Origin: Thermoplasmata archaeon
GTDB lineage: Archaea; Thermoplasmatota; Thermoplasmata; UBA10834
Direction of reading: 5' to 3'
Length of the DNA: 64,000 nt
Assembly (NCBI GenBank): GCA_041304525.1
Contig: JBFYNF010000045.1
Coordinates: 7,479 to 71,478 of the forward strand
In this document: in pieces, positions 1 to 64,000 of the stretch
How the letters are laid out: each line of letters opens with the position of its first letter
How positions within the stretch are numbered: the stretch's first letter is position 1
Notes under the pieces: model-generated
What the model saw: only the letters and a program-made list of their open reading frames with translations
The model's database searches: none
What the model was told of the DNA's origin: nothing
Made by a program: the position numbers and the translations under genes

Positions 1-1
1 G

Positions 2-415
2 ATGAAGGCCGCCGTGCACTACGGCTGTCACTTCCTGAAGCCGAGCAACATCAAGAAGATCGACGACGCCGAGAGGCCGCACATATTCGACGACATCGTC
101 GAGGCGGCTGGCGTGACGAGCCTGCCATTCAAGGACAAGGGGACTTGCTGCGGCGCGGGCGGAGGCGTCAGGGCGAGGACGCCCGATGTGGCGCTCAAGA
201 TGACCAAGGAGAACCTGACGAACATGAAGGCCGCGGGCGCCGAGGTCATCGTCGACTGCTGCCCGTTCTGCCACCTGCAGTACGACGCCGGACAGGCGCA
301 GCTCAAGGAGTTCGGCATACCGGTGCTGCACCTGTCCCAGCTGCTCGGGATGGCGTTCGGGCTCGACAAGGCGAAGCTTGGGCTAGAGGTCCACCAGACC
401 AAGGTGAACCTGTAA
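2..415 (+). CDS. CCG-domain Fe-S protein, C-terminal fragment (heterodisulfide reductase subunit B / GlpC-like); the gene starts upstream of the window
   Basis: Translation carries the cysteine-rich CCG signature twice (C..CCGAGGG and CCPFCH), typical of HdrB/SdhE/GlpC; the ORF is open to the window edge. Confidence 0.6.
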   Translation: MKAAVHYGCHFLKPSNIKKIDDAERPHIFDDIVEAAGVTSLPFKDKGTCCGAGGGVRARTPDVALKMTKENLTNMKAAGAEVIVDCCPFCHLQYDAGQAQLKEFGIPVLHLSQLLGMAFGLDKAKLGLEVHQTKVNL

Positions 416-420
416 ACCAC

Positions 421-711
421 ATGGGGTGTCCGGAAATGCACAACGCTAACCTCGTAGTGATAACCGAGGTGAGGAACGTGCCCCCGGACATCCGACCGTT
501 TGTTTCTTTCAGGGCCGATGTGGAAGAGAGGACGCTCACGGAAGACGAGCTCGTCGCAATCCTGGTCATAGACACGACCACGAGCTACATACCCGTGTTC
601 CTGAAGGACCCGCCCTCTATGGCGGGCCTTGAGGGGATGCTCGCCAAGCAGGACGCGAAGCTCACCTCCGAGGCGAAAGCGGCCCTCTCCAGGCACATCA
701 AGATAAGCTGA
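421..711 (+). CDS. hypothetical protein (about 96 aa)
   Basis: ATG directly after the HdrB-like stop. G/C-ending codon bias resembles neighbouring genes. No recognisable motif and no clear RBS. Confidence 0.3.
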   Translation: MGCPEMHNANLVVITEVRNVPPDIRPFVSFRADVEERTLTEDELVAILVIDTTTSYIPVFLKDPPSMAGLEGMLAKQDAKLTSEAKAALSRHIKIS

Positions 712-763
712 AAAGTTCATTACTGACCACGCGATACACGTGCCGCCCAAGGAGCGGACCGAT

Positions 764-904
764 ATGGCGCGGACGATGTTCAAGTGCTTCACGTGCGGCA
801 GAGTCTACAAGGACGAAGAGAGCGCGGTCAAGTGCCACAACGCCCCCGTCCAACGCATAGTGGAGAACGAGAGGGCGTCGAAGCCCAGGTTCCTGGGCAA
901 CTGA
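764..904 (+). CDS. small Cys-containing protein (46 aa, CxxC...C..H), possible zinc-ribbon-like
   Basis: ATG at 764 is preceded by AGGAGCGG 6 nt upstream. Peptide is MARTMFKCFTCGRVYKDEESAVKCHNAPVQRIVENERASKPRFLGN. Below the 60-aa cutoff of the ORF track. Confidence 0.35.
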   Translation: MARTMFKCFTCGRVYKDEESAVKCHNAPVQRIVENERASKPRFLGN

Positions 905-940
905 CCGTATTTTCTTTCGCCTCATACGGGAGGACGAGAC

Positions 941-2458
941 ATGTCACTGCAGGAGTTGCACAGAGAGGTGGACAGGAAGTGGAGCAGACACCTGGCCGAG
1001 ACCAGGAAGCTGCTCAGGATCCCGAGCGTGTCCATGACCGGCGAGGGCATCGAGGAGTCGGCTGCCGCGGTCGCGGACATGCTCTCGAAGATCGGGGCCA
1101 AGCCAAAGCTCTTCAAGGGCTCCAAGGGGAGCCACCCGCTGGTGACAGGCTATCTCGACGTCGGGGCTGAGAAGACCGGCATCCTGTACGGCATGTACGA
1201 CGTCCAGCCCGTCGGCGACCTGGACGAGTGGGACCACCCTCCGTTCGGCGCGACGATCGTCAAGAGGAAGCCGCACGGCGAGGTGCTGGTCAACAGGGGG
1301 GTATACAACTCCAAGGGTGCGCTCGCGGGCATGCTGCTCGCAGTCAGGACGATGTTGGAGAAGGACGACATGCCGCTGAACTTGCACTTCGTGATAGAGG
1401 GCGAGGAGGAGTGCGGCGGCCTCAGCCTGCCAAGGTACATAATGAAGAACAAGGAGCGATTGTCAAAGGCCGATGTGGCGTTCGGGTTCGATTACAACGA
1501 GAATTCCGATGGCGTGCCCGTGATCTCGCTCGGGCTCAAGGGGGTCGTGTATTTCGACCTCGTAGCGGAGGGGAACGCCGACACGGGCGGCCCGATGAAG
1601 GATGAGATACACAGCGGTGAGGCCTCATGGATCCACAACCCCGCGTGGAGGCTCGTGCAGGCCCTCTCGACGCTCGTCGACGCGGACCAGCGCCCCACGG
1701 TCGACGGACTCTGGGACGATGTCAGAGAGCCGGATGAGGACGACCGTGAGTTGATCAGGAATGTGGCGCCCAGGTTCGATCCCGAGGCGTGCCTCGGTGA
1801 CCTGGGGGTCGCGAGGTTCAAGGGCGAGGGGACGAAGGAGGAGATGATCACGAGGTACCTCTTCGAGCCGTCGCTGAACATCGATGGACTCATATCAGGG
1901 TACACCGACCCGGGCACGAAGACGGTCATCCCCAAGACCGCGACGGCGAAGGTCGATATCAGGACCGTGCCGGACATGACCATCGAGGGGACGAGGGACA
2001 AGGTCATGGCGCACCTGCGCAGGAGGGGCTTCACCGACATCAGGATGCGGACCTACGAGGACTACCCGTGGTCGAAGGTGTCGCCCCGCGAGACCATCTC
2101 CAAGGCCTGCGTCGAGGCGATGAGGTACCACGGCAAGGAGCCGGAGGTGTGGCCTATGATGGCCGGGTCGGCCCCGTTCTACCTGTTCGACCAGGTCCTC
2201 GGGGTCCCCTGGGGGGGCGTCGGCCTCGGGTTCGGAGGCAACGCCCACGCGCCGAACGAATTCGCCGTCGTGAAGGGCATGCGTGAGTTCGAGAAGAGCG
2301 TGATCACCGTCGTGCACGAGTTCGTGGCGCAGTCCGACAAGGACCCGCTGCTCGGAAGGGCCGACCACCCGGTGAGATCTAGGGGTGCTGAACGACGTCC
2401 GAGGCGCACCGATACGGTATGCGAACCGAAAGTACCTTTTTCGAACCGAGACAGATGA
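941..2458 (+). CDS. M20-family metallopeptidase (ArgE/DapE/CPG2-like, dimeric type)
   Basis: Motifs HGEVLVNRG..KGALAGML and FVIEGEEECGG with GFGGNAHAPNE are typical of the M20 catalytic and dimerisation domains. RBS GGGAGG upstream. The C-terminal tail of about 40 aa is basic and low-complexity. Confidence 0.8.
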   Translation: MSLQELHREVDRKWSRHLAETRKLLRIPSVSMTGEGIEESAAAVADMLSKIGAKPKLFKGSKGSHPLVTGYLDVGAEKTGILYGMYDVQPVGDLDEWDHPPFGATIVKRKPHGEVLVNRGVYNSKGALAGMLLAVRTMLEKDDMPLNLHFVIEGEEECGGLSLPRYIMKNKERLSKADVAFGFDYNENSDGVPVISLGLKGVVYFDLVAEGNADTGGPMKDEIHSGEASWIHNPAWRLVQALSTLVDADQRPTVDGLWDDVREPDEDDRELIRNVAPRFDPEACLGDLGVARFKGEGTKEEMITRYLFEPSLNIDGLISGYTDPGTKTVIPKTATAKVDIRTVPDMTIEGTRDKVMAHLRRRGFTDIRMRTYEDYPWSKVSPRETISKACVEAMRYHGKEPEVWPMMAGSAPFYLFDQVLGVPWGGVGLGFGGNAHAPNEFAVVKGMREFEKSVITVVHEFVAQSDKDPLLGRADHPVRSRGAERRPRRTDTVCEPKVPFSNRDR

Positions 2459-2602
2459 CCTCTGCGGGGCGTCCGAACAACCGGAGCGGCGACCGGTCCT
2501 GGCCGTTGCCGGGTATCATCTCATAAGGGCCGGAGCGTTGTCCGAGTCTGTGCAACGCGTGGCCGTCGGCGAACCCATCCAGCATACGCGAACTCACATT
2601 GT

Positions 2603-2610
2603 TTATATAG
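2603..2610 (+). promoter_or_regulatory. candidate TATA box (TTTATATA) for the SBP-PKD gene
   Basis: AT-rich octamer in an otherwise GC-rich 234-nt intergenic region, about 85 nt upstream of the start at 2693. Confidence 0.3.
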
Positions 2611-2692
2611 CATAAAGTCCAATGCCCGCGCGAAAGGGGGCCAGGGGAGTGCCCATCCGCCACTTTGTCGGATACAAGGGGAGTATAGGGGA

Positions 2693-5600
2693 ATGACGAG
2701 TATGTATATGGGAACATCAAAACGTGTGCTAGCGTTCTTTCTCGCGACTGCATTTTTGTTCATGGCCATCCCGATGGCCGCGGACACGCCTCCACCTGTG
2801 CGGGAGGCAGCGGCTCTCGGAGAGACTTACGTCCAGGTCGGCTACATGAACATGGAGATCTCGTTCTGGAACCCTCTGACCATACAGATGGTCGAGGACT
2901 ACGTGGCGTGCTACCTGATGTACAGCGCCCTTTGGACCTATGACGAGGACTGGGCGGGACCCGTGAGCGACCTCGCCCTCGAATGGGATTCCGAACCTCA
3001 GGCGAACGGATCGATGAATACCTATGTGAGAATCACCGACAACGCTTACTTCAGGAACATGGGCAACCTCGCGGACACGAGCCAGAAGCTCACCGCGTAC
3101 GATGTCTCATGGACATTCAACCTGATTATGAACAACACGGGCTACACCTTCGACTGGTACTTGAGGGACATATACGAGATCGAGGTGTTGAGTGATACCG
3201 AACTCATCATCAAGACGACCTTCGTGAAGGCCACCCTGATAGATGACCTGTCCGGAGTCCCGATCTTGTGCGAGGATTACTGGGGCGACCTGAGCCAGCC
3301 GATGGCGAAGAGCATGGCACCCGAGGCCCAGTATGGGACGGGGCCGTTCGTCTATGAGGACCACGAGGAGGCCAGCTGGTACGCATTCAAGAAGGCGCCC
3401 AACTACTTCGGCGAGATTGAATACGGTGGTGACAGAACCATCGACATAGACGGCATCATGTACCGCATCTATACTGACCCGAGCGGAATCGCGCTTGCCC
3501 TGAACAGCGGCGATGTCGACGCCGTGAACCTCGGAGGGGAAGTGACCACTTACATGGAGGTCCTGGGTGTCGGCACATCCCTCGACATCGATAAATTCGC
3601 TGTCTCGGAGCCAGGTATCTGCGACGTCGCGATTAACGGGATACCCGATTTCTTCGACACGAACACATACTACAACGGCAACCCCATCCTGAGGGACCCG
3701 TTCGTCAGGCAGGCCATCATGATGACGCTCGACAAGACCTACATCGTGGGCACCATCCTCAACGGCCTGGCTACGCCGGCCGCGTCTGTTGTGCAGCCGG
3801 GGGCCTGGCAGGCGGACATCGACGAGTACGCCTTCGACCCTGCAGCAGCCAGGCAAATCCTGATAGACCACGGATACAGCGCTGACGATGATGGTGACAC
3901 ACTCCTGGAGGCCACGAGTTCCTCCATGGCGGTCCAAGAGGGCTGGTGCGACGAGGGTGACGAACTCTCAGGATTCAGATGTGAAGCGCCCGACACCGAC
4001 CAGAACTACTACACCATTGCTCTGAACTGGGTCAATGATGCGTATGAGGCAGGCGTCGGACTGGTGGCTGCCCAGAAGTCCGAGGGCGTAATGACCTCCA
4101 AGGCCTGGTACCTGTCCGACTACGACATATGGGTATGGCACTGGGGCTGGGGACCTGAACCGATCGGCGCCGCACTCACATGCTGGCTGACCGAGGAGAT
4201 CAGGGATGGCGGATACAACTGCCAGGGTCCGATGGGACCATGGTGGGTCCATGGCGAGAGCGCGGACTATGAGGAGAACTACTCCACGAGCCCGTTCGTC
4301 GATGCCGCGATGATCGAAGAGTTCGGCATGGATGAGGAAGGCTTCATCGGCTTCTCCGCGTTCGACCAGAACATATCGATTGCGCAGCAGACCCTTGATG
4401 TGACAGAGAGGAAGGTCATCCTCGACAAGCTGCAGCAGTGGGTTTACGACTCCTACACCGAGAACCCACCGTACTATGACCTTGGACTCTACGGCGTCAG
4501 CACAGCCCACTTCGTCGGCTGGGGCGACTGGGAGGAACACAACGGACGCCCGATGACCTCGGATCTCCTCTGGACCTGGTTCGACCTGATGAACGCGGAC
4601 AACCTGGCGCCTGAGTTCACAAGCGACCTCGACACAGACTACCAGGCGCTGATAAATCAGGACTTCTACGTGACAGTCCAGGTTAAGGACCGAGACGGCG
4701 ACCCGATCACCGTCAACTGCACTTGGGGCGACGGAAGCCTGCCGGAACAGATGCTGCTGACTGGCGACACGACAATCGCTGAGTCGGTCACATTCACGCA
4801 CCAGTATACCACCGTAGCATCGGACCTCGAGCTGATGATTTCGGCCTGGGACGGCTTGCAGAACCACGAAGCCTCGACCAGCGCGCTGGTCGATGTCGTC
4901 ACCATCCTGGACTACGGCCCTGTGATTGTGCCAGGCTCGCTGGTTGGAACGCCGGCATCGCCGGTCTATATCGAGCAGGCAGTCGATTGGACGATTTCCG
5001 CGAGCGACGCCGAGACCGACGAAACGGGTGCGCTCAAGTTCACTTGGGTTTGGGACGACGGCACATACGACGTATCAGAGCAGATCCCGGCCGAACTCGG
5101 AGGCACGGTGACGGACACGCAGACCCACACATGGACCGACATTGGCACCAAGGTGGTGGAGGTATGGGTGTTCGACGGATACCAGGACGACGAGACGAGC
5201 TCGGAGCACAACATCACCGCGACCAAGACCTACACGGTTCTGGAGAACACCGCGCCGTACAGCCTATCGGCATCGGAGATCCTCTGGACGCCTGACACCT
5301 GGGCGACGGTTTCTGGATCCGCGATTGACAACGACCCCGACACGCTAACCTTCACCTGGGAGTGGGACGACGGGACGTTCAACGTGACATCGGTGCTCAA
5401 CGAGGACCCGGGCTCTACCTTGGCCAACTCAGTCAAACACATGTGGGATGCTGATGGCACGTACGACGTCACCCTATGGGTCGACGACGGAAATGACCAC
5501 AACGAGTCCGTATCGGGGACCGTCACGATATCCAGCAACCCCGGGCCGACGGCACTTGCCGTGGTCCAGGAGCCCAACCCCGGATGGGTCGATCAGGAGA

Positions 5601-6601
5601 TCACCTTCACCGCATCCGCGAGCGACGCCAACGGCGACCCGTTGACCATGACGCTCGAGTTCGGAGATGGAACGCTAGCGGTCGACACCACCGAAGGAGG
5701 TTCGACGGAAGCTCAGACCGTGGTCTTCACCCACACATACACGGCCGAGGGACCGTTCTCGGCGACGCTTTATGCAGACGACAGCACGACGAACTCGTCG
5801 TTGCCGTTCTCCGCCAGGGTGTCCGAGAACGCAGCGCCTGATGTCTCGATGCAGTCGTCGTTCGTTGCGGGATTCAACGTCACCTTCGAGATAGCGCCGA
5901 TCGAAGTCTCGGACGATGATGGCGACGTGGTGACGATCTGGTACGACTGGGGAGACGAGACGCCCATGACCATGGGCGACCCTGAGGACTATTACTCGGC
6001 GACGCACGTGTACATGGACATCGGGACATTCACCGTGAAGGTGTATGCGGACGACGGGATGGGGCACAACGACAGCATATCCGTGCCCGTGATGGTCAGC
6101 GAGACCAACCTCAAGCCCACGTTGGCCGACCTGACCTTGACCCCCGAGGCCGACACATACTTTGTCGGCGACGTGATCACCTTCACCGTGAAGGTCAGCG
6201 ACCAGGAGGGAGACAACGTCACAGTGGTGATCGACTTCGACGATGATACGACCGACCAGATGGTCGTCGACACACTGCCCGGCAACGTCAACGCAACGGT
6301 GAACTTCACGCACGCGTTCGAGACGATCGGGGACTACTCGGTAGTCGCGAGCGTCACGGACGGAGAGGACCACTCGGACATGACGCCGCAATCCAGGACC
6401 ACGGATGTGGACATCGTCGGCCAACCGGTCGATACCAACTGGATCCTCATAGGCGGGATACTCCTGCTGATTGTGGCCGTGATCGTGGCCGCGTTCCTGC
6501 TGATGAAGCGGAAGAAGGGAGCTGAGCCCGCCGCCGGCGAGGACGGAATGGAAGGGATGGCCGCCCCGGTGGACCAGTCCCCGCCCCCACCTCTGAACTG
6601 A
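2693..6601 (+). CDS. cell-surface anchored ABC substrate-binding protein (family 5, oligopeptide/dipeptide type) fused to six PKD-like Ig repeats, a C-terminal TM anchor and a Pro-rich tail
   Basis: N-terminal signal peptide. First roughly 640 aa resemble OppA/DppA-type SBPs and are followed by DppB/DppC-type permeases. Six repeats carry WDDGT/FGDGT/WGDGS PKD-type cores. End is WILIGGILLLIVAVIVAAFLLMKRKKG plus a PPPP tail. Confidence 0.75.
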   Translation: MTSMYMGTSKRVLAFFLATAFLFMAIPMAADTPPPVREAAALGETYVQVGYMNMEISFWNPLTIQMVEDYVACYLMYSALWTYDEDWAGPVSDLALEWDSEPQANGSMNTYVRITDNAYFRNMGNLADTSQKLTAYDVSWTFNLIMNNTGYTFDWYLRDIYEIEVLSDTELIIKTTFVKATLIDDLSGVPILCEDYWGDLSQPMAKSMAPEAQYGTGPFVYEDHEEASWYAFKKAPNYFGEIEYGGDRTIDIDGIMYRIYTDPSGIALALNSGDVDAVNLGGEVTTYMEVLGVGTSLDIDKFAVSEPGICDVAINGIPDFFDTNTYYNGNPILRDPFVRQAIMMTLDKTYIVGTILNGLATPAASVVQPGAWQADIDEYAFDPAAARQILIDHGYSADDDGDTLLEATSSSMAVQEGWCDEGDELSGFRCEAPDTDQNYYTIALNWVNDAYEAGVGLVAAQKSEGVMTSKAWYLSDYDIWVWHWGWGPEPIGAALTCWLTEEIRDGGYNCQGPMGPWWVHGESADYEENYSTSPFVDAAMIEEFGMDEEGFIGFSAFDQNISIAQQTLDVTERKVILDKLQQWVYDSYTENPPYYDLGLYGVSTAHFVGWGDWEEHNGRPMTSDLLWTWFDLMNADNLAPEFTSDLDTDYQALINQDFYVTVQVKDRDGDPITVNCTWGDGSLPEQMLLTGDTTIAESVTFTHQYTTVASDLELMISAWDGLQNHEASTSALVDVVTILDYGPVIVPGSLVGTPASPVYIEQAVDWTISASDAETDETGALKFTWVWDDGTYDVSEQIPAELGGTVTDTQTHTWTDIGTKVVEVWVFDGYQDDETSSEHNITATKTYTVLENTAPYSLSASEILWTPDTWATVSGSAIDNDPDTLTFTWEWDDGTFNVTSVLNEDPGSTLANSVKHMWDADGTYDVTLWVDDGNDHNESVSGTVTISSNPGPTALAVVQEPNPGWVDQEITFTASASDANGDPLTMTLEFGDGTLAVDTTEGGSTEAQTVVFTHTYTAEGPFSATLYADDSTTNSSLPFSARVSENAAPDVSMQSSFVAGFNVTFEIAPIEVSDDDGDVVTIWYDWGDETPMTMGDPEDYYSATHVYMDIGTFTVKVYADDGMGHNDSISVPVMVSETNLKPTLADLTLTPEADTYFVGDVITFTVKVSDQEGDNVTVVIDFDDDTTDQMVVDTLPGNVNATVNFTHAFETIGDYSVVASVTDGEDHSDMTPQSRTTDVDIVGQPVDTNWILIGGILLLIVAVIVAAFLLMKRKKGAEPAAGEDGMEGMAAPVDQSPPPPLN

Positions 6602-6735
6602 CCACGAGGGCACACGGAAAAACCTTGACAAACCACTTACACCCCCTTTTATATGGGGCGTGAGCCAGACGGACAATCAAAACGAATACGAACCAGGTTC
6701 GGAACTGACAGACCATACTACCGGAAGGTGAACTC

Positions 6736-7716
6736 TTGGCTTCATTCAGGCGCGTGCTGTCGAAGCGGGTATTCAACGCATTCGTTACGATATTATTGAT
6801 CATGCTCGTCAACTTCCTCCTCTTCAGGGTCATGCCGTCCGACCCCGCGGACATGATGACCCCGAGGGACCCGACGACGCCTCCGGAGGTGAAGTGGAGG
6901 AACATCGAGGCGTGGGGACTGAACGACTCACTGTATGTGCAGCTCTACAAGTACTTCGTTGGGACGTTAACGGGTGATTGGGGGATATCATTCTGGTACG
7001 AAGACAATGTCGCCAACGTTTTAGGGAGTGCCATCGGCTGGACTATGCTCCTCTTAGGTACCTCGTCCGCGCTCACATTCATAATCGGCATAATCCTCGG
7101 CAAGTACGCCGCCCGCAAGAGGGGTAAACCGGCGGACGTGGCCATCACCTCGTTCGGCCTGTTCTTCTACGGGATGCCGATATTCTGGTTCGGCATCCTG
7201 CTGATGGTGCTATTCGTGAGCATCATACCCCTGTTCCCGAGCGGGCAGTACATTTCGGCAGGCCTCCACCCCGAGCTGACCCTGACATCCATTTCGGACA
7301 TCCTCTGGCACATGGCGCTCCCATGCGCCACGCTCACGATAGGATCCATCGCGGGCATCGTGCTCATACAGAGGAACTCACTCATAGACGTCCTGACGGA
7401 GGAGTACATAGTCACCGCCTACGCAAAGGGGCTGACAGAGGCACAGGTAATGAAGCGCCACGCGACTCCCAACGCCAGGTTGCCGGTTGTGACGACATTG
7501 GCGATGGATACGGCGTTCATCCTGGGAGGCGCGTTCCAGATAGAGGTCGTGTTCAGCTACAAGGGATTGGGGTACGTCACGATCGAAGCGATTGGCAGAC
7601 AGGACTACCCGATTCTCCAGTTCGTGTTCTTCATAGGTGGAGTCGCGGTAGTGATCGCCAACCTGATAGCAGACCTAGTGCTGGTCAAACTCGACCCAAG
7701 GGTGACGATTACCTGA
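6736..7716 (+). CDS. ABC transporter permease (OppB/DppB family)
   Basis: TTG start preceded by GGAAGGTGA. N-terminus ..LLFRVMPSDP matches the DppB N-terminal signature. Multiple TM segments with the EAA-like region. Confidence 0.85.
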   Translation: MASFRRVLSKRVFNAFVTILLIMLVNFLLFRVMPSDPADMMTPRDPTTPPEVKWRNIEAWGLNDSLYVQLYKYFVGTLTGDWGISFWYEDNVANVLGSAIGWTMLLLGTSSALTFIIGIILGKYAARKRGKPADVAITSFGLFFYGMPIFWFGILLMVLFVSIIPLFPSGQYISAGLHPELTLTSISDILWHMALPCATLTIGSIAGIVLIQRNSLIDVLTEEYIVTAYAKGLTEAQVMKRHATPNARLPVVTTLAMDTAFILGGAFQIEVVFSYKGLGYVTIEAIGRQDYPILQFVFFIGGVAVVIANLIADLVLVKLDPRVTIT

Positions 7717-7726
7717 TGGTGGTACC

Positions 7727-8659
7727 ATGACGTTCGAGAAGAAGTTCGAATCTGGCACGAGGAGACTCCTGGCATTCAACCCGCTGCTGGCCGACAAAGC
7801 CGGCCTATCGATGAGGAACATCGGGAGGACCACCGACCTCTTCATGGCGACGTGGATGGGAAAGATCGGGACGGGGATACTCGTGTTCTTCCTTGGAATC
7901 GTGGTGTTCACCGAGTTGTTCGTCCCCTACGACCCTGGAGATTTCACGACTGACAAGCTGCTGGACCCGAGTCTCGAGCACCCGTTCGGGACGGACCAGG
8001 TGGGTAGGGACGTCCTCACTAGGACCCTGCACGGCACAAAAGCCTCACTCATGGTGGGCTTCACGGCTATGATCATATCGATGGGGCTCGGGACAATCGT
8101 GGGCCTCGCCTCCGGATACTGGGGAGGGTGGAGGGACGAGGTGATCATGAGAGTCAACGACGTCTTCCTGTCCGTCCCGTGGCTCGTCCTGATGATTGTC
8201 ATCGCATCCATATGGGGCGCCCAGGACCTGACATCGGTCATCGTCGTTATCGGCGTGACAGGGTGGTCTACCACGGCGAGGATCGTGCGGTCGCAGGTAC
8301 TCTCCCTCAAGGCGAGGCAGTTCATCGAGAGGGCGAAGGCGCTCGGCGCGGGCGATTGGCACATCATAAGGAGGCACATATTCCCCAACGTCGTGCCCCT
8401 GATATTCGCCAACGCCATCCTGACCATCGCGATATCGATCCTCTCCGAGAGCACGCTCAGCTTCCTAGGTCTCGGGCCGCAGGACGTGGAGACCTGGGGC
8501 AGGGTGCTGGAGGACGCATACAACAACAACGTCGCCCTCGCTGGCCCGTTCATGTTCATCATCATGCCGGGAATATGCATCGTCGTGGTCGTCCTGGGGT
8601 TCACGTTCATCGGCTACGCGATGGACGAGATCCTGAACCCGAAGCTCAGGAAACGATGA
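7727..8659 (+). CDS. ABC transporter permease (OppC/DppC family)
   Basis: Starts 8 nt after the previous permease; polytopic membrane protein with OppC-like conserved loop. No ATPase genes follow. Confidence 0.85.
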   Translation: MTFEKKFESGTRRLLAFNPLLADKAGLSMRNIGRTTDLFMATWMGKIGTGILVFFLGIVVFTELFVPYDPGDFTTDKLLDPSLEHPFGTDQVGRDVLTRTLHGTKASLMVGFTAMIISMGLGTIVGLASGYWGGWRDEVIMRVNDVFLSVPWLVLMIVIASIWGAQDLTSVIVVIGVTGWSTTARIVRSQVLSLKARQFIERAKALGAGDWHIIRRHIFPNVVPLIFANAILTIAISILSESTLSFLGLGPQDVETWGRVLEDAYNNNVALAGPFMFIIMPGICIVVVVLGFTFIGYAMDEILNPKLRKR

Positions 8660-8761
8660 TCCGGGCGTCTGGTCGGCGAAAACCCTTTTCACAAACCACA
8701 GCAACCTTTTAATACGGCCACCTATTATCGAGCCACCTTATCATCCAACCAGGGGTATCAG

Positions 8762-9529
8762 ATGGCTCAGAAGGCAAGGGCTGCGACAAAGAAGGTCAAG
8801 GACAAATGGCGCGCGAAGCAGTGGTACAACATCCACGCGCCGGACATGTTCAGCAAGATGCAGCTCGGGGAGACCCCATCGGACACGCCTGACCATATAA
8901 TGGGCAGGATAGCCGAGGCGACGGTCCAGGATCTCACGGGCGACTTCTCGAAGATGCACATAAAGCTCAAGTTCAAAGTGACCGACGTGCGGGGTTTCGA
9001 CGCATTCACGCTCTACGACGGACACACCCTGACGAACGACTACGTCAGGAGGCTCACCAGGAGGAAGAGGACCAAGACCGACGCGGTCATCGATGTGACC
9101 ACGAAGGATGGCTGGGAAGTCAGGATAAAGCCCATGGCGGTGTCCGAGCAGCGCATACAGGCGTCCCAGGAGACCGCCATCAGGAACATCATGAAGGAAT
9201 CCGTCCTCAAGGTCGCGTCCGAGTGCACCATAAGCGACCTCGTCCGCAAGATCATCATGGGGGACATGTCCAAAGCGATATCCGACGCGTCGAAGATCAT
9301 CGTACCTGTCAAGAGGATAGAAATCGGCAAGAGCGAGGTCATCAAGGCGGGCAGGCCACCGGAGCCGGACGAGGCCCCGATCGTGGCCCCCGAGGAGCCC
9401 GAGCCAGCACCGGAGCCGGCGCTCGAGGTCGCCCCGGCCGAGGAGAAACAGCCGACGCCTGAGCCGGCCCCTGCGACGAGCAGCGCTCCCGCCGAGGAAG
9501 AGATTCCCCCTGAGGAGAGGGCGCAGTAG
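8762..9529 (+). CDS. rps3ae: 30S ribosomal protein S3Ae (eS1) with an acidic/Pro-rich C-terminal extension
   Basis: N-terminus MAQKARAATKKVKDKWRAKQWYNIHAP is the S3Ae hallmark. The last roughly 55 aa are a PEPA/EEP low-complexity tail not usual for S3Ae. Confidence 0.85.
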   Translation: MAQKARAATKKVKDKWRAKQWYNIHAPDMFSKMQLGETPSDTPDHIMGRIAEATVQDLTGDFSKMHIKLKFKVTDVRGFDAFTLYDGHTLTNDYVRRLTRRKRTKTDAVIDVTTKDGWEVRIKPMAVSEQRIQASQETAIRNIMKESVLKVASECTISDLVRKIIMGDMSKAISDASKIIVPVKRIEIGKSEVIKAGRPPEPDEAPIVAPEEPEPAPEPALEVAPAEEKQPTPEPAPATSSAPAEEEIPPEERAQ

Positions 9530-9566
9530 CCCCCAGGGCCGCGCCTGCTCCGAGGGGAGACAACAT

Positions 9567-9674
9567 GTCGGGGTGGCTCAGCCTGGTAGAGCGTCGGACT
9601 CATAGGGAGTTCTTCTGACCAGATGCTCCTAGGACATCCGAAGGCCGCGGGTTCGATTCCCGTCCCCGACACCA
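9567..9674 (+). tRNA. tRNA-Met (anticodon CAT, elongator type; could alternatively be tRNA-Ile2) with a 31-nt intron at the canonical 37/38 position; CCA encoded
   Basis: Manual fold: acceptor GTCGGGG/CCCCGAC, D arm GCTC..GAGC, anticodon stem TCGGA/TCCGA with loop CTCATA|intron|A, T arm GCGGG-TTCGATT-CCCGT, then ACCA. Intron 9605-9635 lies between the anticodon-stem halves. Confidence 0.75.
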
Positions 9675-9713
9675 TTATCAGAGGAGAGGGCGTTCCCTCG
9701 CCCTCGGGACGAC

Positions 9714-10940
9714 ATGAGGGTAATCATCTACACGGGCAAGGGCGGGGTCGGGAAGACATCCGTCGCCGCCGCTACAGCGCTCAGGTCCGCCGCGCTCGGC
9801 CACAGGACGGTCGTGATAAGCACCGATGCGGCCCACAGCCTATCGGATTCTCTCGAGGTGCCTCTCTCAGGAACGCTGCAACGCATAGGCGAGAACCTCG
9901 ACGGCCTCGAGATCGACATACAGCTCGAGCTCGAGACCCGGTGGAAGGAGATACAGATCTACTTCTCCGACTTCCTGGCGTCCCAGGGCATGGACGGGGT
10001 CTCGGCGAAGGAGATGGCCGTGTTCCCGGGCATGGAGCTGATGTCCGCGCTCTTCTATGTCGAGGAGTTCCACAAGTCGAAGAGGTATGACGTGGTCGTC
10101 ATGGACACTGCCCCGACGGCCGATACTCTCAGGCTCCTGGCGTTCCCCGACATAGCGAACTGGTACTTCGACCACCTGTTCCACATGGTCAGGAACGTTC
10201 TCAAGATCGCGAGGGTCACGGTGGGCAGGATCGTCTCGACGCCACTGCCCTCCGACAAGTTCCTCGAAGACCTTGAGGAGCTGAGGGAGAGGCTCAGGTA
10301 CGTCCGGGACCTCCTGACGGACCCCGAGGTCACCTCCGTGAGGCTCGTCGTGAACCCCGAGAAGATGGTCATATCCGAGACTCAGCGGGCATATACATAC
10401 CTGTGCATGTACGGGTACACAGTCGAGAGCATCGTCATCAACAGGATCATGTCCGAGGACGTCACCGACCCGTTCTTCGCCGACAAGCTCGAGGAGCAGA
10501 GGGGGCACCTCAGGAGCATCGACGAGATGTTCTCGCCCCTGAAGGCCTTCAGGGCCGAGCTGATGCCGAGGGAGGTCCTGGGCAAGGCAGCCCTGGAGAG
10601 GCTGGCGGAAGAGCTGTTCGGCAAGGACGACCCCACGAAGGCGTACTCCCTTGAGTCGCCCATGAGAATCGAGTCCGGAGAGGGGGAGAACACGCTGGCC
10701 GTGAAGCTCCCGTTCGTGATGGACCAGAAACTAGAGCTATATACGCGCAAGGATGTTCTCGTACTGCAGCTGGGGGCGTTCAAGAAGTCCATCATCCTGC
10801 CATACGCGCTCGCGGGCAAGGAGCTCCTGGGGGCGGACATGGACGGGACCTGGCTGACCATCAGGTTCGAAGGTGAGGAAGTTGGGAGGAAGAAGGGAAA
10901 GAGGGACAGAGGCCGCAAAGCGGCTCGAAAGGCACCTTGA
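9714..10940 (+). CDS. ArsA/Get3-family anion-transporting ATPase homologue
   Basis: P-loop MRVIIYTGKGGVGKTSVAAA and the ArsA/Get3 signature VVMDTAPTADTLRLL; basic C-terminal tail. Confidence 0.85.
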   Translation: MRVIIYTGKGGVGKTSVAAATALRSAALGHRTVVISTDAAHSLSDSLEVPLSGTLQRIGENLDGLEIDIQLELETRWKEIQIYFSDFLASQGMDGVSAKEMAVFPGMELMSALFYVEEFHKSKRYDVVVMDTAPTADTLRLLAFPDIANWYFDHLFHMVRNVLKIARVTVGRIVSTPLPSDKFLEDLEELRERLRYVRDLLTDPEVTSVRLVVNPEKMVISETQRAYTYLCMYGYTVESIVINRIMSEDVTDPFFADKLEEQRGHLRSIDEMFSPLKAFRAELMPREVLGKAALERLAEELFGKDDPTKAYSLESPMRIESGEGENTLAVKLPFVMDQKLELYTRKDVLVLQLGAFKKSIILPYALAGKELLGADMDGTWLTIRFEGEEVGRKKGKRDRGRKAARKAP

Positions 10941-10974
10941 GGAGATCGTCTCCGAGGTCACGACCAAGGAGACC

Positions 10975-11202
10975 ATGACACACTTCGTGAACGCGGGCAT
11001 GGATGTGGTCCAGGCGGCCAACTCCGCGCTGAAGCACATCGATGTGCCCGAGGAGACCAAGCTCAGGATCCACAGGGCCGAGAAGGAGGTCCTCCTGGCG
11101 GCAAAGAGCTTCATCGACGCGGTCCTCACGGAGCTCGACAAGGAGATGCCCGAGCGCAAGGCCGCGCTCAAGAAGGTCGAGATCAAGCGGAAATCGAAGT
11201 AG
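10975..11202 (+). CDS. small alpha-helical hypothetical protein (about 75 aa)
   Basis: ATG at 10975 (the track ORF starts at 10873 inside the ArsA gene in another frame). Lys/Glu-rich predicted coiled coil; lies between ArsA and the ferredoxin-AOR pair. Confidence 0.35.
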   Translation: MTHFVNAGMDVVQAANSALKHIDVPEETKLRIHRAEKEVLLAAKSFIDAVLTELDKEMPERKAALKKVEIKRKSK

Positions 11203-11277
11203 CGCTCCGATATCATCGGGGTCGGGACGCACAACTTTTTTACACGTACCCCGTTACCGAGCACCGTCAAACCAGGG

Positions 11278-11739
11278 GTGTCTTACCGTATGGTAAAGAT
11301 GTTGGTTCCGTACCCGGACAAGTGCACGGGGTGCAGGTTCTGCGAGATGGCCTGCTCACTGTATCATGAAGGCAAGGTCAACCACGGCAGCGCGCGGCTG
11401 CAGGTCCACAGGAGGGATGTCAGGACCGACTTCCCAGCTGTGTGCACGCACTGCGTGTCGTGCGGGGAGGAATGTTGCGTCCTCCACTGCCCGGTCGAGG
11501 CGATCAAGAACGAGGACGGCATCGTCCGTGTCGAGGAGAGCGAGTGCACCGCGTGTGGCACCTGCGTCGAAGTGTGCCCGTTCGGAGTGATGCGCATGGA
11601 GGATGTGGCGTTCAAGTGCGACCTCTGCGGAGGGGACCCCACATGCGTCAAGTTCTGCCCGATGGGCGCCATCAAGTACGAGGAGCCGAAGCCCGAGCAG
11701 TACGAACTCGTCCGGAACCTGCTCAAGGAGGAGGAGTGA
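11278..11739 (+). CDS. 4Fe-4S ferredoxin-type protein (poly-cluster), likely AOR electron-transfer partner
   Basis: Four CxxCxxCxxxCP-like motifs (CTGCRFCEMAC; CTHCVSCGEECCVLHCP; CTACGTCVEVCP; CDLCGGDPTCVKFCP). Stop overlaps the AOR start region. Confidence 0.85.
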   Translation: MSYRMVKMLVPYPDKCTGCRFCEMACSLYHEGKVNHGSARLQVHRRDVRTDFPAVCTHCVSCGEECCVLHCPVEAIKNEDGIVRVEESECTACGTCVEVCPFGVMRMEDVAFKCDLCGGDPTCVKFCPMGAIKYEEPKPEQYELVRNLLKEEE

Positions 11740-11740
11740 C

Positions 11741-13570
11741 ATGAAGGGATATGCAGGCAGGATCTTGAAGGTCGATCTCTCCACTGGGAAGAGCTCCATC
11801 AAGACCATCGACGAGAAGTACGCCAGGAAGTACCTGGGAGGCCAGGGCTTCGCGGTAGAAATTGTCTATCACAACGTGCCCGAGGGCGCGGACGCGCTCT
11901 CGCCCGAGAACGTGCTCGCGATGGCGCCCGGACTGTTCGCAGGCTACCCCGTCCCCACGGGCGGGAAGACCGCGTTCGCGGGCAAGTCGCCGGCGACCAA
12001 CACGCTCGCGGAGAGCATCATGGGAGGCTCCATAGGGGCCGAGCTGAGACACGCGGGGTATGACGCGCTCGAGGTCCACGGGAAGGCTGAGAAGCCCGTG
12101 TACCTGTTCATAAACGACGACGAGGTCGAGGTCAACGAGGCCGACGACCTATGGGGCAAGGACACGAGGGTCACGCCGGAGACGCTCAAGAAACGCCACG
12201 GCTGGGATGTCAAGGTCGCGTGCATAGGCGTCGCTGGCGAGAAGCTGGTCAGGATGGCGTGCATCGACTGCGACGACAGGCAGTCCGGCAGGGCCGGGCT
12301 CGGGGCCGTCATGGGCTCCAAGAACCTCAAGGCGGTCGTCGTCAGGGGCACAAAGGACCTGGAGCCGGCAGACCCAGGCGCGCTCCTCGAGATAGCCCTC
12401 AGATATCAGAAGATCATGGAGGCCGCGCCCTCGTTCATAGAGGACACGAAGTACGGCACCGGCGAGTTCCTGGGCTGGATCAACAAGGAGAAGGGAGTGT
12501 TCCCGACAAGGAACTGGCAAGAGAGCGTCTTCAAGGAGAGGGAACAGATCGACCCATACTATTGGGCGACCAGGTACGTGACGAAGAACAAGGCGTGCTT
12601 CGCCTGCACCAAGCCCTGCGGCAAGCTGTTCGAGGTGAAGGACGGCAAGTTCGCGGGGGTGGTCATCGACGGGCTCGAGTACGAGACCCTGTACTCTCTG
12701 GGCAGCAGCTGCGGCAACGCGAGCATCGAATCCGTCGCCAGGGCGAACGAGGTCTGTGACCTCGTGGGCATAGACACCATATCCGCTGGTGTCACCATCG
12801 GCTTCGCGATGGAGCTCATCCAGAGGGGCATCCTGACGGAGCAGGAGGTCGGCATGAAGCTCACGTGGGACAACGCCGCGGACGCGGTGCCCAAGATGTG
12901 CGAGATGATGGGTAACCGCGAAGGCTTCGGCGACGTCCTCTCGGAAGGCGTGAAGAGAGCCTCGGAGAAGATAGGCAGAGGCTCCGCGAGGTACGCGATA
13001 CACACGAAGGGCATGGAGCCTCCAGCGTACGATGTCAGGGGCATGAAGGGCCACGGGCTGTCGTTCATGACGTCTACCAGGGGTGCGTGCCACCTGAGGG
13101 CAGGGTTCTACGCCCCCGAGCTCGTGGGCAAGTTCTGGCGCTGGGAGGGCATCGACAGGTTCTCGACCGAGGGCAAGGGCGAGAAGGTCGCCACCATGGA
13201 GAACTTCATGTGCGTGTACGACTCGATCGGCCTGTGCAAGTTCTCGAGGGGCTTCTTCCTCATAGACAAGCTGAGGGAGGTCATCAAGGCCATCACAGGG
13301 CTGGAGTTCACCGAGGACGAGCTGCTCAGGACCGGCGAGAGGATACACACCATGAAGGGCAACTTCAACGTGCTCCAGGGCATCACCAGGAAGGACTGGC
13401 TCCTCCCACCCAGGATACTCGAGGACCCGATCCCGGACGGACCATCCAAGGGTTCCAAGATCAGCGTCGAGGAGATGAACAGGATGCTCGACGACTACAT
13501 GACCTTCAGGAAGTGGACGGCAGACGGGGTCCCCACCCCTGAGAAGCTGAAGGAGCTGGAGATAGCCTAG
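11741..13570 (+). CDS. aor: tungsten-containing aldehyde:ferredoxin oxidoreductase (AOR family)
   Basis: N-terminus MKGYAGRILKVDLSTGK is the classic AOR start. Conserved AOR blocks are present throughout. RBS GGAGGAGGAG upstream. The track ORF begins earlier at 11603 but overlaps the ferredoxin gene. Confidence 0.9.
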   Translation: MKGYAGRILKVDLSTGKSSIKTIDEKYARKYLGGQGFAVEIVYHNVPEGADALSPENVLAMAPGLFAGYPVPTGGKTAFAGKSPATNTLAESIMGGSIGAELRHAGYDALEVHGKAEKPVYLFINDDEVEVNEADDLWGKDTRVTPETLKKRHGWDVKVACIGVAGEKLVRMACIDCDDRQSGRAGLGAVMGSKNLKAVVVRGTKDLEPADPGALLEIALRYQKIMEAAPSFIEDTKYGTGEFLGWINKEKGVFPTRNWQESVFKEREQIDPYYWATRYVTKNKACFACTKPCGKLFEVKDGKFAGVVIDGLEYETLYSLGSSCGNASIESVARANEVCDLVGIDTISAGVTIGFAMELIQRGILTEQEVGMKLTWDNAADAVPKMCEMMGNREGFGDVLSEGVKRASEKIGRGSARYAIHTKGMEPPAYDVRGMKGHGLSFMTSTRGACHLRAGFYAPELVGKFWRWEGIDRFSTEGKGEKVATMENFMCVYDSIGLCKFSRGFFLIDKLREVIKAITGLEFTEDELLRTGERIHTMKGNFNVLQGITRKDWLLPPRILEDPIPDGPSKGSKISVEEMNRMLDDYMTFRKWTADGVPTPEKLKELEIA

Positions 13571-13641
13571 GCACCCGCTGAGAAACCCCTTCCAGAAACC
13601 CATTACAATCATTCTGTCCGCTGTGCGACCAGGCCCGCGCT

Positions 13642-14037
13642 CTAGATCATCCTGATCGTGTCGGCGAGCTTCAGAAGCTCCCCCTTCGCGGCCGATGGAT
13701 CCACCCTGCTCGGGAGGACCGTGACGATCAGAGCCTTGCGGCCGGCGCCCACGACGAGCATCTTGGCGTCCTCACTCTCGACCAGGACACTCTGGGGCGT
13801 GCCGACTCTCAGCTCCGAGTTTGCGGTTGAGGCGGCGCCTATGAGCGTCGCGCACATGATCGCGAAGGTGTCCATTGACACGCCTTCCGGCAGGTCAGCA
13901 GCTATGACGAGGCCGTCCCTGCTTATGATGGCCGATGCGATGGACCCGCAGTTCTGTCTGAGGGCCCTCAAGGCCGGTTTGAGTTCCAATTCAATTCCCT
14001 CCGAGAGGTTCGACCCTGAACACGCAGTGCTTGTCAC
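13642..14037 (-). CDS. Roadblock/LC7 (MglB-like) domain protein
   Basis: ISRDGLVIAADLP ... AKMLVVGAGRKALIVTVLP matches the Roadblock/LC7 core. It overlaps the end of the upstream V4R gene, so the true start is probably a little downstream. Confidence 0.6.
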   Translation of the reverse strand: MTSTACSGSNLSEGIELELKPALRALRQNCGSIASAIISRDGLVIAADLPEGVSMDTFAIMCATLIGAASTANSELRVGTPQSVLVESEDAKMLVVGAGRKALIVTVLPSRVDPSAAKGELLKLADTIRMI

Positions 14038-14476
14038 CCTTGCTGATGCACTCTATCTCCTCGCAGTGGAGACGCCTGTGGCCCTTGGCCTCGTAGACCC
14101 TCTTGACGATACCCCTGAGCCTGTGGCAGGTCGGGACATCCGACTGAGTGGCCTCGATCGAGCCCTCCGCGACGGCGGTGGCCTCCTCGAAGACGATGTT
14201 GTCGACCCATCCCCTCGCCCTCAGCAGGTTGGCGCATATCTCGAAGTACTTCTCGGGCTCCTGCAGAGCGATCTTGGAGATCTCGTCCCCGAGTATCATG
14301 CCCTCCCGGAAGAAGAGGCCGTAGCACGCCTGAGACATCACGCCCTCGTAGAGCTTGCGTATCTCCTCGTACTCGGACTGGGAGAGCTTAACGAACTTCA
14401 TCGTAACCGCTCGTGGATTCGTATGGATGATATTTAAGGTTTGGCGCATGGCCGTCGAGCCAGGCAACCCATGCAC
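13991..14476 (-). CDS. V4R (4-vinyl reductase-like) domain protein
   Basis: C-terminal HCEEIECISKGDKHCVFRV fits the V4R E..C...Gd..C.F motif. Start at 14476 has GGAGGAAG 5 nt upstream; alternative ATG at 14401. Confidence 0.55.
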   Translation of the reverse strand: MHGLPGSTAMRQTLNIIHTNPRAVTMKFVKLSQSEYEEIRKLYEGVMSQACYGLFFREGMILGDEISKIALQEPEKYFEICANLLRARGWVDNIVFEEATAVAEGSIEATQSDVPTCHRLRGIVKRVYEAKGHRRLHCEEIECISKGDKHCVFRVEPLGGN

Positions 14477-14508
14477 TTCCTCCGACGAAATCGTGTTGAA
14501 AAGTCTTT

Positions 14509-15162
14509 ATGTCTGATACTCGATTGCGCAGGAAGATTGCGATGTTCTCTGACGAAGACGGCCGACTGGCGGTCAATGCCGCAAGGGCCGTCGTAGAGTG
14601 CCACGTGAAGAAGGAGAAGGCCCCGAAGCTCGGCCTCCCGAGCGGTTTCAAGAACAAGTCAGGGGTGTTCGTGACCCTCACGACCCATCCTGGAGGGGAC
14701 CTGAGGGGATGCATAGGGTATCCAGAGCCACTCCTCGCGCTTGAAGAGGCGCTCAGGGACTCGGCCATCAGCGCATGCTCGCGGGACCCGCGGTTCCCGC
14801 CCGTGAAACCCTCGGAACTGGACGGGATCAAGGTCGAGGTTAGCCTGCTGACGCCACCGGAGGAGATCATCGTCAAGAAGCGCACGGAGTACCCGAAACA
14901 CATCAAGGTCGGGGACGACGGCCTCATAGTGCAAAGGGGTTGGAACCGCGGCCTGCTTCTGCCGCAGGTGCCCGTGGAATGGGGATGGGACCCTGAGGAG
15001 TTCCTCTCGCAGACCTGCCTGAAGGCAGGGCTCACGCCAGACACATGGCTCCAGGAAGGCACGAAGGTTTTCAAGTTCCAGGCGGAGGTCTTCTCGGAGG
15101 AGGAGCCCCGCGGAGAGGTCAAGCGAAGGAGTCTGGATGAGGAGCATGGAGCTTGTCATTGA
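14509..15162 (+). CDS. AMMECR1-domain protein
   Basis: Conserved LRGCIGYPEP and the surrounding AMMECR1 core; length about 217 aa. Confidence 0.8.
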   Translation: MSDTRLRRKIAMFSDEDGRLAVNAARAVVECHVKKEKAPKLGLPSGFKNKSGVFVTLTTHPGGDLRGCIGYPEPLLALEEALRDSAISACSRDPRFPPVKPSELDGIKVEVSLLTPPEEIIVKKRTEYPKHIKVGDDGLIVQRGWNRGLLLPQVPVEWGWDPEEFLSQTCLKAGLTPDTWLQEGTKVFKFQAEVFSEEEPRGEVKRRSLDEEHGACH

Positions 15163-16411
15163 GGGCGAGTGTTACATATCCGGCCGCTTCGAGAGGGCGT
15201 GCATCGGGATAGACGGTGGCAGAATATCCGCCATCGCGAGGAACCTCGAGGGTGACCGACGGATTGACTTCGGCAGCAGGAAGATATTGCCCGCAGCCAT
15301 CGATTCGCACGTGCACTTCAGAGAACCTGGCATGACCCACAAGGAGGACTTCGGCTCCGGCTCATTGGCAGCGCTCCACGGAGGAGTGAGCTGCGTCCTG
15401 GACATGCCCAACACAATCCCTCCGACGACCACCTCGTCCGCGCTCACTGAGAAGGCCGAGATCGCGGCGTCGAAGTCCTTGGTCGATTACGGGTTCTTCG
15501 CAGCTGTGAGGCCAGGGGTCGACATAGCCGGGCTTGCCCCGAGGGTCGCGGGCTTCAAACTGTACATGGCAGGGACCACCGGGGACCTCCTGGTGCCGTC
15601 TCTCGCTTCAGTCGAACGTGAAATAGCCGAGGTGGCCAGGTCAGGGAAGGTCCTCGCGGTGCACGCGGAGGACGAGAGCCTGAGGCACAAGAACCTGGCG
15701 AAGAACCTGAGCGACCACCTGAGGAACAGGGGCAACGACTGCGAGGTCAGCGCGATCCGGAAGGTCGCGAAGAGTGGCGAAGGGTGCAGGCTGCACATAT
15801 GCCATGTCTCGTCGAAAGACTCGTTGTCGCTTGCCCTGGGTCAGCCCAACATGACCGCCGAGGTGACCCCGCACCATGTCCTGCTCGACAGGGACCGGCC
15901 GCTCGGTACGTACGGGAAGGTCAACCCCCCCCTTCGCACAAGGGCGGACAGACAGGCGTTGTTCCTGGCGTTCAAGCAGGGCAGGTTCGACACCATGGCC
16001 TCGGACCATGCGCCCCACACGATCGACGAGAAGAAGGAGGATTTCGATTTCGCGCCTAGCGGCATGCCAGGCGTGGAGACCATGTTCCCAATCATGCTGC
16101 AACATGTCCGAGACCGACATCTCGCGTTGGCGACGGTCGTCAAGGCACTCTGCGAGAGACCAGGTGAGATATTCGGCATCAATAAGGGCAGGATAGACAT
16201 CGGGTACGATGCGGACCTCGTCGTCGTCGATTTCATGGATGGGCGCGATGTCAGGGCCGACGACCTGTACTCCAAATGCGGCTGGACAGCGTTCGAAGGT
16301 ATTCCAGCCGTGTTCCCCAGGGCCGTCATGGTCCGAGGGGAGCTGGTCATGAAGGACGAGGAGCAGGCCGGTGAGTTCCGGGGCAGGGACGTTGTGACCC
16401 ATGGACGATGA
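15137..16411 (+). CDS. pyrC: dihydroorotase (cyclic amidohydrolase family)
   Basis: Metal-binding DSHVHFREPG near the N-terminus, plus the later KLYMAG..AVHAED and ..DHAPHT.. blocks typical of DHOase. RBS AAGGAG 4 nt upstream. Confidence 0.85.
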   Translation: MRSMELVIEGECYISGRFERACIGIDGGRISAIARNLEGDRRIDFGSRKILPAAIDSHVHFREPGMTHKEDFGSGSLAALHGGVSCVLDMPNTIPPTTTSSALTEKAEIAASKSLVDYGFFAAVRPGVDIAGLAPRVAGFKLYMAGTTGDLLVPSLASVEREIAEVARSGKVLAVHAEDESLRHKNLAKNLSDHLRNRGNDCEVSAIRKVAKSGEGCRLHICHVSSKDSLSLALGQPNMTAEVTPHHVLLDRDRPLGTYGKVNPPLRTRADRQALFLAFKQGRFDTMASDHAPHTIDEKKEDFDFAPSGMPGVETMFPIMLQHVRDRHLALATVVKALCERPGEIFGINKGRIDIGYDADLVVVDFMDGRDVRADDLYSKCGWTAFEGIPAVFPRAVMVRGELVMKDEEQAGEFRGRDVVTHGR

Positions 16412-17552
16412 CATGATCGAAACCGACCTCTCGGATCTCGGGGGGCTCACATACACATGCATAGACGGTTGCGCGCTCTGCTGTCTTTGCCAACCAGAGC
16501 TGCTCCCGGACGAGGAGAAGTTGTTCAGAAGCGACCCGACACTCTCCCAGGGTCTCGCCGACAAGCACATCTCGCCAGATGTGACGGGCGCTGCCATCAA
16601 GCTTCAGGGAGCTCACGGCGCATGCCACTTCCTCAGACAACGAAGGTGCGCGATATACACCAGACGTCCGCACTACTGTAGGGCGTTCCCAATCAGCGTG
16701 TATGCAGGCTGGCGCATCCAGATGAACGCGAACCAGTCCTGCAGGGGCATCGGACTAGCGGGGGAGGATATGATGGAGGCCGGCAAGGCCTTGCTCGCAC
16801 GATATGGCGAGAGCGAACTCATGGACGAACTCCGAGGTTCCAGGGAGGTGTTTGCCGAGTTCTCGGACAACACGAGGGACGCCAAGGTCGCACAGTCCGT
16901 CCCCTCCCTGAGAGATGCGGCAGGCGCGCTCATGGACGACCTCACGGAAGAGTTGGGCCTGAGCAGGATATTGACCTATGCGGAATCTGGGAGCACCCGG
17001 CAAAACTCCTCCGCGCAGGATATCGCCAGGAGGGCCAGGAGCTCAGAGCCAGAAGTTGACGTGCAGGACCTCGGAGTCTCGATTGGGACGGAGTTGTTCG
17101 ACCTACCTGACCTGAGCTACCTACCAGTCTACGTGGCCGAAGACCTGACATGGAAGATATTCAAGCTCGTCGGGGACGACGTCGTCGGATTCGTCCTCCA
17201 CGAGGACGGCAGGACCGAGGAGTTCTCCAGGACCGCACCCTCAGACGTTACGTTGATGTCACTGACGGCCGGAGGGAGGAAGGTTTTCGAGGAGTACTTG
17301 AGGACAGTCAACCAGAGGGATTGCTTCATCGGACACGCCGCGCACCTGCTGGACCTCGAGGACTACTCATTCAGCTATGCACAGGCGTATCTGGGAGCCA
17401 TCGGGAACGCCGCGGTGGATCTATGGTGGCGCTCGTCGTTCCTCGCCCGTCAGCGTGGAGAGGTGACGCTGGACCAGCATGGAGTCAGGGAGGGCATCAT
17501 CTTCTTCGACATGGACCTGCTGGACCAGCCGACGATCGGCGCCTTCCTATGA
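16401..17552 (+). CDS. protein with N-terminal YkgJ-like CxxxCxxCC putative Fe/Zn-chelating domain and a 280-aa uncharacterised C-terminal region
   Basis: CIDGCALCCLCQ followed by HGACHFLRQRRCAIY...YCRAFP resembles the UPF0153/YkgJ cysteine cluster. Confidence 0.55.
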   Translation: MDDDMIETDLSDLGGLTYTCIDGCALCCLCQPELLPDEEKLFRSDPTLSQGLADKHISPDVTGAAIKLQGAHGACHFLRQRRCAIYTRRPHYCRAFPISVYAGWRIQMNANQSCRGIGLAGEDMMEAGKALLARYGESELMDELRGSREVFAEFSDNTRDAKVAQSVPSLRDAAGALMDDLTEELGLSRILTYAESGSTRQNSSAQDIARRARSSEPEVDVQDLGVSIGTELFDLPDLSYLPVYVAEDLTWKIFKLVGDDVVGFVLHEDGRTEEFSRTAPSDVTLMSLTAGGRKVFEEYLRTVNQRDCFIGHAAHLLDLEDYSFSYAQAYLGAIGNAAVDLWWRSSFLARQRGEVTLDQHGVREGIIFFDMDLLDQPTIGAFL

Positions 17553-17643
17553 TGTACCCCGTTGACAGGCTCCGGTCTGACCAAACGAACTGATGGACAC
17601 ATTCGTACATTGCATGAGGGCAGGGTCGTGACACGTCGTTCGA

Positions 17644-18204
17644 TTGGCGTTCTATTCGAGGATGACCCAACGAAAGCGTTATCTATCCGATTTTCATGTT
17701 ACCTTTTCGAACGTTTTAGAGGGGGCACCTTCGTTGGACAAACCGGACCCGGTCACGCTGGACAAGAGCGACAGGATCATATTGAAAATGCTTCAGGATG
17801 ACTGTAACATAAGCCTGAAGAAGATCGGCGAGAAGACGGGACTATCCTCGTCCACAGTCCACTACAGGGTCAACAGACTGATCGAGGAAGGGGTCATCAC
17901 CGGGTTCAAGGCATGTGTCAACCCCCTGAAGGTGGGGAAGGAGATACTGGCCATCTCGCTGATCACTGGCAGGTACGGTCCCGACTACTCCAAGAAGATA
18001 GGCGAGAAGATATCGAAGATCCCCGGCGTTTGGGCGACGTACTTCCTCCTGGGGAACATCGACTTCGCCATCCTGCTCAGGGCGTCTTCCAGAGAGGAAC
18101 TCAAGGACATAGTGGACGCATTCATCAGGATCGACGAGGTTGAGCGCAGCAACACATACCTCATACTGGACAGGATCAAGGAAGATATCACAGTGCAGCT
18201 GTAG
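17644..18204 (+). CDS. Lrp/AsnC-family transcriptional regulator
   Basis: HTH region DRIILKMLQDDCNISLKKIGEKTGLSSSTVHYRVNRLIEEGVI plus a C-terminal RAM-like domain. True start is probably downstream (TTG near 17735), giving about 156 aa. Confidence 0.8.
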   Translation: MAFYSRMTQRKRYLSDFHVTFSNVLEGAPSLDKPDPVTLDKSDRIILKMLQDDCNISLKKIGEKTGLSSSTVHYRVNRLIEEGVITGFKACVNPLKVGKEILAISLITGRYGPDYSKKIGEKISKIPGVWATYFLLGNIDFAILLRASSREELKDIVDAFIRIDEVERSNTYLILDRIKEDITVQL

Positions 18205-18217
18205 TCCAGCAGGCTGG

Positions 18218-19450
18218 CTACCTCTGTGTGCGCTTGGCGGCCGACACGGCTGACAGGTAGTCCTCGATGCGCTTGATACGCATAGACACCTTGGCCACGT
18301 CGTTCGTCAGGGTACCGATCCTGAGGACCAGTTCGTCAGGAACCCTTGGCTCGGGGATTATCGGTATGTCGGGCATTCTGATGTTCTCGGCAATCGACCG
18401 CACCGTGGCGACCTCCTCGACCAGTTCTTCGAACCTGGCGGGGAGGTCGTCCTCGCCCTCCTCTTCCTCCGGGACCCGCAGAAGCTCGATTGTGCTCTTG
18501 AGAGCGGTCACTTCGTCGGCCAAATTCGCGACTGCCGACTGGGTGCCCGAATCCTTCGCAGGTGCATGAGAGGATGCGATAGCCTTGTCTATCTTCCTGT
18601 CCGTTGTGGCCAGTATGACACCGAGCCCCTTGGCGATCTTCTTGTCCAGCTCGATCTTGAAATCGTGGAGTTCTCCCCTCAGATGTTCCTGGACGTCCTC
18701 CAACTTCTCGCCTTGGAGCTTCACGTCCCTGAGCATCGTGGTGAGGTCCGACATGAGGGAGGATGCACCTGACAACGCCTCGAGGTCGTCAGGGTCGAGC
18801 TTACCGCCCGCTGAAGCGATGTTGCAGTGCCTGAGACCGTCGACCATCGCAAGCATGTCCACGGTCGGGCCGCTCCTCTGGACCGCCTGCCTGATCGGCT
18901 CCAATCGGGCCATGACAGTCTCGGCCATCTTCACGGGGTTCTTCGTCCATTCGCCCATGTTGCTGAGCTCGCTCATGGCCTTCTCAAGCTGACGAGTGGC
19001 GTCAACCATGTCCGAACTCTCGATAGCGCGTATGTCCCTAATCGCGTCGCGCCGTCCCTTGGCCACGGCGTCATCCACAGAGAAACCCTCGTGAGGATAC
19101 ACGGTCGCCAGGTAGGACACGCCGGACATCACCTTGCCCATCACGTATTCCCAGTCTTGGCTAGTGACGGCTATCGTCGGCCTCTCGGACTTCTCGAACA
19201 GTAGGCAGAAACTGTCGTTGGGCATGTAGCATGCCTCGATGGAGTAGGGATGGTTCTTGTAGAACACTGGCGGGTGTTCAGGGCTCTCGCTCTGGACTGC
19301 GCCCATATAGGCGCCCATGTATGCCCTCGCGTAATTCGCGAGGTCCACGTCGGTGGGCCCTTTGTCCCTGCGCCCGCTCGGTTCTGCGCTCATATCCGCA
19401 CCAGGCATTGTGTCAACCTGGCTCTCACATGCCGTACTTGCGAAAGGCAA
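18218..19450 (-). CDS. coiled-coil hypothetical protein (410 aa), co-directional with the upstream wHTH gene
   Basis: Long ORF with good codon bias. Central and C-terminal heptad-like Glu/Lys/Leu-rich segments. No recognised enzyme motif. Confidence 0.5.
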   Translation of the reverse strand: MPFASTACESQVDTMPGADMSAEPSGRRDKGPTDVDLANYARAYMGAYMGAVQSESPEHPPVFYKNHPYSIEACYMPNDSFCLLFEKSERPTIAVTSQDWEYVMGKVMSGVSYLATVYPHEGFSVDDAVAKGRRDAIRDIRAIESSDMVDATRQLEKAMSELSNMGEWTKNPVKMAETVMARLEPIRQAVQRSGPTVDMLAMVDGLRHCNIASAGGKLDPDDLEALSGASSLMSDLTTMLRDVKLQGEKLEDVQEHLRGELHDFKIELDKKIAKGLGVILATTDRKIDKAIASSHAPAKDSGTQSAVANLADEVTALKSTIELLRVPEEEEGEDDLPARFEELVEEVATVRSIAENIRMPDIPIIPEPRVPDELVLRIGTLTNDVAKVSMRIKRIEDYLSAVSAAKRTQR

Positions 19451-19549
19451 ACTACAGCATGCCGCATCGGGTAGAACGGTGAAATATGTTTCCGGTCGAA
19501 TCTCGGATATGATTATCAGTCCGGACGAGCTCAGCGAGATGCTCTCTGT

Positions 19550-19930
19550 CTACACAGCAGCGGAGGCGATCCAGTCCTCGGACCACTTCACCTGGCCGGT
19601 CCTGAGTTCGAACTTCAGTCGCACCTTGCCGTCATCGAAGAATATCTGGGCGCGTCTGACCTGAGACAGATAGGTCCTTGTCCACTTGCCCTTCTGCGTG
19701 AGGACCTTACCCTCGCATTCCAGGAGTCCTTCTGAAAGGAGAGTGTTGACCCTCCTGTAACCCAGCGTGACTGGTATGTCCAGACGTTGGCACATGTCCT
19801 GGACGGTGCGCGGCCTGTCCCTCGAGTAGATGAGGATCTTGGCCGAGTACTCATCGACCAAGAGCTTGGACAGCTCGTACGCGTTCATCCCAGGTGGCCT
19901 CGACCTTGACAATTCTATGTCATCCGTCAT
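19550..19930 (-). CDS. small winged-HTH DNA-binding protein (candidate archaellum regulator, EarA-like by context)
   Basis: 126 aa; paralogous to the ORF at 20179-20547 (shared pattern DEY...IL.......R...ELA...DIP....YR....L...GL.E.EG..LT..GK). Sits divergently next to the archaellin genes. Confidence 0.55.
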   Translation of the reverse strand: MTDDIELSRSRPPGMNAYELSKLLVDEYSAKILIYSRDRPRTVQDMCQRLDIPVTLGYRRVNTLLSEGLLECEGKVLTQKGKWTRTYLSQVRRAQIFFDDGKVRLKFELRTGQVKWSEDWIASAAV

Positions 19931-20178
19931 AAACCATCTGGCTCAATTCCAAGCCGAGACAATCAGAGACGATACACCGCCCTATGAGACAGTTCTGACA
20001 GCAAGGAGTGAGGGACGTATCTGGCCGGCCTGAAAGGACGCCTGTGAGAAGTTCGTGTGATTCTCACCCGTTACAAACAAATCGTGAATTATATATATTG
20101 ACAAAATAGTACCCCTGGACAAGGGATGGGAATAAGCTCTAACTCCCCCCTAACGAGGGGATCCGAACGGCTACCGAA
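19931..20178. promoter_or_regulatory. divergent promoter region between the two wHTH genes (AT-rich, TTATATATAT box)
   Basis: Only markedly AT-rich stretch locally (aaatcgtgaattatatatattgacaaaatagt); lies between two divergently transcribed genes. Confidence 0.45.
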
Positions 20179-20547
20179 TTGGGCATCACAGCGGACGCTA
20201 AGAAGCTGAGTATCGCGCAGATACTCACAGACGAATACAACATGAACATCCTTGCAGCCACGAGCCACAAGGCCCGTAGCGCCAGGGAGCTTGCGTTCAT
20301 GTTCGATATACCACTCGCGAGCTGCTACAGGAAACTGAGGGAGCTCGGGACATCTGGTTTGATCGAGCAGGAAGGCAGCGAGCTCACATCGGATGGGAAG
20401 AGGTACAAGGTGTACCGCTCGATGATAGGGAGCGTGACGATGGTCTACGAGAAGGGCACTCTCCGCATGAAGGTGGACATGAACTTCAGGTCCGCCCCGC
20501 TCGAGATCATCCAGAATATGGCGTTGCCGAAGTCGAGAGAGTTCTGA
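20179..20547 (+). CDS. small winged-HTH DNA-binding protein, paralogue of 19550-19930
   Basis: TTG start in the track; 122 aa. Alignable over its whole length to the divergent neighbour. Followed by two hairpins (20566-20584; 20605-20630) and a T-tract. Confidence 0.55.
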   Translation: MGITADAKKLSIAQILTDEYNMNILAATSHKARSARELAFMFDIPLASCYRKLRELGTSGLIEQEGSELTSDGKRYKVYRSMIGSVTMVYEKGTLRMKVDMNFRSAPLEIIQNMALPKSREF

Positions 20548-20604
20548 TTCTGCGAGAAGATTGTGCCTGCGGAGCCTCCGCAGGAAACCTTTGCATAGTC
20601 ATGC

Positions 20605-20638
20605 CAGCATGTGCGGCCGGCGGCACATGCTGATTTTC
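20605..20638 (+). terminator. hairpin plus T-tract downstream of wHTH gene 2
   Basis: AGCATGTGC-GGCCGGCG-GCACATGCT (9-bp stem) followed by GATTTTCT. Confidence 0.4.
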
Positions 20639-20746
20639 TAAAAAGAGAATCACACCGGAACCGTCTTCTATTACACATGATAATCATTCATGGCTCTCAG
20701 GGGCGGAAGTAACGCTCCGCGCAGGGCAACGCTTGGACTATCCACA

Positions 20747-20769
20747 GGGCATGTAGACCTCCAAGGGAG
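20747..20769 (+). repeat. conserved 23-nt archaellin-upstream motif, copy 1 (ACTATCCACAGGGCATGTAGACC)
   Basis: Identical 23-mer recurs at 22208-22230 and, inverted, at 24218-24240; this copy is about 150 nt upstream of archaellin 1. Confidence 0.6.
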
Positions 20770-20919
20770 TGAGCTAGAACAACAACGAAGGCGGATAGGC
20801 CAGGCAGCGGATTCTGGACCCATGTCATAACGGCAGTGCTTCCTCACTACCGTCCTCCAATCCCATGGTCCCAGGACACGATGCCTAGCCTTCCCGCACA
20901 CACCACGGAGGTATGAGAA

Positions 20920-21534
20920 ATGAAGAAGATATCCAAACCCAGAAGGGTGCGGATGGGCGAAGAGGCCGAGATGGGGGTCGGGACATTGCTGATCTTCATC
21001 GCGATGATACTTGTCGCGGCGGTTGCCGCGGGGGTGCTCGTCCAGACCGCGTATGTACTACAGCAGCAGGCGGAGTCGACAGGAGATCAAGCACTGATGG
21101 AAGTGGCAACGGGATTCAGAATACTCGCGGCGTACGGGGTGACGAACCTATCGGTCCCTGAGGTGACCGACCTATACATCAAGATAACCTTGGCGGCAGG
21201 TAGCCCGGTCATCAACCTCGAGCACGTGATCATCGAGATCACGAACGGCGACAACGACGTTTCGCTGGCGTTCAATGTCACTGGCTCTGATGTGGATTAC
21301 TTCGGCGCGACACAGATCAGGGACACCTATCCCACGAACGACTGGACCACTGGCGAGCCGGGGATGACACAAGGCGACATCGCCCTCATCCACGTGAACC
21401 TTAGTGCGAACAGCCTCAGTCTGGCGTCGCAGCAGCAGGCGGACCTGTTGATCATCCCGAAGCACGGCATACCGACATACCTGTCGGTGGTTGCGCCGTC
21501 AGTGCTCTCGAACACCTACGAGAACCTCACCTAG
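20920..21534 (+). CDS. arlB: archaellin (FlaB/ArlB) 1
   Basis: Class III signal peptide ..EAEMG|[26 protein letters not shown] and archaellin core. RBS GGAGGT upstream. Confidence 0.85.
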   Translation: MKKISKPRRVRMGEEAEMGVGTLLIFIAMILVAAVAAGVLVQTAYVLQQQAESTGDQALMEVATGFRILAAYGVTNLSVPEVTDLYIKITLAAGSPVINLEHVIIEITNGDNDVSLAFNVTGSDVDYFGATQIRDTYPTNDWTTGEPGMTQGDIALIHVNLSANSLSLASQQQADLLIIPKHGIPTYLSVVAPSVLSNTYENLT

Positions 21535-21557
21535 AAGGCTTTGAAGGATGTGATTCC

Positions 21558-22019
21558 ATGAACGAGGACGGGGAAGCCGCGTTGGAAGTGATTTCGGTCG
21601 ATTCGAGGACCAACATCATCACGATGCGGTGGCTCTCGTTCCTCATGGACAAGATTGACCCTGAGGCATTGCCTGAGCTGTTCGTCTTCTACAAGAGGAT
21701 AGGGTGGCTGGGAACGCAGGCAGCCGCGTACATGTCTGCGTTGGCCGAAGGGGCGAAGCCCGAAGCGCCTTCTGAAGAGCAGGCGCTGATGGAAGAGGAC
21801 GTCGAAGACCACAACCTCCTGATAAGGAGAGGGACCGATTCCGGAAAGGAACCGATGGTGGAAGAGGTCGACTGGCGGCTGACGCCCGAGGACCACATCA
21901 AGTGCTGGATGTTCATGATGGAGATAGCCGGATTGGACGTCGATAGGAACACTTGGGTAGAGGTCGACGAGCGCATCAGCCGGTTCGAGAGAAGGCTCGC
22001 GGACTACTACAAGGTATGA
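21558..22019 (+). CDS. FlaD/E-family archaellum accessory protein (ArlE-like)
   Basis: Contains the Arch_fla_DE-type block TMRWLSFLMDKI. C-terminal HIKCWMFMMEIAGLDVDRNTWVEVDERISRFE is homologous to the C-terminus of the FlaC/D ORF at 25285-26442. Confidence 0.6.
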   Translation: MNEDGEAALEVISVDSRTNIITMRWLSFLMDKIDPEALPELFVFYKRIGWLGTQAAAYMSALAEGAKPEAPSEEQALMEEDVEDHNLLIRRGTDSGKEPMVEEVDWRLTPEDHIKCWMFMMEIAGLDVDRNTWVEVDERISRFERRLADYYKV

Positions 22020-22153
22020 TACTCTGTAGGTGCTCCGCCGCTGCGCTGAGAGAGGCAAACATACACACAGGGCATCCGAACGTACCTGGACCAGGCTTCG
22101 GCCAAACCCTTTACAATTCTGATTTTCTCCCGTGAAAATCACGGCTGGTCGCC

Positions 22154-22161
22154 TTATATAT
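22154..22161 (+). promoter_or_regulatory. candidate TATA box (TTATATAT) upstream of the giant archaellin gene
   Basis: AT-rich box about 45 nt upstream of motif copy 2 and about 205 nt upstream of the ATG; flanked by a duplicated ATATCAAC. Confidence 0.35.
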
Positions 22162-22202
22162 CAACGGCCCTGATTGAATATCAACAGCCTCCAACGCATC
22201 TC

Positions 22203-22230
22203 GAGGCACTATCCACAGGGCATGTAGACC
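22203..22230 (+). repeat. conserved archaellin-upstream motif, copy 2 (GAGGCACTATCCACAGGGCATGTAGACC)
   Basis: 28-nt version shared exactly with inverted copy 3; followed by the hairpin CTCGTCC-tca-GGACGAG and a GAGCTAG block also seen after copy 1. Confidence 0.6.
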
Positions 22231-22365
22231 GTAGGCTCTCGTCCTCAGGACGAGCTAGTAGGCAGGTCCGTAGGACCTGCCCATTCTGATAGTGTCCCAC
22301 GTTGGTGACCGCTGCAATCCGAACATAGCCACGTTCCATGCCCTCCAAACACGGAGAGGACTGGG

Positions 22366-24087
22366 ATGGGGCTTCGCAAGATCCGACAACTGAGGGCACA
22401 GGACGAAGAAGCCGATATCGGTATCGGTACTCTGATCATCTTCATCGCGATCGTACTAGTGGCGGCCATTGCGGCATCGCTCATACTGTACGCGGCCGCG
22501 CTGCTCCAGGAGCAGGCTGAGAGGACCGCGGACGACGCAGTATCGGAAGTGGCTGGTGGCCTGTCGGTCATCAACATAGCGGGTGACCGAAACCCGGACG
22601 GAGAAGCGTCGACGATAGTCTCGGGATACATGCCGGTGACTGACAACCATGCGCCCATCGGTGGAATACTATGGAATGTCACAGCCTCGACCGACGGGAC
22701 GTCAGTACTAGGGGTTGCCCTGAACTGGACCCCTGCGAACGATTTCGGGTCAGGGTTGTACGAGGAGATCGTGTACCGCACCTCCGTGTACGATCCCACC
22801 AACCCGGCCGTATTCAACGAACAGATCGCAAGGAACCGTCTCTTGACGCTCGACCAGCTGAACCCATCCATGGAGCTCGTCAGGCTCGGCGCGGGTTCCA
22901 GGTCTACCGTCCAATACACTGACTACACCGTTAGGGACGACAACTCGACCTCCTACGCCTACGCCATAGTGGGCGTGGACAGGGCGGGGAACGTCGTACT
23001 CTACACAGCCATCGACAGCTCCACCTCCACGGACGGCTCGTCGCATGACGAGGACCTCGTGCCGCCCTCCGGCGGCTCGATGACGAGCACTGCCAGGCCC
23101 GACGAATATTCAGTGGCGCTGTTCTGGGTGCCTGCGAGTGACGGCGCGAGCGGAATAGATGCTCAGAGGCTGTACAGGACCGAGGGGGCTGTGAGCTCTC
23201 TGCCTATAACCATCCAGGATGGAAGGACCGTGGTGACTGTCCCAGTCACGGTGACACTCTTGGAGGAGTTCAATTCCACCACATCGAGTCACGTCGACGC
23301 TCCCTCTGAGATCGGGGTGTACACGTACTTCATCGTGGTCCGAGACAACGCTGGGAACGAGGAGTTCATCGGCACCCTCAGTTACGACGCGCAGACGGTC
23401 GATTCGAACCCGCCCGAGAACGCAGGGTCGGTATCCGTCAGACAGGCCCCACAGTCAATGAACATATCCTGGACGGAGGCGACCGATGCGCAGACGGCTG
23501 TCTCTTCGTACCTGATCTTCAGGAGCACGAGTATCGGCACCCTTGACACGATTGAAGAGCTCATGACCATGGCGCCGTTGGCGGAGCTCGACTCGAGCGC
23601 CGGGAACTACTCCGACTACTCCGGTACGTCGGGCACGCTCTACTACTACGCAGTCGTGGCAGTCGATTCCGCCGGCAATTACGCTCAGTCCTCGATGCCA
23701 TCCAACACCATACAGATGATCGAGATCAAAGTCAAGACCGTCCCGGGAAGCAGGCCTGTGCAGTTCACGACCATGATGATCGAGATAACCGATGGCATGA
23801 CCGATGTCACCCTGAACTTCAACTCCGGTCAGTTGGGGGCCTCCGGCGCGACCGCCACCATGTTCTCCGCAGAGATCCTGAGGGATCCCGACAGCACCTT
23901 CGCCACCACATTCTCACTCTACGATGGTGCCCTAGTGAAGGTCTTCATCGACGCGGGCGAGATTGGATTGAGCCTGCATGCGGACTCGTCGTTCTCCCTC
24001 AAGTTCATACCGGCAATCGGGCAGCCGACCCTCGAGGAGTGCAGGATACCATACCTCGGTACGTATAGGTACGTAATACTCGTGTGA
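22366..24087 (+). CDS. arlB: giant archaellin (573 aa) with FN3/Ig-like central insert
   Basis: N-terminus ..EEADIG|IGTLIIFIAIVLVAAIAASLILYAA (class III). C-terminus IEIKVKTVPGSRPVQFTTMMIEITDG..VTLNFNSGQ matches the conserved archaellin C-domain. About 330 aa of FN3-like beta-repeats lie between. RBS GGAGAGGA. Confidence 0.75.
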   Translation: MGLRKIRQLRAQDEEADIGIGTLIIFIAIVLVAAIAASLILYAAALLQEQAERTADDAVSEVAGGLSVINIAGDRNPDGEASTIVSGYMPVTDNHAPIGGILWNVTASTDGTSVLGVALNWTPANDFGSGLYEEIVYRTSVYDPTNPAVFNEQIARNRLLTLDQLNPSMELVRLGAGSRSTVQYTDYTVRDDNSTSYAYAIVGVDRAGNVVLYTAIDSSTSTDGSSHDEDLVPPSGGSMTSTARPDEYSVALFWVPASDGASGIDAQRLYRTEGAVSSLPITIQDGRTVVTVPVTVTLLEEFNSTTSSHVDAPSEIGVYTYFIVVRDNAGNEEFIGTLSYDAQTVDSNPPENAGSVSVRQAPQSMNISWTEATDAQTAVSSYLIFRSTSIGTLDTIEELMTMAPLAELDSSAGNYSDYSGTSGTLYYYAVVAVDSAGNYAQSSMPSNTIQMIEIKVKTVPGSRPVQFTTMMIEITDGMTDVTLNFNSGQLGASGATATMFSAEILRDPDSTFATTFSLYDGALVKVFIDAGEIGLSLHADSSFSLKFIPAIGQPTLEECRIPYLGTYRYVILV

Positions 24088-24129
24088 TTCTTGGAAGCCA
24101 GTCGTCCCGGAATCAACGCGGAGCGAATC

Positions 24130-24158
24130 AGGGGTGAGAATCACCCCTAGTAATTTTT
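24130..24158 (+). terminator. hairpin plus T5 terminator after the giant archaellin
   Basis: AGGGGTGA-gaa-TCACCCCT followed by AGTAATTTTTCT. Confidence 0.55.
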
Positions 24159-24217
24159 CTGAATATTTGTATAATAATGTTTATGACTTGTCCTCTCGAT
24201 AGTAAGGGCTCGAGAGA

Positions 24218-24245
24218 GGTCTACATGCCCTGTGGATAGTGCCTC
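24218..24245 (-). repeat. conserved archaellin-upstream motif, copy 3 (inverted orientation)
   Basis: Reverse complement of 24218-24245 equals GAGGCACTATCCACAGGGCATGTAGACC. Adjacent hairpin CCTCTCGA..TCGAGAGAGG. Lies about 320 nt upstream of archaellin 3, downstream of an AT-rich box TTTGTATAATAATG (24166-24179). Confidence 0.6.
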
Positions 24246-24566
24246 TCAAGCCAACCTTGGGAGGCACATCTCTCTCACTCCCCGCTGTAGGGCACGGCGG
24301 TTGCCTCGGAGGTGAGGCGTGAGGACCTGGTAAACACGATTGACCTGGTTGCCGCCAGAATCGATTGATCGCCCCAGAGCAACGACGTGCCAAGTACGGG
24401 GTACAAAACCGTGTGTTTTGGACCTACATCGAGCAGAGGAAGCTCTCGATGTCCCGCCTGTGGCGGGGGAGCCAGGATCGGCTCTGACGATCCCCGCGCC
24501 GGCAGGTTCGCCGGTCGTCCCTCAGGTACGGAACCTGGGAAAGATGCGAGATTGGAGGAAGAAAGA

Positions 24567-25181
24567 ATGCAGAAACTAGCATGGAAGAAGAGGAAGATGG
24601 AAGAGGAAGGTGAGATGGGTGTTGGTACCCTTCTGATCTTCATCGCCATGATACTCGTAGCCGCTGTGGCCGCGGGTGTACTGGTTCAGACCGCATACAA
24701 GTTGCAGCAACAGGCTGAGAGCACCGGTAACGAGGCACTGCAGGACGTCGCCACGGGCTTCAAGGTCCTGACTGTCTGGGGAACCACGGGCACTGGTGGG
24801 AACATCACTGACGTGTACCTGAAGATCGCCCTTACGGCGGGCAGCCCCGGCATCAACCTTGCAGACGCCAAGATCGAGGTCATACAGACAATCGGCGGAA
24901 CCACTGCCTCTGAAGTGACCCTTGATTATGTGGACGGCGCGCCATCGGCATCGGCGTTCAACGCAACTGTGCTGAGGGACATGGCTCCGTCGACGACTGC
25001 CGCGATGATGACCTCTGGCGACATATTCCAGGTCCACCTTGACCTCGAGACGATGGTCATGGGTCTGGATGTCCAGGAGCAGCTCTCTGTGTTGCTGATG
25101 CCGAAGCACGGTGTCCCAACACTGTGTGAGATAACTGCGCCCTCGACGCTCGAGGCAAGCAGCGTGGTTGTCCTGAAGTAG
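24567..25181 (+). CDS. arlB: archaellin (FlaB/ArlB) 3
   Basis: [18 protein letters not shown]|[26 protein letters not shown]; near-identical signal and N-domain to archaellin 1. RBS GGAGGAAGAAAG. The track ORF starts further upstream (24387) without archaellin-like sequence. Confidence 0.85.
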
Positions 25182-25284
25182 AGACACAAGCCTCTGCGAA
25201 CCCGTCAGGGCATCACCAAACCCCTCCCTTTCTGGGAGGGGGATGGTGCCCTGACTAGAGAGCACGGGGAAATGGTGTAAGGAA

Positions 25285-26442
25285 ATGGCTGGCCTGTTCC
25301 GCAAGAAACCAGAGAAAGACGGTTCCTCCGCAAGAAGGAAGCTGAAAGGCTTCGAGGAGGGATTCGAAGAGGAGGCGGAAGAGGGGGCCTACGAGGAGAC
25401 TGAGACTAGCCAGAGAGCCGACAAACTCGTCAGCGCGGAAGATGAAGACTACTTGGGAGAGGACGAGGCCAGCGGCGCAGGTCTCGCAGGCGTCAAGGAG
25501 CTAAGCGAGCTCATGGGACGCCTGGAGGAGATCGAGGACAAGATGGGCCGGATCGACTCCGCTCTCACAACGGATCGGAACGAGAATGCCAAGGTCCGGG
25601 ACCGGCTCAATCAGATGGAACAGGACATCAGGAAGCTCCTTTCCGTCTACGAGGTCGTGTCCACCAAGTTCAACCCCTTCCTAGATGTCTCCGAGAAGAC
25701 CCCCCCACCTGTCCAGCCCCAACCGGCTGTGATGCCTGAGCCCGCTCCGTTCGCTCCAATCGAGCTGGACGGGGACATACCGGAGTTCCGGCCATATCAG
25801 GAAGGGGAAGTGGAGCCGCCCACCTTCAATGGCAAAGGGCCCAAGGCCAGCCGCGACGCCGCCCCGTGGGAGCCAGGGACGTCAACCGCTACCGTTGAGA
25901 CAGTGTTCTCCGGACCCAGGAGAGAGCCCCCACCGACACTCGACAAGACCTCGAAGGACGAGAAGTATGAAAGGCAGGTGAGAGCGTCCGCGAGGAGCAA
26001 ACACAACAAGAAGCCGCTCCTTGCGTACATCCCACACGACTACCTGACGCTGGTCCTCGTGATGCGCTGGATAGAGTTCCTGTTCGAGCGCGTGACCAGG
26101 GAAAGGATGTCGCTCGTGCTAGACTACTATGTCGATGTAGGATGGATCAGCGAGGACGTGAAATCAGAGATCATGTCCTACGCGCGCGGAGAAATGCAGG
26201 ATGTGACCAAGTACATGGGCCAAGAGGAGGTAAGGGAGGACGTGTTCCGCGACCTCCCGCCGCCGACAGCGGCCCCGTACAAGAAGGTCGAGGACTGGCG
26301 TCTGTCCGCAGACGACCACCTGAAGTCCCTGCTGTTCGTGCAGAAGATAGCCGGACTAGAGGTTGACAAGGACCGCCTTAACTCCCTCGAACAGAACATC
26401 TCCAAATTCAAGGAGAGTCTGGAGGGCTTTCATGGGGTTTAG
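25285..26442 (+). CDS. FlaC/FlaD-like archaellum accessory protein (N-terminal FlaC-type coiled coil, C-terminal FlaD/E domain)
   Basis: Coiled-coil block LEEIEDKMGRIDSALTTDRNENAKVRDRLNQMEQDIRKLLSVYEVVSTKFNPF is FlaC-like. C-terminus has LVLVMRWIEFLFERV and ..LLFVQKIAGLEVDKDRL homologous to the ArlE-like ORF. Confidence 0.7.
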   Translation: MAGLFRKKPEKDGSSARRKLKGFEEGFEEEAEEGAYEETETSQRADKLVSAEDEDYLGEDEASGAGLAGVKELSELMGRLEEIEDKMGRIDSALTTDRNENAKVRDRLNQMEQDIRKLLSVYEVVSTKFNPFLDVSEKTPPPVQPQPAVMPEPAPFAPIELDGDIPEFRPYQEGEVEPPTFNGKGPKASRDAAPWEPGTSTATVETVFSGPRREPPPTLDKTSKDEKYERQVRASARSKHNKKPLLAYIPHDYLTLVLVMRWIEFLFERVTRERMSLVLDYYVDVGWISEDVKSEIMSYARGEMQDVTKYMGQEEVREDVFRDLPPPTAAPYKKVEDWRLSADDHLKSLLFVQKIAGLEVDKDRLNSLEQNISKFKESLEGFHGV

Positions 26443-27622
26443 TGTCTCGGCTACAATGGCGATATTCTTCGCCGCCTTTCTAATCCTTTTTTCTATTCTT
26501 TATTCCTCTTTGAACGACGCCTTCGACTCTGTGTCGGAGTCGTTCGATGAGAAGTACGAATACATGAACGATCGACTCGATACGCAAGTGACGATACTCG
26601 ACGTCAGTTACCAGAGGGACTCAAACACCCTAGATATCAGGGTCCAGAACACTGGCAGCAAGGTCCTGGACATATCCAAGGTCGACCTGATTCTGGAAGG
26701 GGCCATCCCCACGTCGTTCAATAAGACCATCCAGGGGACGGACACAGAGGTTTGGCTCCCGACTGAGGTCCTCACGATCACTGTCGATGATCCCGATGTG
26801 TCATTCGAGACTGACCTCGACCCGCGCGCTTCGCTCACCAATGACGCCTCCCTGTCTGCCCCCTCGAATGTCTCCGTTGGAGAGAGCGTCTACGTCCTGG
26901 ATGGACAGGACATAGATGTCTTCACGCTCGGAGGTGTCTTCGATTTCACGATTACAGACTCATCAAACATGGTCTCGCCCTCTGACCTGAAAGTGTGGGG
27001 AGATTATCTCTACGTACTGGACGAGGGCACACACATCGATCGGTTCGGACTCGACGGGGCTTGGGTGGACCGGATAGTGAACGACACGACGAACTCGTCC
27101 ATCCTGACCTCATTCAGCGTCGATTCCGAGTACATATACATCATAGACAACAGGAGCCACATCGACCGGTATGGCCTGGCCACAGGAATATTCGTGGACT
27201 CGATTGTGCCGAACGGAGGCACGATGACATCGCCGCGAGACATCTTCGTCAGCTCGCACATCTTCGTGATCGACTACAGTTCGGGATACCATGTTGACGT
27301 GTACGAGCTGGACGGCAGCGGAGGGACGGAGTTAGTCGGCACGGTAGGGCTCTCGTCGCCAACGGATATCTGTGCCAGCGCGAACGGCCTGGACGACGTG
27401 TATGTGTATGTCGTCAACGGATCGAGCGAGGTGGCCGTGTTCAACGCAACGGGGTCGCCCGTGGACATAGTCGACAGCCTGCTGAGCGACTCTGTGATCG
27501 CCGTAGACGTCACAGGCAAGATGTATGTCTCTGACAATGTGAATGGACTCGTCGTGGAGAACCTGGGTACTAACATCAAAGTGGTGGTAGAGAATGGAAT
27601 CTCATGTGTCACAGTGCAATAG
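26432..27622 (+). CDS. FlaF (ArlF)-like protein fused to a C-terminal NHL-repeat beta-propeller
   Basis: N-terminus MGFSVSATMAIFFAAFLILFSILYSS and the following beta-sandwich match FlaF. From about residue 170, five or six repeats of the type YVLDGQDIDVF / YVLDEGTHIDRFGLDG / YIIDNRSHIDRYGL / FVIDYSSGYHVDVYELDG / YVVNGSSEVAVFNATG are NHL-like. Confidence 0.65.
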   Translation: MGFSVSATMAIFFAAFLILFSILYSSLNDAFDSVSESFDEKYEYMNDRLDTQVTILDVSYQRDSNTLDIRVQNTGSKVLDISKVDLILEGAIPTSFNKTIQGTDTEVWLPTEVLTITVDDPDVSFETDLDPRASLTNDASLSAPSNVSVGESVYVLDGQDIDVFTLGGVFDFTITDSSNMVSPSDLKVWGDYLYVLDEGTHIDRFGLDGAWVDRIVNDTTNSSILTSFSVDSEYIYIIDNRSHIDRYGLATGIFVDSIVPNGGTMTSPRDIFVSSHIFVIDYSSGYHVDVYELDGSGGTELVGTVGLSSPTDICASANGLDDVYVYVVNGSSEVAVFNATGSPVDIVDSLLSDSVIAVDVTGKMYVSDNVNGLVVENLGTNIKVVVENGISCVTVQ

Positions 27623-27625
27623 GAG

Positions 27626-28072
27626 GTGGAGATGATGGGCGCAAGCGGAGCATCGACTCAGCTGATATTCTTCATATCCGCGTTGATCGTGGCAACGGCA
27701 GTAGTCGCCGTGGCCGCCAACGGGGTGTCCAAGATAACCAACGGGATAGACCAGAAGAGCGATAATGTGGAGAAGGATCTGCTGACGGACATTTCGATAA
27801 TAAACGACCCTGACGAGATCCCGAACGACCCTGTCAGGATATATGTCAAGAACGTGGGCAAGACCGTCCTGAACCAAAACTATATCACAGTAATGCTGGA
27901 TGGGTTTGCGGTCACGAACTACACGCTGACGCTGAGCGGGAGCACGTTGTCCTACTGGGACCCCGCGAGCATGCTGACGATATCAATAGACCAGAATTTG
28001 GCAGAGGGGGACCATTCGGTACAGGTGACCACCGAGAACGGCGTCTCTGACAAGCTCAGCTTCCGCATATGA
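27626..28072 (+). CDS. FlaG (ArlG)-like protein
   Basis: Hydrophobic N-terminus QLIFFISALIVATAVVAVAANG followed by a beta-sandwich domain; position between FlaF and FlaH. ATG at 27632 with AGGAGGTGG RBS is the likely true start. Confidence 0.7.
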   Translation: MEMMGASGASTQLIFFISALIVATAVVAVAANGVSKITNGIDQKSDNVEKDLLTDISIINDPDEIPNDPVRIYVKNVGKTVLNQNYITVMLDGFAVTNYTLTLSGSTLSYWDPASMLTISIDQNLAEGDHSVQVTTENGVSDKLSFRI

Positions 28073-28076
28073 CGGG

Positions 28077-28787
28077 GTGAACCCTCCAATGGGGGAGACC
28101 TACAAGCTACAGATACCCAGAGACGACCTACATGACCAGCTAGGTCAGGGCCTCCCCGCGGGAACGATAACGTTGGTCGAGGGAGCGCATGGGACCGGAA
28201 AAAGCGCCCTCGTCCAGCGGATGATCTACGGATTCCTTTCGAACCAACACTCGGTAACGTGCATATCGACGGAGCTGACCGTCAGGGACTTCATCAACCA
28301 GATGTACTCGCTCGACTACCCCATATCCTCATGGCTCCTGAACGGGAAACTGAAGTTCGTGCCTGTGTACCCACTCGTGGGCAAGGCCAGGAAGAGGAGC
28401 GACTTCCTGGGCATGCTGATGGGCTCCGAGGAACTGTACAAGAGTGACATCATGATCATAGATACCTTCTCCAGCCTCGTCAGCAACAGCCTTCATGGGG
28501 AAGACAACAGCATAGGTGTGCTGTCATTCTTCAAGAGACTCACCGGCATGGGTAAGAGCATCGTGGTGACAGTGGACCCGACTGAACTGGACCCTAAGGC
28601 GCTCGCACCGTTCGAGTCGGACAGTCACGTGTATTTGAGCATAATCGTGTCACAGGTCGGCGGGATGATATCCAGGAGCATCATGGTGAAGCGGTTCGGT
28701 GGCACCGAGTACAGGGTGTCCCCGGTCGTGGGCTTCAGGATAGAGCCTAATGTGGGCATGGTCATCGAGATCACATCAGTCGTGTGA
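28077..28787 (+). CDS. arlH: FlaH (ArlH) KaiC/RecA-like ATPase
   Basis: Walker A LVEGAHGTGKSALV and RecA-like core. Conserved operon position before FlaI. Confidence 0.8.
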   Translation: MNPPMGETYKLQIPRDDLHDQLGQGLPAGTITLVEGAHGTGKSALVQRMIYGFLSNQHSVTCISTELTVRDFINQMYSLDYPISSWLLNGKLKFVPVYPLVGKARKRSDFLGMLMGSEELYKSDIMIIDTFSSLVSNSLHGEDNSIGVLSFFKRLTGMGKSIVVTVDPTELDPKALAPFESDSHVYLSIIVSQVGGMISRSIMVKRFGGTEYRVSPVVGFRIEPNVGMVIEITSVV

Positions 28788-28797
28788 GGTCACGGTC

Positions 28798-30429
28798 ATG
28801 GCGGCGAAGTTCAGCAAGGTCCTGGAACGGAATCCCCACCTGAACGTCTATCTTCAGAGATACGCTCAGGAGACAAACCAGTCGCCGAAGTTCATGGACA
28901 CACTGGGCAGGGATCTCGGGAAGGAGGCGACCGTGGATGTCATCTACCCTGTCGGCGACCCGATATTCATACACCTGCACGGCTCCAAGGACACCGGGCA
29001 CAAGTACGATGTCGTGCAGCCAATGATGGAGGACGAGCTTGGCAAAGCGTACGAGAAGGTCGTCAATAATGTCTTCTTGAAGTCAGGGAAGGAGAAGATC
29101 CACTCGACCGATGAGGAGTTCAACGAGGTCCTGGACAAGCTCCTGAACGAAATAGTCGAGGTCACAGAGAGACGCATCCCCTCGAAGGTCGTACAGCTGT
29201 TCAAACCCAACTCCAAGATCTACGTCACCCCAGATGACTACAGCATCCTGGAGTACTACGTCAAGAGGAACATCCTCCAGAACGGCATCCTCGAACCGAT
29301 ACTCAGGGACCCGTACATAGAGGACATCCACTGCGTCGGCGTCAGGGAGGTGAACCTGTACCACAAGATCCTGGGCATGGTGGAGACGAACATCAAGTTC
29401 TCGAACGTCTCAGACCTGGACAAGTACACCAAGGGGATGAGTGAAAGGATGGGTCGTCCCGCATCGATATCGAGACCGATCATCGACGGCGCCCTCCCGG
29501 ACGGTTCCCGTATCAACATCATCTACGCTGACGACGTGAGCGTCAACGGGCCGACATTCACCATCAGGAAGTTCTCAGCGGAGCCGCTGAGTGCCGCTCA
29601 ACTCTCTGGATGGAACACTGTCTCCGCGCAGGAGGCCGCATACCTCTGGCTCTGTCTCGAGAACGGCATGAGCGTGTTCGTCTGCGGTGAGACCGCCTCA
29701 GGTAAGACGACCCTGCTCAACGCCATATTCCCGTTCATAAGGTACGACCAGAAGATATTCTCGGCTGAGGACACCCTGGAGGTGCAGCCGCCTCACGCCG
29801 TCTGGCAACAATTATCCACAAGGGAGTTCGGCCCGGAGGAGAGCAAGGTGGACACCTTCGCCCTCCTGAGAGCTGGACTCAGGTCCAGACCCAACTACAT
29901 CATCGTGGGTGAGATCAGAGGGAAGGAAGGGAACGTCGCGTTCCAGGCGATGCAGACTGGCATCCCGGTCATGGCGACATTCCACGCCGCCTCCGTCAAG
30001 AGGATGATACAGAGGTTCACCGGCGCCCCGATCAGCGTGCCCATCACGAGCATGGACAACCTCAACGTGGCGGTCTTCCAGGCGGGCGTATACAGGAACG
30101 GGAAGTTGATCAGGAGGACCCTGTCCATCGAGGAGATACTGGGCTACAGCGAGTCGATGGGCGGAGTGATGACCAGGGCAGTCTTCGTATGGAACCCGGT
30201 GAGCGACCAGCACATATTCCGAGGGATGAACAACTCGTTCATACTGGAGGAAAGGATCGCCGTCAAGAGGGGGTACAAGGACAAGAGGGACATATACAAG
30301 GAACTCGCCCTCAGGACCAGGATCATCGAGAAGATGGTCGAGACGAACATGACCTCCTACAAGACAGTCAACGACATCCTCAAGGCATTTCAGAAGGAGG
30401 GAGTGGCCGGCCTGCCGTTCACGGTCTGA
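28798..30429 (+). CDS. arlI: FlaI (ArlI) archaellum assembly/motor ATPase, copy 1
   Basis: Secretion ATPase of the type II/IV family: Walker A VCGETASGKTT and Walker B/His box. N-terminus MAAKFSKVLERNPHL. Confidence 0.9.
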   Translation: MAAKFSKVLERNPHLNVYLQRYAQETNQSPKFMDTLGRDLGKEATVDVIYPVGDPIFIHLHGSKDTGHKYDVVQPMMEDELGKAYEKVVNNVFLKSGKEKIHSTDEEFNEVLDKLLNEIVEVTERRIPSKVVQLFKPNSKIYVTPDDYSILEYYVKRNILQNGILEPILRDPYIEDIHCVGVREVNLYHKILGMVETNIKFSNVSDLDKYTKGMSERMGRPASISRPIIDGALPDGSRINIIYADDVSVNGPTFTIRKFSAEPLSAAQLSGWNTVSAQEAAYLWLCLENGMSVFVCGETASGKTTLLNAIFPFIRYDQKIFSAEDTLEVQPPHAVWQQLSTREFGPEESKVDTFALLRAGLRSRPNYIIVGEIRGKEGNVAFQAMQTGIPVMATFHAASVKRMIQRFTGAPISVPITSMDNLNVAVFQAGVYRNGKLIRRTLSIEEILGYSESMGGVMTRAVFVWNPVSDQHIFRGMNNSFILEERIAVKRGYKDKRDIYKELALRTRIIEKMVETNMTSYKTVNDILKAFQKEGVAGLPFTV

Positions 30430-30443
30430 TCCGCGTTTGCTGG

Positions 30444-30509
30444 CACTGATAGTCAGGCCTGAGAATTGGGCGCCAACCCTTATTACTTCAGGTTCTGGAT
30501 TGGCCTTTG
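30444..30509 (+). promoter_or_regulatory. conserved promoter/start module A (shared with 34185-34252): TGATAGTCAGGC..GAGAATTG.GCGCCAA.CCTTAT, about 22 nt, then start codon and GCCACCG
   Basis: About 36 of 41 nt identical to the element before the surface-protein gene. Same spacing (22-24 nt) from the TTAT(T/G)A box to a start codon (TTG 30507), consistent with a BRE/TATA and leaderless start. Confidence 0.5.
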
Positions 30510-30608
30510 AGGCCACCGAGCGCAGGCTCCACAGGGCTACCTCCGCCCAAGGGTGCGGCATTGGCTCTGCTCAGGAGCCGCTTGAGGCGCCTCAGCGGAT
30601 GGGTGAGG

Positions 30609-32258
30609 ATGCCTGCAGACGAAGCTGGCCTGAAGAAGGCCATGAGGAAGAACCCGCACCTCCTTGAATACGTCCAGGAGTTCGTCAGCAGACACAGGTC
30701 GCCTCCAGAGTTCCACCCCGTGGTCGAACGCAAGATGGGGGACGAGCAGCAGGTCAACGTGATCTACCCGATAGGCGACCCGCTCTTTGTCCATGTGTTC
30801 TCGACAGATAGCATACCCATCAGCTACAAGTCCGTGCAGCCGCCGATGACGCCGGACCTGCAGCCCAAGTACAGAAAGGTCATCCAACAGGTCTACAACA
30901 AGGCCGTCTACATGGACCCGCACGAATCTGTGGAGGAGTTCGAGAAGAATCTCCTGCAGCTGATAGACGCCTCGACAAAGATCTCCGAGAGCAGCACGGA
31001 TGGCGACGGCAAACGCATCTTCGGCGACCTTTTCACGGAGCCAAAGATATTCGTCACCCAGCACGAGCAAGACCTGATCAAATACCATGCGAAGCTGGCG
31101 ATTGTGCTAGCAGGACCCCTTGAGCCACTCCTCAGAGACCCGTACATCGAAGATATCCACTGCATCGGACACGACAACGTCTCCATCGTCCACAAGATAT
31201 TCCAGGCGATGCCGACCGATGTGAAGTTCGAGTCGATGGAGGAACTCGACAACTATGTTCGGGCCTTGAGCGAGAGGATAGGCAGGCCGGCGTCGATGGC
31301 TAGGCCGATAGTGGACGGTACGCTTCCTGACGGGTCACGTATCAACCTCATCTACGCTGACGATGTGAGCGTCAAAGGCCCCAGCTTCTCCATCAGGAAG
31401 TTCGCCGAGGAACCTATAAGCATAACCCACCTGATCGAATGGAACACCATCAGCGCCCAGGAAGCCGCCTACATATGGCTCTGCCTGGAAGAAGGCATGA
31501 GCATATTCTTCTGCGGGGAGACGGCGTCGGGCAAGACGACGACCATGGGCGCGGCCCTCCCATTCATCAAGTACGACAGCAAGGTCTACACGGCCGAGGA
31601 CACCATCGAGATGCAGGTTCCACACAAGGTGTGGCAGAGGTTGGCAACGCGGGACTTCGGCCCTGAGGAGAGCAGGGTCGACACGTTCTCACTGCTCAAG
31701 GCCGCTCTAAGATCGAGACCGAACTTCATCATAGTCGGAGAGATTAGGGGCAAGGAAGGGAGCGTTGCGTTCCAGGCCATGCAAACGGGCCACCCCGTCC
31801 TGTCCACGTTCCACGCGGCATCGACGAGGAAGCTCATACAGAGATTCACCAGCGACCCCATCAATGTGCCCATCACGTTCATAGACAACCTGAATGTCGC
31901 GTTCTTCCAGGCAGGCGTGTACAGGGAAGGTAAATTCCTGAGACGGACGATGTTCATTGATGAGATCGTCGGGTACAACGAAGCGCTAGGCGGGATCATG
32001 ACCCGGACCATCTTCCTGTGGAACGCCGCGGACGACTCTCACATGTTCAAGGGGATGAACAACTCCTACATCCTCGAGGAGAAGATTGCGGTCAAGAGGG
32101 GCTACAGTGACAAGAGGAAGATATACGGTGACCTGGCCCTCAGGACCAAGATACTCGAAGAGATGGTCTCCAGGAAGATATTCAAGTACGAGAAGGTGGC
32201 GGAGATAACCAAGGAGTTCCAGAAGAAGGGGGTGAGCGGCCTACCGTTCCCCGTGTAG
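30609..32258 (+). CDS. arlI: FlaI (ArlI)-family ATPase, copy 2 (tandem paralogue)
   Basis: About 60-65% identical to copy 1 over the ATPase core (GRPASMARPIVDGTLPDGSRINLIYADDVSV...CGETASGKTT). ATG 30609 aligns with the copy-1 N-terminus. An in-frame TTG at 30507 adds 34 Arg/Pro-rich residues and sits at the conserved promoter-module spacing, so the true start may be 30507. Confidence 0.85.
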   Translation: MPADEAGLKKAMRKNPHLLEYVQEFVSRHRSPPEFHPVVERKMGDEQQVNVIYPIGDPLFVHVFSTDSIPISYKSVQPPMTPDLQPKYRKVIQQVYNKAVYMDPHESVEEFEKNLLQLIDASTKISESSTDGDGKRIFGDLFTEPKIFVTQHEQDLIKYHAKLAIVLAGPLEPLLRDPYIEDIHCIGHDNVSIVHKIFQAMPTDVKFESMEELDNYVRALSERIGRPASMARPIVDGTLPDGSRINLIYADDVSVKGPSFSIRKFAEEPISITHLIEWNTISAQEAAYIWLCLEEGMSIFFCGETASGKTTTMGAALPFIKYDSKVYTAEDTIEMQVPHKVWQRLATRDFGPEESRVDTFSLLKAALRSRPNFIIVGEIRGKEGSVAFQAMQTGHPVLSTFHAASTRKLIQRFTSDPINVPITFIDNLNVAFFQAGVYREGKFLRRTMFIDEIVGYNEALGGIMTRTIFLWNAADDSHMFKGMNNSYILEEKIAVKRGYSDKRKIYGDLALRTKILEEMVSRKIFKYEKVAEITKEFQKKGVSGLPFPV

Positions 32259-32265
32259 GTCCTCC

Positions 32266-33927
32266 ATGGCTGCGAGCAAGATGAAGCGTCTCTACCAGTC
32301 CCTCGACATGCCCGTTGAGAAGTACTTCACGAGATACGCTCTCCCGCTCGTGATAGCGGGCATCGGCGCGACTGCCCTGCTGGTCTTCCTATTCCCCGAA
32401 CTGGCGGCCGATGGGCTGTTCAAGTATGTGTTCCTGGCAATCCCTGTCCTCTTCTCGGTCGTGGCAGTAATATACCCGATGCTACAGGGTGAACGGAAGA
32501 AGGTCCAGATAGAAAGGAACATGCACCTGTTCCTCGTCAGGATGAGCGTCCTCTCGACATCGAAGCTGCCAAGGAAGAAGATGCTCGAGATCCTTTCGAA
32601 GGTCAAGGAATATGAAGCGCTCAGCCTTGAAATCGAGAAGATCTACAAGCTCATGGAATACTGGAACATGGGTCTCTCGGACGCCGCGAGGACCGTCTCC
32701 CGCAAGACTCCCTCGCCGATGCTAGCAGATTTCCTCGACAGGCTCGCGCACTCATCCGATGCGGGCGAGGACCTCGAGGAGTTCCTCACCAAGGAGCGGG
32801 AGGTGTCCATGAGCGTCTACATCAACAAGTACGAGACGGCGCTCAAGGACCTCGACCTGCTGAACGAGATATTCGTCGCCGTGCTGATATCCCTGATGTT
32901 CATCCTCGTGTTCGTCGCGCTCCTGCCCGTGTTCGTGGACATATCCATCACCCTCATTCTTCCGGGCGTCGCGCTGCTGTTCGTCATCGTCGAGGGGATG
33001 GTGCTGTATCTGGTCAAATCGCTACTTCCATCGGACCCCATATGGCACAACATCAAGGGGCAGACCGAGATCGACAAGGTGATGAAGTCCGTCCTTCCGG
33101 CGACATACGCGGCATGCATCGGGTTCGCCGCCTTCGGGTTCCTGACGGGCTTACCCCTGATGCTCATAGTCGCGCTTGTCGTCACACCGCTCCTGTATCC
33201 AGGGTTCATGATAAGGAGGGAGGAGAAGCGGGTCAGGGCCAGGGACGAGAACTACGATTCGTTCATGAGGGCCGTGGGCAGCTACGCGGCATCTGCTGGC
33301 TCCGCGGTCACGGATGGCGTCGGCAGGCTGAGCAAGCACGACTTCGGGGAGCTCTCGGAAGGCATAGTGATCCTGTACAAGCGCCTGCTCACCCGGATAG
33401 ACCAGATACGCGCCTGGAACCTGTTCGCAGCCGAGAGCGGGAGCAACCTGATCTCCAAGTTCACGGAGATGTATGTCGTCGGTCTGTCCGTGGGCGGGAA
33501 GGTGGACAAGGTCATCGACATCATCAGCGACAACTTCGTGAAGCTGATGGGCGTCAGGCGCAAGAGGTACCAGTCATCCGACAACATGCTGGGGACATTG
33601 TATGGGATGTCCGTCGGCATAACGTTCACCTTGTTCTCCGCGCTGAGCCTGATGCAACTCCTGAACATCATGAACGAGCAGTTCGCGCTCTCCCAGACGA
33701 CGATCAATCTGCCCATCGCGCTGAAGCCATTCGACCTGGGCCTGGCTGAGGCGGTCTTCCTGCTCATCATGCTCGTGCACTCGCTCATATCCGCGAACCT
33801 CGTCTCCTTCGCCGGCGGCAGCCACAAGCATAGTTTCTACATCAACTTCGCAATCATAACATGGATCAGCACCGTGACGGCCATCGTCACACAGTTGATG
33901 CTCGACAAGGTCCTGAACCTCTCATGA
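32266..33927 (+). CDS. arlJ: FlaJ (ArlJ) polytopic membrane platform protein
   Basis: 553 aa with two TadB/C (T2SSF)-like halves and multiple TM helices. Immediately follows the FlaI genes. Confidence 0.85.
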   Translation: MAASKMKRLYQSLDMPVEKYFTRYALPLVIAGIGATALLVFLFPELAADGLFKYVFLAIPVLFSVVAVIYPMLQGERKKVQIERNMHLFLVRMSVLSTSKLPRKKMLEILSKVKEYEALSLEIEKIYKLMEYWNMGLSDAARTVSRKTPSPMLADFLDRLAHSSDAGEDLEEFLTKEREVSMSVYINKYETALKDLDLLNEIFVAVLISLMFILVFVALLPVFVDISITLILPGVALLFVIVEGMVLYLVKSLLPSDPIWHNIKGQTEIDKVMKSVLPATYAACIGFAAFGFLTGLPLMLIVALVVTPLLYPGFMIRREEKRVRARDENYDSFMRAVGSYAASAGSAVTDGVGRLSKHDFGELSEGIVILYKRLLTRIDQIRAWNLFAAESGSNLISKFTEMYVVGLSVGGKVDKVIDIISDNFVKLMGVRRKRYQSSDNMLGTLYGMSVGITFTLFSALSLMQLLNIMNEQFALSQTTINLPIALKPFDLGLAEAVFLLIMLVHSLISANLVSFAGGSHKHSFYINFAIITWISTVTAIVTQLMLDKVLNLS

Positions 33928-34184
33928 GGGAGAAAGGTGAGCGTCCGTCTGCGGTCCATGGCTGGCCTGAAGAGGTTTGGCCACCGAATCTTGCCTTTCG
34001 CAGTCGTCCTCTGAGAGAACGCGCATGGGCCAGCCTCTGGACAGGTTCTGACGAACGCTTGATTCGACTATCCTTAGCGCTTTTCATAAGCGTTTGGCAA
34101 GGAATCTCCGCACTGAGAATCGGTCGAGATTCTCTTCCCCACCCTGTGTCCGGACAACTGGTGTTGTTTCGCTGCACTTGACGC

Positions 34185-34252
34185 ACATGATAGTCAGGCG
34201 CGAGAATTGAGCGCCAAACCTTATGAGTGGATAGACCTGATTTTGACATATG
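34185..34252 (+). promoter_or_regulatory. conserved promoter/start module B (paralogue of 30444-30509)
   Basis: CACATGATAGTCAGGCGCGAGAATTGAGCGCCAAACCTTATGAG, then 24 nt, then ATGGCCACCG (start of the 1033-aa surface protein). Contains the internal GGCGC..GCGCC inverted repeat. Confidence 0.5.
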
Positions 34253-37200
34253 GCCACCGTGAGTAGGACGGCGCTCACGAGCACGATGCTCGTTGTTCTG
34301 CTCCTCCCGATGACGCTCATGGTCCTGCTCCAAGGACCGCCGGCGCCGTCCGCTCACGCATTTCCCATAGACGATTTTGGGAGCAGCATCAGACTCACTT
34401 TCGACCAAGCCATATCGACCAACGTATCCTCCAGCGTGGATGACGACGGCAATATACACGTCGTGTGGGAAGACTACAGGTCCGGGGCCGGGGACATCTA
34501 CTACATGAAGCTGGACGACGAAGGCAACAAACTCACCAACGACGCGAAGATATCCAACGACACCACCGCATCCCGGAACCCATCGGTGGCAGCTGACTCG
34601 GACGGACACATATACATCGTGTGGGAGGATGTGGACAACGGCTCGTCTGAGCTATTGTTCGCGAAGCTGTGGTACTACGAGGGCAACATCACATTCCAGG
34701 AGAATGGGCTCCAGGTATCGGACAGCGACCCCGCGAACTCGACTGAGCCGGACATCGCCGTGTGCCAGGACGGCAACCTATCCTTGGTTTGGACCGACGC
34801 TCGGCACGACGCCGGCGACGGCAACCTGGAGATCTACTATAAGCGCCTGAGGATGTCAGGGACCTCTCTCACACCCGATACGCGCGTGACTGGAGACGTT
34901 GGACGGTCTGAACACCCGAGGCTCGATACAGACTCTGATGGTATGGTCCACATCGTCTGGTACGATTTCAGGGACTCCAGTAACGGCCTGGTGATCAACC
35001 ACGGCGTGTTCTACAGGAAGGTCATAATGGACGGCACGCCCCTGACACCCGAGACGAGGATCACCTTCGCTTCACCTCAGTCGAGGCCTGACATAGCAAT
35101 AGACACTGATGGAAACGTACACGTGGTCTTCGACGACGACCGGTATGCGAGTTTCGACATATTCTACACGCTCCTCGACCCTGACGGGAACACACTCGTG
35201 GATGACAGGAACATCTCACCCAAAGACGACAACGAGTCCAGATGCCCCAGGATAGCCCTGAGCGACTCCAACGCAGTCGATGTCGTGTGGCAGGACCAGA
35301 CGTCCGGTCTATGGGCCATCCACTACTCCGCGATGAACTACAACGGTGAAATCGAGGTCTACGACCAAGGACTGACTTCAGAAACGGTCGGGAACGCCAC
35401 CATCCCTGTGGCGATGTGCGCGAATGACAACAACACCCTCGTGATGTATGTGGGCGACTATCCGAACATGGAGGTGTTCTTCTCAAGGACTCACAGGCCG
35501 GATCCGGCGGTGCTCGCGGGCGGGATTTCCATGTCATCCACCCAACCACTGATCGGGACCACTGTCTGGGTCAATGCGACCGTGTGGAACCTCGAAGGGG
35601 ATGCCCTAACGGATCTGGCTGTCCGCCTGATGGTCGATTCGGTGGCGGTCGAAGACGCCACTGTAGCCTACCTAGTAGCAGGGCACTCAACCGTCGTCAG
35701 TTTCTCACACACAGCGTCCGAAGGCGAGACCATCGTGACTGTGGCCGTCGACCCTGATCAGACCGTAAGGGAGACATTTGAGACCAACAACCAACAGTCA
35801 GCCCCTATGCTCGTCCGGACGCCCGGGGTCGTTCTGACGTCCGACGTCAGCAGCCAATCTGCTGAGCCCGACGAGACGGCCATATTCAACATCACAATCA
35901 CCAACGAAGGCAACACGGCGTTCTCATTCTGTCTGTCGAACTCCGAACCTGAGAGCGGCTGGATCATTGACCTGGGTGGCTCGCCTGAGGGCATCTACAC
36001 GGTTCCCGCAGGCTCGTCGGCCGTGGCTACTGTTGAGGTCACGGTTCCCGAGGATGAGACGCCTGGAGCGCGTGCGTTCTCCGTGCTCGCCACATGCGTC
36101 GAAAGAGACTCCGTCAACGACAGCGTCACCCTCATGGTGGATGTCGTCAGGTTCGGCGAACTGACTGTTGTATCGTCCGACGGAGGAGATGTCGAGCCGA
36201 CCATCCCTGAGCTATACACGTTCACTGTCTCAAACTCGGCCAACGCCAATGAGACCTTCGCGGTCTCGGCCTCCGACCTCCTCGGATGGGACCTCGTCGC
36301 TTCCCATGACGAGCTGGAGCTCGCACCCGGTGAGGAGGCTGAGGTGTCCGTGCTCGTGACGCCTGCTAGGTACGATCCCCCGGGCACACTGAATACGCTC
36401 ACGTTGACCCTGTCATCCATGAACTTGACCTGGAACACAGTGGAAGGGAACTTACTCATGATCGTGGGGCATCACTGGGAGGTCGACGCCAAGCTGACGC
36501 AACAGGCGTTCCTCAACATGTCTGTGCCAGATGAGAGAGAGGTCAGGTACATCCTCGATGTGACGAACCTAGGCAACTCAGATGATGTGTTCAGGCTGAG
36601 TCTATCGGGGATTGATGCGTTCTGGGCCACCCTGAACACGACCTATGTGTTCCTCGGAGCCGGGGACGAGCAGCAAGTCTACATATCCCTCACACCAGGC
36701 GTGGACGTGCTCGCAGGCGCATACCCTTTCAATGTGACCGTCGTGTCGGAATCCGACGACAATGCGACGGAGACCCTGGAGATGGGAGTGTCCGTGTTGC
36801 CGTTCTACGACATCTCAGTATCGGCTGAGTTCGCACAGGTGAGCCTACGACGAGGAGAGACCGCGTTCGTCAACCTGACGGTCCGGAACACCGGCAATTC
36901 GGCGGATGTCGTCGACCTGTACGCGTACGTGGGCGCCCTAAACACGACAACGGCTACCTTTGTGGGTGAGGTGGTGTCACTGGAAACGGGAGACCCCATC
37001 CTCATCGCTCTGGAACCCGGAGGGTCTGCCACAATCATGCTGACGATACCGGTTCCCGGAGATGTCGAGATCGGCTTGCAGGACTTGTGCATGGACTTCA
37101 GTTCCATGACCGACCCGAGCGTTATGGCATCTCAGACCGTCAGTGTGCTAGTAGAGGATGACCCGTCTTGGTTCACTCTGTGGGTCATACTGATCATAGT

Positions 37201-37351
37201 CGGCGCAGCAGTGGCCGTCGTGGTCCTCGTCGTGTTCCTGATACTCAGGAAGAGGAGGGCAGAGGAGGTCGCAAGGGAGGAGGAGCGGCGGAAGATGCAG
37301 GCAAGGAAGAGGCCTCCGGGGCCCCCGAGGGTCAAACCGAAAGCGCCGTGA
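34250..37351 (+). CDS. large cell-surface protein: signal peptide, six-bladed beta-propeller-like repeats, CARDB-like and several Ig-like domains, C-terminal TM anchor with basic tail
   Basis: Six repeats of the type D.DG..H(I/V)VW.D.R.G..DIYY. Segment ..VTVAVDPDQTVRETFETNNQQS matches the CARDB E.nE.NN end. Many N-x-S/T sequons. End is WVILIIVGAAVAVVVLVVFLILRKRR. Confidence 0.7.
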   Translation: MATVSRTALTSTMLVVLLLPMTLMVLLQGPPAPSAHAFPIDDFGSSIRLTFDQAISTNVSSSVDDDGNIHVVWEDYRSGAGDIYYMKLDDEGNKLTNDAKISNDTTASRNPSVAADSDGHIYIVWEDVDNGSSELLFAKLWYYEGNITFQENGLQVSDSDPANSTEPDIAVCQDGNLSLVWTDARHDAGDGNLEIYYKRLRMSGTSLTPDTRVTGDVGRSEHPRLDTDSDGMVHIVWYDFRDSSNGLVINHGVFYRKVIMDGTPLTPETRITFASPQSRPDIAIDTDGNVHVVFDDDRYASFDIFYTLLDPDGNTLVDDRNISPKDDNESRCPRIALSDSNAVDVVWQDQTSGLWAIHYSAMNYNGEIEVYDQGLTSETVGNATIPVAMCANDNNTLVMYVGDYPNMEVFFSRTHRPDPAVLAGGISMSSTQPLIGTTVWVNATVWNLEGDALTDLAVRLMVDSVAVEDATVAYLVAGHSTVVSFSHTASEGETIVTVAVDPDQTVRETFETNNQQSAPMLVRTPGVVLTSDVSSQSAEPDETAIFNITITNEGNTAFSFCLSNSEPESGWIIDLGGSPEGIYTVPAGSSAVATVEVTVPEDETPGARAFSVLATCVERDSVNDSVTLMVDVVRFGELTVVSSDGGDVEPTIPELYTFTVSNSANANETFAVSASDLLGWDLVASHDELELAPGEEAEVSVLVTPARYDPPGTLNTLTLTLSSMNLTWNTVEGNLLMIVGHHWEVDAKLTQQAFLNMSVPDEREVRYILDVTNLGNSDDVFRLSLSGIDAFWATLNTTYVFLGAGDEQQVYISLTPGVDVLAGAYPFNVTVVSESDDNATETLEMGVSVLPFYDISVSAEFAQVSLRRGETAFVNLTVRNTGNSADVVDLYAYVGALNTTTATFVGEVVSLETGDPILIALEPGGSATIMLTIPVPGDVEIGLQDLCMDFSSMTDPSVMASQTVSVLVEDDPSWFTLWVILIIVGAAVAVVVLVVFLILRKRRAEEVAREEERRKMQARKRPPGPPRVKPKAP

Positions 37352-37438
37352 TGGGGTGCCAGCAGGTTCCCGGACATGAATTGTGGACCCGGAAAGCTTT
37401 AAGTACAGTACCCGATTATCGGGAATCAGGTGATTTAA

Positions 37439-37654
37439 TTGATGAAACCCCTGGCAGTTCTGAACAAGGCGATCAACCAGCAGGTTATCGTGGAGCTAAA
37501 GGGGAAGAGGGGATACCGCGGAACCCTCGACGGATACGACCCTCACATGAACCTCGTACTGAGGAATGCTGAGGAGATACTCGACACGAAGGTCACCCGA
37601 AAGATGGAGGCCATCATCGTCCGCGGAGACAACGTCATATACATATCCCCGTGA
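37439..37654 (+). CDS. archaeal Sm-like protein (SmAP1/LSm)
   Basis: 71 aa with Sm1/Sm2 motifs ([26 protein letters not shown] ... [13 protein letters not shown]). Confidence 0.85.
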
Positions 37655-37665
37655 GGTAGGACAGG

Positions 37666-37833
37666 ATGACCAAGGGTACCCCGTCGATGGGCAAGAGAAG
37701 CTCCAAGAAGACGCACATCGTCTGCAGACGATGCGGCAAGAGAGCATACCATGTGCGCCACAAGACCTGTGCTTCGTGCGGCTTCGGTGCGACTGCCAAG
37801 ATCAGGACATACAACTGGGCCAAGCAGCACTGA
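37666..37833 (+). CDS. rpl37e: 50S ribosomal protein L37e
   Basis: 55 aa, [40 protein letters not shown] (C4 zinc ribbon). Classic Sm-L37e gene pair. RBS GGTAGGA. Confidence 0.85.
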
Positions 37834-39281
37834 TGAAACGCTTTCCTTTGAACTGGGGGTTGAGGTCAACGGAGCCTGATCACCCGAGGGAAGAGTGTGG
37901 GGTTTTCGCAACTGCGTCAGTGACGAACGTATCGATAGACATATTCTATGCGCTGAGGGTCCTCCAACACAGAGGTCAGGAGTCCGCAGGCATCGCGGTC
38001 TACAACCACGAGGGGATCAAGTGCATCAAGGGCATGGGGCTCGCCCATCAGGCGCTGAAACCAGATGAGGTCCAGTCCCTCAAGGGGGACTTGGGCATAG
38101 GCCATGTCCGGTATTCGACCGTCGGGTCTTCCACGATAAGCAACGCGCAGCCTTTCGTGGTGTCGACCAACTACGGCGACATCGCCCTCGCGCACAACGG
38201 CGAGATAGTCAACGCCGACAAGATCATGGACGAGCTCAAGAAGAAGGGCTGGGCGTTCATAACATCATCTGATTCGGAGATCATCGTAAGGCTCATGGCG
38301 AACGAGATATCCACCACGGGCGACCCTATCAGGGCCATCAAGAATGTCATGTCCATGATACAGGGAGCGTACTCGCTCACGGTCATGGTGGACAACCGCG
38401 TGTTCGCGGTCCGGGATCCGCTCGGCATACGCCCATTGTGCGTCGGCAGGACGAAGACGGGCTATGCTGCAGCATCTGAGAGCGTCGTGTTCGACACGCT
38501 CGGTGGGGAGTTCATCAGGGATGTCGAGCCCGGGGAGATAGTCGAGTTGCTCCAGGGCGAGATCAAGTCCCACAAGACCGGCCTCGCGAGGGGCAGGGCG
38601 CACTGCATGTTTGAGTGGGTCTACATCGCGAGGGCCGACTCGATCATCGAGGAGAAGCTCGTGTACGAGGTCAGGAGGCGCATAGGCGAGCGACTCGCGA
38701 AGGAGCAGCCGGTGCAGGCCGACGTCGTGGTGCCTATCCCTGACTCGGGAAGGTCTCACGCGATGGGGTACGCAGAGGGGTCGGGTATCAGGTACTCCGA
38801 GGGTCTCATGAAGAACCGGTATGTCGAGCGCACGTTCATCATGCCCGAGCAGTCGGACAGGACCACGAGCGTCATGCTCAAGCTCAACCCGCTCAAGAGC
38901 GTGATAAAGGACAAGAGGGTCGTCCTCGTGGACGACTCCATAGTCCGGGGCACGACAATGAGGAAGATCGTGCAGCTCGTAAGGAATGCGGGAGCCAAAG
39001 AGGTCCATGTGAGAGTGGGCTCTCCCCCGATTATCGCCCCATGCTACTTCGGCATCGACATGAAGACCAGGGACCAGTTCGCGGCTACGGGCAGGACGGT
39101 CGAGGAGATCGGGAAGATGCTCACGGCTGACAGCCTCGGATACATATCGGTCGAGGGACTCGTCGACGCCATCGGCCTGCCCGCTGGCGACCTGTGCCTC
39201 GCGTGTCTGACTGAGGAGTATCCCTTGGCCGTACCTGGGGAGAAGGTCCGGTACCAGAAGAAGCTGGACTCGTTCGCTTGA
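37833..39281 (+). CDS. purF: amidophosphoribosyltransferase (PurF) with an N-terminal propeptide of about 20 aa
   Basis: Catalytic CGVFA (Ntn Cys) preceded by [21 protein letters not shown]. Glutamine amidotransferase and PRTase blocks (VVLVDDSIVRGTT). ATG overlaps the L37e stop (TGATG). C-terminal Cys cluster CYFGIDM..C..C. Confidence 0.85.
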   Translation: MKRFPLNWGLRSTEPDHPREECGVFATASVTNVSIDIFYALRVLQHRGQESAGIAVYNHEGIKCIKGMGLAHQALKPDEVQSLKGDLGIGHVRYSTVGSSTISNAQPFVVSTNYGDIALAHNGEIVNADKIMDELKKKGWAFITSSDSEIIVRLMANEISTTGDPIRAIKNVMSMIQGAYSLTVMVDNRVFAVRDPLGIRPLCVGRTKTGYAAASESVVFDTLGGEFIRDVEPGEIVELLQGEIKSHKTGLARGRAHCMFEWVYIARADSIIEEKLVYEVRRRIGERLAKEQPVQADVVVPIPDSGRSHAMGYAEGSGIRYSEGLMKNRYVERTFIMPEQSDRTTSVMLKLNPLKSVIKDKRVVLVDDSIVRGTTMRKIVQLVRNAGAKEVHVRVGSPPIIAPCYFGIDMKTRDQFAATGRTVEEIGKMLTADSLGYISVEGLVDAIGLPAGDLCLACLTEEYPLAVPGEKVRYQKKLDSFA

Positions 39282-39485
39282 TGGACCCCGGCGACCTCAC
39301 TCGACATCGGCCTTGAGACTCTTCAACGATTGTGCCAATCTTTGATTCTTGTCCCACAAAGCACTACCCCATTCACCTTGGTGACTGATGACAGGAGACT
39401 AACAGGGCACGGAGCGGGACCGTCGAGGACGCCGCCAGACTGGACACGGGCGGCCTCGAATGGAAGACACCAAGGAAGTGAGGAT

Positions 39486-39827
39486 ATGAGGAAGGAGTTC
39501 GAGAGCGAGTTGGCGAGACAGGTATCAGGAAAGAAGAGACTCAGCAGGGCCTGGGTCATGTTGGCACTCTGTGCTGCCATTTTGGTCAGCGGGGCAGCGG
39601 CCGTGACGGCCGTAGCCGCAGGCAATGGAGATCAGCTCCAAACCCAGGACCAGCTCAAGGACGGTTCGTGCGACGACTGCGACGGCGACGGCATCTGCGA
39701 TTACGACCTAGACGGTGACGGTGTCTGTGACAATGATTGCACGTGCGACTGTGACGGCGACGGGATCTGCGACAACGACTCCGATGGAGACGGGGTCTGC
39801 GACTACCAAGAGGATTGCGTCGCCTGA
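39486..39827 (+). CDS. small membrane-anchored Asp/Cys-rich repeat protein (four DGDG(I/V)CD repeats; dockerin/TSP3-like Ca-binding-loop pattern)
   Basis: ATG 39486 with GTGAGGA RBS. Signal-anchor AWVMLALCAAILVSGAAAVTAVAA, then SCDDCDGDGICDYDLDGDGVCDNDCTCDCDGDGICDNDSDGDGVCDYQEDC. The repeat is also visible at the DNA level. Confidence 0.5.
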   Translation: MRKEFESELARQVSGKKRLSRAWVMLALCAAILVSGAAAVTAVAAGNGDQLQTQDQLKDGSCDDCDGDGICDYDLDGDGVCDNDCTCDCDGDGICDNDSDGDGVCDYQEDCVA

Positions 39828-39886
39828 AGCGCCAGTGCTGAGTCGATTAGTCCTGGCAACGGATAGTGGTTGAAACCCATTCAGAA

Positions 39887-39914
39887 CCTGTCGGGGACGA
39901 GTCGCCCCGACAGG
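39887..39914 (+). terminator. perfect 10-bp stem hairpin after the Asp/Cys-rich gene
   Basis: CCTGTCGGGG-acgagtcg-CCCCGACAGG; T-poor 3' flank, so terminator function is uncertain. Confidence 0.3.
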
Positions 39915-40008
39915 CGATCAGTATTCTCCCGTTCCCCGCCTTGGAGAATGTAGGAAGGCAGACCGGGGAAGCTTTAATTACACCTACCATATACATCGAC
40001 AGCCCACA

Positions 40009-40080
40009 TGGGCCGGTAGATCAGCGGCAGATCGCTCGCTTGGCATGCGAGAGGTCGCGAGTTCAAATCTCGCCCGGTCC
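40009..40080 (+). tRNA. tRNA-Ala (anticodon GGC)
   Basis: Manual fold: GGGCCGG acceptor with the G3:U70 Ala identity pair, D arm GATC/GATC, anticodon loop TTGGCAT, T arm GCGAG-TTCAAAT-CTCGC, discriminator A. CCA not encoded. AT-rich box GCTTTAATTAC about 30 nt upstream. Confidence 0.85.
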
Positions 40081-40267
40081 ACACTCATTTTCCGGACATC
40101 ACTCGCACAGTCAGGGATACCATCCTCCGAGCATCTCGTCCAGGGCGACCGCCTTGTCATCCACATGCTCCTTCGTCACGACGAGAGGCGTTAGGACGGA
40201 CGAGATTGGCTGACGAGGCATCCGCTCACATGTCCGTCGGTGCAGCTCAGGGGCATCGGTGGCCGAA

Positions 40268-41296
40268 TCAGTAGATACTTCCGCCTGGCTGAGTTGATGC
40301 AAGAACGCCATCGACCGCGCTCAGCGTGTACTCCACCCCTCCGGCCCCCGTCCACGACGCGAGGTCGAATTCTGATGTCATCGTCATCTTGAACACGGAT
40401 ATGCCCGTGAAGGTCAGTGGCGTCTTGGGCTGGCAGACCTCGGGCGCGTGAGTTGTCATGAGGAAGTAGGCAGCGCCTGTCCCGTCGTTGCACGCGTCGA
40501 ACAGGGTCACATCTCCATATTCGTCCACGGCCAACGCGACCTTCTCGTCGATGCCTATGCCCATCGCCACGGAGGCCCATCCATCCTGGACAATGCGCGC
40601 CATGAATGTCACGAGCCGGCCCATCCTATCCCTCGCCACGAAATGGCTGTCGGTGATCTTGTCGTCCATGTTCGGCATGGTGAGGAAGTCCTGCTCAAGG
40701 GTCAACCTCGGGTGATACGGGTTCGTCAGAGCCTCATCCGAGTCGATTGTGTTCCTCTCGGCGGAGAAGGAGAACTCGCCGAGCACCGCGAGGCCCGCAC
40801 TCGTGCCCCCGATCGGCGCGCCCTTGTCGCGCACATAGTGTATCGCATCCTCGACTGGGGTTCCCTTCCACATCCTCACATAATCCCACTGGTTGCCTCC
40901 CGCGATGAAGAGCGCATCGGCGTTGCGGATCTTGTCAAGCACGAAGACGTCGGAGCACGCCTCGTCCTTCAAGAAGATTATGGTCTCGCACGAATCGACG
41001 CCTCCAAGCTGTTTGAATATCCATGGGTTGTAAGCGTCGGTCCCAGAACAACGTATCACTACGAAGTCACCGCCGCCCGATCTCGCAATCATCCACTGCA
41101 TGGCCTCGGCGACGTCCGTGTCCCCGCCTGCTAGAAGCAGACCGGGGGTGGTCACCGTGTCGACGTCGGCGGGGTCCCCGTCTACATAGTACTCATAAGT
41201 CGCCTTCGCACCCGATGCCGACAACGATACCATCGTTGTCGACAGCACCATGATGAAAACCAAAGTCCCTGCTACAGCACGCTTCGCGAGATACAC
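40268..41296 (-). CDS. secreted peptidase S51 family protein (cyanophycinase / dipeptidase E-like)
   Basis: Signal peptide, then ..LFIAGGNQWDY.. and ..APIGGTSAGLAVLG.. (Ser nucleophile motif of the S51 family). Confidence 0.7.
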   Translation of the reverse strand: MYLAKRAVAGTLVFIMVLSTTMVSLSASGAKATYEYYVDGDPADVDTVTTPGLLLAGGDTDVAEAMQWMIARSGGGDFVVIRCSGTDAYNPWIFKQLGGVDSCETIIFLKDEACSDVFVLDKIRNADALFIAGGNQWDYVRMWKGTPVEDAIHYVRDKGAPIGGTSAGLAVLGEFSFSAERNTIDSDEALTNPYHPRLTLEQDFLTMPNMDDKITDSHFVARDRMGRLVTFMARIVQDGWASVAMGIGIDEKVALAVDEYGDVTLFDACNDGTGAAYFLMTTHAPEVCQPKTPLTFTGISVFKMTMTSEFDLASWTGAGGVEYTLSAVDGVLASTQPGGSIY

Positions 41297-41438
41297 GATC
41301 CCCTCGCCCCCAAAAGCGAAACGGGTTGAGGGTTACATTATGGTTCCGCCAGTAGCCTTCTGACCGTCCCGGATGAGGAGGCAGGCCGGCCAAGGACGGA
41401 CCTCGCCATACAACGGACGCGACGGAGTGAGCGACACC

Positions 41439-41445
41439 TATATAT
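41439..41445 (+). promoter_or_regulatory. candidate TATA box (TATATAT) for the SO-domain/ECF operon
   Basis: About 50 nt upstream of ATG 41496 in the divergent intergenic region. RBS GAGGAG precedes the ATG. Confidence 0.4.
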
Positions 41446-41495
41446 CAGGGGCCGTCATCAGCGTTATGCTTCAATGAGCATATAGAGGAGATACA

Positions 41496-43544
41496 ATGAG
41501 CGAAGACTCCAAAGTGATCAATGAGAACCCCGAATCCGGGACGGAATCCGAAAGCATAAGCCCGCCTAAGAAGACGGGCGTCTCCCCCGCGATGAAGATG
41601 GTTGCATTGGCAGCCGTAGTCATCCTCCTGGTGGCAGTGCCCATGGGGTACTTCATCCTGAGCCAGGACGATGATGAGGAGGCAAACTTCTCGGTCGCGC
41701 TCACCGGCAAGGGCGGAGAGGAGGAGACCGCGGATCTTGCATCGCTCGAGGACATGGACTTCGTAGAGAACATCTCATCGTACCAGAACAGGTTCAACAA
41801 CTGGAATGGCCTGGGGACATATGGTGGCGTTGAGCTCAGGGACCTCGCGGACCTCGTCGGCGGGATGGCCGAAGGGGACGTGATGACAGTGACCGCCTCC
41901 GACGGATACGCCGTCAACCTGTCGTACGAGCAGGTCTACGCAGGCACGGAGTTCCTCGCAGTCCAGGGCCAGATCATCCTCGCATACGAGTTCAATGGAA
42001 GCCTCATGACGGAGGAGGACTGGCCCATGATAGCCGTCCTCGCCCCGGACGAGGCGTTCAGCAACGACGACTTCAACGCGACAGCCCCGGACGCGCCCGA
42101 GTTCGAGATGCTCACTTCGGCAGGGTCGCTCTGGGTCAAGATGGTCTCGAGTATCGAGATCGGCGAGCTGCAGGAACAGGATGTCGTCCTCACGGTCGAT
42201 GGCACAACGACGGTCGACCTCACGATGTACGAGCTGGAGAACCTGGAGTCGCTCACGTCGAACGGCAGCTTCATCAAGTCGACGGGGACTGTCGAAGGAC
42301 CGTTCGAGTTCACCGGCGTGGCTCTGAAGGACCTCGTCGACCTCGTGTACTCGGGCGACGACTACTCAGTCGAGGTGGTCGCCACTGACGGTTACGCCAT
42401 GACCTACAATTACTCGCAGGTCGAGAACGGCACTTTCGAGCAATACGACTCCGCAGGGACATCCCTGGGGTTCGACAACTTCACGATGGTCGTGGCTTAT
42501 GCGCAGGACGGATTACCCCTGGTAGACATGGTCCTGCGCATAGCCATCATTGACGACAGCGAACCGATCACGGACGGCCACTTCTGGGCCAAGTATGTCC
42601 GCACGGTGAATGTGTTGTCACCCGTGCGGGAGTACACACTAGAACTCAACGGCACGACGGTCTACGAGATGGACAGACAGACCTTCGAATCCGTCGCATC
42701 CTGCGACTACCATGCAGCCAGCTGGTCCTTCGAGAACGAAACTGGGACGCACACCTACACAGGCGTCGCCCTTTGGACGCTCGTATCAGCGGTCGACGGC
42801 GCGGACGGACCGGACACTGAGTATCTGTTCAACGACCTGCTCGCCTTCGAGGGATACATTGTGAGGGTCACTGCCGAGGATGGCTACAACAAGGCCTTCA
42901 CATCGATGCAGGTCGCCCGGAACGATACTATCATCGTTGCCAACAAGCTCGACGGCGAGCCGCTGCCGGACGATGAGTGGCCCCTTAAGATCGTCGGCGA
43001 CTGGCTGGCCAGCAACCTGAAGGTCAGCCAGGTTGTGAACATATCCCTCGAGGATCTCCAACCAGTTCCTGACTGGGAACTCACCATCGTCGGCACCGAG
43101 ACGGTGACGATCAGTGCTGAGACCTTCGCGTCGATATACTACTCCGGCCTCCACGGAACATGGTTCAACTACACGAACTACGGCGGATGGCATGCGACGT
43201 ACCACAACTACACCGACGACGAGCTGGTTGACCACACATACGCGGGCATTCCGCTCTGGGTGCTGATCGCAGCCGTCGACGGCGAGGACCTATACCACTA
43301 CGAGTTCAACGACACCCTCGCAGAAGCCGGGTACGATGTGAAGGTCATCGCATCGGACGACTACAACACGACGTTCTCGATAGATGACGTCGCGTACAAC
43401 AACAGCTTCGTCGTCGCGTTCATGCTGGACTGGATGGCCCTGATCGATGACGAGTACCCGCTCAAGCTCACGAGTGAGTACCTGTTCGGGTCACAGAAGA
43501 TCAAGTCCGTAGCAACGATCGAACTGATAGGACTGCCCGCGTGA
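41496..43544 (+). CDS. membrane-anchored extracytoplasmic protein with four tandem sulfite-oxidase-fold (Moco-domain-like, apparently non-catalytic) repeats
   Basis: N-terminal TM MKMVALAAVVILLVAVPMGYFIL. Four repeats of the type [YF]TGV.L.DL..LV.G.....(V/T).A.DGY...(F/Y)......dG.PL.dde.PL.(I/L)..........K.V..I.L. For example HTYTGVALWTLVSAVDG..IVRVTAEDGYNKAF..LDGEPLPDDEWPLKIVGDWLASNLKVSQVVNISL, matching the YedY/sulfite oxidase NGePL..hGaPlRlvvP..G...vKW...I.v pattern without the Moco cysteine. Confidence 0.7.
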   Translation: MSEDSKVINENPESGTESESISPPKKTGVSPAMKMVALAAVVILLVAVPMGYFILSQDDDEEANFSVALTGKGGEEETADLASLEDMDFVENISSYQNRFNNWNGLGTYGGVELRDLADLVGGMAEGDVMTVTASDGYAVNLSYEQVYAGTEFLAVQGQIILAYEFNGSLMTEEDWPMIAVLAPDEAFSNDDFNATAPDAPEFEMLTSAGSLWVKMVSSIEIGELQEQDVVLTVDGTTTVDLTMYELENLESLTSNGSFIKSTGTVEGPFEFTGVALKDLVDLVYSGDDYSVEVVATDGYAMTYNYSQVENGTFEQYDSAGTSLGFDNFTMVVAYAQDGLPLVDMVLRIAIIDDSEPITDGHFWAKYVRTVNVLSPVREYTLELNGTTVYEMDRQTFESVASCDYHAASWSFENETGTHTYTGVALWTLVSAVDGADGPDTEYLFNDLLAFEGYIVRVTAEDGYNKAFTSMQVARNDTIIVANKLDGEPLPDDEWPLKIVGDWLASNLKVSQVVNISLEDLQPVPDWELTIVGTETVTISAETFASIYYSGLHGTWFNYTNYGGWHATYHNYTDDELVDHTYAGIPLWVLIAAVDGEDLYHYEFNDTLAEAGYDVKVIASDDYNTTFSIDDVAYNNSFVVAFMLDWMALIDDEYPLKLTSEYLFGSQKIKSVATIELIGLPA

Positions 43545-43553
43545 GACCAGACC

Positions 43554-45041
43554 ATGGAGATGCGTGAGAAGAGGACTTGGACAGTAATAGCTGTCGCGGC
43601 CAGCGCGGTGGTGATACTGGCTGGCCTAGGCCTTCCCATGCTCCGAGAGAGCGTGGAGGCCGTCGGCGGTGACATACTGTCCCAGACCTCCGACACCCTC
43701 ACGGTCAGGTGCCTGGGACCTGAGATCACGCTCACCCTGAACGGCTTCGAGGGTGAGGTGACCTTCACAAACTGCTTCCCAAACTCCACACTTTCTGGTA
43801 ATGATGACCCGGCCACGATAGATGGGTCGAACATATCCTGCACCGTTCGAGGTCCCGAGACGGAGTTGCGTCTCTCAGCTCAGGTCAAGGAGTCGTTCAG
43901 GTTCGCAGTCATGGGGGACAGTCAAGGGCAGAATGGCATACTCGCGGAAGCACTGGAACGCGTCGACGGATGCGAGTTCATTCTCCACCTCGGAGACATG
44001 ACCCCCTCGGGGCAGCCGTCCGAATTCGACGCCTTCGAATCGACCCTGGGAGCCATCACGATCCCCGTCCTCACCACACCTGGGAACCATGACGTCAAAC
44101 TCGACGGGGGCGATGAGTATACATCCAGGTTCGGGTCCTCGGCGTACAGTTTCGAGTACTCTGGCATAAGGTTCGCATCCGTCGATTCATCGGATCAGGT
44201 GATCGACGAGGGTGAGATTGATTGGCTGAGGGACACTTTCAAGGGGGCCGAAAGGAAGGTCCTGGTCACGCACATGCCAAGCTACGATCCGTTCGGAGAC
44301 AACCACACGCTAGATGCTGCATCTTGTGACAGGATACGGCAGTTCGTCCTCGAAGAGGATGTGGATGCCGTGTTCACTGGTCATATCCACGCATTCCACT
44401 ACATGCAGATGGAGAGCACCGACTTCATCATCACTGGCGGCGCGGGCGGAACCCTGGTAGACGGCGTCCATCACATCATCATCGTGAGCGTTGACGACAC
44501 CGGCTTCTCCTATGAGAAGATCGACCTCGATTACGTCCCACCTACGTCGCCACACGTGCAGGTCATCGGGAAGGATGGCTCGACCCTCAACATCACATAC
44601 GAGGAGCTGATGCTCATGGACCTCGTGGAGAACGACTCGTCATACGAGAACCTGTACGGCAACATCGCCGGACAGGGACACTACAGGGGAGTCCTCGTCC
44701 GGGACCTGCTTGAGCTCGTCGGTGGCATGACCGAGGGAGACCTGCTCACAATCACCGCAATAGATGGATACATCCAAGAGTTCGGGTTCCTGAACGCATG
44801 CCCCGATGCGACATGGCTGAATCTGCAGGGTGAGATGATAGTCTCGGTCGAATTAGACGGGGTGCTGGCGCCCACATGGACTGAGGGCCCACGGATAGCC
44901 ATGCTACCAGAGGATGGCCTGTACAGCAACTCCGACTGCGAACTCACCTCGTACGAAGGGCAGGGATACTCGACGTACGAATCCGCGGGCGCGAGATGGG
45001 TGAAGAACACGTTCACTATCACGGTGGAGGCTGCAGCATGA
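43554..45041 (+). CDS. membrane-anchored extracytoplasmic calcineurin-like metallophosphoesterase fused to a C-terminal sulfite-oxidase-fold repeat
   Basis: MPE motifs GDSQG, LHLGDMT, GNHD and GHIHAF. C-terminal domain YRGVLVRDLLELVGGMTEGDLLTITAIDGYIQEF is homologous to the repeats of the upstream protein. N-terminal signal-anchor. Confidence 0.75.
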   Translation: MEMREKRTWTVIAVAASAVVILAGLGLPMLRESVEAVGGDILSQTSDTLTVRCLGPEITLTLNGFEGEVTFTNCFPNSTLSGNDDPATIDGSNISCTVRGPETELRLSAQVKESFRFAVMGDSQGQNGILAEALERVDGCEFILHLGDMTPSGQPSEFDAFESTLGAITIPVLTTPGNHDVKLDGGDEYTSRFGSSAYSFEYSGIRFASVDSSDQVIDEGEIDWLRDTFKGAERKVLVTHMPSYDPFGDNHTLDAASCDRIRQFVLEEDVDAVFTGHIHAFHYMQMESTDFIITGGAGGTLVDGVHHIIIVSVDDTGFSYEKIDLDYVPPTSPHVQVIGKDGSTLNITYEELMLMDLVENDSSYENLYGNIAGQGHYRGVLVRDLLELVGGMTEGDLLTITAIDGYIQEFGFLNACPDATWLNLQGEMIVSVELDGVLAPTWTEGPRIAMLPEDGLYSNSDCELTSYEGQGYSTYESAGARWVKNTFTITVEAAA

Positions 45042-46114
45042 GGAAGTACTACTTCTCCACGAAGGACCTCGTGACCATCGCCTTGCTCTCGGCGCTCGGC
45101 GGAGTGCTGTCGACATACATCGGGTACCTCGGCAACATGGTCAACCACATCATCGGCGTTCCGTTCGGGGCGGGCCAGTTCTTGGCCGGACTGCACGTGA
45201 TATGGATCATGCTTGCCCTTGGCATCACGCGTAAGAAGGGGGCGGCCACCGTGACGGGATTCCTGAAGGGAGTGATCGAACTCTTCCTCGGGAGTACGCA
45301 TGGAATCGTCATAGTCATCGTTTCGCTAATCCAGGGATTGATACCAGACATCGTTCTGTTCAGTGACAAGGCCAAGGCGAACAGGAGCCCGATGTTCTAC
45401 GCACTGGCGGGGGGTTTCTCCGCTGCATCCAATGTGATTGTGTTCCAACTGTTCTTCTTCTCTGGCATACCTCTGTACCTCGTCGCGATGCTCTGCATGC
45501 TGGCAGCCGCTTCAGGCATCATCTTCGGAGGATGGCTTGTCCTGGAGATGCTCGAGTCGCTCGAGCTGTCAGGGATGATACTCGGCAAGAGGAGGGTCGT
45601 GGTGGACGACCCGAATGTCGACGAGAGCGTGTGGGTCAAGGGGAAGGCCGAGAAGCGCAAGGCGCTCACGGCGGTGATCGCCGCCACGATCTTCCTGTCA
45701 GCGTTCACGGTCGGCGCCGTATACTACTTCACATTCGTGTTCAAGCTCACAGAGGAAGGAACCATCGAAGTCTCCGGCGCGGTCACGGACCCATACACAT
45801 TCCGATACGAGGACTTCAGCGACACGCAGGTCACAGTCAACGCGGAGCTGATTGGCACCGTGACACACGTCGACCCGAGAAACTATACAGGTATCACTCT
45901 GAATGAAATCGTGAGTGAGGCGGGACCTGATGAAGGAGCCACCGAGGTCGTGGTCACTGGCCGGGACGGTTACTACGCCGTATTCGAGCTGGACGACGTC
46001 GCGGCGGACGACGGACTCATCATAACTCAAGAGGATGAGCTGTTCACGATAGTCGCTGCCAACTACGAAGGGGCATACTGGGTGGAGGATGTCGTGTCGG
46101 TCGAAGTGAGGTAG
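45038..46114 (+). CDS. ECF-transporter S (substrate-capture) component fused to an extracytoplasmic sulfite-oxidase-fold repeat via an extra TM helix
   Basis: N-terminus MRKYYFSTKDLVTIALLSALGGVLSTYIGYLG plus about 6 TM helices in roughly 190 aa, typical of EcfS. After a further TM, YTGITLNEIVSEAG..EVVVTGRDGYYAVFELDDV matches the repeat family. ATGA start/stop overlap with the previous gene; RBS GGAGGC. Confidence 0.6.
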   Translation: MRKYYFSTKDLVTIALLSALGGVLSTYIGYLGNMVNHIIGVPFGAGQFLAGLHVIWIMLALGITRKKGAATVTGFLKGVIELFLGSTHGIVIVIVSLIQGLIPDIVLFSDKAKANRSPMFYALAGGFSAASNVIVFQLFFFSGIPLYLVAMLCMLAAASGIIFGGWLVLEMLESLELSGMILGKRRVVVDDPNVDESVWVKGKAEKRKALTAVIAATIFLSAFTVGAVYYFTFVFKLTEEGTIEVSGAVTDPYTFRYEDFSDTQVTVNAELIGTVTHVDPRNYTGITLNEIVSEAGPDEGATEVVVTGRDGYYAVFELDDVAADDGLIITQEDELFTIVAANYEGAYWVEDVVSVEVR

Positions 46115-47578
46115 ATGCTCGACGTCATGGACCTTTACGTAAGGTACGAGAATAGGTCGAAGCCCGCAGTGGACGGACTCTCACTGCACGTCGACCTAGG
46201 CGAGTTCGTCCTTCTCATGGGCGACTCCGCATCTGGGAAGTCGACAGCCATGCAGGCCGTGTGCGGATTCATCCCCGACATCATACCCGCGGAGAAGAGA
46301 GGTGAGGTGCGGATAGGCGGACAGACGTATGAGGACGCCACTGCAATCTCCAGCGTCGCGTGCATGGTGCAGCAGGACCCTGAGACGCAGTTCTGCACGG
46401 AGACCGTCGAGGAGGAAGTCGCCTTCGGTCCTGAGAACCTGAACGTGCCCAGGGCGGATATCAGGAAGGCCGTGGATGAATCTCTTGCGAGCGTGGGCGC
46501 GTCCCACCTCGTCAGCAGGAAGCTCTCTACGCTCTCTGGGGGTGAGAAGCAGAAGGTCGCGATAGCGTCGATGCTCTCGGTGAGACCTCGGCTCCTCATC
46601 CTCGATGAACCCACATCGAACCTCGACCCGCGATCTGTCTCCGATGTCGTCGGAGTCATAGATGCCCTGAGACGGAGGAAAGAGATGACCATCGTGGTCG
46701 TCGAGCACCGGCCAGGAGGGTTCAAGGACCTCGCCTCGAGAGTCATGGTCATGGACAAGGGGATGCTTGTGCTGGACTGTGGACGGCATGATCCATCTTT
46801 CGCAGAGCGCATCGGGAAGGCCGAGGCGAAGCCTTCGCCACCGATACCCTCCAAGAGCGAACTGGCAGTCGTCTCGGTCAAAGGATTGTCGTACGGAGTC
46901 GATGGCACGAAGATTCTCGATGACGTGACATTCGACCTCAAAGATTGCGCTGTCGTGGCGCTAATGGGGGAGAATGGAGCCGGAAAGACGACACTTCTCA
47001 GACACCTCATGGGGCTGCTGACCCCACAGTCCGGAAGTGTCGACGTGTTAGGACATCCTCAGGACAAGGATGTGAGGACTGAACCTTGGGTCCTCGGGAG
47101 GGAAGTCGGGTTCGTCTTCCAGAATCCGAACCACCAGATCTTCGAGAGGACGGTCGAGAAGGAGATACTCTTCGCCGCGGAGAACTATGACGCACCGAAA
47201 GGCGAGGCACTGAAGGCGGTCGAGGAATTCGAGGCCTCCGAGGAGGTCAGAAAGTTCGTACACCCCCATTGCCTCAGCTTCGGTCAGAAGAGGAGGGTGA
47301 ACATCCGGTCTGCGTCGTCCCACGGCCCCAGGCTGATACTCATGGACGAACCGTTCTCGGGACAAGATGCCGAGAACGCAGAGGCCATCCGAGGGATGAT
47401 AACGAACCTCCAACGAGCGGGCAAGACGGCCGTCGTGGTCACGCACGACATACAGTTCGCGAAAACCTCGTGCACCGATGTCGTATTCATGAGGGCCGGG
47501 AAAATCGTCAGAACTGGTCCTGTGAGCAGCGTGCAGGAAAGCGAATGGGAGGAATTGTTCACCGGGGTGACCAGATGA
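46115..47578 (+). CDS. fused tandem ABC ATPase (EcfA-EcfA' / CbiO-type duplicated ATP-binding protein)
   Basis: Two full ABC domains with Walker A GDSASGKST and GENGAGKTT, signature LSGGEKQKV / LSFGQKRRV, Walker B ILDEPTSNLD / LMDEPFSGQD. Confidence 0.9.
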   Translation: MLDVMDLYVRYENRSKPAVDGLSLHVDLGEFVLLMGDSASGKSTAMQAVCGFIPDIIPAEKRGEVRIGGQTYEDATAISSVACMVQQDPETQFCTETVEEEVAFGPENLNVPRADIRKAVDESLASVGASHLVSRKLSTLSGGEKQKVAIASMLSVRPRLLILDEPTSNLDPRSVSDVVGVIDALRRRKEMTIVVVEHRPGGFKDLASRVMVMDKGMLVLDCGRHDPSFAERIGKAEAKPSPPIPSKSELAVVSVKGLSYGVDGTKILDDVTFDLKDCAVVALMGENGAGKTTLLRHLMGLLTPQSGSVDVLGHPQDKDVRTEPWVLGREVGFVFQNPNHQIFERTVEKEILFAAENYDAPKGEALKAVEEFEASEEVRKFVHPHCLSFGQKRRVNIRSASSHGPRLILMDEPFSGQDAENAEAIRGMITNLQRAGKTAVVVTHDIQFAKTSCTDVVFMRAGKIVRTGPVSSVQESEWEELFTGVTR

Positions 47579-48333
47579 CGGCAAGACTCCCTGAGGAGGG
47601 CACCCCCAGACTGAACCCCATCACCAAGGCGCTCCTGCTGGTGATGTTCTCCATACTCGTGCTCCTCGTGGTCGACCCGGTCCACATGTCCGCGATCGTG
47701 GTATGCGTGCTCGTAGCCAAAGAGCATTTCCACGCGCGAGGACTCGTCACAAGAGGCATCATTGGATTCGCGATGGCCATCTTCGTGGCGCAGATTCTAT
47801 TCAATCACTCAGGGGATGAGCTCGCGAGCTGGTCCGCATTCTCGGTCACGACAGGTGGCATCTACGATGGTGTGTCTATAGCCGGGAAGTTCCTGAGCTT
47901 GATCATGATGTCATGGGTGTTCGTCGCGACGACCTCACCCTCTGAGCTATCATCCGCCCTCACGACCGCGGGATTCCCCTACAGGTACGCGTTCCTGCCA
48001 GCGCTTTCCATGCGGTTCGTACCGGTGTTCCAGTTCGAGCTAGCCACTGTCAGGGAGGCGCAGGTCACGAGAGGGATGAAACTCGACAGGAGCATCAAGG
48101 GGATTGTGCGGTCCGCGAGGTACACGACCATGCCAATGCTCATGACGGCGATGTCCAGGGTCAACTCCATCACGGCATCCATGACGGGCAGAGGTTTCGG
48201 GATGCACAAGACCAGGACCCAGCTCCAGCCCATAAGGATGACTGCATGGGACCTCGCGTTCCTAGCCAGTTCGGCAGTATTCGTGGCAGTGACCTTCCTG
48301 GTCACAAGATGCCCGGCACTCCAAATCGCCTGA
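47575..48333 (+). CDS. ECF transporter T component (EcfT/CbiQ family)
   Basis: ATGA overlap with the EcfAA' stop. Conserved Arg-containing motifs REAQVTRG and MTGRGFG with 5-6 TM helices, typical of CbiQ/EcfT. Confidence 0.85.
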   Translation: MTARLPEEGTPRLNPITKALLLVMFSILVLLVVDPVHMSAIVVCVLVAKEHFHARGLVTRGIIGFAMAIFVAQILFNHSGDELASWSAFSVTTGGIYDGVSIAGKFLSLIMMSWVFVATTSPSELSSALTTAGFPYRYAFLPALSMRFVPVFQFELATVREAQVTRGMKLDRSIKGIVRSARYTTMPMLMTAMSRVNSITASMTGRGFGMHKTRTQLQPIRMTAWDLAFLASSAVFVAVTFLVTRCPALQIA

Positions 48334-49080
48334 TCATCCGACCCTCAGCTCACCGTTCTCGATCCTCGTCGCGTATCGTAGGAGTTCGCTCCCGTTCGAC
48401 CTGAAGGGAGCGTAATGTCTGATGGCGGCCGACACGGTAGCAGCAAGCCCGTCCGTGCGGTTCCGTCCGGAATGGGCCCAGTAACAACTCGTGAAATGCC
48501 TTGCGAAAGAAACCTTCGCCGCGGTGAAGACAGGGTCAGTCATGAGTACACTGGCGCACAACTGTCCCAGGTCGTTGAGTGTGTCTGCGGACGAGGCTTC
48601 CTCGAAGTCGAGGCCGGTGATGCCGGAGGGGGTGATGATGAAGTTCTTGAGGACGGCGTCCCCGCGAGCAAGCTTGAAATCGAATGCGATGTGGAAAGAT
48701 GACATCCATTTGGCCAGGTTGTCCGCGAGTTCTCTTTGCGCCTCGGACAGATCGGCCCCCGAAGAGTGGGAGAACAACTCATCGAAGACCACGGCCGCGG
48801 ATTCGCCCTCAATCGGTTCCATCACGATCGCATCTTCGACCATGGTGACGGGTAGCGGCACGGGGACTCCCTTCTCACGGCACCAGGATAGCACACTGAA
48901 CTCAGCTTGGGCACGCTCCTTCCATTCGTCCCTGAAGACCTTCACGACATATTCCCTTCCGCCGACAGATGTTCTGAACACGCGGTTCTTCTTGCTCTGC
49001 ATGTATGGGCCGATGCGGCCGTTCCCCAAGTCGTGCAATGACATCTTGATACTCATCGTCACTCGCCCACGGATTCCCAA
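48334..49080 (-). CDS. phosphotransferase-fold protein (APH/choline-kinase/Kdo-kinase-like)
   Basis: ..YVVKVF.. (Lys), ..IVMEPIEG.., then catalytic-loop-like GDAVLKNFII and GLDFEEASSADTLNDLGQL, resembling the H.D....N and iDfE motifs of the aminoglycoside phosphotransferase family. Confidence 0.5.
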   Translation of the reverse strand: MGIRGRVTMSIKMSLHDLGNGRIGPYMQSKKNRVFRTSVGGREYVVKVFRDEWKERAQAEFSVLSWCREKGVPVPLPVTMVEDAIVMEPIEGESAAVVFDELFSHSSGADLSEAQRELADNLAKWMSSFHIAFDFKLARGDAVLKNFIITPSGITGLDFEEASSADTLNDLGQLCASVLMTDPVFTAAKVSFARHFTSCYWAHSGRNRTDGLAATVSAAIRHYAPFRSNGSELLRYATRIENGELRVG

Positions 49081-49268
49081 GACGCGTTCCCCCTATGCCT
49101 CCGCGAAATGAATACCTACTGTCGGTCGGGAACTCCGCGAGACTTCCTCAAGGGACCTCGGCTTGACCCCGTTTCGCAGATGCTGCCCTACGATCTGTGA
49201 AGTCACACTGACTGACCGAAATCTTTATTTAGCGGAAAGTCGGACTCACCGGGTGCGAGGGGGAGTCT

Positions 49269-50555
49269 ATGAGAACGACCTGTTCGAAGAGGATTATAGC
49301 GGCATTGCTGATTGTGACTGCGTTTTCGATGGTGAATGCGTTCGCCGTCGCGAAGCCGGACAGCTTGTTTGATGCGCCGGAAGATACATTGGTCGATGCG
49401 GAATGGACCATAATAGTGTATCTGGCTGCGGACAACAACCTGCAGCTCGCGGCTGTTGGCGACCTTCAGGAGATGGAGGCCGTCGGACCCATGGATGGTA
49501 TCAACGTCGTGGTCCTGATGGACACCATTGACATAACCGAAGGGACGCACTGGTACGCCCTCGGTGATGGCGAGACGCATTTCGATGCGGACGGCGCCCC
49601 GAGCATCTGTGACTGCGACGAGGTCGCAGGCGGCTCTCCTGGCGAACTGAACATGGGTGACCCGGAGACCCTGACCTACTGCCTCAAGACCGCTGTTGCA
49701 TTCGCCCCGGCTGACAACTACATGCTCATCCTTTGGGACCACGGAGGCGGCTGGTGGGGCGTGTGCTATGATGAGGGTTCACTGACGCCCACTGGGAGCA
49801 CGGACAGACTGATAATGGATGAGGTCCAGCAGGGAATCGAAGCATCTGGAGTCGACCTTGACGTCATCGGGTACGACGCGTGCTTCATGGGCATGATTGA
49901 GATAGCCTATGAGAACAGGAACCTGGCCGAGTACATGGTCGCGTCAATCACAACTGTGCCTGGAGATGGCTGGGACTACACGGCCTGGCTGGGTGGAATC
50001 GACGGCACTGACAGGAGCCCGTACGCCGTGAGCGAACTGGCTGCCTCGACATATGTCGATTTCTACACCATATGCATGGGCGTTGGCCTGGGCGGATTCC
50101 CTTACACTAGCATGGGCGTGTTTGACCTCACAACGGTCGAGAACCTCGTAATCAACGGCATAGACCCGGTGGCCGCGGCGCTCGTACCACTGACCGAGGA
50201 GTACTACCTCCGCGGGCCGATAGAGTCCTCGGAATCGCAGACGCCGCAGATACAGTTCCACGGCGAGGCGTTCCCGTTCACTGACATCGGACTGTTCATG
50301 ACACTGCTTGGCGAGAAGATACCAGAACTGAGCGTAGAAACCGCTAAGGCCGTCACACTGCTCGACGATACGATCCTGTGGTTCGACTATGTCGCGCCTG
50401 ACGCAGACATGTGTCTCCGGTCATTCGGGATGTCCATATACTACACCATAAGCGGGGACAAGCTGTACGACAACTACCTCACCAGCAACCTCGACATGGT
50501 GGACGACACGAACTGGGACGAGTTCCTCTGGGCCTTGGCGATGACGGCGGAATAG
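49269..50555 (+). CDS. secreted clostripain-like cysteine peptidase (family C11)
   Basis: Signal peptide. WTIIVYLAADNNL near the N-terminus is the C11 hallmark. ..LILWDHGGGW.. (catalytic His) and ..GYDACFMG.. (catalytic Cys). Confidence 0.8.
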   Translation: MRTTCSKRIIAALLIVTAFSMVNAFAVAKPDSLFDAPEDTLVDAEWTIIVYLAADNNLQLAAVGDLQEMEAVGPMDGINVVVLMDTIDITEGTHWYALGDGETHFDADGAPSICDCDEVAGGSPGELNMGDPETLTYCLKTAVAFAPADNYMLILWDHGGGWWGVCYDEGSLTPTGSTDRLIMDEVQQGIEASGVDLDVIGYDACFMGMIEIAYENRNLAEYMVASITTVPGDGWDYTAWLGGIDGTDRSPYAVSELAASTYVDFYTICMGVGLGGFPYTSMGVFDLTTVENLVINGIDPVAAALVPLTEEYYLRGPIESSESQTPQIQFHGEAFPFTDIGLFMTLLGEKIPELSVETAKAVTLLDDTILWFDYVAPDADMCLRSFGMSIYYTISGDKLYDNYLTSNLDMVDDTNWDEFLWALAMTAE

Positions 50556-50746
50556 GCCCGCCGACGCGCAAAGGGATTCAGGACCCGCACCGACAACTAG
50601 CGCGACCATTAGCATGCAGCGGATGCCTTCCTCCCCCTCGGTCGACTGGCGCCATACTAGCCCGCCAGGCTAGATAGGACTGTCGAGCTTGAGACCGGGG
50701 GGAAGCAGGGAGTATATATCCCACAACGACTAGAAACCCCACAACG

Positions 50747-51196
50747 GTGTGCTATATGGGATTCCTAGACAAGATGAGACCCGCCGGATCAGCCATCACC
50801 GGCGGCTCAGCTAAGGTGAGCATCGAATACCCGCACCAGCCAATGATGCGTGGCGATGCCTTGCCGGTCAAGGCGACCATCATGTCGATGGGAAAGGAGG
50901 TCAAGTCAGGGGGTGTTTTCGTCGACATCCACGCGACCGAAGCAGGACAGGTGAAGTGCAAGCACTGCGGCCAGATGACCCAGGTGCAGCAGGAGACCAT
51001 CAAGCAGGCGATACCGGTCGGGCCAGCATTCGTCCTACAGCCGAACGAGACCAAGGTCGTTGAAGCGACCATACAGATGCCAATGGGCCAGCTGTCCTAC
51101 AGCGGCCAGGTCAGACACGAGTGGAGGATACGCGCCAGACTGGATGCGTTCGGCAACGACCCGGACTCCGGATTCCAGGTAATCGAGATACGTTGA
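50747..51196 (+). CDS. Spo0M-like (arrestin-fold) domain protein
   Basis: N-terminus MGFLDKMRPAGSAITGGSAKVSIEYPHQPMMRGDALPVKATIMSMGKEVKSGG resembles the Spo0M family start (G.GsAKVd..l......ge.v.g.v...Gg). Good codon bias. TATA-like AGTATATAT about 35 nt upstream. Confidence 0.45.
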   Translation: MCYMGFLDKMRPAGSAITGGSAKVSIEYPHQPMMRGDALPVKATIMSMGKEVKSGGVFVDIHATEAGQVKCKHCGQMTQVQQETIKQAIPVGPAFVLQPNETKVVEATIQMPMGQLSYSGQVRHEWRIRARLDAFGNDPDSGFQVIEIR

Positions 51197-51267
51197 AATG
51201 AAAACTCTTCGGACCGGCCATGTTTCATCCCGCCGGCCCAACGATTTCATTCTCCGACATCGGCCAC

Positions 51268-52776
51268 TCAAGGATACTCTAGTCGTCTCGTATCGAATCC
51301 CTTCGCATACTCCCGGAGCAGAACAGCCATGCCCTTGCTCACCTCAGGCTCGAGCGGCTCGGGTGTATGAGTTTTCAGGAGTTCGTACATACGCTCCTTC
51401 GCACGTTCGTCGGCGCTCTTAGACCCTTTGGCGACCCACTGCTGCCTGGTCGACCTGTCTGATAGCCTGGCCGTATGGTGCTCATTCCTGAACTGCGTCA
51501 GCGTCTCCTTCCTCTTCAGGTAGTTGCCCTGAGGACCAGTCTTGTGGATGACGTCTACCGACAGAGTGCTCTCGTCGACCACGATGCCAGCAGCGATTCT
51601 GTTCACGTTCGAGGCGATTTCGTCATCAATAATCAGCTGAACGGGGGAGAAGGCGTTGAACGCCTCCGTAGAACCCATGAAGAGTTCGGCGAAGTCCGCC
51701 CCGGCCAGAGTGGCCATCAACGCCGCTTGCGTCTTCTCGTACGAAGTCTGAGCGTCAACCATCTTCGAGTCGCTCTGGACACCCATGTCGCTCGGCAGGC
51801 CATAGAACTTAGCGAGTTCGACCGTGCCGACCCCCAAGAGGGAGAACTCGGGCGCACCTGTGGCGGCGATGCCTGACCTCATGTCCAGAGGACATGAGAC
51901 GGACCCGTAGACGACCCTTGGGGATTTCGTGACGCACTTCGCTATCGCTATCGAGCTCAGTATCTCGGCGTTCTGCTGGACGAGCAGACCAGCCAGCGAG
52001 GCGGGCGCTGTCCCCCCTGCGAGCGCCATGACCATGATGAAGACCGGCAGGTCCATCTCCGCATACTTCAGGAGCGTCTCGAGCATGTGCTTGTCGTGCC
52101 CCAGAGGGCTAATCGGGTCGATGTAGCCCGGGAAGAGCGGAGTCTTCCTGAGGAGTTCCCTGTCCCCCAGGAGTAGCTCCGAGACGCGGAGCATGAGCTC
52201 GAACTCGATGCTGTCTCCGCTGCTCCCATAACTCGGCTTGGACGTGTGCATCAGACTCGTGACCCACATGACCATGCTCTGGGCGTCGGTATGGACGTCG
52301 CCCGGATAGACGGGCACATAGCCGACGGTGCATGTGTCCAGGGCGTCCAGGAGCCGGCTTATGAGGATTCCGTCCTTGAGGGTCGACGGCCGATACTCAC
52401 CCGTTTCGGGATCGATGTAGAACAGACACTGCGCCCCAGGGCCGAACTTGGTCCTGCCGTCGACGGCATCCACTGACCGGCTCTTATTTCTTGCATGCCA
52501 TCGGAAGTTGTGGGCGCAACTCTTGACCGCCTCCGCGACAGAAGACTCGGACATGCGCACGATCCTCGACTTCCGATCAACTGAGTAACCGTTGCTCTGA
52601 AGCATGTCGAGCACTTCTGGGGAGTCCACGAACACGCCTGTCTTCTCGAGCACTTCGAGGGTCGCGCCGTGAATCGCCTCCAGATTGGCTCTCCCAAGCA
52701 CCGTGAGCATGTTCTTCCCAGAAACCATGTGTACCTCTGCTCCGCCGATAGTGATGGCGTTGGTTCGGTTGACCAT
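51268..52776 (-). CDS. MttB-superfamily methyltransferase, non-pyrrolysine type (trimethylamine/quaternary-amine:corrinoid methyltransferase-like)
   Basis: 502-aa uninterrupted ORF with MttB-like N-terminus (..LEAIHGATLEVLEKTGVFVDSPE..) and TIM-barrel blocks; no in-frame TAG. Confidence 0.75.
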   Translation of the reverse strand: MVNRTNAITIGGAEVHMVSGKNMLTVLGRANLEAIHGATLEVLEKTGVFVDSPEVLDMLQSNGYSVDRKSRIVRMSESSVAEAVKSCAHNFRWHARNKSRSVDAVDGRTKFGPGAQCLFYIDPETGEYRPSTLKDGILISRLLDALDTCTVGYVPVYPGDVHTDAQSMVMWVTSLMHTSKPSYGSSGDSIEFELMLRVSELLLGDRELLRKTPLFPGYIDPISPLGHDKHMLETLLKYAEMDLPVFIMVMALAGGTAPASLAGLLVQQNAEILSSIAIAKCVTKSPRVVYGSVSCPLDMRSGIAATGAPEFSLLGVGTVELAKFYGLPSDMGVQSDSKMVDAQTSYEKTQAALMATLAGADFAELFMGSTEAFNAFSPVQLIIDDEIASNVNRIAAGIVVDESTLSVDVIHKTGPQGNYLKRKETLTQFRNEHHTARLSDRSTRQQWVAKGSKSADERAKERMYELLKTHTPEPLEPEVSKGMAVLLREYAKGFDTRRLEYP

Positions 52777-52872
52777 CCCCGCCCCAATCCCGGCGAGTGG
52801 GGAACCGACTACTGGATATTTAAATGGGGCATCCGAGGTCGCTACAATAAGCGTCGGACGATATCCTCTGAC

Positions 52873-53958
52873 TCACGCCTCCTTCCAAGACATCCATCTG
52901 CTGGCAAGGATGAAGAACACCAGACCGAGCACGGTCACAATCAGTAGGTTCACGAGTGCGCTCGTCTCGTTCCCGAACACCATGGTGTCCCTGAGACCGT
53001 TGTTCAGGTACGTGAGAGGCATCGCCTTCGAGATTACCTGGAGGTACAAGGGCGATGCGCTCAGGTCCCAGAACGATCCCGAAAGGAACATCATCGGGAA
53101 ACCGATGACATTTGACACTGCGGCCGCCGACTCGGGGTCCTTCACCACAACACCGAGGAGCATCCCAAGACTCGTGAACATGAACGCCCCCGCCACGACC
53201 AGGATGAGTGACACCGGGGTCAGCACGGCCTTGAGATCGAAAGCGGCCATGGCAACTGCGAACGTGACCAGCAGCGAACCGATGAGCATGATCGAATTGA
53301 AGATGAACTTGGATGACAGCCATTCTGATTTCTTGAGCGTCGTCGTGGCGAGGAGCTTGAAGTATCCCCTAGACCTGTGCTCCGCGCATATCGACGTCAT
53401 GAAGTACATCGCGCTCACCATGACGGTCAATCCGACAAAGCCGGGGAGGAGGAAATCATATCCTGTGAACTGTTCCGAACCCGCGAACTGGACCTCGAAC
53501 GAGACTATGGGGCTCGCTCCCGTCAGGTTGTAGTTCATCTGATTTATGACTGCGTCAAGGACGCCCTGAGCAATCGGGAAGGACGAACGTGAGGTGTCAC
53601 CGCAGAGCACGACCGTTGCAGGCAAGGACGATGCCACGTTGGAGCTGAAGTTGGCCGGCACGCGCAGGGCCAAGGCAAGAGAGTTGTCGTTCACGTAGTC
53701 CACGATATCATCCTCGCCCTCTATCATCGAGATCTCGAAGTAGCCCGTCTGGTTGAGTATGTCCAGGAGAGCTGTGGAATACGGGCCCGTGTCGAGATTC
53801 TGAACGGGGAGGGATATCCCTCCGCCGTCGGGTGCGCTGAACACCGCGCCGAACAACAAGATGAGGAGGACCGGGAATATGAAGGAGAAGAACGGGCCAA
53901 TCTTGGTCCGGAGGTACTGTCGGCCGAAGGATATCGTGTCCGAGAGCAGCCTGTTCAT
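52873..53958 (-). CDS. ABC-2 type transporter permease
   Basis: N-terminal cytoplasmic segment and first TM, large extracytoplasmic loop, then 5 TM helices, typical of ABC-2 permeases. Start overlaps the ATPase stop (ATGA). Confidence 0.8.
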   Translation of the reverse strand: MNRLLSDTISFGRQYLRTKIGPFFSFIFPVLLILLFGAVFSAPDGGGISLPVQNLDTGPYSTALLDILNQTGYFEISMIEGEDDIVDYVNDNSLALALRVPANFSSNVASSLPATVVLCGDTSRSSFPIAQGVLDAVINQMNYNLTGASPIVSFEVQFAGSEQFTGYDFLLPGFVGLTVMVSAMYFMTSICAEHRSRGYFKLLATTTLKKSEWLSSKFIFNSIMLIGSLLVTFAVAMAAFDLKAVLTPVSLILVVAGAFMFTSLGMLLGVVVKDPESAAAVSNVIGFPMMFLSGSFWDLSASPLYLQVISKAMPLTYLNNGLRDTMVFGNETSALVNLLIVTVLGLVFFILASRWMSWKEA

Positions 53959-54893
53959 TCCTCCAGCACCCCCTCGTCCATCCTCGACCCTATCAGGCTA
54001 AGAAACACATCCTCCAGTGTCTCACGCCGGGTATACATCTCCTTGTAGCTGACCTCGATAGATGAGAGCTTCGCGAACATCTTCCTCAGCTCGGCCGGGT
54101 CCTCCACGGTTACGACCACGTCGCCGTTCCTGTCCAAAGCGGGTATTCCTCGCCTAGAGAGCTCTCTGAGCCCTTCGGGACCGGCTCCGACCAGCACGAT
54201 CGATGTCTTCTTCCCGTGTTCCGAGACCAGTTGCTCTGGAGCGCCCTGGGCGATGATCCTGCCTTTGTGCATTATGGCGACGTCGTCCGCTAACTTCTCC
54301 GCCTCGTCGAGATAGTGTGTTGTCAGGACCACCGTGGTGCCCCTCTTCTTCGTCTCCTCGATGAGTCTCCAGAGGTCACGTCTTGCCCGGGGGTCGAGTC
54401 CTGTCGTCGGTTCGTCCAGGAAGAGGAGTTCCGGGCTGTTCACCATCGAGAGGGCGATCCCGAGCTTCCTCTTCTCCCCGCCCGACAGGGTCTTTGACAT
54501 GACCTTCTGCCTCTCACCCAATCCGACGAGTTCAAGAGTCGCCGCAATCTCCTTCCTATCCAACTTCACCTCGAACAGATCGGCCCAGTAGCCGACCGCT
54601 TCGAACGGACTGAGCAGGTCGAAGGGTTCGAAGTTCTGCGGCAACACGCCGACGCGCTTCCTGATCTGGCCGTAACCCTTGGAGATGTCAGTCCCGAGAA
54701 CCGTCACGCTGCCGGATGTGGGCGCACGCAGGCCTTCGAGGATCTCTACCGTGGTTGTCTTCCCGGCCCCATTCGGGCCCAAGAGGGAGAACACTGTTCC
54801 TCTCTGGATCGAGAAGCTCACGCCATCCACAGCCATCGTGTCCGGAGGATATCTCTTCTGGAGGTCCACGACCTCCACAACAGGTCCGACCAT
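53955..54893 (-). CDS. ABC transporter ATP-binding protein (ABC-2/CcmA-like exporter ATPase)
   Basis: Walker A GPNGAGKTT, signature LSGGEKRKL, Walker B LLFLDEPTTGLD, H-loop. Confidence 0.9.
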   Translation of the reverse strand: MVGPVVEVVDLQKRYPPDTMAVDGVSFSIQRGTVFSLLGPNGAGKTTTVEILEGLRAPTSGSVTVLGTDISKGYGQIRKRVGVLPQNFEPFDLLSPFEAVGYWADLFEVKLDRKEIAATLELVGLGERQKVMSKTLSGGEKRKLGIALSMVNSPELLFLDEPTTGLDPRARRDLWRLIEETKKRGTTVVLTTHYLDEAEKLADDVAIMHKGRIIAQGAPEQLVSEHGKKTSIVLVGAGPEGLRELSRRGIPALDRNGDVVVTVEDPAELRKMFAKLSSIEVSYKEMYTRRETLEDVFLSLIGSRMDEGVLEE

Positions 54894-55131
54894 GGAATGG
54901 TGGTACTGAATATCACGGCATTATATGTTTCCGCAAGTGCCTTCAAGACGCGCCGAATCCTACATCGTCCCCTGACAAGCTTTATGCGAGCCTTCGGAGA
55001 TATGCCTCTCGGGCCTAGTCAGTAAGCGCACTGACGGGCCGAGGGGGAGGGACGATTATGTCCTGTCGCAGAAGGGATGACAGTGTCAGTGGTATGACCG
55101 TCTGTGTTCGCCGGTTACGGAGGGGAGTCAG

Positions 55132-55878
55132 ATGATCACCTGCTACAGAGGCAGGCCTGAAGAGCACACGATGGTCGTACAAAACGGGAAGGTAGTCATG
55201 CAGGGTCGTGCCCTGAACTGCCTCGTGACAAGACGTCGCCATATACTGGCCATACCAGGTGCGTGCCTGACCGCTCGCATTAGCTTTCCCGCAAGAAGCT
55301 CGGACATGCAGCCGGTCGGGATCGATGGAGACCTGGTCTACAAGGTCGTGTCCCCATCAAGGGCGGCCTCGAACTTCGATTTCTCGGTCGACCCGAAGAC
55401 CAGCGATCACATATCAGACGGACCGGCCTCGCTCCGCAGAGCGGTCATATCCATCACAAGGGACCTGGTCAGGGACGAGGTCTCGCGGATGAGGGTGGAG
55501 AGCATCATCGGCAGAGAGCCGGCTGTCGGCAGGGCGGTGCTCGTCAGGTTGAGGCACTCCTCAAGACTGAGGGAGATGGGGGTCCGTCCGATGGATGTGT
55601 TCATCAAGGAACTGAAAGTGAGTCCCGATACCGCCAGGACCGTCGAAGAGAGGATGGTGCTCAACTGTGTCTCGGGCGAGACGGTCACGCCCGGAAGAGA
55701 CCGCGCAGTTGCCTGGAACCCGCCTGCGGAGGGGGGCTCCCAACACACGCATGACGGTGCATCGGCAGGAATGGAGTGCACGGACAACTGCCCCTTCAGG
55801 CATCTCTGTGGCGATTACAGGAGCGATGTCAGAGACGGGAAGGCTTGGTGCACCCTGTTTCGCGAGTTCTCCACGTGA
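55132..55878 (+). CDS. hypothetical protein (start uncertain; a later ATG near 55306 is plausible)
   Basis: Long ORF; codon bias becomes gene-like only after about residue 60. C-terminal CTDNCPFRHLCGDY Cys cluster. No family recognised. Confidence 0.3.
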   Translation: MITCYRGRPEEHTMVVQNGKVVMQGRALNCLVTRRRHILAIPGACLTARISFPARSSDMQPVGIDGDLVYKVVSPSRAASNFDFSVDPKTSDHISDGPASLRRAVISITRDLVRDEVSRMRVESIIGREPAVGRAVLVRLRHSSRLREMGVRPMDVFIKELKVSPDTARTVEERMVLNCVSGETVTPGRDRAVAWNPPAEGGSQHTHDGASAGMECTDNCPFRHLCGDYRSDVRDGKAWCTLFREFST

Positions 55879-56022
55879 GCGCGCGAGGTGCGTGCGCCAT
55901 ATTGTACGACTCGCGTGCAAACCGTAATCGACCCCGACCAACATCTCGTCCTTGGATGGACCATGCCGGCGCCCTCATGGAGTCCAGCAGATGCTCCAAA
56001 ACCGTTAAGTGCTGCATGAATA

Positions 56023-57582
56023 TTGACCATCGTAGAAACACGTGCCAGTCATGGAGACGACCACATGAGACGGGACAAGTGGACCAGTATCCTGCTTATA
56101 GCCATCCTAGCGCTCTCGATTGCTTGCACCTCGGTAGCCGCTGAGCAGCCGGAGTTCATCCAGATAATCGACGTTGACACCTACGAGAAGACGCTGCGTG
56201 CGGGCGAGTCTGTCACCTACAACTGGACGATACGCAACATAGATTCCGCCGCGAACCTTACAGTATCGGCCGAGGTGCGCTTGGCCAATGACGGATGGAC
56301 CGCGGACCTCAGCACGTACGAGTTCGCACTGACGCCGGGGGAACTCACTTCGGTCACTGCGACCGTGCACGCGCCGTTCGAGAAGGGTGACGCCATTTCG
56401 AACCTCACGGTCGTGTTCGACGTCTTCGAGGACGGATACCTTGTGCAGGTGGCGTCCGTGAGTGCCTCTACGGAGATCCTGGGCGCGTTCGGGAGCGCCA
56501 ACAAGGTCCTCGGGCTCTTCGATAACCCTCTGCCGTCGCCGCTGGACAACGAGTGGGGCATATTCCTTCTCGACGTTGCCCTCTGGCTTGGCATCGCGTT
56601 CGGCATCGCGTATCTCATGGATGCGGTCGCGTACGGGTTCACCCGCAGGACGACGACCATGCTCGACGACATCATCCTCGGGATCGTCCGCACGCCCATG
56701 CTCCTGCTGGTGTTCGCATACGGGGTAGTCAACTCCCTGGATGCTCTCCACGAGCACATACCACTCGACATCCGGGATTTAGTCCTGTCATCTTACAGCG
56801 TCGTAGTCGTGATGGTCATATTCTACCTGGCGTACAAGCTGTTCAAGCAGATCCTGGTCTACTACGGCAAGATGATCGCCAAGAAGACCACGAGCAACAT
56901 CGACGATGTCCTCATACCAGTCGTGGAGAAGGTCGGTGTGGTAGTCATAGGCATAGCAGCACTCGGATATGTGCTGGACATCATGAGCGTCGACCTGACG
57001 ATGTTCGTGGCGGGCGGCGTGGTCATCTCTATGGTGCTCGCCTTCGCCGCTCAGGAGACCATATCCAACTTCTTCAGTGGCATATTCCTCCTGTTGGACA
57101 GGCCGTTTGCTGAAGAGGACATGATCATACTCTCTGACGGCGACTGGTGCGAGGTTCGCAGGATAGGCCTGAGGACCACTCGGTTGTACAGGTTCTCGGA
57201 TGCGACTATGATCTCGCTACCGAACAACAGGCTCGTCAACGACAAGATCGTCCGGGTGAGCAACGTGACAGACCCCGCAAGGGTCAACGTCGACGTCGGG
57301 GTGGCATACGGCTCTGACCCGAAGAAGGTCAGGAACGCCATAACGAAGGCCATCGAGGCGTGTCCCTACTCCCTCCTGAAGGACGAGGCGCGCAAGCCGA
57401 TCATACTGTTCGACAGCATGGGCGATTCTGCCCTGCTCTTCAAGATCATATGCTGGGTCAACGACAACGCCAAACGCGTGGAAGCGAAGGACAATCTCGT
57501 CGAAGAGGTATACCTTAAACTCACAGAGGCGGGTATCGAGATACCGTTCCCGCAGACGGTTGTCACAATCAAGAAGGAATGA
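56023..57582 (+). CDS. mechanosensitive channel, MscS family, with N-terminal extracytoplasmic domain
   Basis: Signal/TM then beta-rich domain of about 150 aa, then TM helices and the MscS pore/beta-domain signature ..FAAQETISNFFSGIFLLLDRPF..GD..EV..IGLRTTRL..D....LPN..L....I.N.S. Confidence 0.8.
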   Translation: MTIVETRASHGDDHMRRDKWTSILLIAILALSIACTSVAAEQPEFIQIIDVDTYEKTLRAGESVTYNWTIRNIDSAANLTVSAEVRLANDGWTADLSTYEFALTPGELTSVTATVHAPFEKGDAISNLTVVFDVFEDGYLVQVASVSASTEILGAFGSANKVLGLFDNPLPSPLDNEWGIFLLDVALWLGIAFGIAYLMDAVAYGFTRRTTTMLDDIILGIVRTPMLLLVFAYGVVNSLDALHEHIPLDIRDLVLSSYSVVVVMVIFYLAYKLFKQILVYYGKMIAKKTTSNIDDVLIPVVEKVGVVVIGIAALGYVLDIMSVDLTMFVAGGVVISMVLAFAAQETISNFFSGIFLLLDRPFAEEDMIILSDGDWCEVRRIGLRTTRLYRFSDATMISLPNNRLVNDKIVRVSNVTDPARVNVDVGVAYGSDPKKVRNAITKAIEACPYSLLKDEARKPIILFDSMGDSALLFKIICWVNDNAKRVEAKDNLVEEVYLKLTEAGIEIPFPQTVVTIKKE

Positions 57583-57604
57583 AAGCCCGAAGGAGGGAAA
57601 CCGG

Positions 57605-58075
57605 ATGGCAGAGGACAAGCCAATAAGCGACATTAGGGTGTCGGATGTGCTCGACAGAGCGGCCAAGACCGTGAGCCCGGCTACCGTGCGCACGGACGCG
57701 ACCTTGCGCGACGCGGTCGATGCGATCATCGTGGACAGTGGGACAAGGAAGGTGTATGTCCTCACAGACGATGGCAAGCTCGCAGGGACCATCACGCTCG
57801 AAGTACTCCTGAGGCACGCAGGATACAAATTCGGTGTGCGATCAGTTGGGATGACGTCATTCCTGAGGATGCTGGCGGAAGTCACAGATGACAGCGTCAG
57901 GGAAGTCATGACCAAGCCGATAAGGGTCTCGAAGGACGAGCTCCTGGTCAATGCCACGAAGCTCATGGTGGAGCACCACCTGAACGACCTTCCAGTCGTG
58001 GATGAGGACGACCGGCTCGTGGCGGAGCTGAACGGCATCGACATACTGAGACTCAGTATCCGCCGCGGGAAATAA
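57605..58075 (+). CDS. CBS-domain pair protein
   Basis: ATG 57605 with GAAGGAGGGAAA RBS. Two CBS motifs (..VSPATVRTDATLRDAVDAIIVDSGTRKVYVLTDDGKLAGTITL.. and ..VMTKPIRVSKDELLVNATKLMVEHHLNDLPVVDEDDRLVAELN..). Confidence 0.75.
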   Translation: MAEDKPISDIRVSDVLDRAAKTVSPATVRTDATLRDAVDAIIVDSGTRKVYVLTDDGKLAGTITLEVLLRHAGYKFGVRSVGMTSFLRMLAEVTDDSVREVMTKPIRVSKDELLVNATKLMVEHHLNDLPVVDEDDRLVAELNGIDILRLSIRRGK

Positions 58076-58322
58076 CGCGCCATTCACCAGGTCGGACGGA
58101 ACAGTTGATCCCACTGTAGCCGGTCCAGCGGAACCGGCTCTGCAAGCGTCCGCGAAGCCCGCGACTGATCCTGGCCAACATCCGCAATAGGCCAGACCAC
58201 GACGATGAGGCCATCATGGAACAGGAGGTTGACACACGCACGAAGACCTAATACACCCGTTCGGGAAGCATATTCACTGGAGCGAGAGCCTCCAATTCAA
58301 CTTCTACGACAGAGCGAGAGAC

Positions 58323-59147
58323 ATGTGCGGTCTGATGAGCATCGGACTTAGACCGAACGCGTCCGTCAAGGAGATGTTCTGCTACTTCATGATGCCAGAT
58401 GGTTCTGTCGTGAGCCTCAAGGATTCGATACCTTTGGACAGGCCGACCATGGAAGCGAAGGGGCTCAGGTTCGACATGCTCGAACCAGAGAAGAGATGGA
58501 AGGTCCACTTCGTCGGTGGGATGGAGAGGACCACTGAAAGGAAGATGAAGAAGAGTCACGTGGAACTGTCCCTCGAGTTCACCGCGCTCAACGAAGCCTT
58601 CGATTGCGGTCCGCGCGCATACAGACACGGGCAACAGGCATCCGAGGAGGTCACCCCGGGCGACCTAGCGCAGGTCGGGAGATTGAGGGGAAGGCTCTCC
58701 ACAGGACTGGACGAATTCGAGATCGACGCCCTAGGTGAGCGCAGACATTCATGGGGAGTGACTGACTGGGCCGCCCCCAAAGGGTGGACAAGGCTCACAT
58801 GCCAGTTCTCGGAATCTCACGCGCTGGTCCTGACCAGGCTCGTGACGGAGGAGGGAACCACTGACGCGGGATTCGTGTTCCAGGACGGAAGGAACATGTC
58901 CATCAAAATGGCCGAGCTCAACGTGAACGTGGACTTCGACAGGAACCCGAAGTCATTCGACTTGACCCTGCACGATGATGAGGGGGATGTCCACAAGGTG
59001 TTTGGATCCGCGGTGAAGAGAGTGGGAATCCATCTCAAGTCCTCCGACGGCGGCCCGGTGTTCGCCTTGAACGAGACCCTTACGAGATACACGATAGCGG
59101 GAAGGAACGGATACGGCATCGCGGAGCTCTTGAGCAAGACTGACTGA
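58323..59147 (+). CDS. hypothetical protein (274 aa)
   Basis: Good codon bias and no overlapping alternative. No motif recognised by eye. Confidence 0.4.
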   Translation: MCGLMSIGLRPNASVKEMFCYFMMPDGSVVSLKDSIPLDRPTMEAKGLRFDMLEPEKRWKVHFVGGMERTTERKMKKSHVELSLEFTALNEAFDCGPRAYRHGQQASEEVTPGDLAQVGRLRGRLSTGLDEFEIDALGERRHSWGVTDWAAPKGWTRLTCQFSESHALVLTRLVTEEGTTDAGFVFQDGRNMSIKMAELNVNVDFDRNPKSFDLTLHDDEGDVHKVFGSAVKRVGIHLKSSDGGPVFALNETLTRYTIAGRNGYGIAELLSKTD

Positions 59148-59168
59148 CCGCTGCCCGAACGGGGAGGG

Positions 59169-61925
59169 TCAGTCCGGTGTTTCGTCGAGCGATTCCAAGT
59201 TCCTCTTGGCCGCGGCCAGAGCCGCATCATCGCCCAGCAACTCTGCCTGTCCGACGGCTTCGACATACCGCGATCTCGCGGCTGTGTAATCCCCACGTTT
59301 CTCCTCGATGTTGCCAAGCATGAGATGGACCGCCACAAGCCCGGCCTTGTCTCCTGCTGCCCTCAACAGTCTCTCGGCGTCCCTGAGCTTGTCCGAAGCC
59401 CCATCCAAGTCGCCTGAACGCTCCTTCACCAGGGCGAACTCGACCTTGGCCTTGGAGCGGAGCACCGAGTCATCCAGTGACTCTGCCATGTTCGTCAAAC
59501 GTTCGATCTCGGCCTCGGCACCCTTCAGGTTCCCAGAAGACCTGAGCAGGCCGATGAGCGTGATGGACAAGGCGACATCACCGCGATCGTATCGCGCAGT
59601 CCTCTTGAGCAGGCCTGTCCTCTTCCTAAGCTCGGGCCTCGACAAGGCGTCGATGGCAATCTCGATTGCCTCACCCGTCCCGCCCTGAGCTCCGATGGAC
59701 TCCGAACACACGGCCTGGAGCCTCTTGAACTCCTCGAGCTCGCCAGCACGCCTGAATGCCTCGGACGATTCACGCAGTAGGGCAGTCATCTCATTCAGAC
59801 GCGCCTGTATCCTGAACAGTTCTGCGAGATTCTCCAACCCCCTGGCCTCACCTGCATGGTTCTTCACCGCATGTGCGAGCCTGACAGATTCCCTCAGCCG
59901 AGTCTCGGCGTCCTTGAGCCTGCCCTCGTCCCAATCGAGCAACGCCAGGTTGTTCATACATGCGGACTGGGCGCCCCTATCCTCACTCTTGCTAGCGAGT
60001 GACAGGGCCTCGGTATACGCCGCCCTCGCCTTTGCGAAGTCCCCGCGTTTCCTGTGCGCACCCCCTATGTTCAGCCACTCGCGTGTCTGCCCGCTCACAT
60101 CTCCGGTCTTCTCGTAGATTCTCAGAGCCTTCTCGTGAGCTTCGAACGATTCCGCAAACTGCTCGACTCGCGTCTTCAACTTCCCAAGCGACTCAAGCAC
60201 CTGTGCTCGTTCCTCACTGCCCTCGTCCTCCTGGAGCAGGTCCAGACAGGATTCGTAATGCCTCGCTGCGGAGGCGTCATCTCCGAGCATCTCGCTCAGT
60301 TGACCCATGTGGAAGAGCGTTCCGACTGACTCGGCAACAGAGGCCGGCTCAGCATTGATCAGTTCGAGATACTCGAGCGTCTCGTGAGGGAACTCGAGCG
60401 ACAAATCCTCGAAGGCATCTGTTGCCACTCGCCTGGCTGAGGCGATATCTCCAGCCTGGATATAGTGATGGAGGCTCTCGATCATCCAGTCGGCTCCTTC
60501 CCTGCCCTCGCAGTACCCTGCGGCCCTCCTGTGAAGCATCGCCCGTGAATCAGCGCCCAGTCGAGAGATGAAGAATTCGCGAAGAACGTCGTGGGTCCAC
60601 ACACCGTTCTCCTGTTCGACCACGAGGGCCTTATCCTTCAGGCCGATGAAGGCTGTGGCCTCTCTGTCAACGATTGCCTCCAGCGGGACTGGATGGCGAT
60701 AGACGGACAGGAGTTCGAGCATGCCACGCTCCTCTGGAGTCAGAGACATGCTGATCTCCCGGTCCATAAACGACAAGATGTCGCCCCTGGACTCGCCCAC
60801 GCCACTCCGGGACATGAGGCTCAGTAGCAATGGGTGACCACGGCTGGCATCCGCAGTCACAGCGGGGTCTTTCGCCTTCGCGCTCTCGGCGAACTTCCTT
60901 GCGGAAGCGTTGTCCAGCCCCGACAACTCCAACGTGACGTTTCCGTCCCCCGTCTTCGAGAAGAACTGAGGCAGCTCACGGGAAATCAGCACCGCCTTAC
61001 AGGTCCCGGAGGCTCTGACCGCTTCGAGAACCACCGCCAACGTCAGGCCGAGTCTCTCCGAAATCTTCTGGACATCATCCAGGAACAGTACCGCGTCAAA
61101 TCCGGCAAGGTCACTCAACAGTGGAGCGTACAGGCCGCCCACCACGGCCCCTCTTTCCCGTTCCTCAGCGGTAGATCGGCGGTTCGCAGACTCCAGAAAC
61201 TTCGACAGCACTGACACGAAGTGCTCCTCTGTGTCCCACGAATGGAAGGAGTACCAGAACAGGTGTTTCCGCCCTGAGAGCTCGTCAAACGCCTTGGATG
61301 CGAGTGAGGTCTTGCCGATGCCAGGGATGCCCCATATCAGCATGACTGACGAATCGCCGCTGACGTGGTTCATGATAGCCTTCCGCTCGTTCTCGCGCCC
61401 GTACAGAATCGGCATCTTCGGTCTGCCAAGCTCAGCCTCGACGTATCTCTCCTTCCTGACCGACGGCACGAGCTTCTTGGAGAGCTCGTCCGATCTCACC
61501 ACATCGATGCCACGAGCTATGTCCACGAGGTCGAGAAAACTGGGCGTGTAGCCAGTGAGTGCGCTGAAATGCTTGAACGCCTCGGCAAGGGTCATCTCCT
61601 CCGCCCGTCCCCTCTCCTCGTAGACCACCCGGGACTTCAGGAGGTTGTCCTTAACATCATTGGCAACCTTGTGCCCCTTCTCCGTCAGAAAGTATGCCCT
61701 CCGCCTTTTGGGGGCGCCGCGTATGTGCGCCAGCCTATCCATGACAACACCATCCGACTCCAGCACGGACAAGGCCCTTGATACGTTATGGACCTGAGTT
61801 CCCAGGCGGTTGGCAATGCCCTCCTGACTTGCGCCCAGGGGTACCTCCGGTTCCGCCCTGTGGCCATCCATCTCCAGCAGATGGAGCATTAGTCGTTCGT
61901 TCTGGGATACAACTGGGCGGGGCAT
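59169..61925 (-). CDS. STAND-type regulator: N-terminal winged HTH, central AAA+/NB-ARC-like NTPase, C-terminal TPR array
   Basis: N-terminus ..LGASQEGIANRLGTQVHNVSRALSVLESDGVV.. (wHTH). Walker A LIWGIPGIGKTSLASKA with Walker B-like VLFLDDVQ. Many TPR-like A..Y..AL helical repeats in the last roughly 450 aa. Confidence 0.75.
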   Translation of the reverse strand: MPRPVVSQNERLMLHLLEMDGHRAEPEVPLGASQEGIANRLGTQVHNVSRALSVLESDGVVMDRLAHIRGAPKRRRAYFLTEKGHKVANDVKDNLLKSRVVYEERGRAEEMTLAEAFKHFSALTGYTPSFLDLVDIARGIDVVRSDELSKKLVPSVRKERYVEAELGRPKMPILYGRENERKAIMNHVSGDSSVMLIWGIPGIGKTSLASKAFDELSGRKHLFWYSFHSWDTEEHFVSVLSKFLESANRRSTAEERERGAVVGGLYAPLLSDLAGFDAVLFLDDVQKISERLGLTLAVVLEAVRASGTCKAVLISRELPQFFSKTGDGNVTLELSGLDNASARKFAESAKAKDPAVTADASRGHPLLLSLMSRSGVGESRGDILSFMDREISMSLTPEERGMLELLSVYRHPVPLEAIVDREATAFIGLKDKALVVEQENGVWTHDVLREFFISRLGADSRAMLHRRAAGYCEGREGADWMIESLHHYIQAGDIASARRVATDAFEDLSLEFPHETLEYLELINAEPASVAESVGTLFHMGQLSEMLGDDASAARHYESCLDLLQEDEGSEERAQVLESLGKLKTRVEQFAESFEAHEKALRIYEKTGDVSGQTREWLNIGGAHRKRGDFAKARAAYTEALSLASKSEDRGAQSACMNNLALLDWDEGRLKDAETRLRESVRLAHAVKNHAGEARGLENLAELFRIQARLNEMTALLRESSEAFRRAGELEEFKRLQAVCSESIGAQGGTGEAIEIAIDALSRPELRKRTGLLKRTARYDRGDVALSITLIGLLRSSGNLKGAEAEIERLTNMAESLDDSVLRSKAKVEFALVKERSGDLDGASDKLRDAERLLRAAGDKAGLVAVHLMLGNIEEKRGDYTAARSRYVEAVGQAELLGDDAALAAAKRNLESLDETPD

Positions 61926-62104
61926 CTCGCAACCTCGAACGAGATTGGTTCCTAATACCCCTTTCGCATGAAATATCCGATTCCGAAAGCACCTGGATGA
62001 GGCATGGGAGGGTGCAAATCAGGTGCAAAACAATCCTCAGGGTTCAAATACCCCGGGGATACCTCGTGAGGGCAGAGACGCCTCAAACAGGAGGTAGGAA
62101 GAAC

Positions 62105-63580
62105 ATGAAGGACTTCAGAGTGAAGACGGCTTTCGCGGTGTCGGCCATTCTCATGATGGTAATGGGCATGCTTGCGGTACCCGCACAGGTATCCGCAGAG
62201 ACGGTCACATTGGACGAGCAGATTGCGACGGAGGATGGTGTCACCGACATACTCGGCGGCGGTGACCACTTCTTCGTCAAGTTCGGAACTGACGCTGCAT
62301 TCGGCATCGTGTGGGGGACCGAAGGGGACGAGAACTGCGTGTACTTCGTCGCAATAAAAGCGAGGTATCTCGGACTCGCGCAGGTCTACAACAGCGATGG
62401 CGAGATGATCGAGGAGAACCGCACCGTCAAGGTATACACGATGTACGCAGTGAAGCTCGACTCTATGTTGGAGTTCAACGACTCTGATGACAACGGTCTG
62501 CTGAACTACACAAGGAGCTACGATGGCGACGCTTTCCTTGACTACACCTACGACGAGACGGTATACAAGAGGGTCGACCTGACCACCGCGTGGAACGCTT
62601 CTGAGGTCATCGAGACCGATGGCGATGACAACAGGTCATGGGAGTTCAGCCTGACAGCGACCGACCTGCCTTACGATATCGTGAACGAGTCCGCTGAGCC
62701 GACCGTCGGGGACAACGTCCTCAACGAGCTCAAGCTGACGTTCCACCTGACTGCGGACCTCGTGCAGTACGACAATGTGTCCCTGCCACAGTGGAGGATA
62801 ACCGTCACGACAGGCCCCCTCGGCAAGATGGTCTTCATGACCGCTGACAGGCTAGAGAACATGCAGGTCACCGGGAAGATCCTCAAGTACGATGTCAAGT
62901 GGGACCAGGAGATAACGGGCTGGGACTACGACCCAAACAACACGAACCCGGCCGTGCTCATAGAGTTTCACAGCCTTGTGGGCAACTTCATCTCCCCACT
63001 CATGGCAACTTGGATGCAGATGAACACCCTGACATACATGAACGCCGTCGGTGTCATGAACTGCGAATCGACCGAGGGTGAACTCGATGTGGACGAAACC
63101 ACCGGTACCCTGACACAGCCCAAGGAGCTGATCAGGACCAGACTGTCCTTCGGGAGCGACTGGACAAGCATCGGCGCACTGACATGGGTCGACAACGTGA
63201 CCGTTGACGGCGAACCCGAGCTTGTGAAGGCTCAGATCATGGCGGGCCATAGGATTGTCGCCATGGCGAAGATCGGCGGCGAGTGGGCACCGTTCACAGG
63301 GTTCGTCGCCCTTGGCGCGTTGGTGTTCCCCGGCGGAACCAGCATCGTGCACGACCCAGTCTTCTCGTCCGAGGCGCTCGTCGAGATATCGACGGAGGAC
63401 ACTACGAGACTGCCAGTGTTCCTGCTCTTGATAGGTGCAGTGGTCATAGTGTTAATCGTGGTCGCGATTGCAGCCGTGACGACCACTGGGAAGAAGGCCG
63501 GCAAGGGAGACCAGGGCTCATACGAGAGGAGCAAGAGCTCCCAGCCAGGTGACTGGTCCAAGTACTACGGCAAGAAGTAG
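62105..63580 (+). CDS. secreted, C-terminally membrane-anchored hypothetical surface protein
   Basis: ATG 62105 with AGGAGGTAGG RBS. Signal peptide MKDFRVKTAFAVSAILMMVMGMLAVPAQVSA. Beta-rich Asn/Thr-rich body. C-terminal TM LPVFLLLIGAVVIVLIVVAIAAV plus a Lys-rich tail. Followed by a hairpin/T-rich terminator. Confidence 0.55.
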   Translation: MKDFRVKTAFAVSAILMMVMGMLAVPAQVSAETVTLDEQIATEDGVTDILGGGDHFFVKFGTDAAFGIVWGTEGDENCVYFVAIKARYLGLAQVYNSDGEMIEENRTVKVYTMYAVKLDSMLEFNDSDDNGLLNYTRSYDGDAFLDYTYDETVYKRVDLTTAWNASEVIETDGDDNRSWEFSLTATDLPYDIVNESAEPTVGDNVLNELKLTFHLTADLVQYDNVSLPQWRITVTTGPLGKMVFMTADRLENMQVTGKILKYDVKWDQEITGWDYDPNNTNPAVLIEFHSLVGNFISPLMATWMQMNTLTYMNAVGVMNCESTEGELDVDETTGTLTQPKELIRTRLSFGSDWTSIGALTWVDNVTVDGEPELVKAQIMAGHRIVAMAKIGGEWAPFTGFVALGALVFPGGTSIVHDPVFSSEALVEISTEDTTRLPVFLLLIGAVVIVLIVVAIAAVTTTGKKAGKGDQGSYERSKSSQPGDWSKYYGKK

Positions 63581-63598
63581 GTGCAAACCCCAGAAAAC

Positions 63599-63625
63599 GG
63601 AGGCCGAGAACGCCTCCATTTCATG
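63599..63625 (+). terminator. hairpin plus T-rich tract between convergent genes
   Basis: GGAGGC-cgagaac-GCCTCC followed by ATTTCATGCTTTCT. Confidence 0.45.
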
Positions 63626-63748
63626 CTTTCTACTCAACGACTTATCGCAACGACAGCTACATGGAAAATGCTCGAGGTCCTGAGAGAGTCGAATCCACTC
63701 TCAGGACCCGTTCGGGTTTCAGAGTCCGTCGACGCACATGAATAGTGC

Positions 63749-64000
63749 TCACAACACTTCAGGGACTTGGTAGTCCGGGAACCCAATCTCGCTTCCATCG
63801 AGTGTCAAGAGAGTCTCAGGGGTCTTGAACATCACGAATATCGAGACCATGTCTCCGTCCTCGTACGACACGCTGGTCAAATCGAGGCTCGGAAGCGTCA
63901 CCTGGATCGACAAGGACCCATCTGCGTACACCGATGTGATGTAGGTTGAGGCGACCAACGGGGAACCGTCCAACGACAGGACGACCGGGGCGTCGTTTAT
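63749..64000 (-). CDS. C-terminal part of a gene continuing beyond the 3' window edge (hypothetical)
   Basis: Reading frame stays open to position 64000 on the minus strand; stop at 63749. Function not recognisable from 84 residues. Confidence 0.3.
   Translation of the reverse strand: MNDAPVVLSLDGSPLVASTYITSVYADGSLSIQVTLPSLDLTSVSYEDGDMVSIFVMFKTPETLLTLDGSEIGFPDYQVPEVL

Follow-up and report, generated by a model that had tools for sequence, protein, structure and literature searches.

Archaella have long been regarded as thin filaments of uniform subunits of about 200 amino acids. The first structure of a sheathed archaellum became available in 2026 with the 20-nm archaella of Haloarcula marismortui, whose subunits ArlA2 and ArlB have a length of about 450 amino acids (PDB 9XTB/9V96 and 9V95; PMC13357602). 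According to that study, several archaeal groups possess large archaellins with outer domains; its authors left the role of these proteins open (PMC13357602). The hook of methanococci is made by a divergent minor archaellin, and the thickness of hooks can exceed that of the filament (PMC10117864). In ArlB of Oxyplasma meridianum, a member of the Thermoplasmatales, an insertion alters the surface of the filament, which has barbs and a width of 13 nm (PDB 8RH5; PMC12448462).

The locus described here is situated in a stretch of 64,000 nucleotides from a Thermoplasmata archaeon, which was analysed as a whole and is called the window; its features are collected in Table 1. The long gene probably encodes a conserved filament protein of uncultured Thermoplasmata in which three fibronectin type III (FN3)-like domains form a sugar-coated outer layer. 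A complete archaellum (arl) operon surrounds the gene, with synteny in about 17 loci, and in most lineages the long gene is found between two archaellin genes within this operon; the exception is the homologue of Aciduliprofundum, which stands alone outside any arl operon. In the clade of the window the gene of the ArlD/E-like protein, which has 27% identity to the C-terminal domain of ArlCDE, is always located directly upstream of the long archaellin, and the arlF of the operon has a C-terminal repeat domain. Of the two flanking archaellins, given as 204 and 205 amino acids in the first-pass annotation, the first length stands and the second does not, as both count 204 residues from the ATG; they share 49% identity overall and are nearly identical in the helix, where the long protein has 47% identity to them. 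Two conserved HTH proteins are encoded at 20179-20547 (+) and 19550-19930 (-), and GAAAATCA dyads are among the putative regulatory elements.

Table 1. Features of the long archaellin locus (positions refer to the window)
Feature	Position	Strand	Basis or remark
Motif copy 1, upstream of arlB1	20737..20761	+	More degenerate in other loci
arlB1, canonical archaellin, 204 aa	20920..21534	+	ORF, Pfam, NCBIfam
Extra ArlD/E-like gene, 153 aa	21558..22019	+	Pfam Arch_fla_DE; synteny
Promoter-like block upstream of the long archaellin: dyad TGATTTTC-N5-TGAAAATCA (22120-22141), then TATA-like TTATATAT (22154-22161)	22120..22161	+	Function inferred
Putative structured 5' leader of the long gene	22186..22365	+	RNAalifold, MFE; transcription start putative
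Motif copy 2, GAGGCACTATCCACAGGGCATGTAGACC, left arm of perfect inverted repeat	22203..22230	+	Motif comparison
Long archaellin gene, 573 aa and stop	22366..24087	+	ORF, ATG start; Pfam/NCBIfam archaellin matches
Class III signal peptide MGLRKIRQLRAQDEEA, residues 1-16	22366..22413	+	Alignment to solved archaellins
N-terminal hydrophobic alpha-helix, residues 17-62, filament-core element	22414..22551	+	AF2 helix 19-62
Head strand beta1 (63-76) with GDR..DG junction at its end, then outgoing linker (77-95)	22552..22650	+	AF2 strand 66-74
FN3-like domain 1, residues 96-225, helical excursion 148-157; conserved sequons N104, N120, N193	22651..23040	+	AF2, Foldseek
Interdomain linker, acidic/Pro-Gly, conserved, residues 226-237, DEDL.PP.GG	23041..23076	+	Invariant columns
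FN3-like domain 2, residues 238-343, conserved sequon N303	23077..23394	+	Big_13 weak, AF2, Foldseek, neogenin FN3
FN3-like domain 3, residues 344-446, and return linker	23395..23703	+	fn3 weak, AF2, Foldseek
Rest of archaellin beta-sandwich head, residues 447-573, without sequons	23704..24084	+	BLASTP, profile, Foldseek
Motif copy 3, reverse complement, right arm	24218..24245	-	In conserved structured arlB3 leader
arlB3, canonical archaellin, 204 aa	24567..25181	+	ORF, Pfam, NCBIfam
Remaining archaellum operon: arlC/D/E fusion, arlF, arlG, arlH, two arlI paralogues, arlJ	25285..33927	+	

The protein had been annotated as an archaellin with a class III signal peptide, an archaellin N-helix, and a conserved C-terminal beta-region, and all of this was confirmed. 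The Pfam model Arch_flagellin (PF01917) scored 57.2 bits (cutoff 29.5), the match being confined to residues 17-87. Residue 17 aligns with the mature N-terminal start of 7OFQ_B and 8RH5_Z, from which we infer cleavage between A16 and D17, with glycine at position +3. This glycine and the charged residues at -2 and -3 are those of a signal peptide of this class, and position -1 is occupied by alanine, not glycine. A global MAFFT alignment scattered the C-terminus and was misleading. BLASTP against both flanking archaellins gave two blocks. The first block comprises residues 1-76 with 47% identity, the second residues 454-565, which match residues 87-192 of the short archaellins with 28-33% identity and an E value of about 1e-7. 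Profile searches matched the solved archaellins 7OFQ, 5Z1L, 5O4U, and 8RH5, with the heads of 7OFQ_B and 5Z1L in the same order, and a Foldseek comparison to 7OFQ_B gave an rmsd of 1.9 Å over 154 columns. Leader and helix (residues 1-62), beta1 (63-76), and residues 447-573 together are a complete archaellin, and judged by these comparisons the 573 amino acid protein is a genuine archaellin paralogue in which the signal-peptide and helix region and the two parts of the head are all intact and have homologues among the solved archaellins. As the neighbours match the two BLASTP blocks only, it is ruled out that the central region is ordinary archaellin sequence, and the extra segment amounts to about 370 amino acids (residues ~77-450; 573 minus 204 gives 369) instead of the 330 estimated earlier.

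According to sequence and the secondary structure of the model, this insert exits after beta1 at about residue 76 and returns at about residue 447. The earlier description of an insertion between N- and C-terminal archaellin parts is thus correct as to the order; the insertion point does not separate two domains but falls within the head domain, behind the first beta-strand. As in the large archaellins of the Haloarcula type, two antiparallel linkers are seen in sequence and model secondary structure, and G73, D74, R75, and G79 around the exit point are invariant in all clades of the long archaellin. Domain prediction and modelling agree with the proposed FN3- or Ig-like, beta-rich nature of the insert. 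The AF2 model (pLDDT 80.6) shows a beta-rich middle with strand patterns of beta-sandwiches in three FN3-like units, the arrangement of the domains relative to each other being uncertain (pTM 0.58). Best Foldseek matches were tandems of three to four FNIII domains with a probability of 1.0, neogenin FN3 was matched by profile with an E value of 2e-6, and profile positions 194-450 matched thousands of multi-FN3 proteins. Three W / Y-x-Y-x-V-x-x-D-x-x-G-N signatures are contained in the insert. Assignment to the FN3 class rests on the fold, seven-strand beta-sandwiches in tandem, as the Pfam gathering score for PF00041 was not reached by the 573 amino acid protein (16.7 bits, cutoff 25); Big_13 likewise stayed below its cutoff (20.4, cutoff 27). 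Another protein of the family, more distantly related (P0153), exceeds the PF00041 cutoff with 42.6 bits.

The outer part of the protein had been likened to the hypervariable D2/D3 domains of bacterial flagellin, a comparison which does not hold as far as variability is concerned. Within the long-archaellin family mean pairwise identity is 0.86 in the helix region, 0.70 in the archaellin head, equally 0.70 in the first FN3-like domain, and about 0.55 in the second and third. Many invariant positions are spread through the whole insert, including D228, E229, D230, P234, G236, and G237 of the interdomain linker. By these measures the insert is conserved and under clear purifying selection, not hypervariable.

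Such positions throughout the insert also speak against the suspicion that the gene is a fusion created by a frameshift or by assembly, or a decaying pseudogene. Comparison with orthologous loci showed the same length, 571-578 amino acids, in about 35 protein clusters from Thermoplasmata metagenome-assembled genomes, and more distant relatives of 535-745 amino acids with the same architecture were found, one of which, with 647 amino acids, retains the layout at 29% identity. They include proteins of the cultured Aciduliprofundum boonei T469 (ABOONEI_32, 546 amino acids) and Aciduliprofundum sp. MAR08-339 (WP_015282609), the latter from a closed genome. Over 75 related loci archaellin lengths are distributed bimodally, with 100 genes at 195-231 amino acids, 13 at 571-573, and two at 647-649, and this sharp separation indicates that the size is a conserved property and not the product of chance or of a frameshift fusion. 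Since dozens of independent assemblies and the closed genome of a cultured strain agree in length and architecture, and nothing was found in favour of an artefact or a pseudogene, either has a negligible probability, and the fusion explanation is considered refuted. As the architecture was retained over deep divergence, the protein is more likely to have a real function than to be an oddity.

Multiple N-x-S/T sequons had been pointed out in the middle of the protein, and six are indeed present, all within residues 104-414 and none in the protein's own head. In 34 orthologues the mean number of sequons is 4.9 in the insert versus 0.09 in the head, and 3-6 are found in the outer module of the family members; short archaellins average 3.7. 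To judge from the sequons, glycosylation may have moved to the outer module; the sites of the head have been lost. This loss suggests that the head is consistently covered by the FN3 modules of neighbouring subunits, a condition which long homopolymeric stretches fit better than isolated subunits. The first-pass suggestion of a decorated filament surface is reasonable and in line with this distribution.

With a probability of about one half, the long archaellin builds thick filaments or long filament stretches, either as an alternative to the two 204 amino acid archaellins or by copolymerising with them, and its glycosylated FN3 domains make up the outer layer. The 16-residue leader would be cut off by the prepilin-type peptidase, and the arl machinery would assemble the mature protein into a filament of archaellum type, polymerisation taking place through the hydrophobic helix. 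As exit and re-entry of the insert share a single point of the head, the three FN3 domains would have to fold back and project outward, where they would cover the head and surround a core of about 10 nm as a glycosylated layer, be it a sheath or a dense decoration. From a volume estimate a pure homopolymer filament would be at least 17 nm wide. Expression would proceed from the gene's own promoter via a structured leader, which contains a 28-nucleotide motif complementary to the leader of arlB3. Several points stand against thick filaments. The insert is located near the hinge between helix and head, where bulky additions might disturb the packing, the two canonical archaellins of the same operon could make the whole filament alone, and the Aciduliprofundum gene is located outside any arl operon. 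For A. boonei archaella with hooks have been described (PMC10117864), and no report of an unusual thickness was found.

These hooks lead to a different possible role, which is held here tentatively. The long protein might be a minor, position-specific archaellin as in a hook, its FN3 domains thickening or stiffening a segment or contacting the envelope, and the 204 amino acid archaellins would then form the filament proper. A. boonei, with its 546 amino acid homologue, is among the few archaea reported with 'very elegant hooks' (PMC10117864), a link between gene and hook which is a correlation only. A minor subunit would be in keeping with a divergent paralogue next to short archaellins which hardly differ from each other in the helix, as well as with control by a separate promoter and leader. 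The cost of a 573 amino acid subunit likewise favours a low copy number, an argument also used by the Haloarcula authors (PMC13357602). The loss of sequons from the head is more easily reconciled with long homopolymeric stretches.

That the protein is not a subunit of the archaellum at all is unlikely. It would in this case be a type-IV-pilin-like adhesin or a separate fibre which has kept the archaellin part as a handle for assembly. Variants of this idea, taken together no more probable, are display on the membrane or envelope, or assembly by a partly separate machine made from the paralogous ArlI, the ArlD/E-like protein, and a KaiC-like ATPase. Adhesins and surface proteins typically contain arrays of FN3 domains, the Aciduliprofundum gene is found away from the arl genes, and in three lineages a KaiC-like ATPase of its own and a small protein are linked to the long gene. 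The operons with a long gene also have two ArlI paralogues and the extra ArlD/E-like gene; a strict coupling of the ArlI duplication with the long gene was rejected, since the duplication is also present in a locus without a long gene (L022). A mere anchor, however, would not need a head, and the head has been kept complete and conserved; moreover, the position between two archaellin genes within the arl operon, as seen in most lineages, speaks for an archaellum subunit.

Independent regulation of the gene, which had been proposed on the grounds of a TATA-like box and a terminator of its own, is partly supported by the conservation of the upstream region. The promoter-like block with its dyad forms nearly invariant columns in an alignment of 13 loci, and in 11 of the 13 orthologous loci the TATA-like box hardly varies. 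Similar GA(A/G)AATCA boxes precede arlB1 and arlB3. A hairpin followed by T5 does exist after the long gene at 24130-24157; terminator-like sites are, however, not enriched over shuffled sequences (5 observed versus 2.9 +/- 1.9 expected), and other loci have not kept the hairpin, so that the terminator was rejected as a conserved element and adds little to the case for independent regulation. What is conserved at this site is the GCGAATCA..TGAGAATCA box pair of the arlB3 promoter region. In the putative leader of the long gene the 28-nucleotide motif is predicted to pair with GATAGTG and with CAUGCCCU/GGGAU blocks adjoining the Shine-Dalgarno sequence and AUG. Two internal hairpins, one of them covarying, are contained in the leader as well, with nine pairs showing compensatory changes in RNAalifold and a z score of -3.3 for the minimum free energy. 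Rfam 15 covariance models yielded nothing relevant at E <= 1 in the region 19900-25400.

Different clades share the motif in conserved form, and its copies lie within structured leaders. Copy 2, about 42 nucleotides after the TATA box and 135 nucleotides before the ATG of the long gene, has zero to one mismatch in loci whose proteins are 62-93% identical. Copy 3 is located 131 nucleotides past the stop codon of the long gene and about 322 nucleotides before the ATG of arlB3, in a leader with a consensus structure of -40 kcal/mol (z = -3.1). Copies 2 and 3 bracket the long gene as a perfect inverted repeat with arms of 28 nucleotides, 1987 nucleotides apart, where none is expected by chance. 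As a general mark of long-archaellin genes the repeat was rejected, being absent from two loci (L020 and L021) and from Aciduliprofundum. A contig considered as a rearranged junction (L003) turned out to contain nothing unusual, namely the 3' half of the gene followed by the motif and the beginning of arlB3.

Perfect arms at such a distance might be recombination sites which make the long gene an invertible segment switched on and off by phase variation. This would also fit another clade (L005 and L016) in which both arms have the same substitutions and bracket a larger cassette of long gene, KaiC-like ATPase, and a 150 amino acid gene. Nevertheless, inversion is very improbable. Among the about 17 loci from independent assemblies the segment was never found in the other orientation, no recombinase domain was detected among the open reading frames scanned from 15.1 to 41.3 kb, and the copies all follow an AT-rich box at comparable spacing and are embedded in a conserved covarying RNA structure. 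As the layout reads, inversion would remove the promoters from the long gene and arlB3, not swap them. The lack of evidence for inversion in these loci makes a role in RNA or as an operator more likely. A sense/antisense RNA switch, by which the mRNAs of canonical and FN3-bearing archaellins would regulate one another in trans, at the level of translation or stability, is conceivable, though rather doubtful. The sense copy in the leaders of arlB1 and of the long gene would pair with the translation-initiation region of its own mRNA, and the arlB3 leader would present the exact complement of the motif on a hairpin. If this were true, archaea would have mRNA-mRNA regulation of a new type, tied to a second flavour of archaellum, and in combination with the paralogous ArlI, ArlD/E-like, and KaiC-like components it could allow the cell to reprogramme surface and thickness of its filaments. 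How archaea choose between filament subunits can be approached through the conserved motif in the leaders, the second ArlI, and the KaiC-like module linked to the long gene.

Large archaellins as such were already known; new are the type of domain, the insertion site, and the lineage. A literature search for 'archaellin' together with 'fibronectin type III', the scope of which did not extend to Supplementary Fig. 14 of PMC13357602, found no paper. Natrialba magadii ArlB3, as far as its description in PMC10117864 goes, is similar in being a haloarchaeal paralogue with a large middle insertion among archaellins of normal size. ArlB3 of Methanococcus voltae and Methanococcus maripaludis shares with the long archaellin that a divergent paralogue occurs beside the major archaellins, there with a specialised structural role in the hook region; it has no inserted multidomain module, and for the FN3 archaellin a role in the hook is hypothetical. 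The presence of homologues in the cultured A. boonei T469 and MAR08-339, together with the hooks of A. boonei, makes the role of large archaellins directly testable. Oxyplasma meridianum ArlB also has a long leader, heavy N-glycosylation, and a lineage-specific insertion, which is, however, a loop and helix spike of 28 residues as compared to 370 residues of folded domains, and the archaellin gene is single there. In bacterial flagellins with D2/D3 domains and sheaths from outer domains, a conserved polymerising core is likewise combined with an inserted module that points outward and sets the surface properties; family and assembly system are unrelated, and the outer domains are typically hypervariable in contrast to the conserved FN3 insert.

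The closest parallel in architecture is found in ArlA2 and ArlB of Haloarcula, where helix and head are also intact and an extra module is inserted in the head with a single point of exit and return. The Haloarcula module, an inserted domain on two antiparallel linkers, forms an outer proteinaceous layer and is the precedent for a sheath (PMC13357602). The inserts themselves are unrelated in sequence, as the profile matches 9V96 and 9V95 over the N-terminal 110 residues or so only. Haloarcula D2 is a bi-lobed beta-sandwich without a clear structural homologue, in place of which three FN3 domains are found here, and it follows after about residue 134, whereas the insert of the long archaellin follows after about residue 76; residues 13-137 of the short archaellin align without gaps to residues 9-134 of ArlA2. 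Homology of the insert to Haloarcula D2 is ruled out by the limit of the profile match, the insertion site, and the FN3 fold. The Haloarcula proteins have no N-glycosylation sequons, unlike the outer module of the FN3 archaellins, and belong to the Halobacteria, not to the Thermoplasmatota. As fold and insertion site differ, the long archaellin is considered an independent variant, so that the same outer-domain solution arose on its own in the Thermoplasmatota, with FN3-type domains, another insertion site, and putative glycosylation placed on the outer module. Both types of protein fit the idea that large archaellins serve special purposes.

The open reading frame of the long archaellin was found exactly where the first-pass annotation had placed it, on the plus strand with an ATG start and a length of 573 aa. 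Family searches of the window's reading frames located it inside a complete archaellum operon, in which arlB3 is followed by an arlC/D/E fusion, arlF, arlG, arlH, two arlI paralogues, and arlJ. Both flanking archaellins have 204 aa, one of them having previously been counted as 205. The Pfam archaellin model covers only residues 17–87 of the long protein. In local BLASTP it matched the neighbouring archaellins in only two blocks: residues 1–76 with 47% identity, and residues 454–565, which align to residues 87–192 of the short archaellins with 28–33% identity (E about 1e-7). The proposed insertion between conserved archaellin ends was thus borne out, but with a size of about 370 aa (residues ~77–450) instead of about 330. 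The multiple N-x-S/T sequons noticed in the middle number six, all within residues 104–414.

Coordinates of features in the window, in the long protein (residues), and in related loci (L numbers)
Feature	Position	Strand	Remark
410-aa ORF	18218-19450	-	
Winged-HTH gene	19550-19930	-	
Winged-HTH gene	20179-20547	+	
Motif, direct 25-nt copy	20737-20761	+	upstream of arlB1
arlB1	20920-21534		204 aa
ArlD/E-like gene	21558-22019	+	153 aa
Dyad TGATTTTC-N5-TGAAAATCA	22120-22141		13-locus alignment
TTATATAT box	22154-22161		13-locus alignment
28-nt motif	22203-22230	+	about 42 nt past TTATATAT box
Long archaellin gene	22366..24087	+	573 aa
Terminator-like hairpin	24130-24148		
Motif, perfect reverse complement	24218-24245	-	
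arlB3	24567-25181		204 aa
arlC/D/E fusion	25285-26442		
arlF	26363-27622	+	419 aa
arlI paralogues, tandem duplication	28750-30429, 30507-32258	+	ArlI/FlaI motor ATPases
Large protein 3' of arlJ	34250-37351	+	1033 aa
N-terminal helix	residues 19-62		AlphaFold2 model
Head strand beta1	residues 66-74		AlphaFold2 model
FN3-1, FN3-2, FN3-3	residues ~96-225, 238-343, 344-446		beta-sandwich units, AlphaFold2 model
Head resumes	residue ~451		AlphaFold2 model
KaiC-like ATPase + small protein	L005 7341-8572; L016 7794-8980; L020 1142-2171; L076 9630-9989 + 10820-11527		
Broken long-archaellin match	L002 10132-10327		

The suggested FN3/Ig-like nature of the insertion was followed up by domain prediction and modelling. 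An AlphaFold2 model from 34 orthologues (mean pLDDT 80.6, pTM 0.58) yielded three beta-sandwich units set into the head, the beta-sandwich domain of archaellins. Foldseek matched the model to the PDB with probability 1.0 both for FNIII tandems of three or four domains (gp130, fibronectin, neogenin, contactin, titin) and for the solved archaellins 7OFQ_B (rmsd 1.9 Å, 154 columns), 5Z1L, 5YA6, and 8RH5. The family profile detected neogenin FN3 (E 2e-6) as well as archaellin heads in the correct order. Each unit carries FN3 signatures, a tryptophan in an early strand and Y-x-Y-x-V-x-x-D-x-x-G-N toward its end, and the insertion can be specified as three FN3-type units. In a sequence-level Pfam scan the long protein stays below the fn3 cutoff, so membership in PF00041 is supported by the fold and not by a curated score. 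The insertion point lies within the head past its first strand and is marked by a GDR..DG junction, which is invariant in all long-archaellin clades and missing from short archaellins; the chain re-enters the head at IQ(M/V)(I/L)E(I/L)K. As the insert exits and re-enters at one point, its ends must come together, and the chain of three FN3 domains would need to fold back on itself.

Among 5.8 billion proteins, a word-indexed search gave about 35 clusters at 49–93% identity, nearly all 571–578 aa long and all from Thermoplasmata-type MAGs, and comparison of the orthologues revealed numerous invariant positions across the whole insert. Across 75 related genomic and metagenomic loci, archaellin lengths were sharply bimodal (100 genes of 195–231 aa, 13 of 571–573 aa, and two of 647–649 aa); a 620-aa gene call in L005 proved to be an over-extended start with a true length of 573 aa. 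Together these data rule out the frameshift or assembly fusion considered in the first-pass annotation: the length is conserved among orthologous loci and the long gene is no artefact. In L002, from MAG UBA9653, the match is broken, residues 45–63 being unmatched over about 195 nt, possibly owing to masking or to a local fault in the assembly; the NCBI entry for UBA9653 (18,348-bp contig) holds a 510-aa 'partial' protein.

An exhaustive profile search over 1.84 billion representatives, dominated as expected by giant multi-FN3 proteins, added further full-length relatives of 539–745 aa (P0050, P0051, P0065, P0067, P0073, P0083, P0107, P0153), all eight with the archaellin N-terminus and layout of the long protein. 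P0050 is annotated 'archaeal flagellin' in the closed 1.44-Mb genome of Aciduliprofundum sp. MAR08-339, and A. boonei T469 encodes a 546-aa homologue, ABOONEI_32. Since these relatives from Aciduliprofundum, a genus within the DHVE2 group of Thermoplasmatota, share the layout, the FN3 insertion is old and stably inherited.

Several accessory genes accompany the long gene. The extra ArlD/E-like gene stands directly before it in all loci of the window's clade. The window's copy is 27% identical to the C-terminal domain of the ArlC/D/E fusion, and in L020 an ArlD/E-like gene comes after the long gene instead. A KaiC-like ATPase (235–257 aa) and a protein of about 120–150 aa are linked to the long gene in three other lineages (L005/L016, L020, and Aciduliprofundum), with identities between lineages of 38–43% and 33–40%, respectively. 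At E 1e-3, BLAST returned no match between this module and ArlH of the operon. The module is absent from the window and from the flanks of L004, L007, L009, and L011. The two ArlI paralogues of the window are full length and 55.5% identical, scoring 725 and 709 bits against an NCBIfam FlaI equivalog cutoff of 550. Every long-gene operon extending far enough has two full-length ArlI paralogues; among loci lacking the long gene, three of four have a single one, the exception being L022 with two. The duplication is seen in L001, L004, and L005 too. ArlF, the stator protein, has 419 aa versus about 140, its C-terminal extension after the ArlF domain consisting of six repeats of about 42 residues ([VIL][YF][VI]x[DN]...G) that resemble a beta-propeller, with no Pfam match to this tail. 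The extension was detected in long-gene loci only.

Independent regulation of the long gene had been suggested from a TATA-like box and a terminator. This is partly borne out. Three near-invariant elements precede the gene in the 13-locus alignment; the terminator-like hairpin is not conserved among loci. Terminator-like sites were not enriched over shuffled sequence. Just upstream of the operon lie two small divergent winged-HTH paralogues, 30% identical, which are kept in nearly all related loci (L020 likewise has two); they are candidate regulators that might act through the GA(A/G)AATCA dyads conserved ahead of the TATA box of each archaellin gene. Beside them the 410-aa ORF gave no significant family match, and L004 and L005 have a 365–377-aa gene without family match in the equivalent position.

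The third upstream element, a 25–28-nt motif (GAGGCACTATCCACAGGGCATGTAGACC), occurs in three copies confined to archaellin leaders, where none would be expected by chance. Two of them flank the long gene as the arms, 1987 nt apart, of a perfect inverted repeat. These arms differ by 0–1 mismatch across clades with 62–93% protein identity (over 22 nt at 62–66%). In L005/L016, the 51%-identity clade, they enclose both the long gene and the KaiC-like module and carry two identical substitutions in both arms. That the repeat serves as an invertible DNA switch is very improbable, as the other orientation was seen in none of about 17 loci and no recombinase was found nearby, among the ORFs between 15.1 and 41.3 kb. 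Each copy is instead positioned at similar spacing past an AT-rich box within a conserved leader, and these leaders behave like structured RNA as judged from folding and covariation. In the long-gene leader a closing stem pairs the 5' part of the motif with GATAGTG, a covarying hairpin is added, and the SD/AUG region pairs with the motif or a GTCCCATGCCCTC block; compensatory changes occur at nine pairs and the MFE z-score is -3.3. The arlB3 leader has a consensus fold of -40 kcal/mol (z = -3.1), in which a hairpin built from the reverse-complemented motif survives the L005/L016-clade substitutions and is orientation-specific because of G.U pairs. Rfam gave no match to the leaders. The motif may serve the conserved pair of upstream HTH proteins as an operator, or it may mediate a sense/antisense interaction between leaders; transcription start sites are inferred.

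The 1033-aa protein encoded directly 3' of arlJ shows CARDB, NPCBM-associated, and FixG_C Ig-like matches, along with weak ones to BNR/glycosyl hydrolase 43, and is probably a large protein of the cell surface, with or without a tie to the archaellum.

The analogy drawn to the hypervariable D2/D3 domains of flagellin did not hold for variability: between family members, pairwise identity averages 0.86 for the helix, 0.70 for the head, equally 0.70 for FN3-1, and about 0.55 for FN3-2 and FN3-3. Over 34 orthologues the insert carries 3–6 sequons, on average 4.9 against 0.09 in the head, and those at N104, N120, N193, and N303 are kept in at least 30; short archaellins from these loci have a mean of 3.7. 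As sequons abound in the insert and are almost missing from the head, the FN3 module is most simply read as an exposed, glycosylated outer surface covering the head. A volume estimate (41 kDa per 5.5 Å rise, packing about 0.7) suggests that a homopolymer would be at least about 17 nm in diameter, comparable with the 20-nm filaments of Haloarcula. We propose, with a probability of about 0.5, that the long protein is processed and polymerised as ordinary archaellins are, to give whole filaments or long filament stretches with an outer layer of glycosylated FN3. The main alternative, somewhat unlikely in our judgement, is a minor, position-specific role such as that of a hook protein; A. boonei is among the few archaea for which archaella with 'very elegant hooks' are reported, and in methanococci the hook is made by a divergent minor archaellin, ArlB3 (PMC10117864). 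A non-archaellum fibre or adhesin would fit the solitary long gene of Aciduliprofundum and the linkage with dedicated accessory genes, but is improbable given the complete and conserved head.

Among described systems the nearest is the sheathed archaellum of Haloarcula marismortui. Its ArlA2/ArlB proteins, about 450 aa long, bear an outer domain D2 that two antiparallel linkers connect to the head; according to that study, various archaea possess large archaellins with outer domains, proteins whose role is unknown (PMC13357602). The long protein would work like ArlA2/ArlB and yet stands outside that family. The inserts are unrelated in profile comparison and differ in fold by Foldseek, and Haloarcula ArlA2/ArlB lack the sequons found in the insert of the long protein. 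Residues 13–137 of the short archaellins align without gaps to ArlA2 residues 9–134, so Haloarcula D2 enters the head later than the FN3 insert. In the archaellin of Oxyplasma meridianum (Thermoplasmatales) the insertion is only a 28-residue spike (PMC12448462). A literature search, with the Haloarcula supplement outside its scope, yielded no paper joining archaellins and FN3 domains. Interest is added by the homologues in cultured organisms and by the conserved leader element linking the archaellin genes. Compared with these known systems, the long archaellins are an independently evolved, FN3-based family of large archaellins of the Thermoplasmatota.

Follow-up and report, generated by a model that had tools for sequence, protein, structure and literature searches.

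How the stator of the archaellum is anchored in the envelope has not been settled, and the question is sharpest in the Thermoplasmata. The DNA analysed here, a 64,000-nucleotide stretch of a contig from a Thermoplasmata archaeon (the window), bears on it through a single gene, which the original prediction read as encoding the stator component ArlF (FlaF) joined to an NHL-repeat beta-propeller. Is the gene a real unit, how are its two parts put together, and what might such a propeller do in a stator?

An intact gene in a complete arl operon

The arlF gene with its propeller (26432..27622, + strand) is one intact open reading frame of 396 amino acids plus stop, with no internal stops in the translation. 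Its ATG, at 26432, follows a GGAGG motif at a distance of 7-8 nt and overlaps the stop of the preceding gene, a fused arlC-arlD/E (25285..26442, +) with matches to the Pfam models FlaC_arch and Arch_fla_DE. On the other side lies arlG (27626..28072, +), which encodes a protein of ordinary size (148 amino acids; NCBIfam ArlG, 101.9 bits), the presumed partner of ArlF. It is followed by the motor core (28077..33927, +), namely arlH, two tandem arlI paralogues, and arlJ, identified by NCBIfam matches of 248 bits for ArlH, 725 and 709 bits for the two FlaI, and 554 bits for ArlJ. The gene thus occupies the arlF slot, between arlC/D/E and arlG, inside a complete arl (archaellum) operon.

The same architecture recurs in related genomes, as had been suggested. 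Homologues fall into 62 protein clusters, nearly all of 396-399 amino acids and covering 88-100% of the query; the exceptions are two short entries of ~250 amino acids. The architecture is present in 17 species-level Thermoplasmata genomes, including two MAGs assigned to the order UBA10834, and the gene order arlC/D/E-arlF-arlG is kept in at least 15 related loci. About 12 more distant ArlF-propeller proteins, 390-420 amino acids long, share 28-40% identity. Both of the distant fusions whose contigs were fetched lie in arl gene clusters: L023 has the same gene order, and in L022 the fusion gene follows flaC and flaD/E on a short contig without arlG. The protein P0064 carries an extra 165-amino acid domain, for which no Pfam match was found. 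A description of an ArlF with a propeller insertion was not found in the searchable literature; the architecture is undescribed, and a group of uncultivated Thermoplasmata has conserved it.

These data also speak to the trivial explanation, in which the fusion is an artefact of assembly or gene calling, or a decaying gene. In the MAG UBA9653 the assembly does break inside the gene, with one locus (L019) ending at residue 56 and another (L003) starting near residue 28. However, the intact 396-399-amino acid frame is found in assemblies made independently of each other, among them closed chromosomes of 1.4-2.0 Mb, and the N-terminus MGFSVSAT is common to the homologues aligned in full and almost invariant in a 48-sequence family alignment. 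Comparison with a 94% relative gave 22 nonsynonymous and 49 synonymous codon differences in arlF, which indicates that the propeller-bearing gene is under purifying selection; loops were only mildly enriched in substitutions. With a tail that returns to the ArlF fold, as described below, an artefact is vanishingly improbable and was already refuted by the conservation data; neither a frameshift nor two separate genes, the outcome that would have undone the original reading, is seen here.

A propeller nested in the ArlF sandwich

The first 120 residues match the NCBIfam ArlF equivalog (NF052590) with 110.7 bits, just over the cutoff of 110; the ArlG model scores 44.6 bits. An AlphaFold2 (AF2) model has a helix at residues 3-50, corresponding to the N-terminal hydrophobic or transmembrane helix of ArlF (residues 1-50; 26432..26581, +), which is the most conserved segment of the protein (mean identity 74%). 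Strands beta1-beta6 of an archaellin-type beta-sandwich follow (residues 51-121; 26582..26794, +), as delimited by ArlF HMM positions 1-121 and by AF2 strands at 53-61, 66-73, 85-88, 96-100, and 113-119. When the N-terminal model was compared to the PDB with Foldseek, the top three matches were to Sulfolobus acidocaldarius FlaF (4p94/4zbh). The N-terminal construct lacks the last two strands, which is why these matches are weak (E 0.013-0.06, TM about 0.37). Thus, the model and the Foldseek matches agree on the helix followed by an archaellin-type sandwich that is expected of ArlF.

Size is where the protein departs from its family. ArlF is typically a small single-domain protein of about 130-170 amino acids, and that of S. 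acidocaldarius has 164 (PDB 4P94, 4ZBH; Banerjee et al. 2015, PMC4425475), whereas this one has 396, with about 260 residues inserted between ArlF profile positions 121 and 122. The original prediction placed the propeller after the FlaF part as a C-terminal extension; tests on a construct from which the propeller had been excised argue for an insertion instead. The excised construct scored 125.4 bits against the ArlF HMM and aligned over all 137 profile positions (1-137/137), whereas constructs with ten control tails scored 114.6-118.4 bits and none of the ten reached the profile end. It also aligned end to end with the operon's own ArlG (E 8e-15), and an HMM of the excised family covered ArlG positions 1-133. 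The tail itself, residues 381-396 (NIKVVVENGISCVTVQ; 27572..27619, +), could be aligned both to SVQVTTENGVS, the C-terminus of ArlG, and to the tail of the archaellin-like pilin 8fk7. Against the PDB, the excised-construct profile found weak matches to archaellin-like pilin (E 0.02) and to FlaF (E 0.07). Phmmer with the excised construct matched only gephyrin in the PDB, which we judged to be chance, and the excised construct as a homologue-search query returned one truncated match.

Because the last 16 residues supply strands beta7-beta8 of the ArlF sandwich, the sequence tests place the propeller (about residues 122-380, including its linker) in the beta6/beta7 loop of ArlF rather than at its C-terminus. 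Together with the strand counts, they suggest that residues 381-395 form strands that pair with the sandwich. The resulting order, beta1-beta6, insert, beta7-beta8, agrees with the FlaF crystal description, in which no loop is longer than beta6/beta7, which lies at the far end from the N terminus and is proposed to contact the S-layer (PMC4425475). Placement of the insert in this particular Sulfolobus loop follows from the strand order, since the 4p94 profile alignment ends before the loop. The FlaF-like portion therefore amounts to about 120 residues plus the last 16, not the uninterrupted 170 first proposed, although its homology to ArlF stands. Sulfolobus FlaF and this protein share the N-terminal membrane helix, the eight-strand archaellin/Ig-like sandwich, and a gene beside arlG in the arl operon. 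They differ in the beta6/beta7 loop, which has 8 residues in Sulfolobus (LPYPPY) and about 260 here.

The chain leaves the sandwich through a linker (residues 122-132; 26795..26827, +) that is the least conserved segment (34%) yet ends in R132, which is invariant across the family. Residues 133-380 (26828..27571, +) then form, in the AF2 model, a beta-propeller of the NHL type with 24 strands in six four-stranded blades that superpose on solved NHL domains. On the strand counts and general propeller topology, the strand at 133-137 would close blade 6. The original estimate was about 220 amino acids with five or six repeats; the domain is larger, with about 245 amino acids and six blades. All five of the repeat motifs that it quoted are present in the translation. 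The internal repeats are ~42 residues long. With HMMs built from single blades of the family alignment, other blades were recognised in the query with scores of up to 40.6 bits, whereas the best shuffle of 2000 reached 9.3-13.9 bits; most pairs among blades 1-5 lie above the shuffles. Blade 6 gave no sequence signal for the repeat and is recognisable by structure only.

Assignment to the NHL family came by an indirect route. Pfam NHL (PF01436) stayed below its gathering threshold on the C-terminal part (E 4.4, 8 bits against a cutoff of 20), and DUF5128, a six-bladed propeller family, was also sub-threshold in a Pfam search at a permissive threshold (E 0.19). A sequence search of the PDB gave just a marginal match to a designed 'Pizza' propeller, and when the propeller alone was used in a word-indexed homologue search, the fusion family was all that came up, with no stand-alone relatives. 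Exhaustive phmmer, in contrast, reached the NHL proteins P0087, P0090, and P0109 (E 1.3e-6 to 2.5e-4), in which Pfam NHL matches at E 1.5e-51, 3.8e-17, and 7.9e-21, respectively, and alignment of the family profile with P0087 by hhalign gave 97.7% (E 1.5e-12, 181 columns). ArlF HMM, AF2 model, NHL homology, and relatives thus agree on an ArlF joined to an NHL-type propeller. Comparable NHL-repeat propellers are those of TRIM2, TRIM71, Brat, and Mei-P26, and the extracellular sensor domain of Mycobacterium tuberculosis PknD (1RWI). In the present protein, by contrast, the repeats are too diverged for the Pfam NHL threshold, the host is a stator component of the type IV filament family, and the propeller is nested within another domain rather than terminal.

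What the propeller may do

We propose that the gene product is an archaellum stator ArlF with a complete six-bladed NHL propeller between sandwich strands six and seven. An insertion there leaves both the N-terminal helix and the sandwich in place, so that the association with the membrane or with ArlG should be that of an ordinary ArlF, and the propeller should lie at the membrane-distal tip because the beta6/beta7 loop of Sulfolobus FlaF is far from the N-terminal helix. The pI of the protein (4.05) and its conserved N-glycosylation sequons, N146 in 40 and N329 in 39 of 48 sequences, point to an extracellular character. If the usual propeller topology holds, the chain ends would enter the bottom face and the top face would look outward. 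An enlarged, lineage-specific head that binds the outer envelope layer, either a surface glycoprotein or glycans, is the most likely role of the propeller; with the stator fastened to the envelope in this way, the motor would push against a fixed point. As a result of the insertion, the motor's hold on the cell envelope is probably altered. As a whole, an ArlF stator with a propeller in its beta6/beta7 loop that serves as an enlarged envelope-binding head is the explanation we favour, with moderate confidence; within it, we infer that the propeller faces outward, that it binds, and what it binds to. Attachment of the propeller to some unusual protein of the envelope or cell surface, as first suggested from the sequence, is plausible, and the envelope-attachment idea gains support because the insertion site corresponds to the loop proposed as the S-layer contact (PMC4425475).

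Between lineages the top-face loops vary more than those of the bottom face (conservation 0.34 versus 0.47); within the core clade the two are equally conserved (0.63 versus 0.62), and therefore no binding face stands out.

A candidate partner is encoded downstream of the operon. The gene at 34250..37351 (+) specifies a 1033-amino acid, membrane-anchored protein resembling a surface glycoprotein, and docking of the propeller on it, as a dedicated anchoring post that replaces a crystalline S-layer, would be a rather doubtful alternative. Its signal peptide, propeller-like N-terminal region with BNR-like repeats, Ig/CARDB domains, many sequons, and C-terminal transmembrane helix are as expected for an envelope protein. 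With 89% identity to the related locus L004, against 98-100% for the cytoplasmic components, it evolves more quickly than they do, as do ArlF, ArlG, and the archaellins. It adjoins arlJ in all core-clade loci that reach far enough. However, a 322-nt spacer between arlJ and this gene suggests a separate transcript, a homologue was not found beside the arl genes in L016 and L017, two of the more distant loci that carry the fusion, and none is evident among the called genes of L023. The only link to the ArlF propeller is conserved adjacency in the core clade, which in a single clade may be inherited synteny.

Might the propeller instead be structural, a spacer or oligomerisation module that encircles the shaft in the periplasm as a ring or collar, in the manner of a bushing? 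Scaffolding is a common role of propellers, an arrangement of ArlF/ArlG around the motor has been proposed (PMC8667602), and the propeller is at least as conserved as the sandwich (50-70% versus 46%). The insertion is nevertheless at the membrane-distal tip, away from the surfaces known to serve ArlF dimerisation or contact with ArlG, and the surface loops vary between lineages, so that we regard a collar as unlikely.

Still less probable is an extracellular sensor like the NHL domain of PknD, or a six-bladed enzyme of the lactonase or PAL kind, that would tune the motor or modify the envelope. Enzymes of the SMP-30, gluconolactonase, and PAL types line their central channel with conserved polar residues for metal binding or catalysis, and no such set was found here: in the wider family the invariant or near-invariant propeller residues are only Gly, Pro, Leu, Val, and one Arg (R132, the sole polar one), with no such His, Asp, or Glu among 17 diverse fusion proteins. 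The His, Asp, and Arg residues that do occur belong to the ordinary structural NHL consensus, as in 'nhriqvf' of P0087. The SGL and lactonase Pfam models did not match the propeller, and ArlF has no output domain. Sensor and enzyme readings were judged unlikely on these grounds.

An envelope-binding head would have parallels in other motile or adhesive machines. PilY1 of bacterial type IV pili likewise puts a beta-propeller on a type IV filament-family machine, where it serves surface or partner binding; it is a separate, seven-bladed protein of the filament tip, not a stator component, and is not known to have sequence homology to this ArlF. MotB of the bacterial flagellar stator, with its OmpA-like peptidoglycan-binding domain, is an analogy only, as a stator subunit that has a dedicated wall-binding module for torque, since the proteins, folds, and energy source are all unrelated.

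Closer comparisons come from within the archaea. S-layer binding has been shown for Sulfolobus FlaF; for the present ArlF, binding of the envelope is a prediction. Cultured Thermoplasmatales (Oxyplasma, Thermoplasma) belong to the same class, Thermoplasmata, and their ArlF has the same operon role, but AlphaFold models of it show minor differences only and a distinct binding motif was not reported (ISME J 2025, PMC12448462). That study found no special ArlF feature in S-layer-less cultured species and left the anchoring question open. In the lineage of the present ArlF the propeller is an obvious extra module. It is possible, if far from probable, that splicing a ligand-binding NHL propeller into the very ArlF loop proposed to touch the S-layer in other archaea provides S-layer-independent anchoring in lineages that perhaps have no crystalline S-layer, with the 1033-amino acid glycoprotein as a possible dedicated post. 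If true, this would explain in concrete molecular terms how archaella can produce torque on cells that lack an S-layer.

The family amounts to a natural experiment, in which a recognisable binding module sits in the very ArlF loop proposed as the S-layer contact; its position supports the view of the membrane-distal ArlF tip as the business end of the protein. Annotation pipelines miss the propeller, calling the protein 'hypothetical' or plain FlaF, because it falls below the Pfam NHL threshold. The ectodomain is tractable for pull-downs and structures, and its architecture indicates that the stator, like the archaellins, evolves by domain insertion.

The archaellum cluster and its arlF gene

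The arl/fla cluster that holds arlF in the window is complete. An extra archaellin (20920-21534), adjoined by a separate small arlD/E-like gene (21558-22019), is followed by an archaellin-like gene (22366-24087), an archaellin (24387-25181), a single fused arlC-arlD/E ORF (25285-26442, 385 aa; Pfam FlaC_arch and Arch_fla_DE), arlF with its propeller (26432-27622, + strand), an arlG of ordinary size (27626-28072, 148 aa), arlH (28077-28787), tandem arlI paralogues (28750-30429 and 30507-32258), and arlJ (32266-33927). The archaellin-like product (573 aa) joins an archaellin N-terminal helix to hundreds of Ig/fn3-like residues, with weak Big_13 and fn3 matches. It is conserved in the clade (ca. 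59-66% identity) and could represent a minor or a decorated archaellin. The two copies of ArlI, the motor ATPase, are 56% identical, retain an intact Walker A motif (GETASGKTT), and each exceed 700 bits against the FlaI equivalog. Most of the core clade, the closer relatives that share this operon, keeps both copies, and a more distant fusion-bearing operon (L023) has one arlI; this duplication of the archaellum ATPase is unusual. Elsewhere in the window, a 105-nt tRNA detected by Rfam (9567-9671; 60.7 bits) and missed by ARAGORN is probably an intron-containing archaeal tRNA.

The arlF coding region is one uninterrupted ORF of 396 codons rather than two genes or a frameshifted pair, and all five repeat motifs quoted in the original prediction are present in its translation. 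The longest mechanical ORF begins upstream, at a TTG (26363); however, the ATG at 26432 is preferable because it lies 7-8 nt downstream of a GGAGG, overlaps the last 11 nt of the preceding gene, stop codon included, and yields MGFSVSATMAIFF, the conserved family N-terminus. Comparison with a 94% identical relative (22 nonsynonymous versus 49 synonymous codon differences) shows purifying selection. In the source databases, ArlF-propeller proteins are labeled "hypothetical protein" or "archaellum component FlaF".

A propeller nested within the ArlF sandwich

The N-terminal part of the protein is ArlF, as originally predicted. Residues 1-120 score 110.7 bits on the NCBIfam ArlF equivalog (cutoff 110) versus 44.6 bits on ArlG, whereas for the following gene the order is reversed. 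An AlphaFold2 model built from a 48-sequence alignment shows a helix (residues 3-50) followed by beta-strands in the ArlF part. When residues 1-135 were modeled separately and searched against 350,542 PDB chains, the three best matches were to Sulfolobus acidocaldarius FlaF (4p94, 4zbh). Their weakness (E 0.013-0.06) is in line with a sandwich missing its last two strands.

Fold and profile homology identify the rest of the protein as an NHL-type propeller, although it fails the Pfam threshold. The expected NHL repeats were not recovered by the short Pfam model (E 4.4), and other propeller hints were all sub-threshold; nevertheless, an exhaustive phmmer search of 1.84 billion representatives with the propeller reached true NHL proteins, one of which matched the family profile with 97.7% probability (E 1.5e-12). 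Structure prediction bore out the propeller: the full-length model, of high confidence (pLDDT 90.8, pTM 0.83), places exactly 24 strands in residues 133-377 and has the NHL domains of Brat and Mei-P26 as its best Foldseek matches in the PDB (E 7.6e-11; target-normalized TM 0.69-0.71). For most pairs among blades 1-5, an HMM of one blade recognizes the other with a score well clear of 2000 shuffles; blade 6 has diverged.

The two parts predicted to be fused are both present, but the propeller is nested in the sandwich rather than appended to it. The ArlF HMM alignment of the full-length protein ends at position 121 of 137, and the last 16 residues of the family are conserved (LGTxIKVVTENGIS). 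When residues 1-121 were spliced directly to 381-396, the ArlF score climbed from 115.1 to 125.4 bits and the alignment now ran to profile position 137/137, whereas ten control tails (four shuffled, six other 16-residue propeller segments) gave 114.6-118.4 bits and never reached the profile end. This propeller-excised construct and the ArlG of the same operon align over their full lengths (E 8e-15), with NIKVVVENGIS opposite SVQVTTENGVS; the excised-family HMM spans ArlG positions 1-133 of 137, and a PDB profile search aligned the tail to the C-terminal strand of the archaellin-like pilin 8fk7. We therefore infer that strands 381-385 and 391-395 are beta7 and beta8, in contact with the rest of the sandwich. 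Most simply, strand 133-137 would complete blade 6 as its "velcro" fourth strand, giving 6 x 4 = 24 strands.

The FlaF crystal structure has eight strands, and its beta6/beta7 loop, the longest one, lies far from the N terminus and was proposed as an S-layer contact (PMC4425475). In the ArlF part the order is beta1 (53-61), beta2 (66-73), a short helix, beta3 (85-88), beta4 (96-100), beta5 (about 107), beta6 (113-119), the insert, beta7 and beta8, which, set against the crystal description, places the propeller in the beta6/beta7 loop at the membrane-distal tip. Velcro-closed propellers have both chain ends at the bottom face, and in NHL domains the top face is the usual ligand face. By this standard topology, the top face would point away from the sandwich and membrane.

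Conservation and spread

Related genomes carry the same propeller, as had been anticipated. The arlF product matches 62 clusters (90% identity), nearly all 396-399 aa, most at 43-95% identity and two at about 30%. It occurs in 17 GTDB species (one representative genome each, including three closed chromosomes), all labeled Thermoplasmata, Thermoplasmatota or "Methanobacteriota archaeon". The nearest relatives are from the MAGs UBA9653 (95%) and S06.Bin063 (94%); UBA9653 and UBA10834 belong to the uncultured order UBA10834, near Methanomassiliicoccales (bioRxiv 10.1101/2020.03.09.984617). The UBA9653 assembly breaks within arlF: one contig (DUKU01000026.1), 100% identical to the window, carries the protein only up to residue 56, and another (DUKU01000024.1), 95% identical, begins near residue 28, which suggests strain-level heterogeneity in arlF. 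The core clade throughout conserves the gene order of the operon, with its duplicated arlI and a downstream gene for a 1033-aa protein with CARDB domains. Divergence is faster in the extracellular components (archaellins, ArlF, ArlG and the 1033-aa protein) than in ArlH, ArlI and ArlJ.

The exhaustive search also returned ca. 12 further fusions of 390-420 aa (28-40% identity), with the propeller at residues ~140-400. ArlF was the best N-terminal HMM in all ten scanned (69-93 bits, under the 110-bit cutoff). Two of their contigs were examined: in L023, whose operon has one arlI and lacks a CARDB neighbor, the fusion is flanked by arlC/D/E and arlG, and in L022 it comes after flaC and flaD/E on a short contig without arlG. 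Two Thermoplasmata MAG loci with a ~30% identical fusion (L016, L017) keep ArlF-propeller and arlG-H-I-J without the CARDB neighbor; L017 has a second arlI-like gene 3' of arlJ, not before it. A distant metagenomic ArlF-propeller homolog (P0064, 565 aa) has an extra ~165-aa domain, without a Pfam match, nested between blades 1 and 2 (alignment columns ~201-340), so that three domains sit one within another.

A predicted envelope-binding head

In published work (including PMC8667602 and PMC12448462), ArlG spans the pseudoperiplasm as a filament capped by ArlF, ArlF in turn binds the S-layer, and loss of the S-layer anchor abolishes swimming. Together with the insertion site, this makes a putative enlarged envelope-binding head on the archaellum stator the best-supported interpretation of the propeller. 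The acidic domain (pI 4.05) and its conserved sequons are consistent with an extracellular location. Three observations speak against an enzyme or a sensor of a conserved ligand: R132 is the only invariant or near-invariant polar propeller residue in the wider family, core-clade His/Asp/Arg motifs are ordinary NHL structural consensus, and loops on the top face differ more from lineage to lineage than those on the bottom face (0.34 versus 0.47).

In the core clade only, a reasonable candidate partner for such a head is the 1033-aa protein (34250-37351), which follows arlJ after a 322-nt spacer and is encoded directly 3' of arlJ in every core-clade locus extending far enough. It has a signal peptide, CARDB, NPCBM-assoc and FixG_C Ig-like domains, six BNR-like "DGxxHVVWxD" repeats, many N-x-S/T (N-glycosylation) sequons, and a C-terminal membrane-anchoring TM helix with a basic tail. 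This predicted surface glycoprotein is possibly the main envelope protein of the lineage.

Full-text literature searches turned up nothing relevant on FlaF, ArlF or the archaellum with NHL, beta-propeller or domain insertion, and a 2025 Thermoplasmatales study describes no distinctive ArlF features in cultured species (PMC12448462). For the unsettled question of stator anchoring the ArlF-propeller is directly relevant, which makes it moderately interesting.

Follow-up and report, generated by a model that had tools for sequence, protein, structure and literature searches.

Two tandem ArlI ATPase genes in a Thermoplasmata archaellum cluster: a possible mixed motor ring

Why does an archaellum gene cluster carry two genes for its motor ATPase? 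The components of the archaellum were reported as "a single copy of each" in a census of archaeal genomes (Makarova et al., 2016, PMC4858521), in agreement with the premise of the original prediction for this locus that archaellum loci normally contain a single FlaI (ArlI). ArlI is regarded as the only supplier of energy to the archaellum, and two questions about it are open: by what means a single homohexamer can perform filament assembly as well as rotation, and in what way its six-fold ring couples to the probably dimeric ArlJ (PMC8978795, PMC11607397). The window, which is the whole analysed stretch of 64,000 nucleotides from an uncultured Thermoplasmata archaeon, was found to contain two diverged arlI paralogues, whereas the characterised systems and the 2016 census contained one ArlI per locus.

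The arlI gene pair and its archaellum cluster

The archaellum cluster of the window was complete, with the order arlB (three genes), arlCDE, arlF, arlG, arlH, arlI-1, arlI-2, and arlJ. Two full-length FlaI/ArlI genes were present between arlH (flaH) and arlJ (flaJ), at the coordinates where they had been predicted. The features are as follows.

20920..21534, + strand: archaellin of 204 aa, first arlB of the cluster (Pfam Arch_flagellin, E = 1.3e-26), kept in relatives
22366..24087, + strand: giant archaellin-like gene, 573 aa (Pfam Arch_flagellin, 3.4e-15, residues 17-87)
24603..25181, + strand: archaellin of ~192 aa from an internal ATG (Pfam Arch_flagellin, 3.3e-27; tblastn map)
25285..26442, + strand: arlC/D/E fusion with FlaC and FlaD/E domains (Pfam FlaC_arch 5.1e-18, Arch_fla_DE 1.3e-21)
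26363..27622, + strand: arlF-like gene, 419 aa, with a long C-terminal extension (Pfam Arch_flagellin, 5.9e-08, residues 25-150)
27626..28072, + strand: arlG, between arlF and arlH (Pfam Arch_flagellin, 2.8e-16)
28077..28787, + strand: arlH, KaiC-like regulator, single copy (NCBIfam ArlH, 248 bits, cut-off 215)
28798..30429, + strand: arlI-1, 543 aa, with P-loop GETASGKTT (29686-29712), catalytic Glu372 and His396
30447..30486, + strand: cis module TGATAGTCAG-N3-TGAGAATTG...CAAC-CC-TTATTAC, an upstream element and a TATA-like box
30509..30521, + strand: conserved GAGGCCRCCGAGC element, putative transcription start
30609..32258, + strand: arlI-2, 549 aa, with canonical T-G-H (His395) and catalytic residues
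32266..33927, + strand: arlJ, membrane platform, single copy (NCBIfam ArlJ/FlaJ, 554 bits, cut-off 550)
34188..34227, + strand: second cis module
34250..37351, + strand: surface protein of 1033 aa (Pfam CARDB, BNR-like and Ig-like domains; C-terminal anchor)

The giant archaellin-like protein contained an N-terminal archaellin segment and weak Ig/fn3-like matches (Big_13 and fn3, below cut-off), and its orthologues, 51-93% identical, were found at the equivalent position in relatives. The mechanical open reading frame of the ~192-aa archaellin began at GTG 24387, and the Pfam match started from residue 75 of this long frame. The gene of the 1033-aa surface protein, the next gene after arlJ, was syntenic throughout the clade, with 55-89% identical orthologues immediately 3' of arlJ in 11 loci.

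ArlI-1 and ArlI-2 were 56% identical over the full length (BLASTP, E = 0). Between the copy-1 and copy-2 clades the identity was 72% in the ATPase core (residues 291-410) and 71% at residues 231-290. The N-terminal residues 1-165 were the most diverged region, with 23-37% identity between the copies and 60-68% within each, and the RNPHL motif near the N-terminus was retained in both. The predicted 60-65% identity of the core was therefore slightly low for the core itself and too high for the whole proteins. The predicted lengths of 543 and 549 aa held, but the longer form of ArlI-2 (583 aa, from TTG 30507) did not, since an alignment revealed the N-terminus MPxxDxGLKKAMRKNPHL to be conserved in 12 orthologues.

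Both copies matched Pfam T2SSE and passed the NCBIfam FlaI equivalog NF058587 (725.3 bits for ArlI-1 and 709.0 bits for ArlI-2, cut-off 550), covering positions 2-527 of its 527. The best solved-structure match of ArlI-1 by sequence was the FlaI of S. acidocaldarius (4II7/4IHQ). AlphaFold models of the two copies, each a monomer predicted with moderate confidence (pLDDT 74.6 and 74.1), gave FlaI 4IHQ/4II7 as the top Foldseek matches (E = 1.5e-43 and 1.8e-46), in alignments of ~530-540 columns that included the FlaI-specific N-terminal domain. The PilT/PilU model TIGR01420 yielded 54.6 and 65.0 bits, below its cut-off of 319.1, and the BasE model yielded 156 bits against a cut-off of 1000. The AIRN motif (AIRNLIRE type), a hallmark of PilT, was absent from both ArlI-1 and ArlI-2. 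On these sequence criteria both genes are true ArlI/FlaI. A pilus or bindosome ATPase that had landed in the operon was ruled out as the source of arlI-2, because both copies passed the FlaI equivalog and formed sister clades.

The window proteins share with the ArlI/FlaI of S. acidocaldarius, P. furiosus, and H. volcanii the FlaI-type N-terminal domain and the RecA-like C-terminal domain, the Walker A, the Asp box, the atypical Walker B with the catalytic glutamate, the second His-box histidine, and the placement between arlH and arlJ. They differ in that ArlI-1 lacks the first His-box histidine and in that the arlH-arlI-arlJ core is interrupted by a promoter-like module between the two arlI genes.

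This module, which the original prediction had assigned to the second copy, was found to be a conserved cis module. The window and 15 related loci carry it in the gap between the two arlI genes, and 13 of them were aligned; in the locus L003 it was situated just 3' of arlI-1, at the contig end. The window contained 2 matches to the module, against 0.14 expected by chance. Alignment and pattern search placed the GAGGCCRCCGAGC element ~25 nt past the TATA-like box. The leader of arlI-2 would then extend ~100 nt to ATG 30609, with GGTGAGG just 5' of the ATG. A structured 5' leader RNA found no support, as RNAalifold gave only short helices without covariation, and an Rfam search returned nothing relevant. 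The second match precedes the surface protein gene, with its TATA-like box 29 nt 5' of ATG 34250 (leaderless geometry). An internal promoter at the first module would let the cell set the expression of arlI-2/arlJ separately.

Origin and conservation of the duplication

The order arlH-arlI-arlI-arlJ was found in every sufficiently long contig of 12 related genomes; the absence of the duplication from relatives, for which the original prediction had allowed, was not observed. In the tree, on which the prediction was to be checked, the copy-1 and copy-2 clades each had 100% bootstrap and were sister clades within ArlI, and their joint clade (100%) excluded all other ArlI. The split of the two copies was older than a deeper sister group, and both were at equal distance from the outgroups. 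The dN/dS of each copy was 0.05-0.07, which indicates strong purifying selection on both. By this phylogeny, arlI-1 and arlI-2 arose when an ancestral gene was duplicated in tandem long ago, in this Thermoplasmata lineage only.

It is scarcely credible that the pair was created by faulty assembly or binning, or that one copy is a decaying pseudogene. The L009 contig was chimeric inside arlI-1 and L016 was frameshifted in arlI-1, but 12 further loci of relatives, assembled independently, had the same gene order (the window and 11 of these loci are complete), and three closed chromosomes (CP070732, CP070736, and CP070748) were among the loci with the pair. A collapsed repeat was ruled out by these loci and by the 56% identity of the copies, and decay by the intact frames, the intact motifs, and the low dN/dS.

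Active-site motifs in paired and single-copy ArlI

The Walker A (GETASGKT), the Asp box ((S/T)AEDT(L/I)E), the Walker B with the catalytic glutamate ((Y/F)IIVGEIRG), and the second His-box histidine were intact in both window proteins and across 49 copy-1 and 34 copy-2 orthologues, which agrees with the predicted intact Walker A/B of both copies. Glu372 was aligned with E336 of S. acidocaldarius, the residue changed to Ala in 4IHQ. Inactivating substitutions, the other ground on which the original prediction could have fallen, were not found in the cis active site; the only motif change was His389 to Ile in ArlI-1, which is tolerated in single-copy ArlI. This isoleucine is a detail that the original prediction did not contain. 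In the His box (T-G-H-x6-H), ArlI-2 contained both histidines and ArlI-1 only the second, with the first replaced by Ile389 (QTGI, codon 29962-29964) and His396 retained. The nine-residue P-loop of ArlI-2 was canonical and the residues that follow it were changed, GETASGKTT-TMG against the conserved -xLN (L307M, N308G), a change limited to the core clade.

The loci whose archaellum cluster has two ArlI genes fell into six groups: the clade of the window, Methanoperedens with L069, a Thermoplasmatota group, a Hydrothermarchaeota-like group, L073, and L085/L086. The tree, in which the duplication of the window clade was distinct from all others and that of Methanoperedens was nested in Methanosarcinales, distinguished at least three such events. 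The paired lineages are possibly not all independent, because S301C-type P-loops recur and the neighbour-joining tree is weak at depth. An ancient shared 'ArlI-B' uniting the P-loop-variant copies across phyla found no support either way, with pairwise identities saturated (43-52%). Every paired locus had one arlH and one arlJ, and the two ATPases must therefore share a platform. The Methanoperedens pairs were only 6-21 nt apart, which fits co-translated partners. No description of paired ArlI, in the window clade or in Methanoperedens, was found in the literature searched.

In the single-copy ArlI of the same sample, the P-loop region GETASGKTT and the T-G-H were each conserved in 51/51. In all six paired groups, deviations of the P-loop region and of the T-G-H were found in different paralogues, never in one protein, whereas in the single-copy L082 both changes were present in one protein (GEVASGKT and TGT). 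Among the first 79 loci, the histidine was present in 51/51 single-copy ArlI and every His-less protein was paired. A search of 50%-identity representatives, too coarse to count lineages, revealed His-less lineages and an intein hot spot. Single-copy ArlI without the T-G-H histidine were found in Thaumarchaeota-like operons, L083, and L087. The loss of this histidine therefore does not require a partner and proves nothing alone, and it was ruled out as the mark of an obligately dependent subunit. The presence of this histidine is likewise no strictly defining feature of ArlI.

The two changed elements can be placed on known structures. With the numbering calibrated on PDB 5TSG, T327 of PilB corresponds to T299 of ArlI (third P-loop residue), and T411/H413/H420 of PilB to T387/H389/H396 of ArlI. 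In PilB, T327 of one packing unit touches T411 of the next, and T411 lies between two histidines (McCallum et al., 2017, PMC5424180). In the DotB hexamer, which is alternating alpha-beta, the equivalent Thr251/His253 of one subunit (n+1) touch three elements of its neighbour (n), namely Walker A, Walker B, and the His box (PMC6153414). The P-loop region and the T-G-H of ArlI would likewise meet across the subunit interface, beside the bound nucleotide.

One mixed ring or two separate rings

In PilB, the positions of the reciprocal changes face each other across a single contact between subunits, and a mixed ring is therefore favoured. We tentatively propose, at a little under an even chance, that ArlI-1 and ArlI-2 form a mixed (heteromeric) hexamer of one archaellum motor, with the two subunit types in mutual contact. 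Both would be working ATPase subunits of a motor with a single ArlH and a single ArlJ, ArlI-1 contributing a canonical P-loop and a T-G-H without its first histidine, and ArlI-2 an intact T-G-H and altered post-P-loop residues. Such a ring would have two non-equivalent kinds of active site, an asymmetry encoded in the genes as against the alternating conformations of homohexamers, and through its strongly diverged N-terminal 'crown' domains it would touch ArlJ and the membrane in two different ways. The wider claim is put forward with somewhat more reserve: that the ring is an obligate heterohexamer with non-equivalent active sites, which arose in the window clade and independently in Methanoperedens and several other lineages by convergent, complementary changes on two faces of one nucleotide-sensing contact. 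Co-assembly, subunit order, and any functional consequence are what we infer from the sequences. Against the mixed ring, the reciprocal pattern was weakest in the window pair, where the P-loop of ArlI-2 is canonical and only the next residues differ, and the ArlI without the T-G-H histidine also exists as a single copy.

The original prediction had named a heteromeric ring, separate assembly and rotation ATPases, and an ATPase for a second filament; the sequences do not settle the choice, though we lean to the first, and the second is compatible with them. Two separate homohexamers, a possible but less probable arrangement, would alternate on the single ArlJ as PilB, PilT, and PilU do on PilC, one ArlI building the filament and the other rotating it, or the two driving rotation in opposite directions. 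Both tasks normally fall to one ArlI, and in S. acidocaldarius the 29 N-terminal residues of this protein are needed for rotation and dispensable for assembly (PMC8978795), which favours such a division, as does the divergence of the N-terminal 165 residues. The conserved internal promoter, dividing arlI-1 from arlI-2/arlJ, and the divergent N-terminal domains fit separate functions as well as they fit a mixed ring. The single-copy His-less ArlI indicate that such a protein can act alone, and PilT/PilU, the nearest precedent for a tandem pair, appear to work in separate rings, with genetic evidence against PilT-PilU heterohexamers (PMC6762196). With separate rings, however, compensating changes are expected in the same protein, as in L082, yet they were split between the paralogues in six paired lineages; in addition, both copies lack the PilT hallmarks (no AIRNLIRE; 55-65 bits against 319) and both keep the N-terminal RNPHL.

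Condition-specific motor ATPases (ecoparalogues), or ATPases for different filament types or archaellins (204-aa, 192-aa, and giant 573-aa) regulated via the internal promoter, are improbable. The cluster contains three very different archaellin genes, the arlI-2 module is common to the surface-protein gene, and archaellin ecoparalogues are known in Haloarcula (PMC10117864), but only one arlJ, arlH, arlF, arlG, and arlCDE was present. A second filament system is little supported because arlH and arlJ are single, and arlI-2, being in an operon with the only arlJ, is not dispensable for any filament. Furthermore, the Methanoperedens spacing leaves no room for a separate promoter, and the giant archaellin was not found in the other paired lineages mapped. 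Still less probable, and very unlikely in our judgement, is a redundant duplication in which two interchangeable, unspecialised genes persist for reasons of dosage or by chance. All cis catalytic residues in both copies and their symmetric divergence from the outgroups are consistent with it. Against it, the copies are 56% identical yet 83-85% conserved within each clade, with 53 positions fixed differently between them; both were kept, under strong purifying selection, wherever testable across a deep clade, and parallel pairs with the same reciprocal motif pattern recur.

PilT/PilU and PilB/PilT of bacterial type IV pili are, like the two ArlI, paralogues within this superfamily that share one platform protein; they often lie in tandem, and they became functionally specialised once duplicated. 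PilT and PilU retract pili, carry the AIRNLIRE-type motif and lack the FlaI N-terminal domain, whereas both window proteins are ArlI by score and phylogeny; we know of no archaellum retraction. In the homohexameric PilB, PilT4, and DotB, the P-loop threonine also lies against the T-G-H of the neighbour and the active sites are non-equivalent round the ring. There the asymmetry is conformational, among identical subunits (C2 CCOCCO, C3 OCOCOC, alpha-beta-alpha-beta), whereas in the mixed ring it would be encoded by two genes. In archaea, recurrent paralogy has led to hetero-oligomeric rings in the thermosome alpha/beta, where the subunit of a homo-oligomeric ring was duplicated independently in several lineages, both copies are kept and divergence is roughly symmetric; the thermosome is of a different protein family and function, and hetero-oligomerisation of ArlI is only proposed. 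To our knowledge, none of the ATPases of the PilT/VirB11/FlaI superfamily is an established heterohexamer.

The separately evolved pairs suggest a two-subunit motor that is undescribed in the literature searched. Natural two-ArlI motors that evolved repeatedly offer a genetic dissection of assembly, rotation, and coupling. If the mixed ring is true, the asymmetry of PilB, PilT, and DotB would be written into genes, and each type of site could be tested by mutating one gene; a heterohexamer would also be the first case of hetero-oligomerisation in the PilT/VirB11/FlaI superfamily of secretion ATPases. If the rings are separate, a division of labour like that of PilB/PilT/PilU would be seen in archaea for the first time. 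Annotation pipelines give both genes the generic label 'type II/IV secretion system ATPase subunit', so the pair matters for genome annotation, and either outcome revises the published rule of one ArlI per archaellum.

Archaellum cluster and the two ArlI proteins

The archaellum cluster was found to be complete in the window, with all of its genes on the + strand, and a surface-protein gene follows directly after arlJ.

20920-21534, +, archaellin gene
22366-24087, +, giant archaellin-like gene (573 aa)
~24603-25181, +, archaellin gene
25285-26442, +, arlC/D/E fusion
26363-27622, +, long arlF-like gene
27626-28072, +, arlG
28077-28787, +, arlH
28798-30429, +, arlI-1 (543 aa)
30609-32258, +, arlI-2 (549 aa)
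32266-33927, +, arlJ
34250-37351, directly after arlJ, surface-protein gene (1033 aa)

ArlI-1 and ArlI-2 shared 56% identity end to end. Both exceeded the cut-off of 550 of the NCBI FlaI equivalog model (725 and 709 bits, respectively), and FlaI was the first fold match for the AlphaFold models of both copies (pLDDT ~74); the closest solved structure to ArlI-1 by sequence was FlaI of S. acidocaldarius. Since both copies pass the equivalog cut-off and match FlaI by fold, and copy 1 also by sequence, the original prediction of two ArlI paralogues in one archaellum operon holds far beyond chance. Score, fold, motifs and context all place both proteins in the ArlI/FlaI family, and the locus differs from the published anatomy of this family in copy number. 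The premise that archaellum loci normally carry one FlaI agrees with the census of Makarova et al. (2016; PMC4858521), where FlaI was single-copy in all archaellated genomes surveyed. The archaellum has been described as having one cytoplasmic ATPase (PMC11607397), and ArlI as the sole candidate for driving assembly and rotation (PMC8978795). No account of arlI paralogue pairs was found in the accessible literature. The start of arlI-2 is the ATG at 30609, from which the N-terminus was kept in 12 orthologues; an upstream 'ORF' extending the gene was rejected, as it overlaps conserved non-coding elements.

The giant archaellin-like protein contained an archaellin N-terminus followed by ~480 residues with weak Ig/fn3-like matches, and its gene was kept at the same position in relatives (51-93% identity). 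An ORF of 203 aa (21531-22142, - strand), without a Pfam match, lies between the first and second archaellin genes and was weakly conserved at the same place in relatives (31-37% identity). The ArlF-like stator protein was 403-419 aa long in the window and in the loci L085 (3629-4840) and L086 (3600-4811), the neighbouring ArlG only 148 aa; its Arch_flagellin match was limited to residues 25-150, followed by a repeat-rich C-terminal extension with YxxD-like repeats. This long form was found in two different lineages, each with two ArlI genes. The 1033-aa protein is secreted and anchored, contains CARDB, BNR-like and Ig-like domains, is encoded immediately downstream of arlJ throughout the clade (55-89% identity), and may be an archaellum-associated surface component.

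Duplication of arlI in the window clade and in other lineages

With one genome scanned for each GTDB species, 79 loci were obtained. The order arlH-arlI-arlI-arlJ was present in every sufficiently long contig of the Thermoplasmata MAG clade of the window, which takes in isolate UBA10834 and three closed chromosomes; L010 belongs to the same species as the window (98-99% identity). In neighbour-joining trees (200 bootstraps) the copy-1 and copy-2 orthologues formed two clades of 100% each, which jointly formed a 100% clade without any other ArlI. Both copies already exist in a deeper sister group (L012 plus two contigs from metagenomes), so the duplication is lineage-specific and old. The DHVE2/Aciduliprofundum loci contained one ArlI each, and the distance to outgroups was equal for both copies (57.5% and 55.5% identity to DHVE2). 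Within the clade, identity was 85% for copy 1 and 83% for copy 2, and dN/dS was 0.05-0.07 for each in unsaturated comparisons. The N-terminal 165 residues were the most diverged, with 23-37% identity between the copies and 60-68% within each; the ATPase core was 72% identical between them. Two irregular assemblies were observed. L009 (DUKU01000024.1, isolate UBA9653) was 96.6% identical to window positions 26452-29927 and changed at position 3476, within the conserved core of arlI-1, to unrelated sequence; the contig is probably a chimera fused at a conserved stretch. The arlI-1 of MAG L016 (8119-9760) was broken into two reading frames near residue 234; either a frameshift from sequencing or a genuine disruption may explain this.

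Two-ArlI operons were also found in other lineages, with 43-58% identity within pairs.

L036, L038-L041, L043-L046, L048, L050, L056 and L069: twelve loci of Methanoperedens type and L069, with 6-30 nt between the two genes
L052, L058, L076, L078 and L079: Thermoplasmatota group
L055 and L061
L073
L085 and L086: order arlH-arlI-arlJ-arlI

On the tree, the window duplication stood apart from all other pairs and the Methanoperedens duplication was nested within Methanosarcinales, and we count at least three independent duplication events; deeper relationships lack resolution.

Motif changes in paired and single ArlI proteins

Walker A, the Asp box, Walker B with the catalytic Glu, the RSRPN segment and the second His-box histidine were conserved across 49 copy-1 and 34 copy-2 sequences, which bears out the prediction of intact Walker A/B motifs in both copies. 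The two clades were fixed differently at 53 positions. The most striking was His389 of Q-T-G-H, which is His in copy 2, Ile in copy 1 and Asn/Leu in copy 1 of the sister group. The single-copy ArlI proteins of the first sample contained GETASGKTT in the P-loop (51/51) and T-G-H, with its His389, in the His box (51/51). In all six paired lineages, the departures in the P-loop region and in T-G-H fell in different paralogues, never in the same protein.

Table. Altered motifs in paired ArlI proteins (lineage; T-G-H; P-loop region)
Window clade; ArlI-1 TGI/IGN/AGL; ArlI-2 GETASGKT(T/S)-TMG
Methanoperedens and L069; downstream AGN/SGN; upstream GETA(S/C)GKTA
L073; downstream TGL; upstream GESACGKTS
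L085/L086; copy a TGV/TGI; copy b GESGCGKTT in L086, canonical in L085
L055/L061; upstream AGH; downstream GESASGKTS
Thermoplasmatota group; upstream AGH in 1/5; downstream GE(A/S)ACGK(S/T)

The change in the window ArlI-2 sits just after the 9-residue P-loop, not inside it. Six opposite assignments would arise by chance at ~1/64 if the six lineages were independent; fewer independent events may actually underlie them. In the Methanoperedens upstream copy, D230/D235/N240, conserved residues of the segment PIIDGxLPDGSRIN, were lost as well.

With the numbering of G. metallireducens PilB calibrated on PDB 5TSG, PilB T327 corresponds to ArlI T299, the third P-loop residue, and PilB T411/H413/H420 to ArlI T387/H389/H396. 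In PilB, T327 of one packing unit touches T411 of the next, T411 is flanked by the two histidines, and cooperativity between chains is mediated by the His box (McCallum et al., 2017; PMC5424180). In DotB structures, the equivalent Thr/His of subunit n+1 contacts three elements of subunit n (Walker A, Walker B and the His box), and the ring of Legionella DotB is an alternating alpha-beta one (PMC6153414). Because these residues meet between subunits in PilB and DotB, the altered P-loop region and the altered T-G-H would thus be two faces of one inter-subunit contact. Co-evolution across a hetero-interface would predict such a division of the two alterations between paralogues.

The first sample had suggested that ArlI without His389 is restricted to pairs. 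This lead was rejected when 1.84 billion representatives were searched and a profile search was added. More ArlI without this histidine emerged, and on the contigs concerned complete operons contained a single ArlI, with TGA or TGT in the Thaumarchaeota-like loci L080-L082, with TGI in L083/L084 and with TGL in L087. A lone ArlI can therefore tolerate the loss of His389, and this loss is no proof of an inactive or partner-dependent ArlI-1. L087 is bacterial-looking, with a GerE-domain response regulator nearby, and recalls the reported archaellum clusters of Chloroflexota. Many ArlI-like representatives (P0147, P0149, P0153, P0155, P0157, P0162, P0166, P0167, P0170, P0172, P0178-P0180, P0182, P0188, P0192) were 680-1270 aa long and interrupted exactly after FQAMQ, with Cys or Ser in place of the T-G-H threonine; the pattern suggests that inteins have inserted here repeatedly, in the very motif by which the window paralogues differ.

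Promoter-like module and possible organization of the motor

Within the spacer between the ArlI copies (179-215 nt), the window shared a conserved block with 15 related loci, in the order TGATAGTCAG-N3-TGAGAATTG, ~12 nt, TATA-like TTATAAC/TTATTAC, GGAT and GAGGCCRCCGAGC at the expected transcription start. In its general form, TGATAGTCAG-N3/4-GAGAATTG followed by the TATA-like box, this module of ~40 nt was present twice per cluster.

30447-30486, before arlI-2
34188-34227, before the surface-protein gene after arlJ

Both positions were repeated in L002, L004-L006, L010, L011, L013, L015 and L016, and no copy was found before archaellin genes. The TATA-like box of the second copy lies 29 nt upstream of the ATG of the 1033-aa protein, a geometry which held in the window and 10 related loci and is that of a leaderless archaeal promoter. 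The predicted module of arlI-2 stood as a conserved element, and we infer its promoter action from sequence. A leader RNA structure before arlI-2 was without covariation support, and the Rfam search was empty. The surface-protein gene and arlI-2 have the module in common, and it resembles a regulator site plus promoter used by both, which would define a small regulon.

The best-supported reading, suggestive and given somewhat less than even odds, is that both ArlI proteins serve as subunits in the same motor, built on a single ArlJ/ArlH core. ArlI-1 and ArlI-2 would form a mixed ring, in which active sites and N-terminal crowns would each be of two kinds. In the main rival reading, two separate hexamers may divide the dual role of ArlI in assembly and rotation (PMC8978795), exchanging on ArlJ like PilB, PilT and PilU. 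The PilT/PilU precedent, which speaks against heterohexamers (PMC6762196), the divergent N-terminal domains and the promoter-like module between the two genes favour such a division; however, separate homohexamers would be expected to compensate motif changes within one protein, unlike the split between paralogues seen here, and we consider this arrangement less likely. Condition- or filament-specific ATPases fit the data poorly and are improbable, simple redundancy of the two genes fits poorly and is more doubtful still, and an artefact, likewise a poor fit, can practically be dismissed.

The two-ATPase archaellum core is real, conserved and recurrent. It is of interest to specialists of archaella and type IV filaments because it offers a natural handle on the asymmetry and dual function of ArlI.
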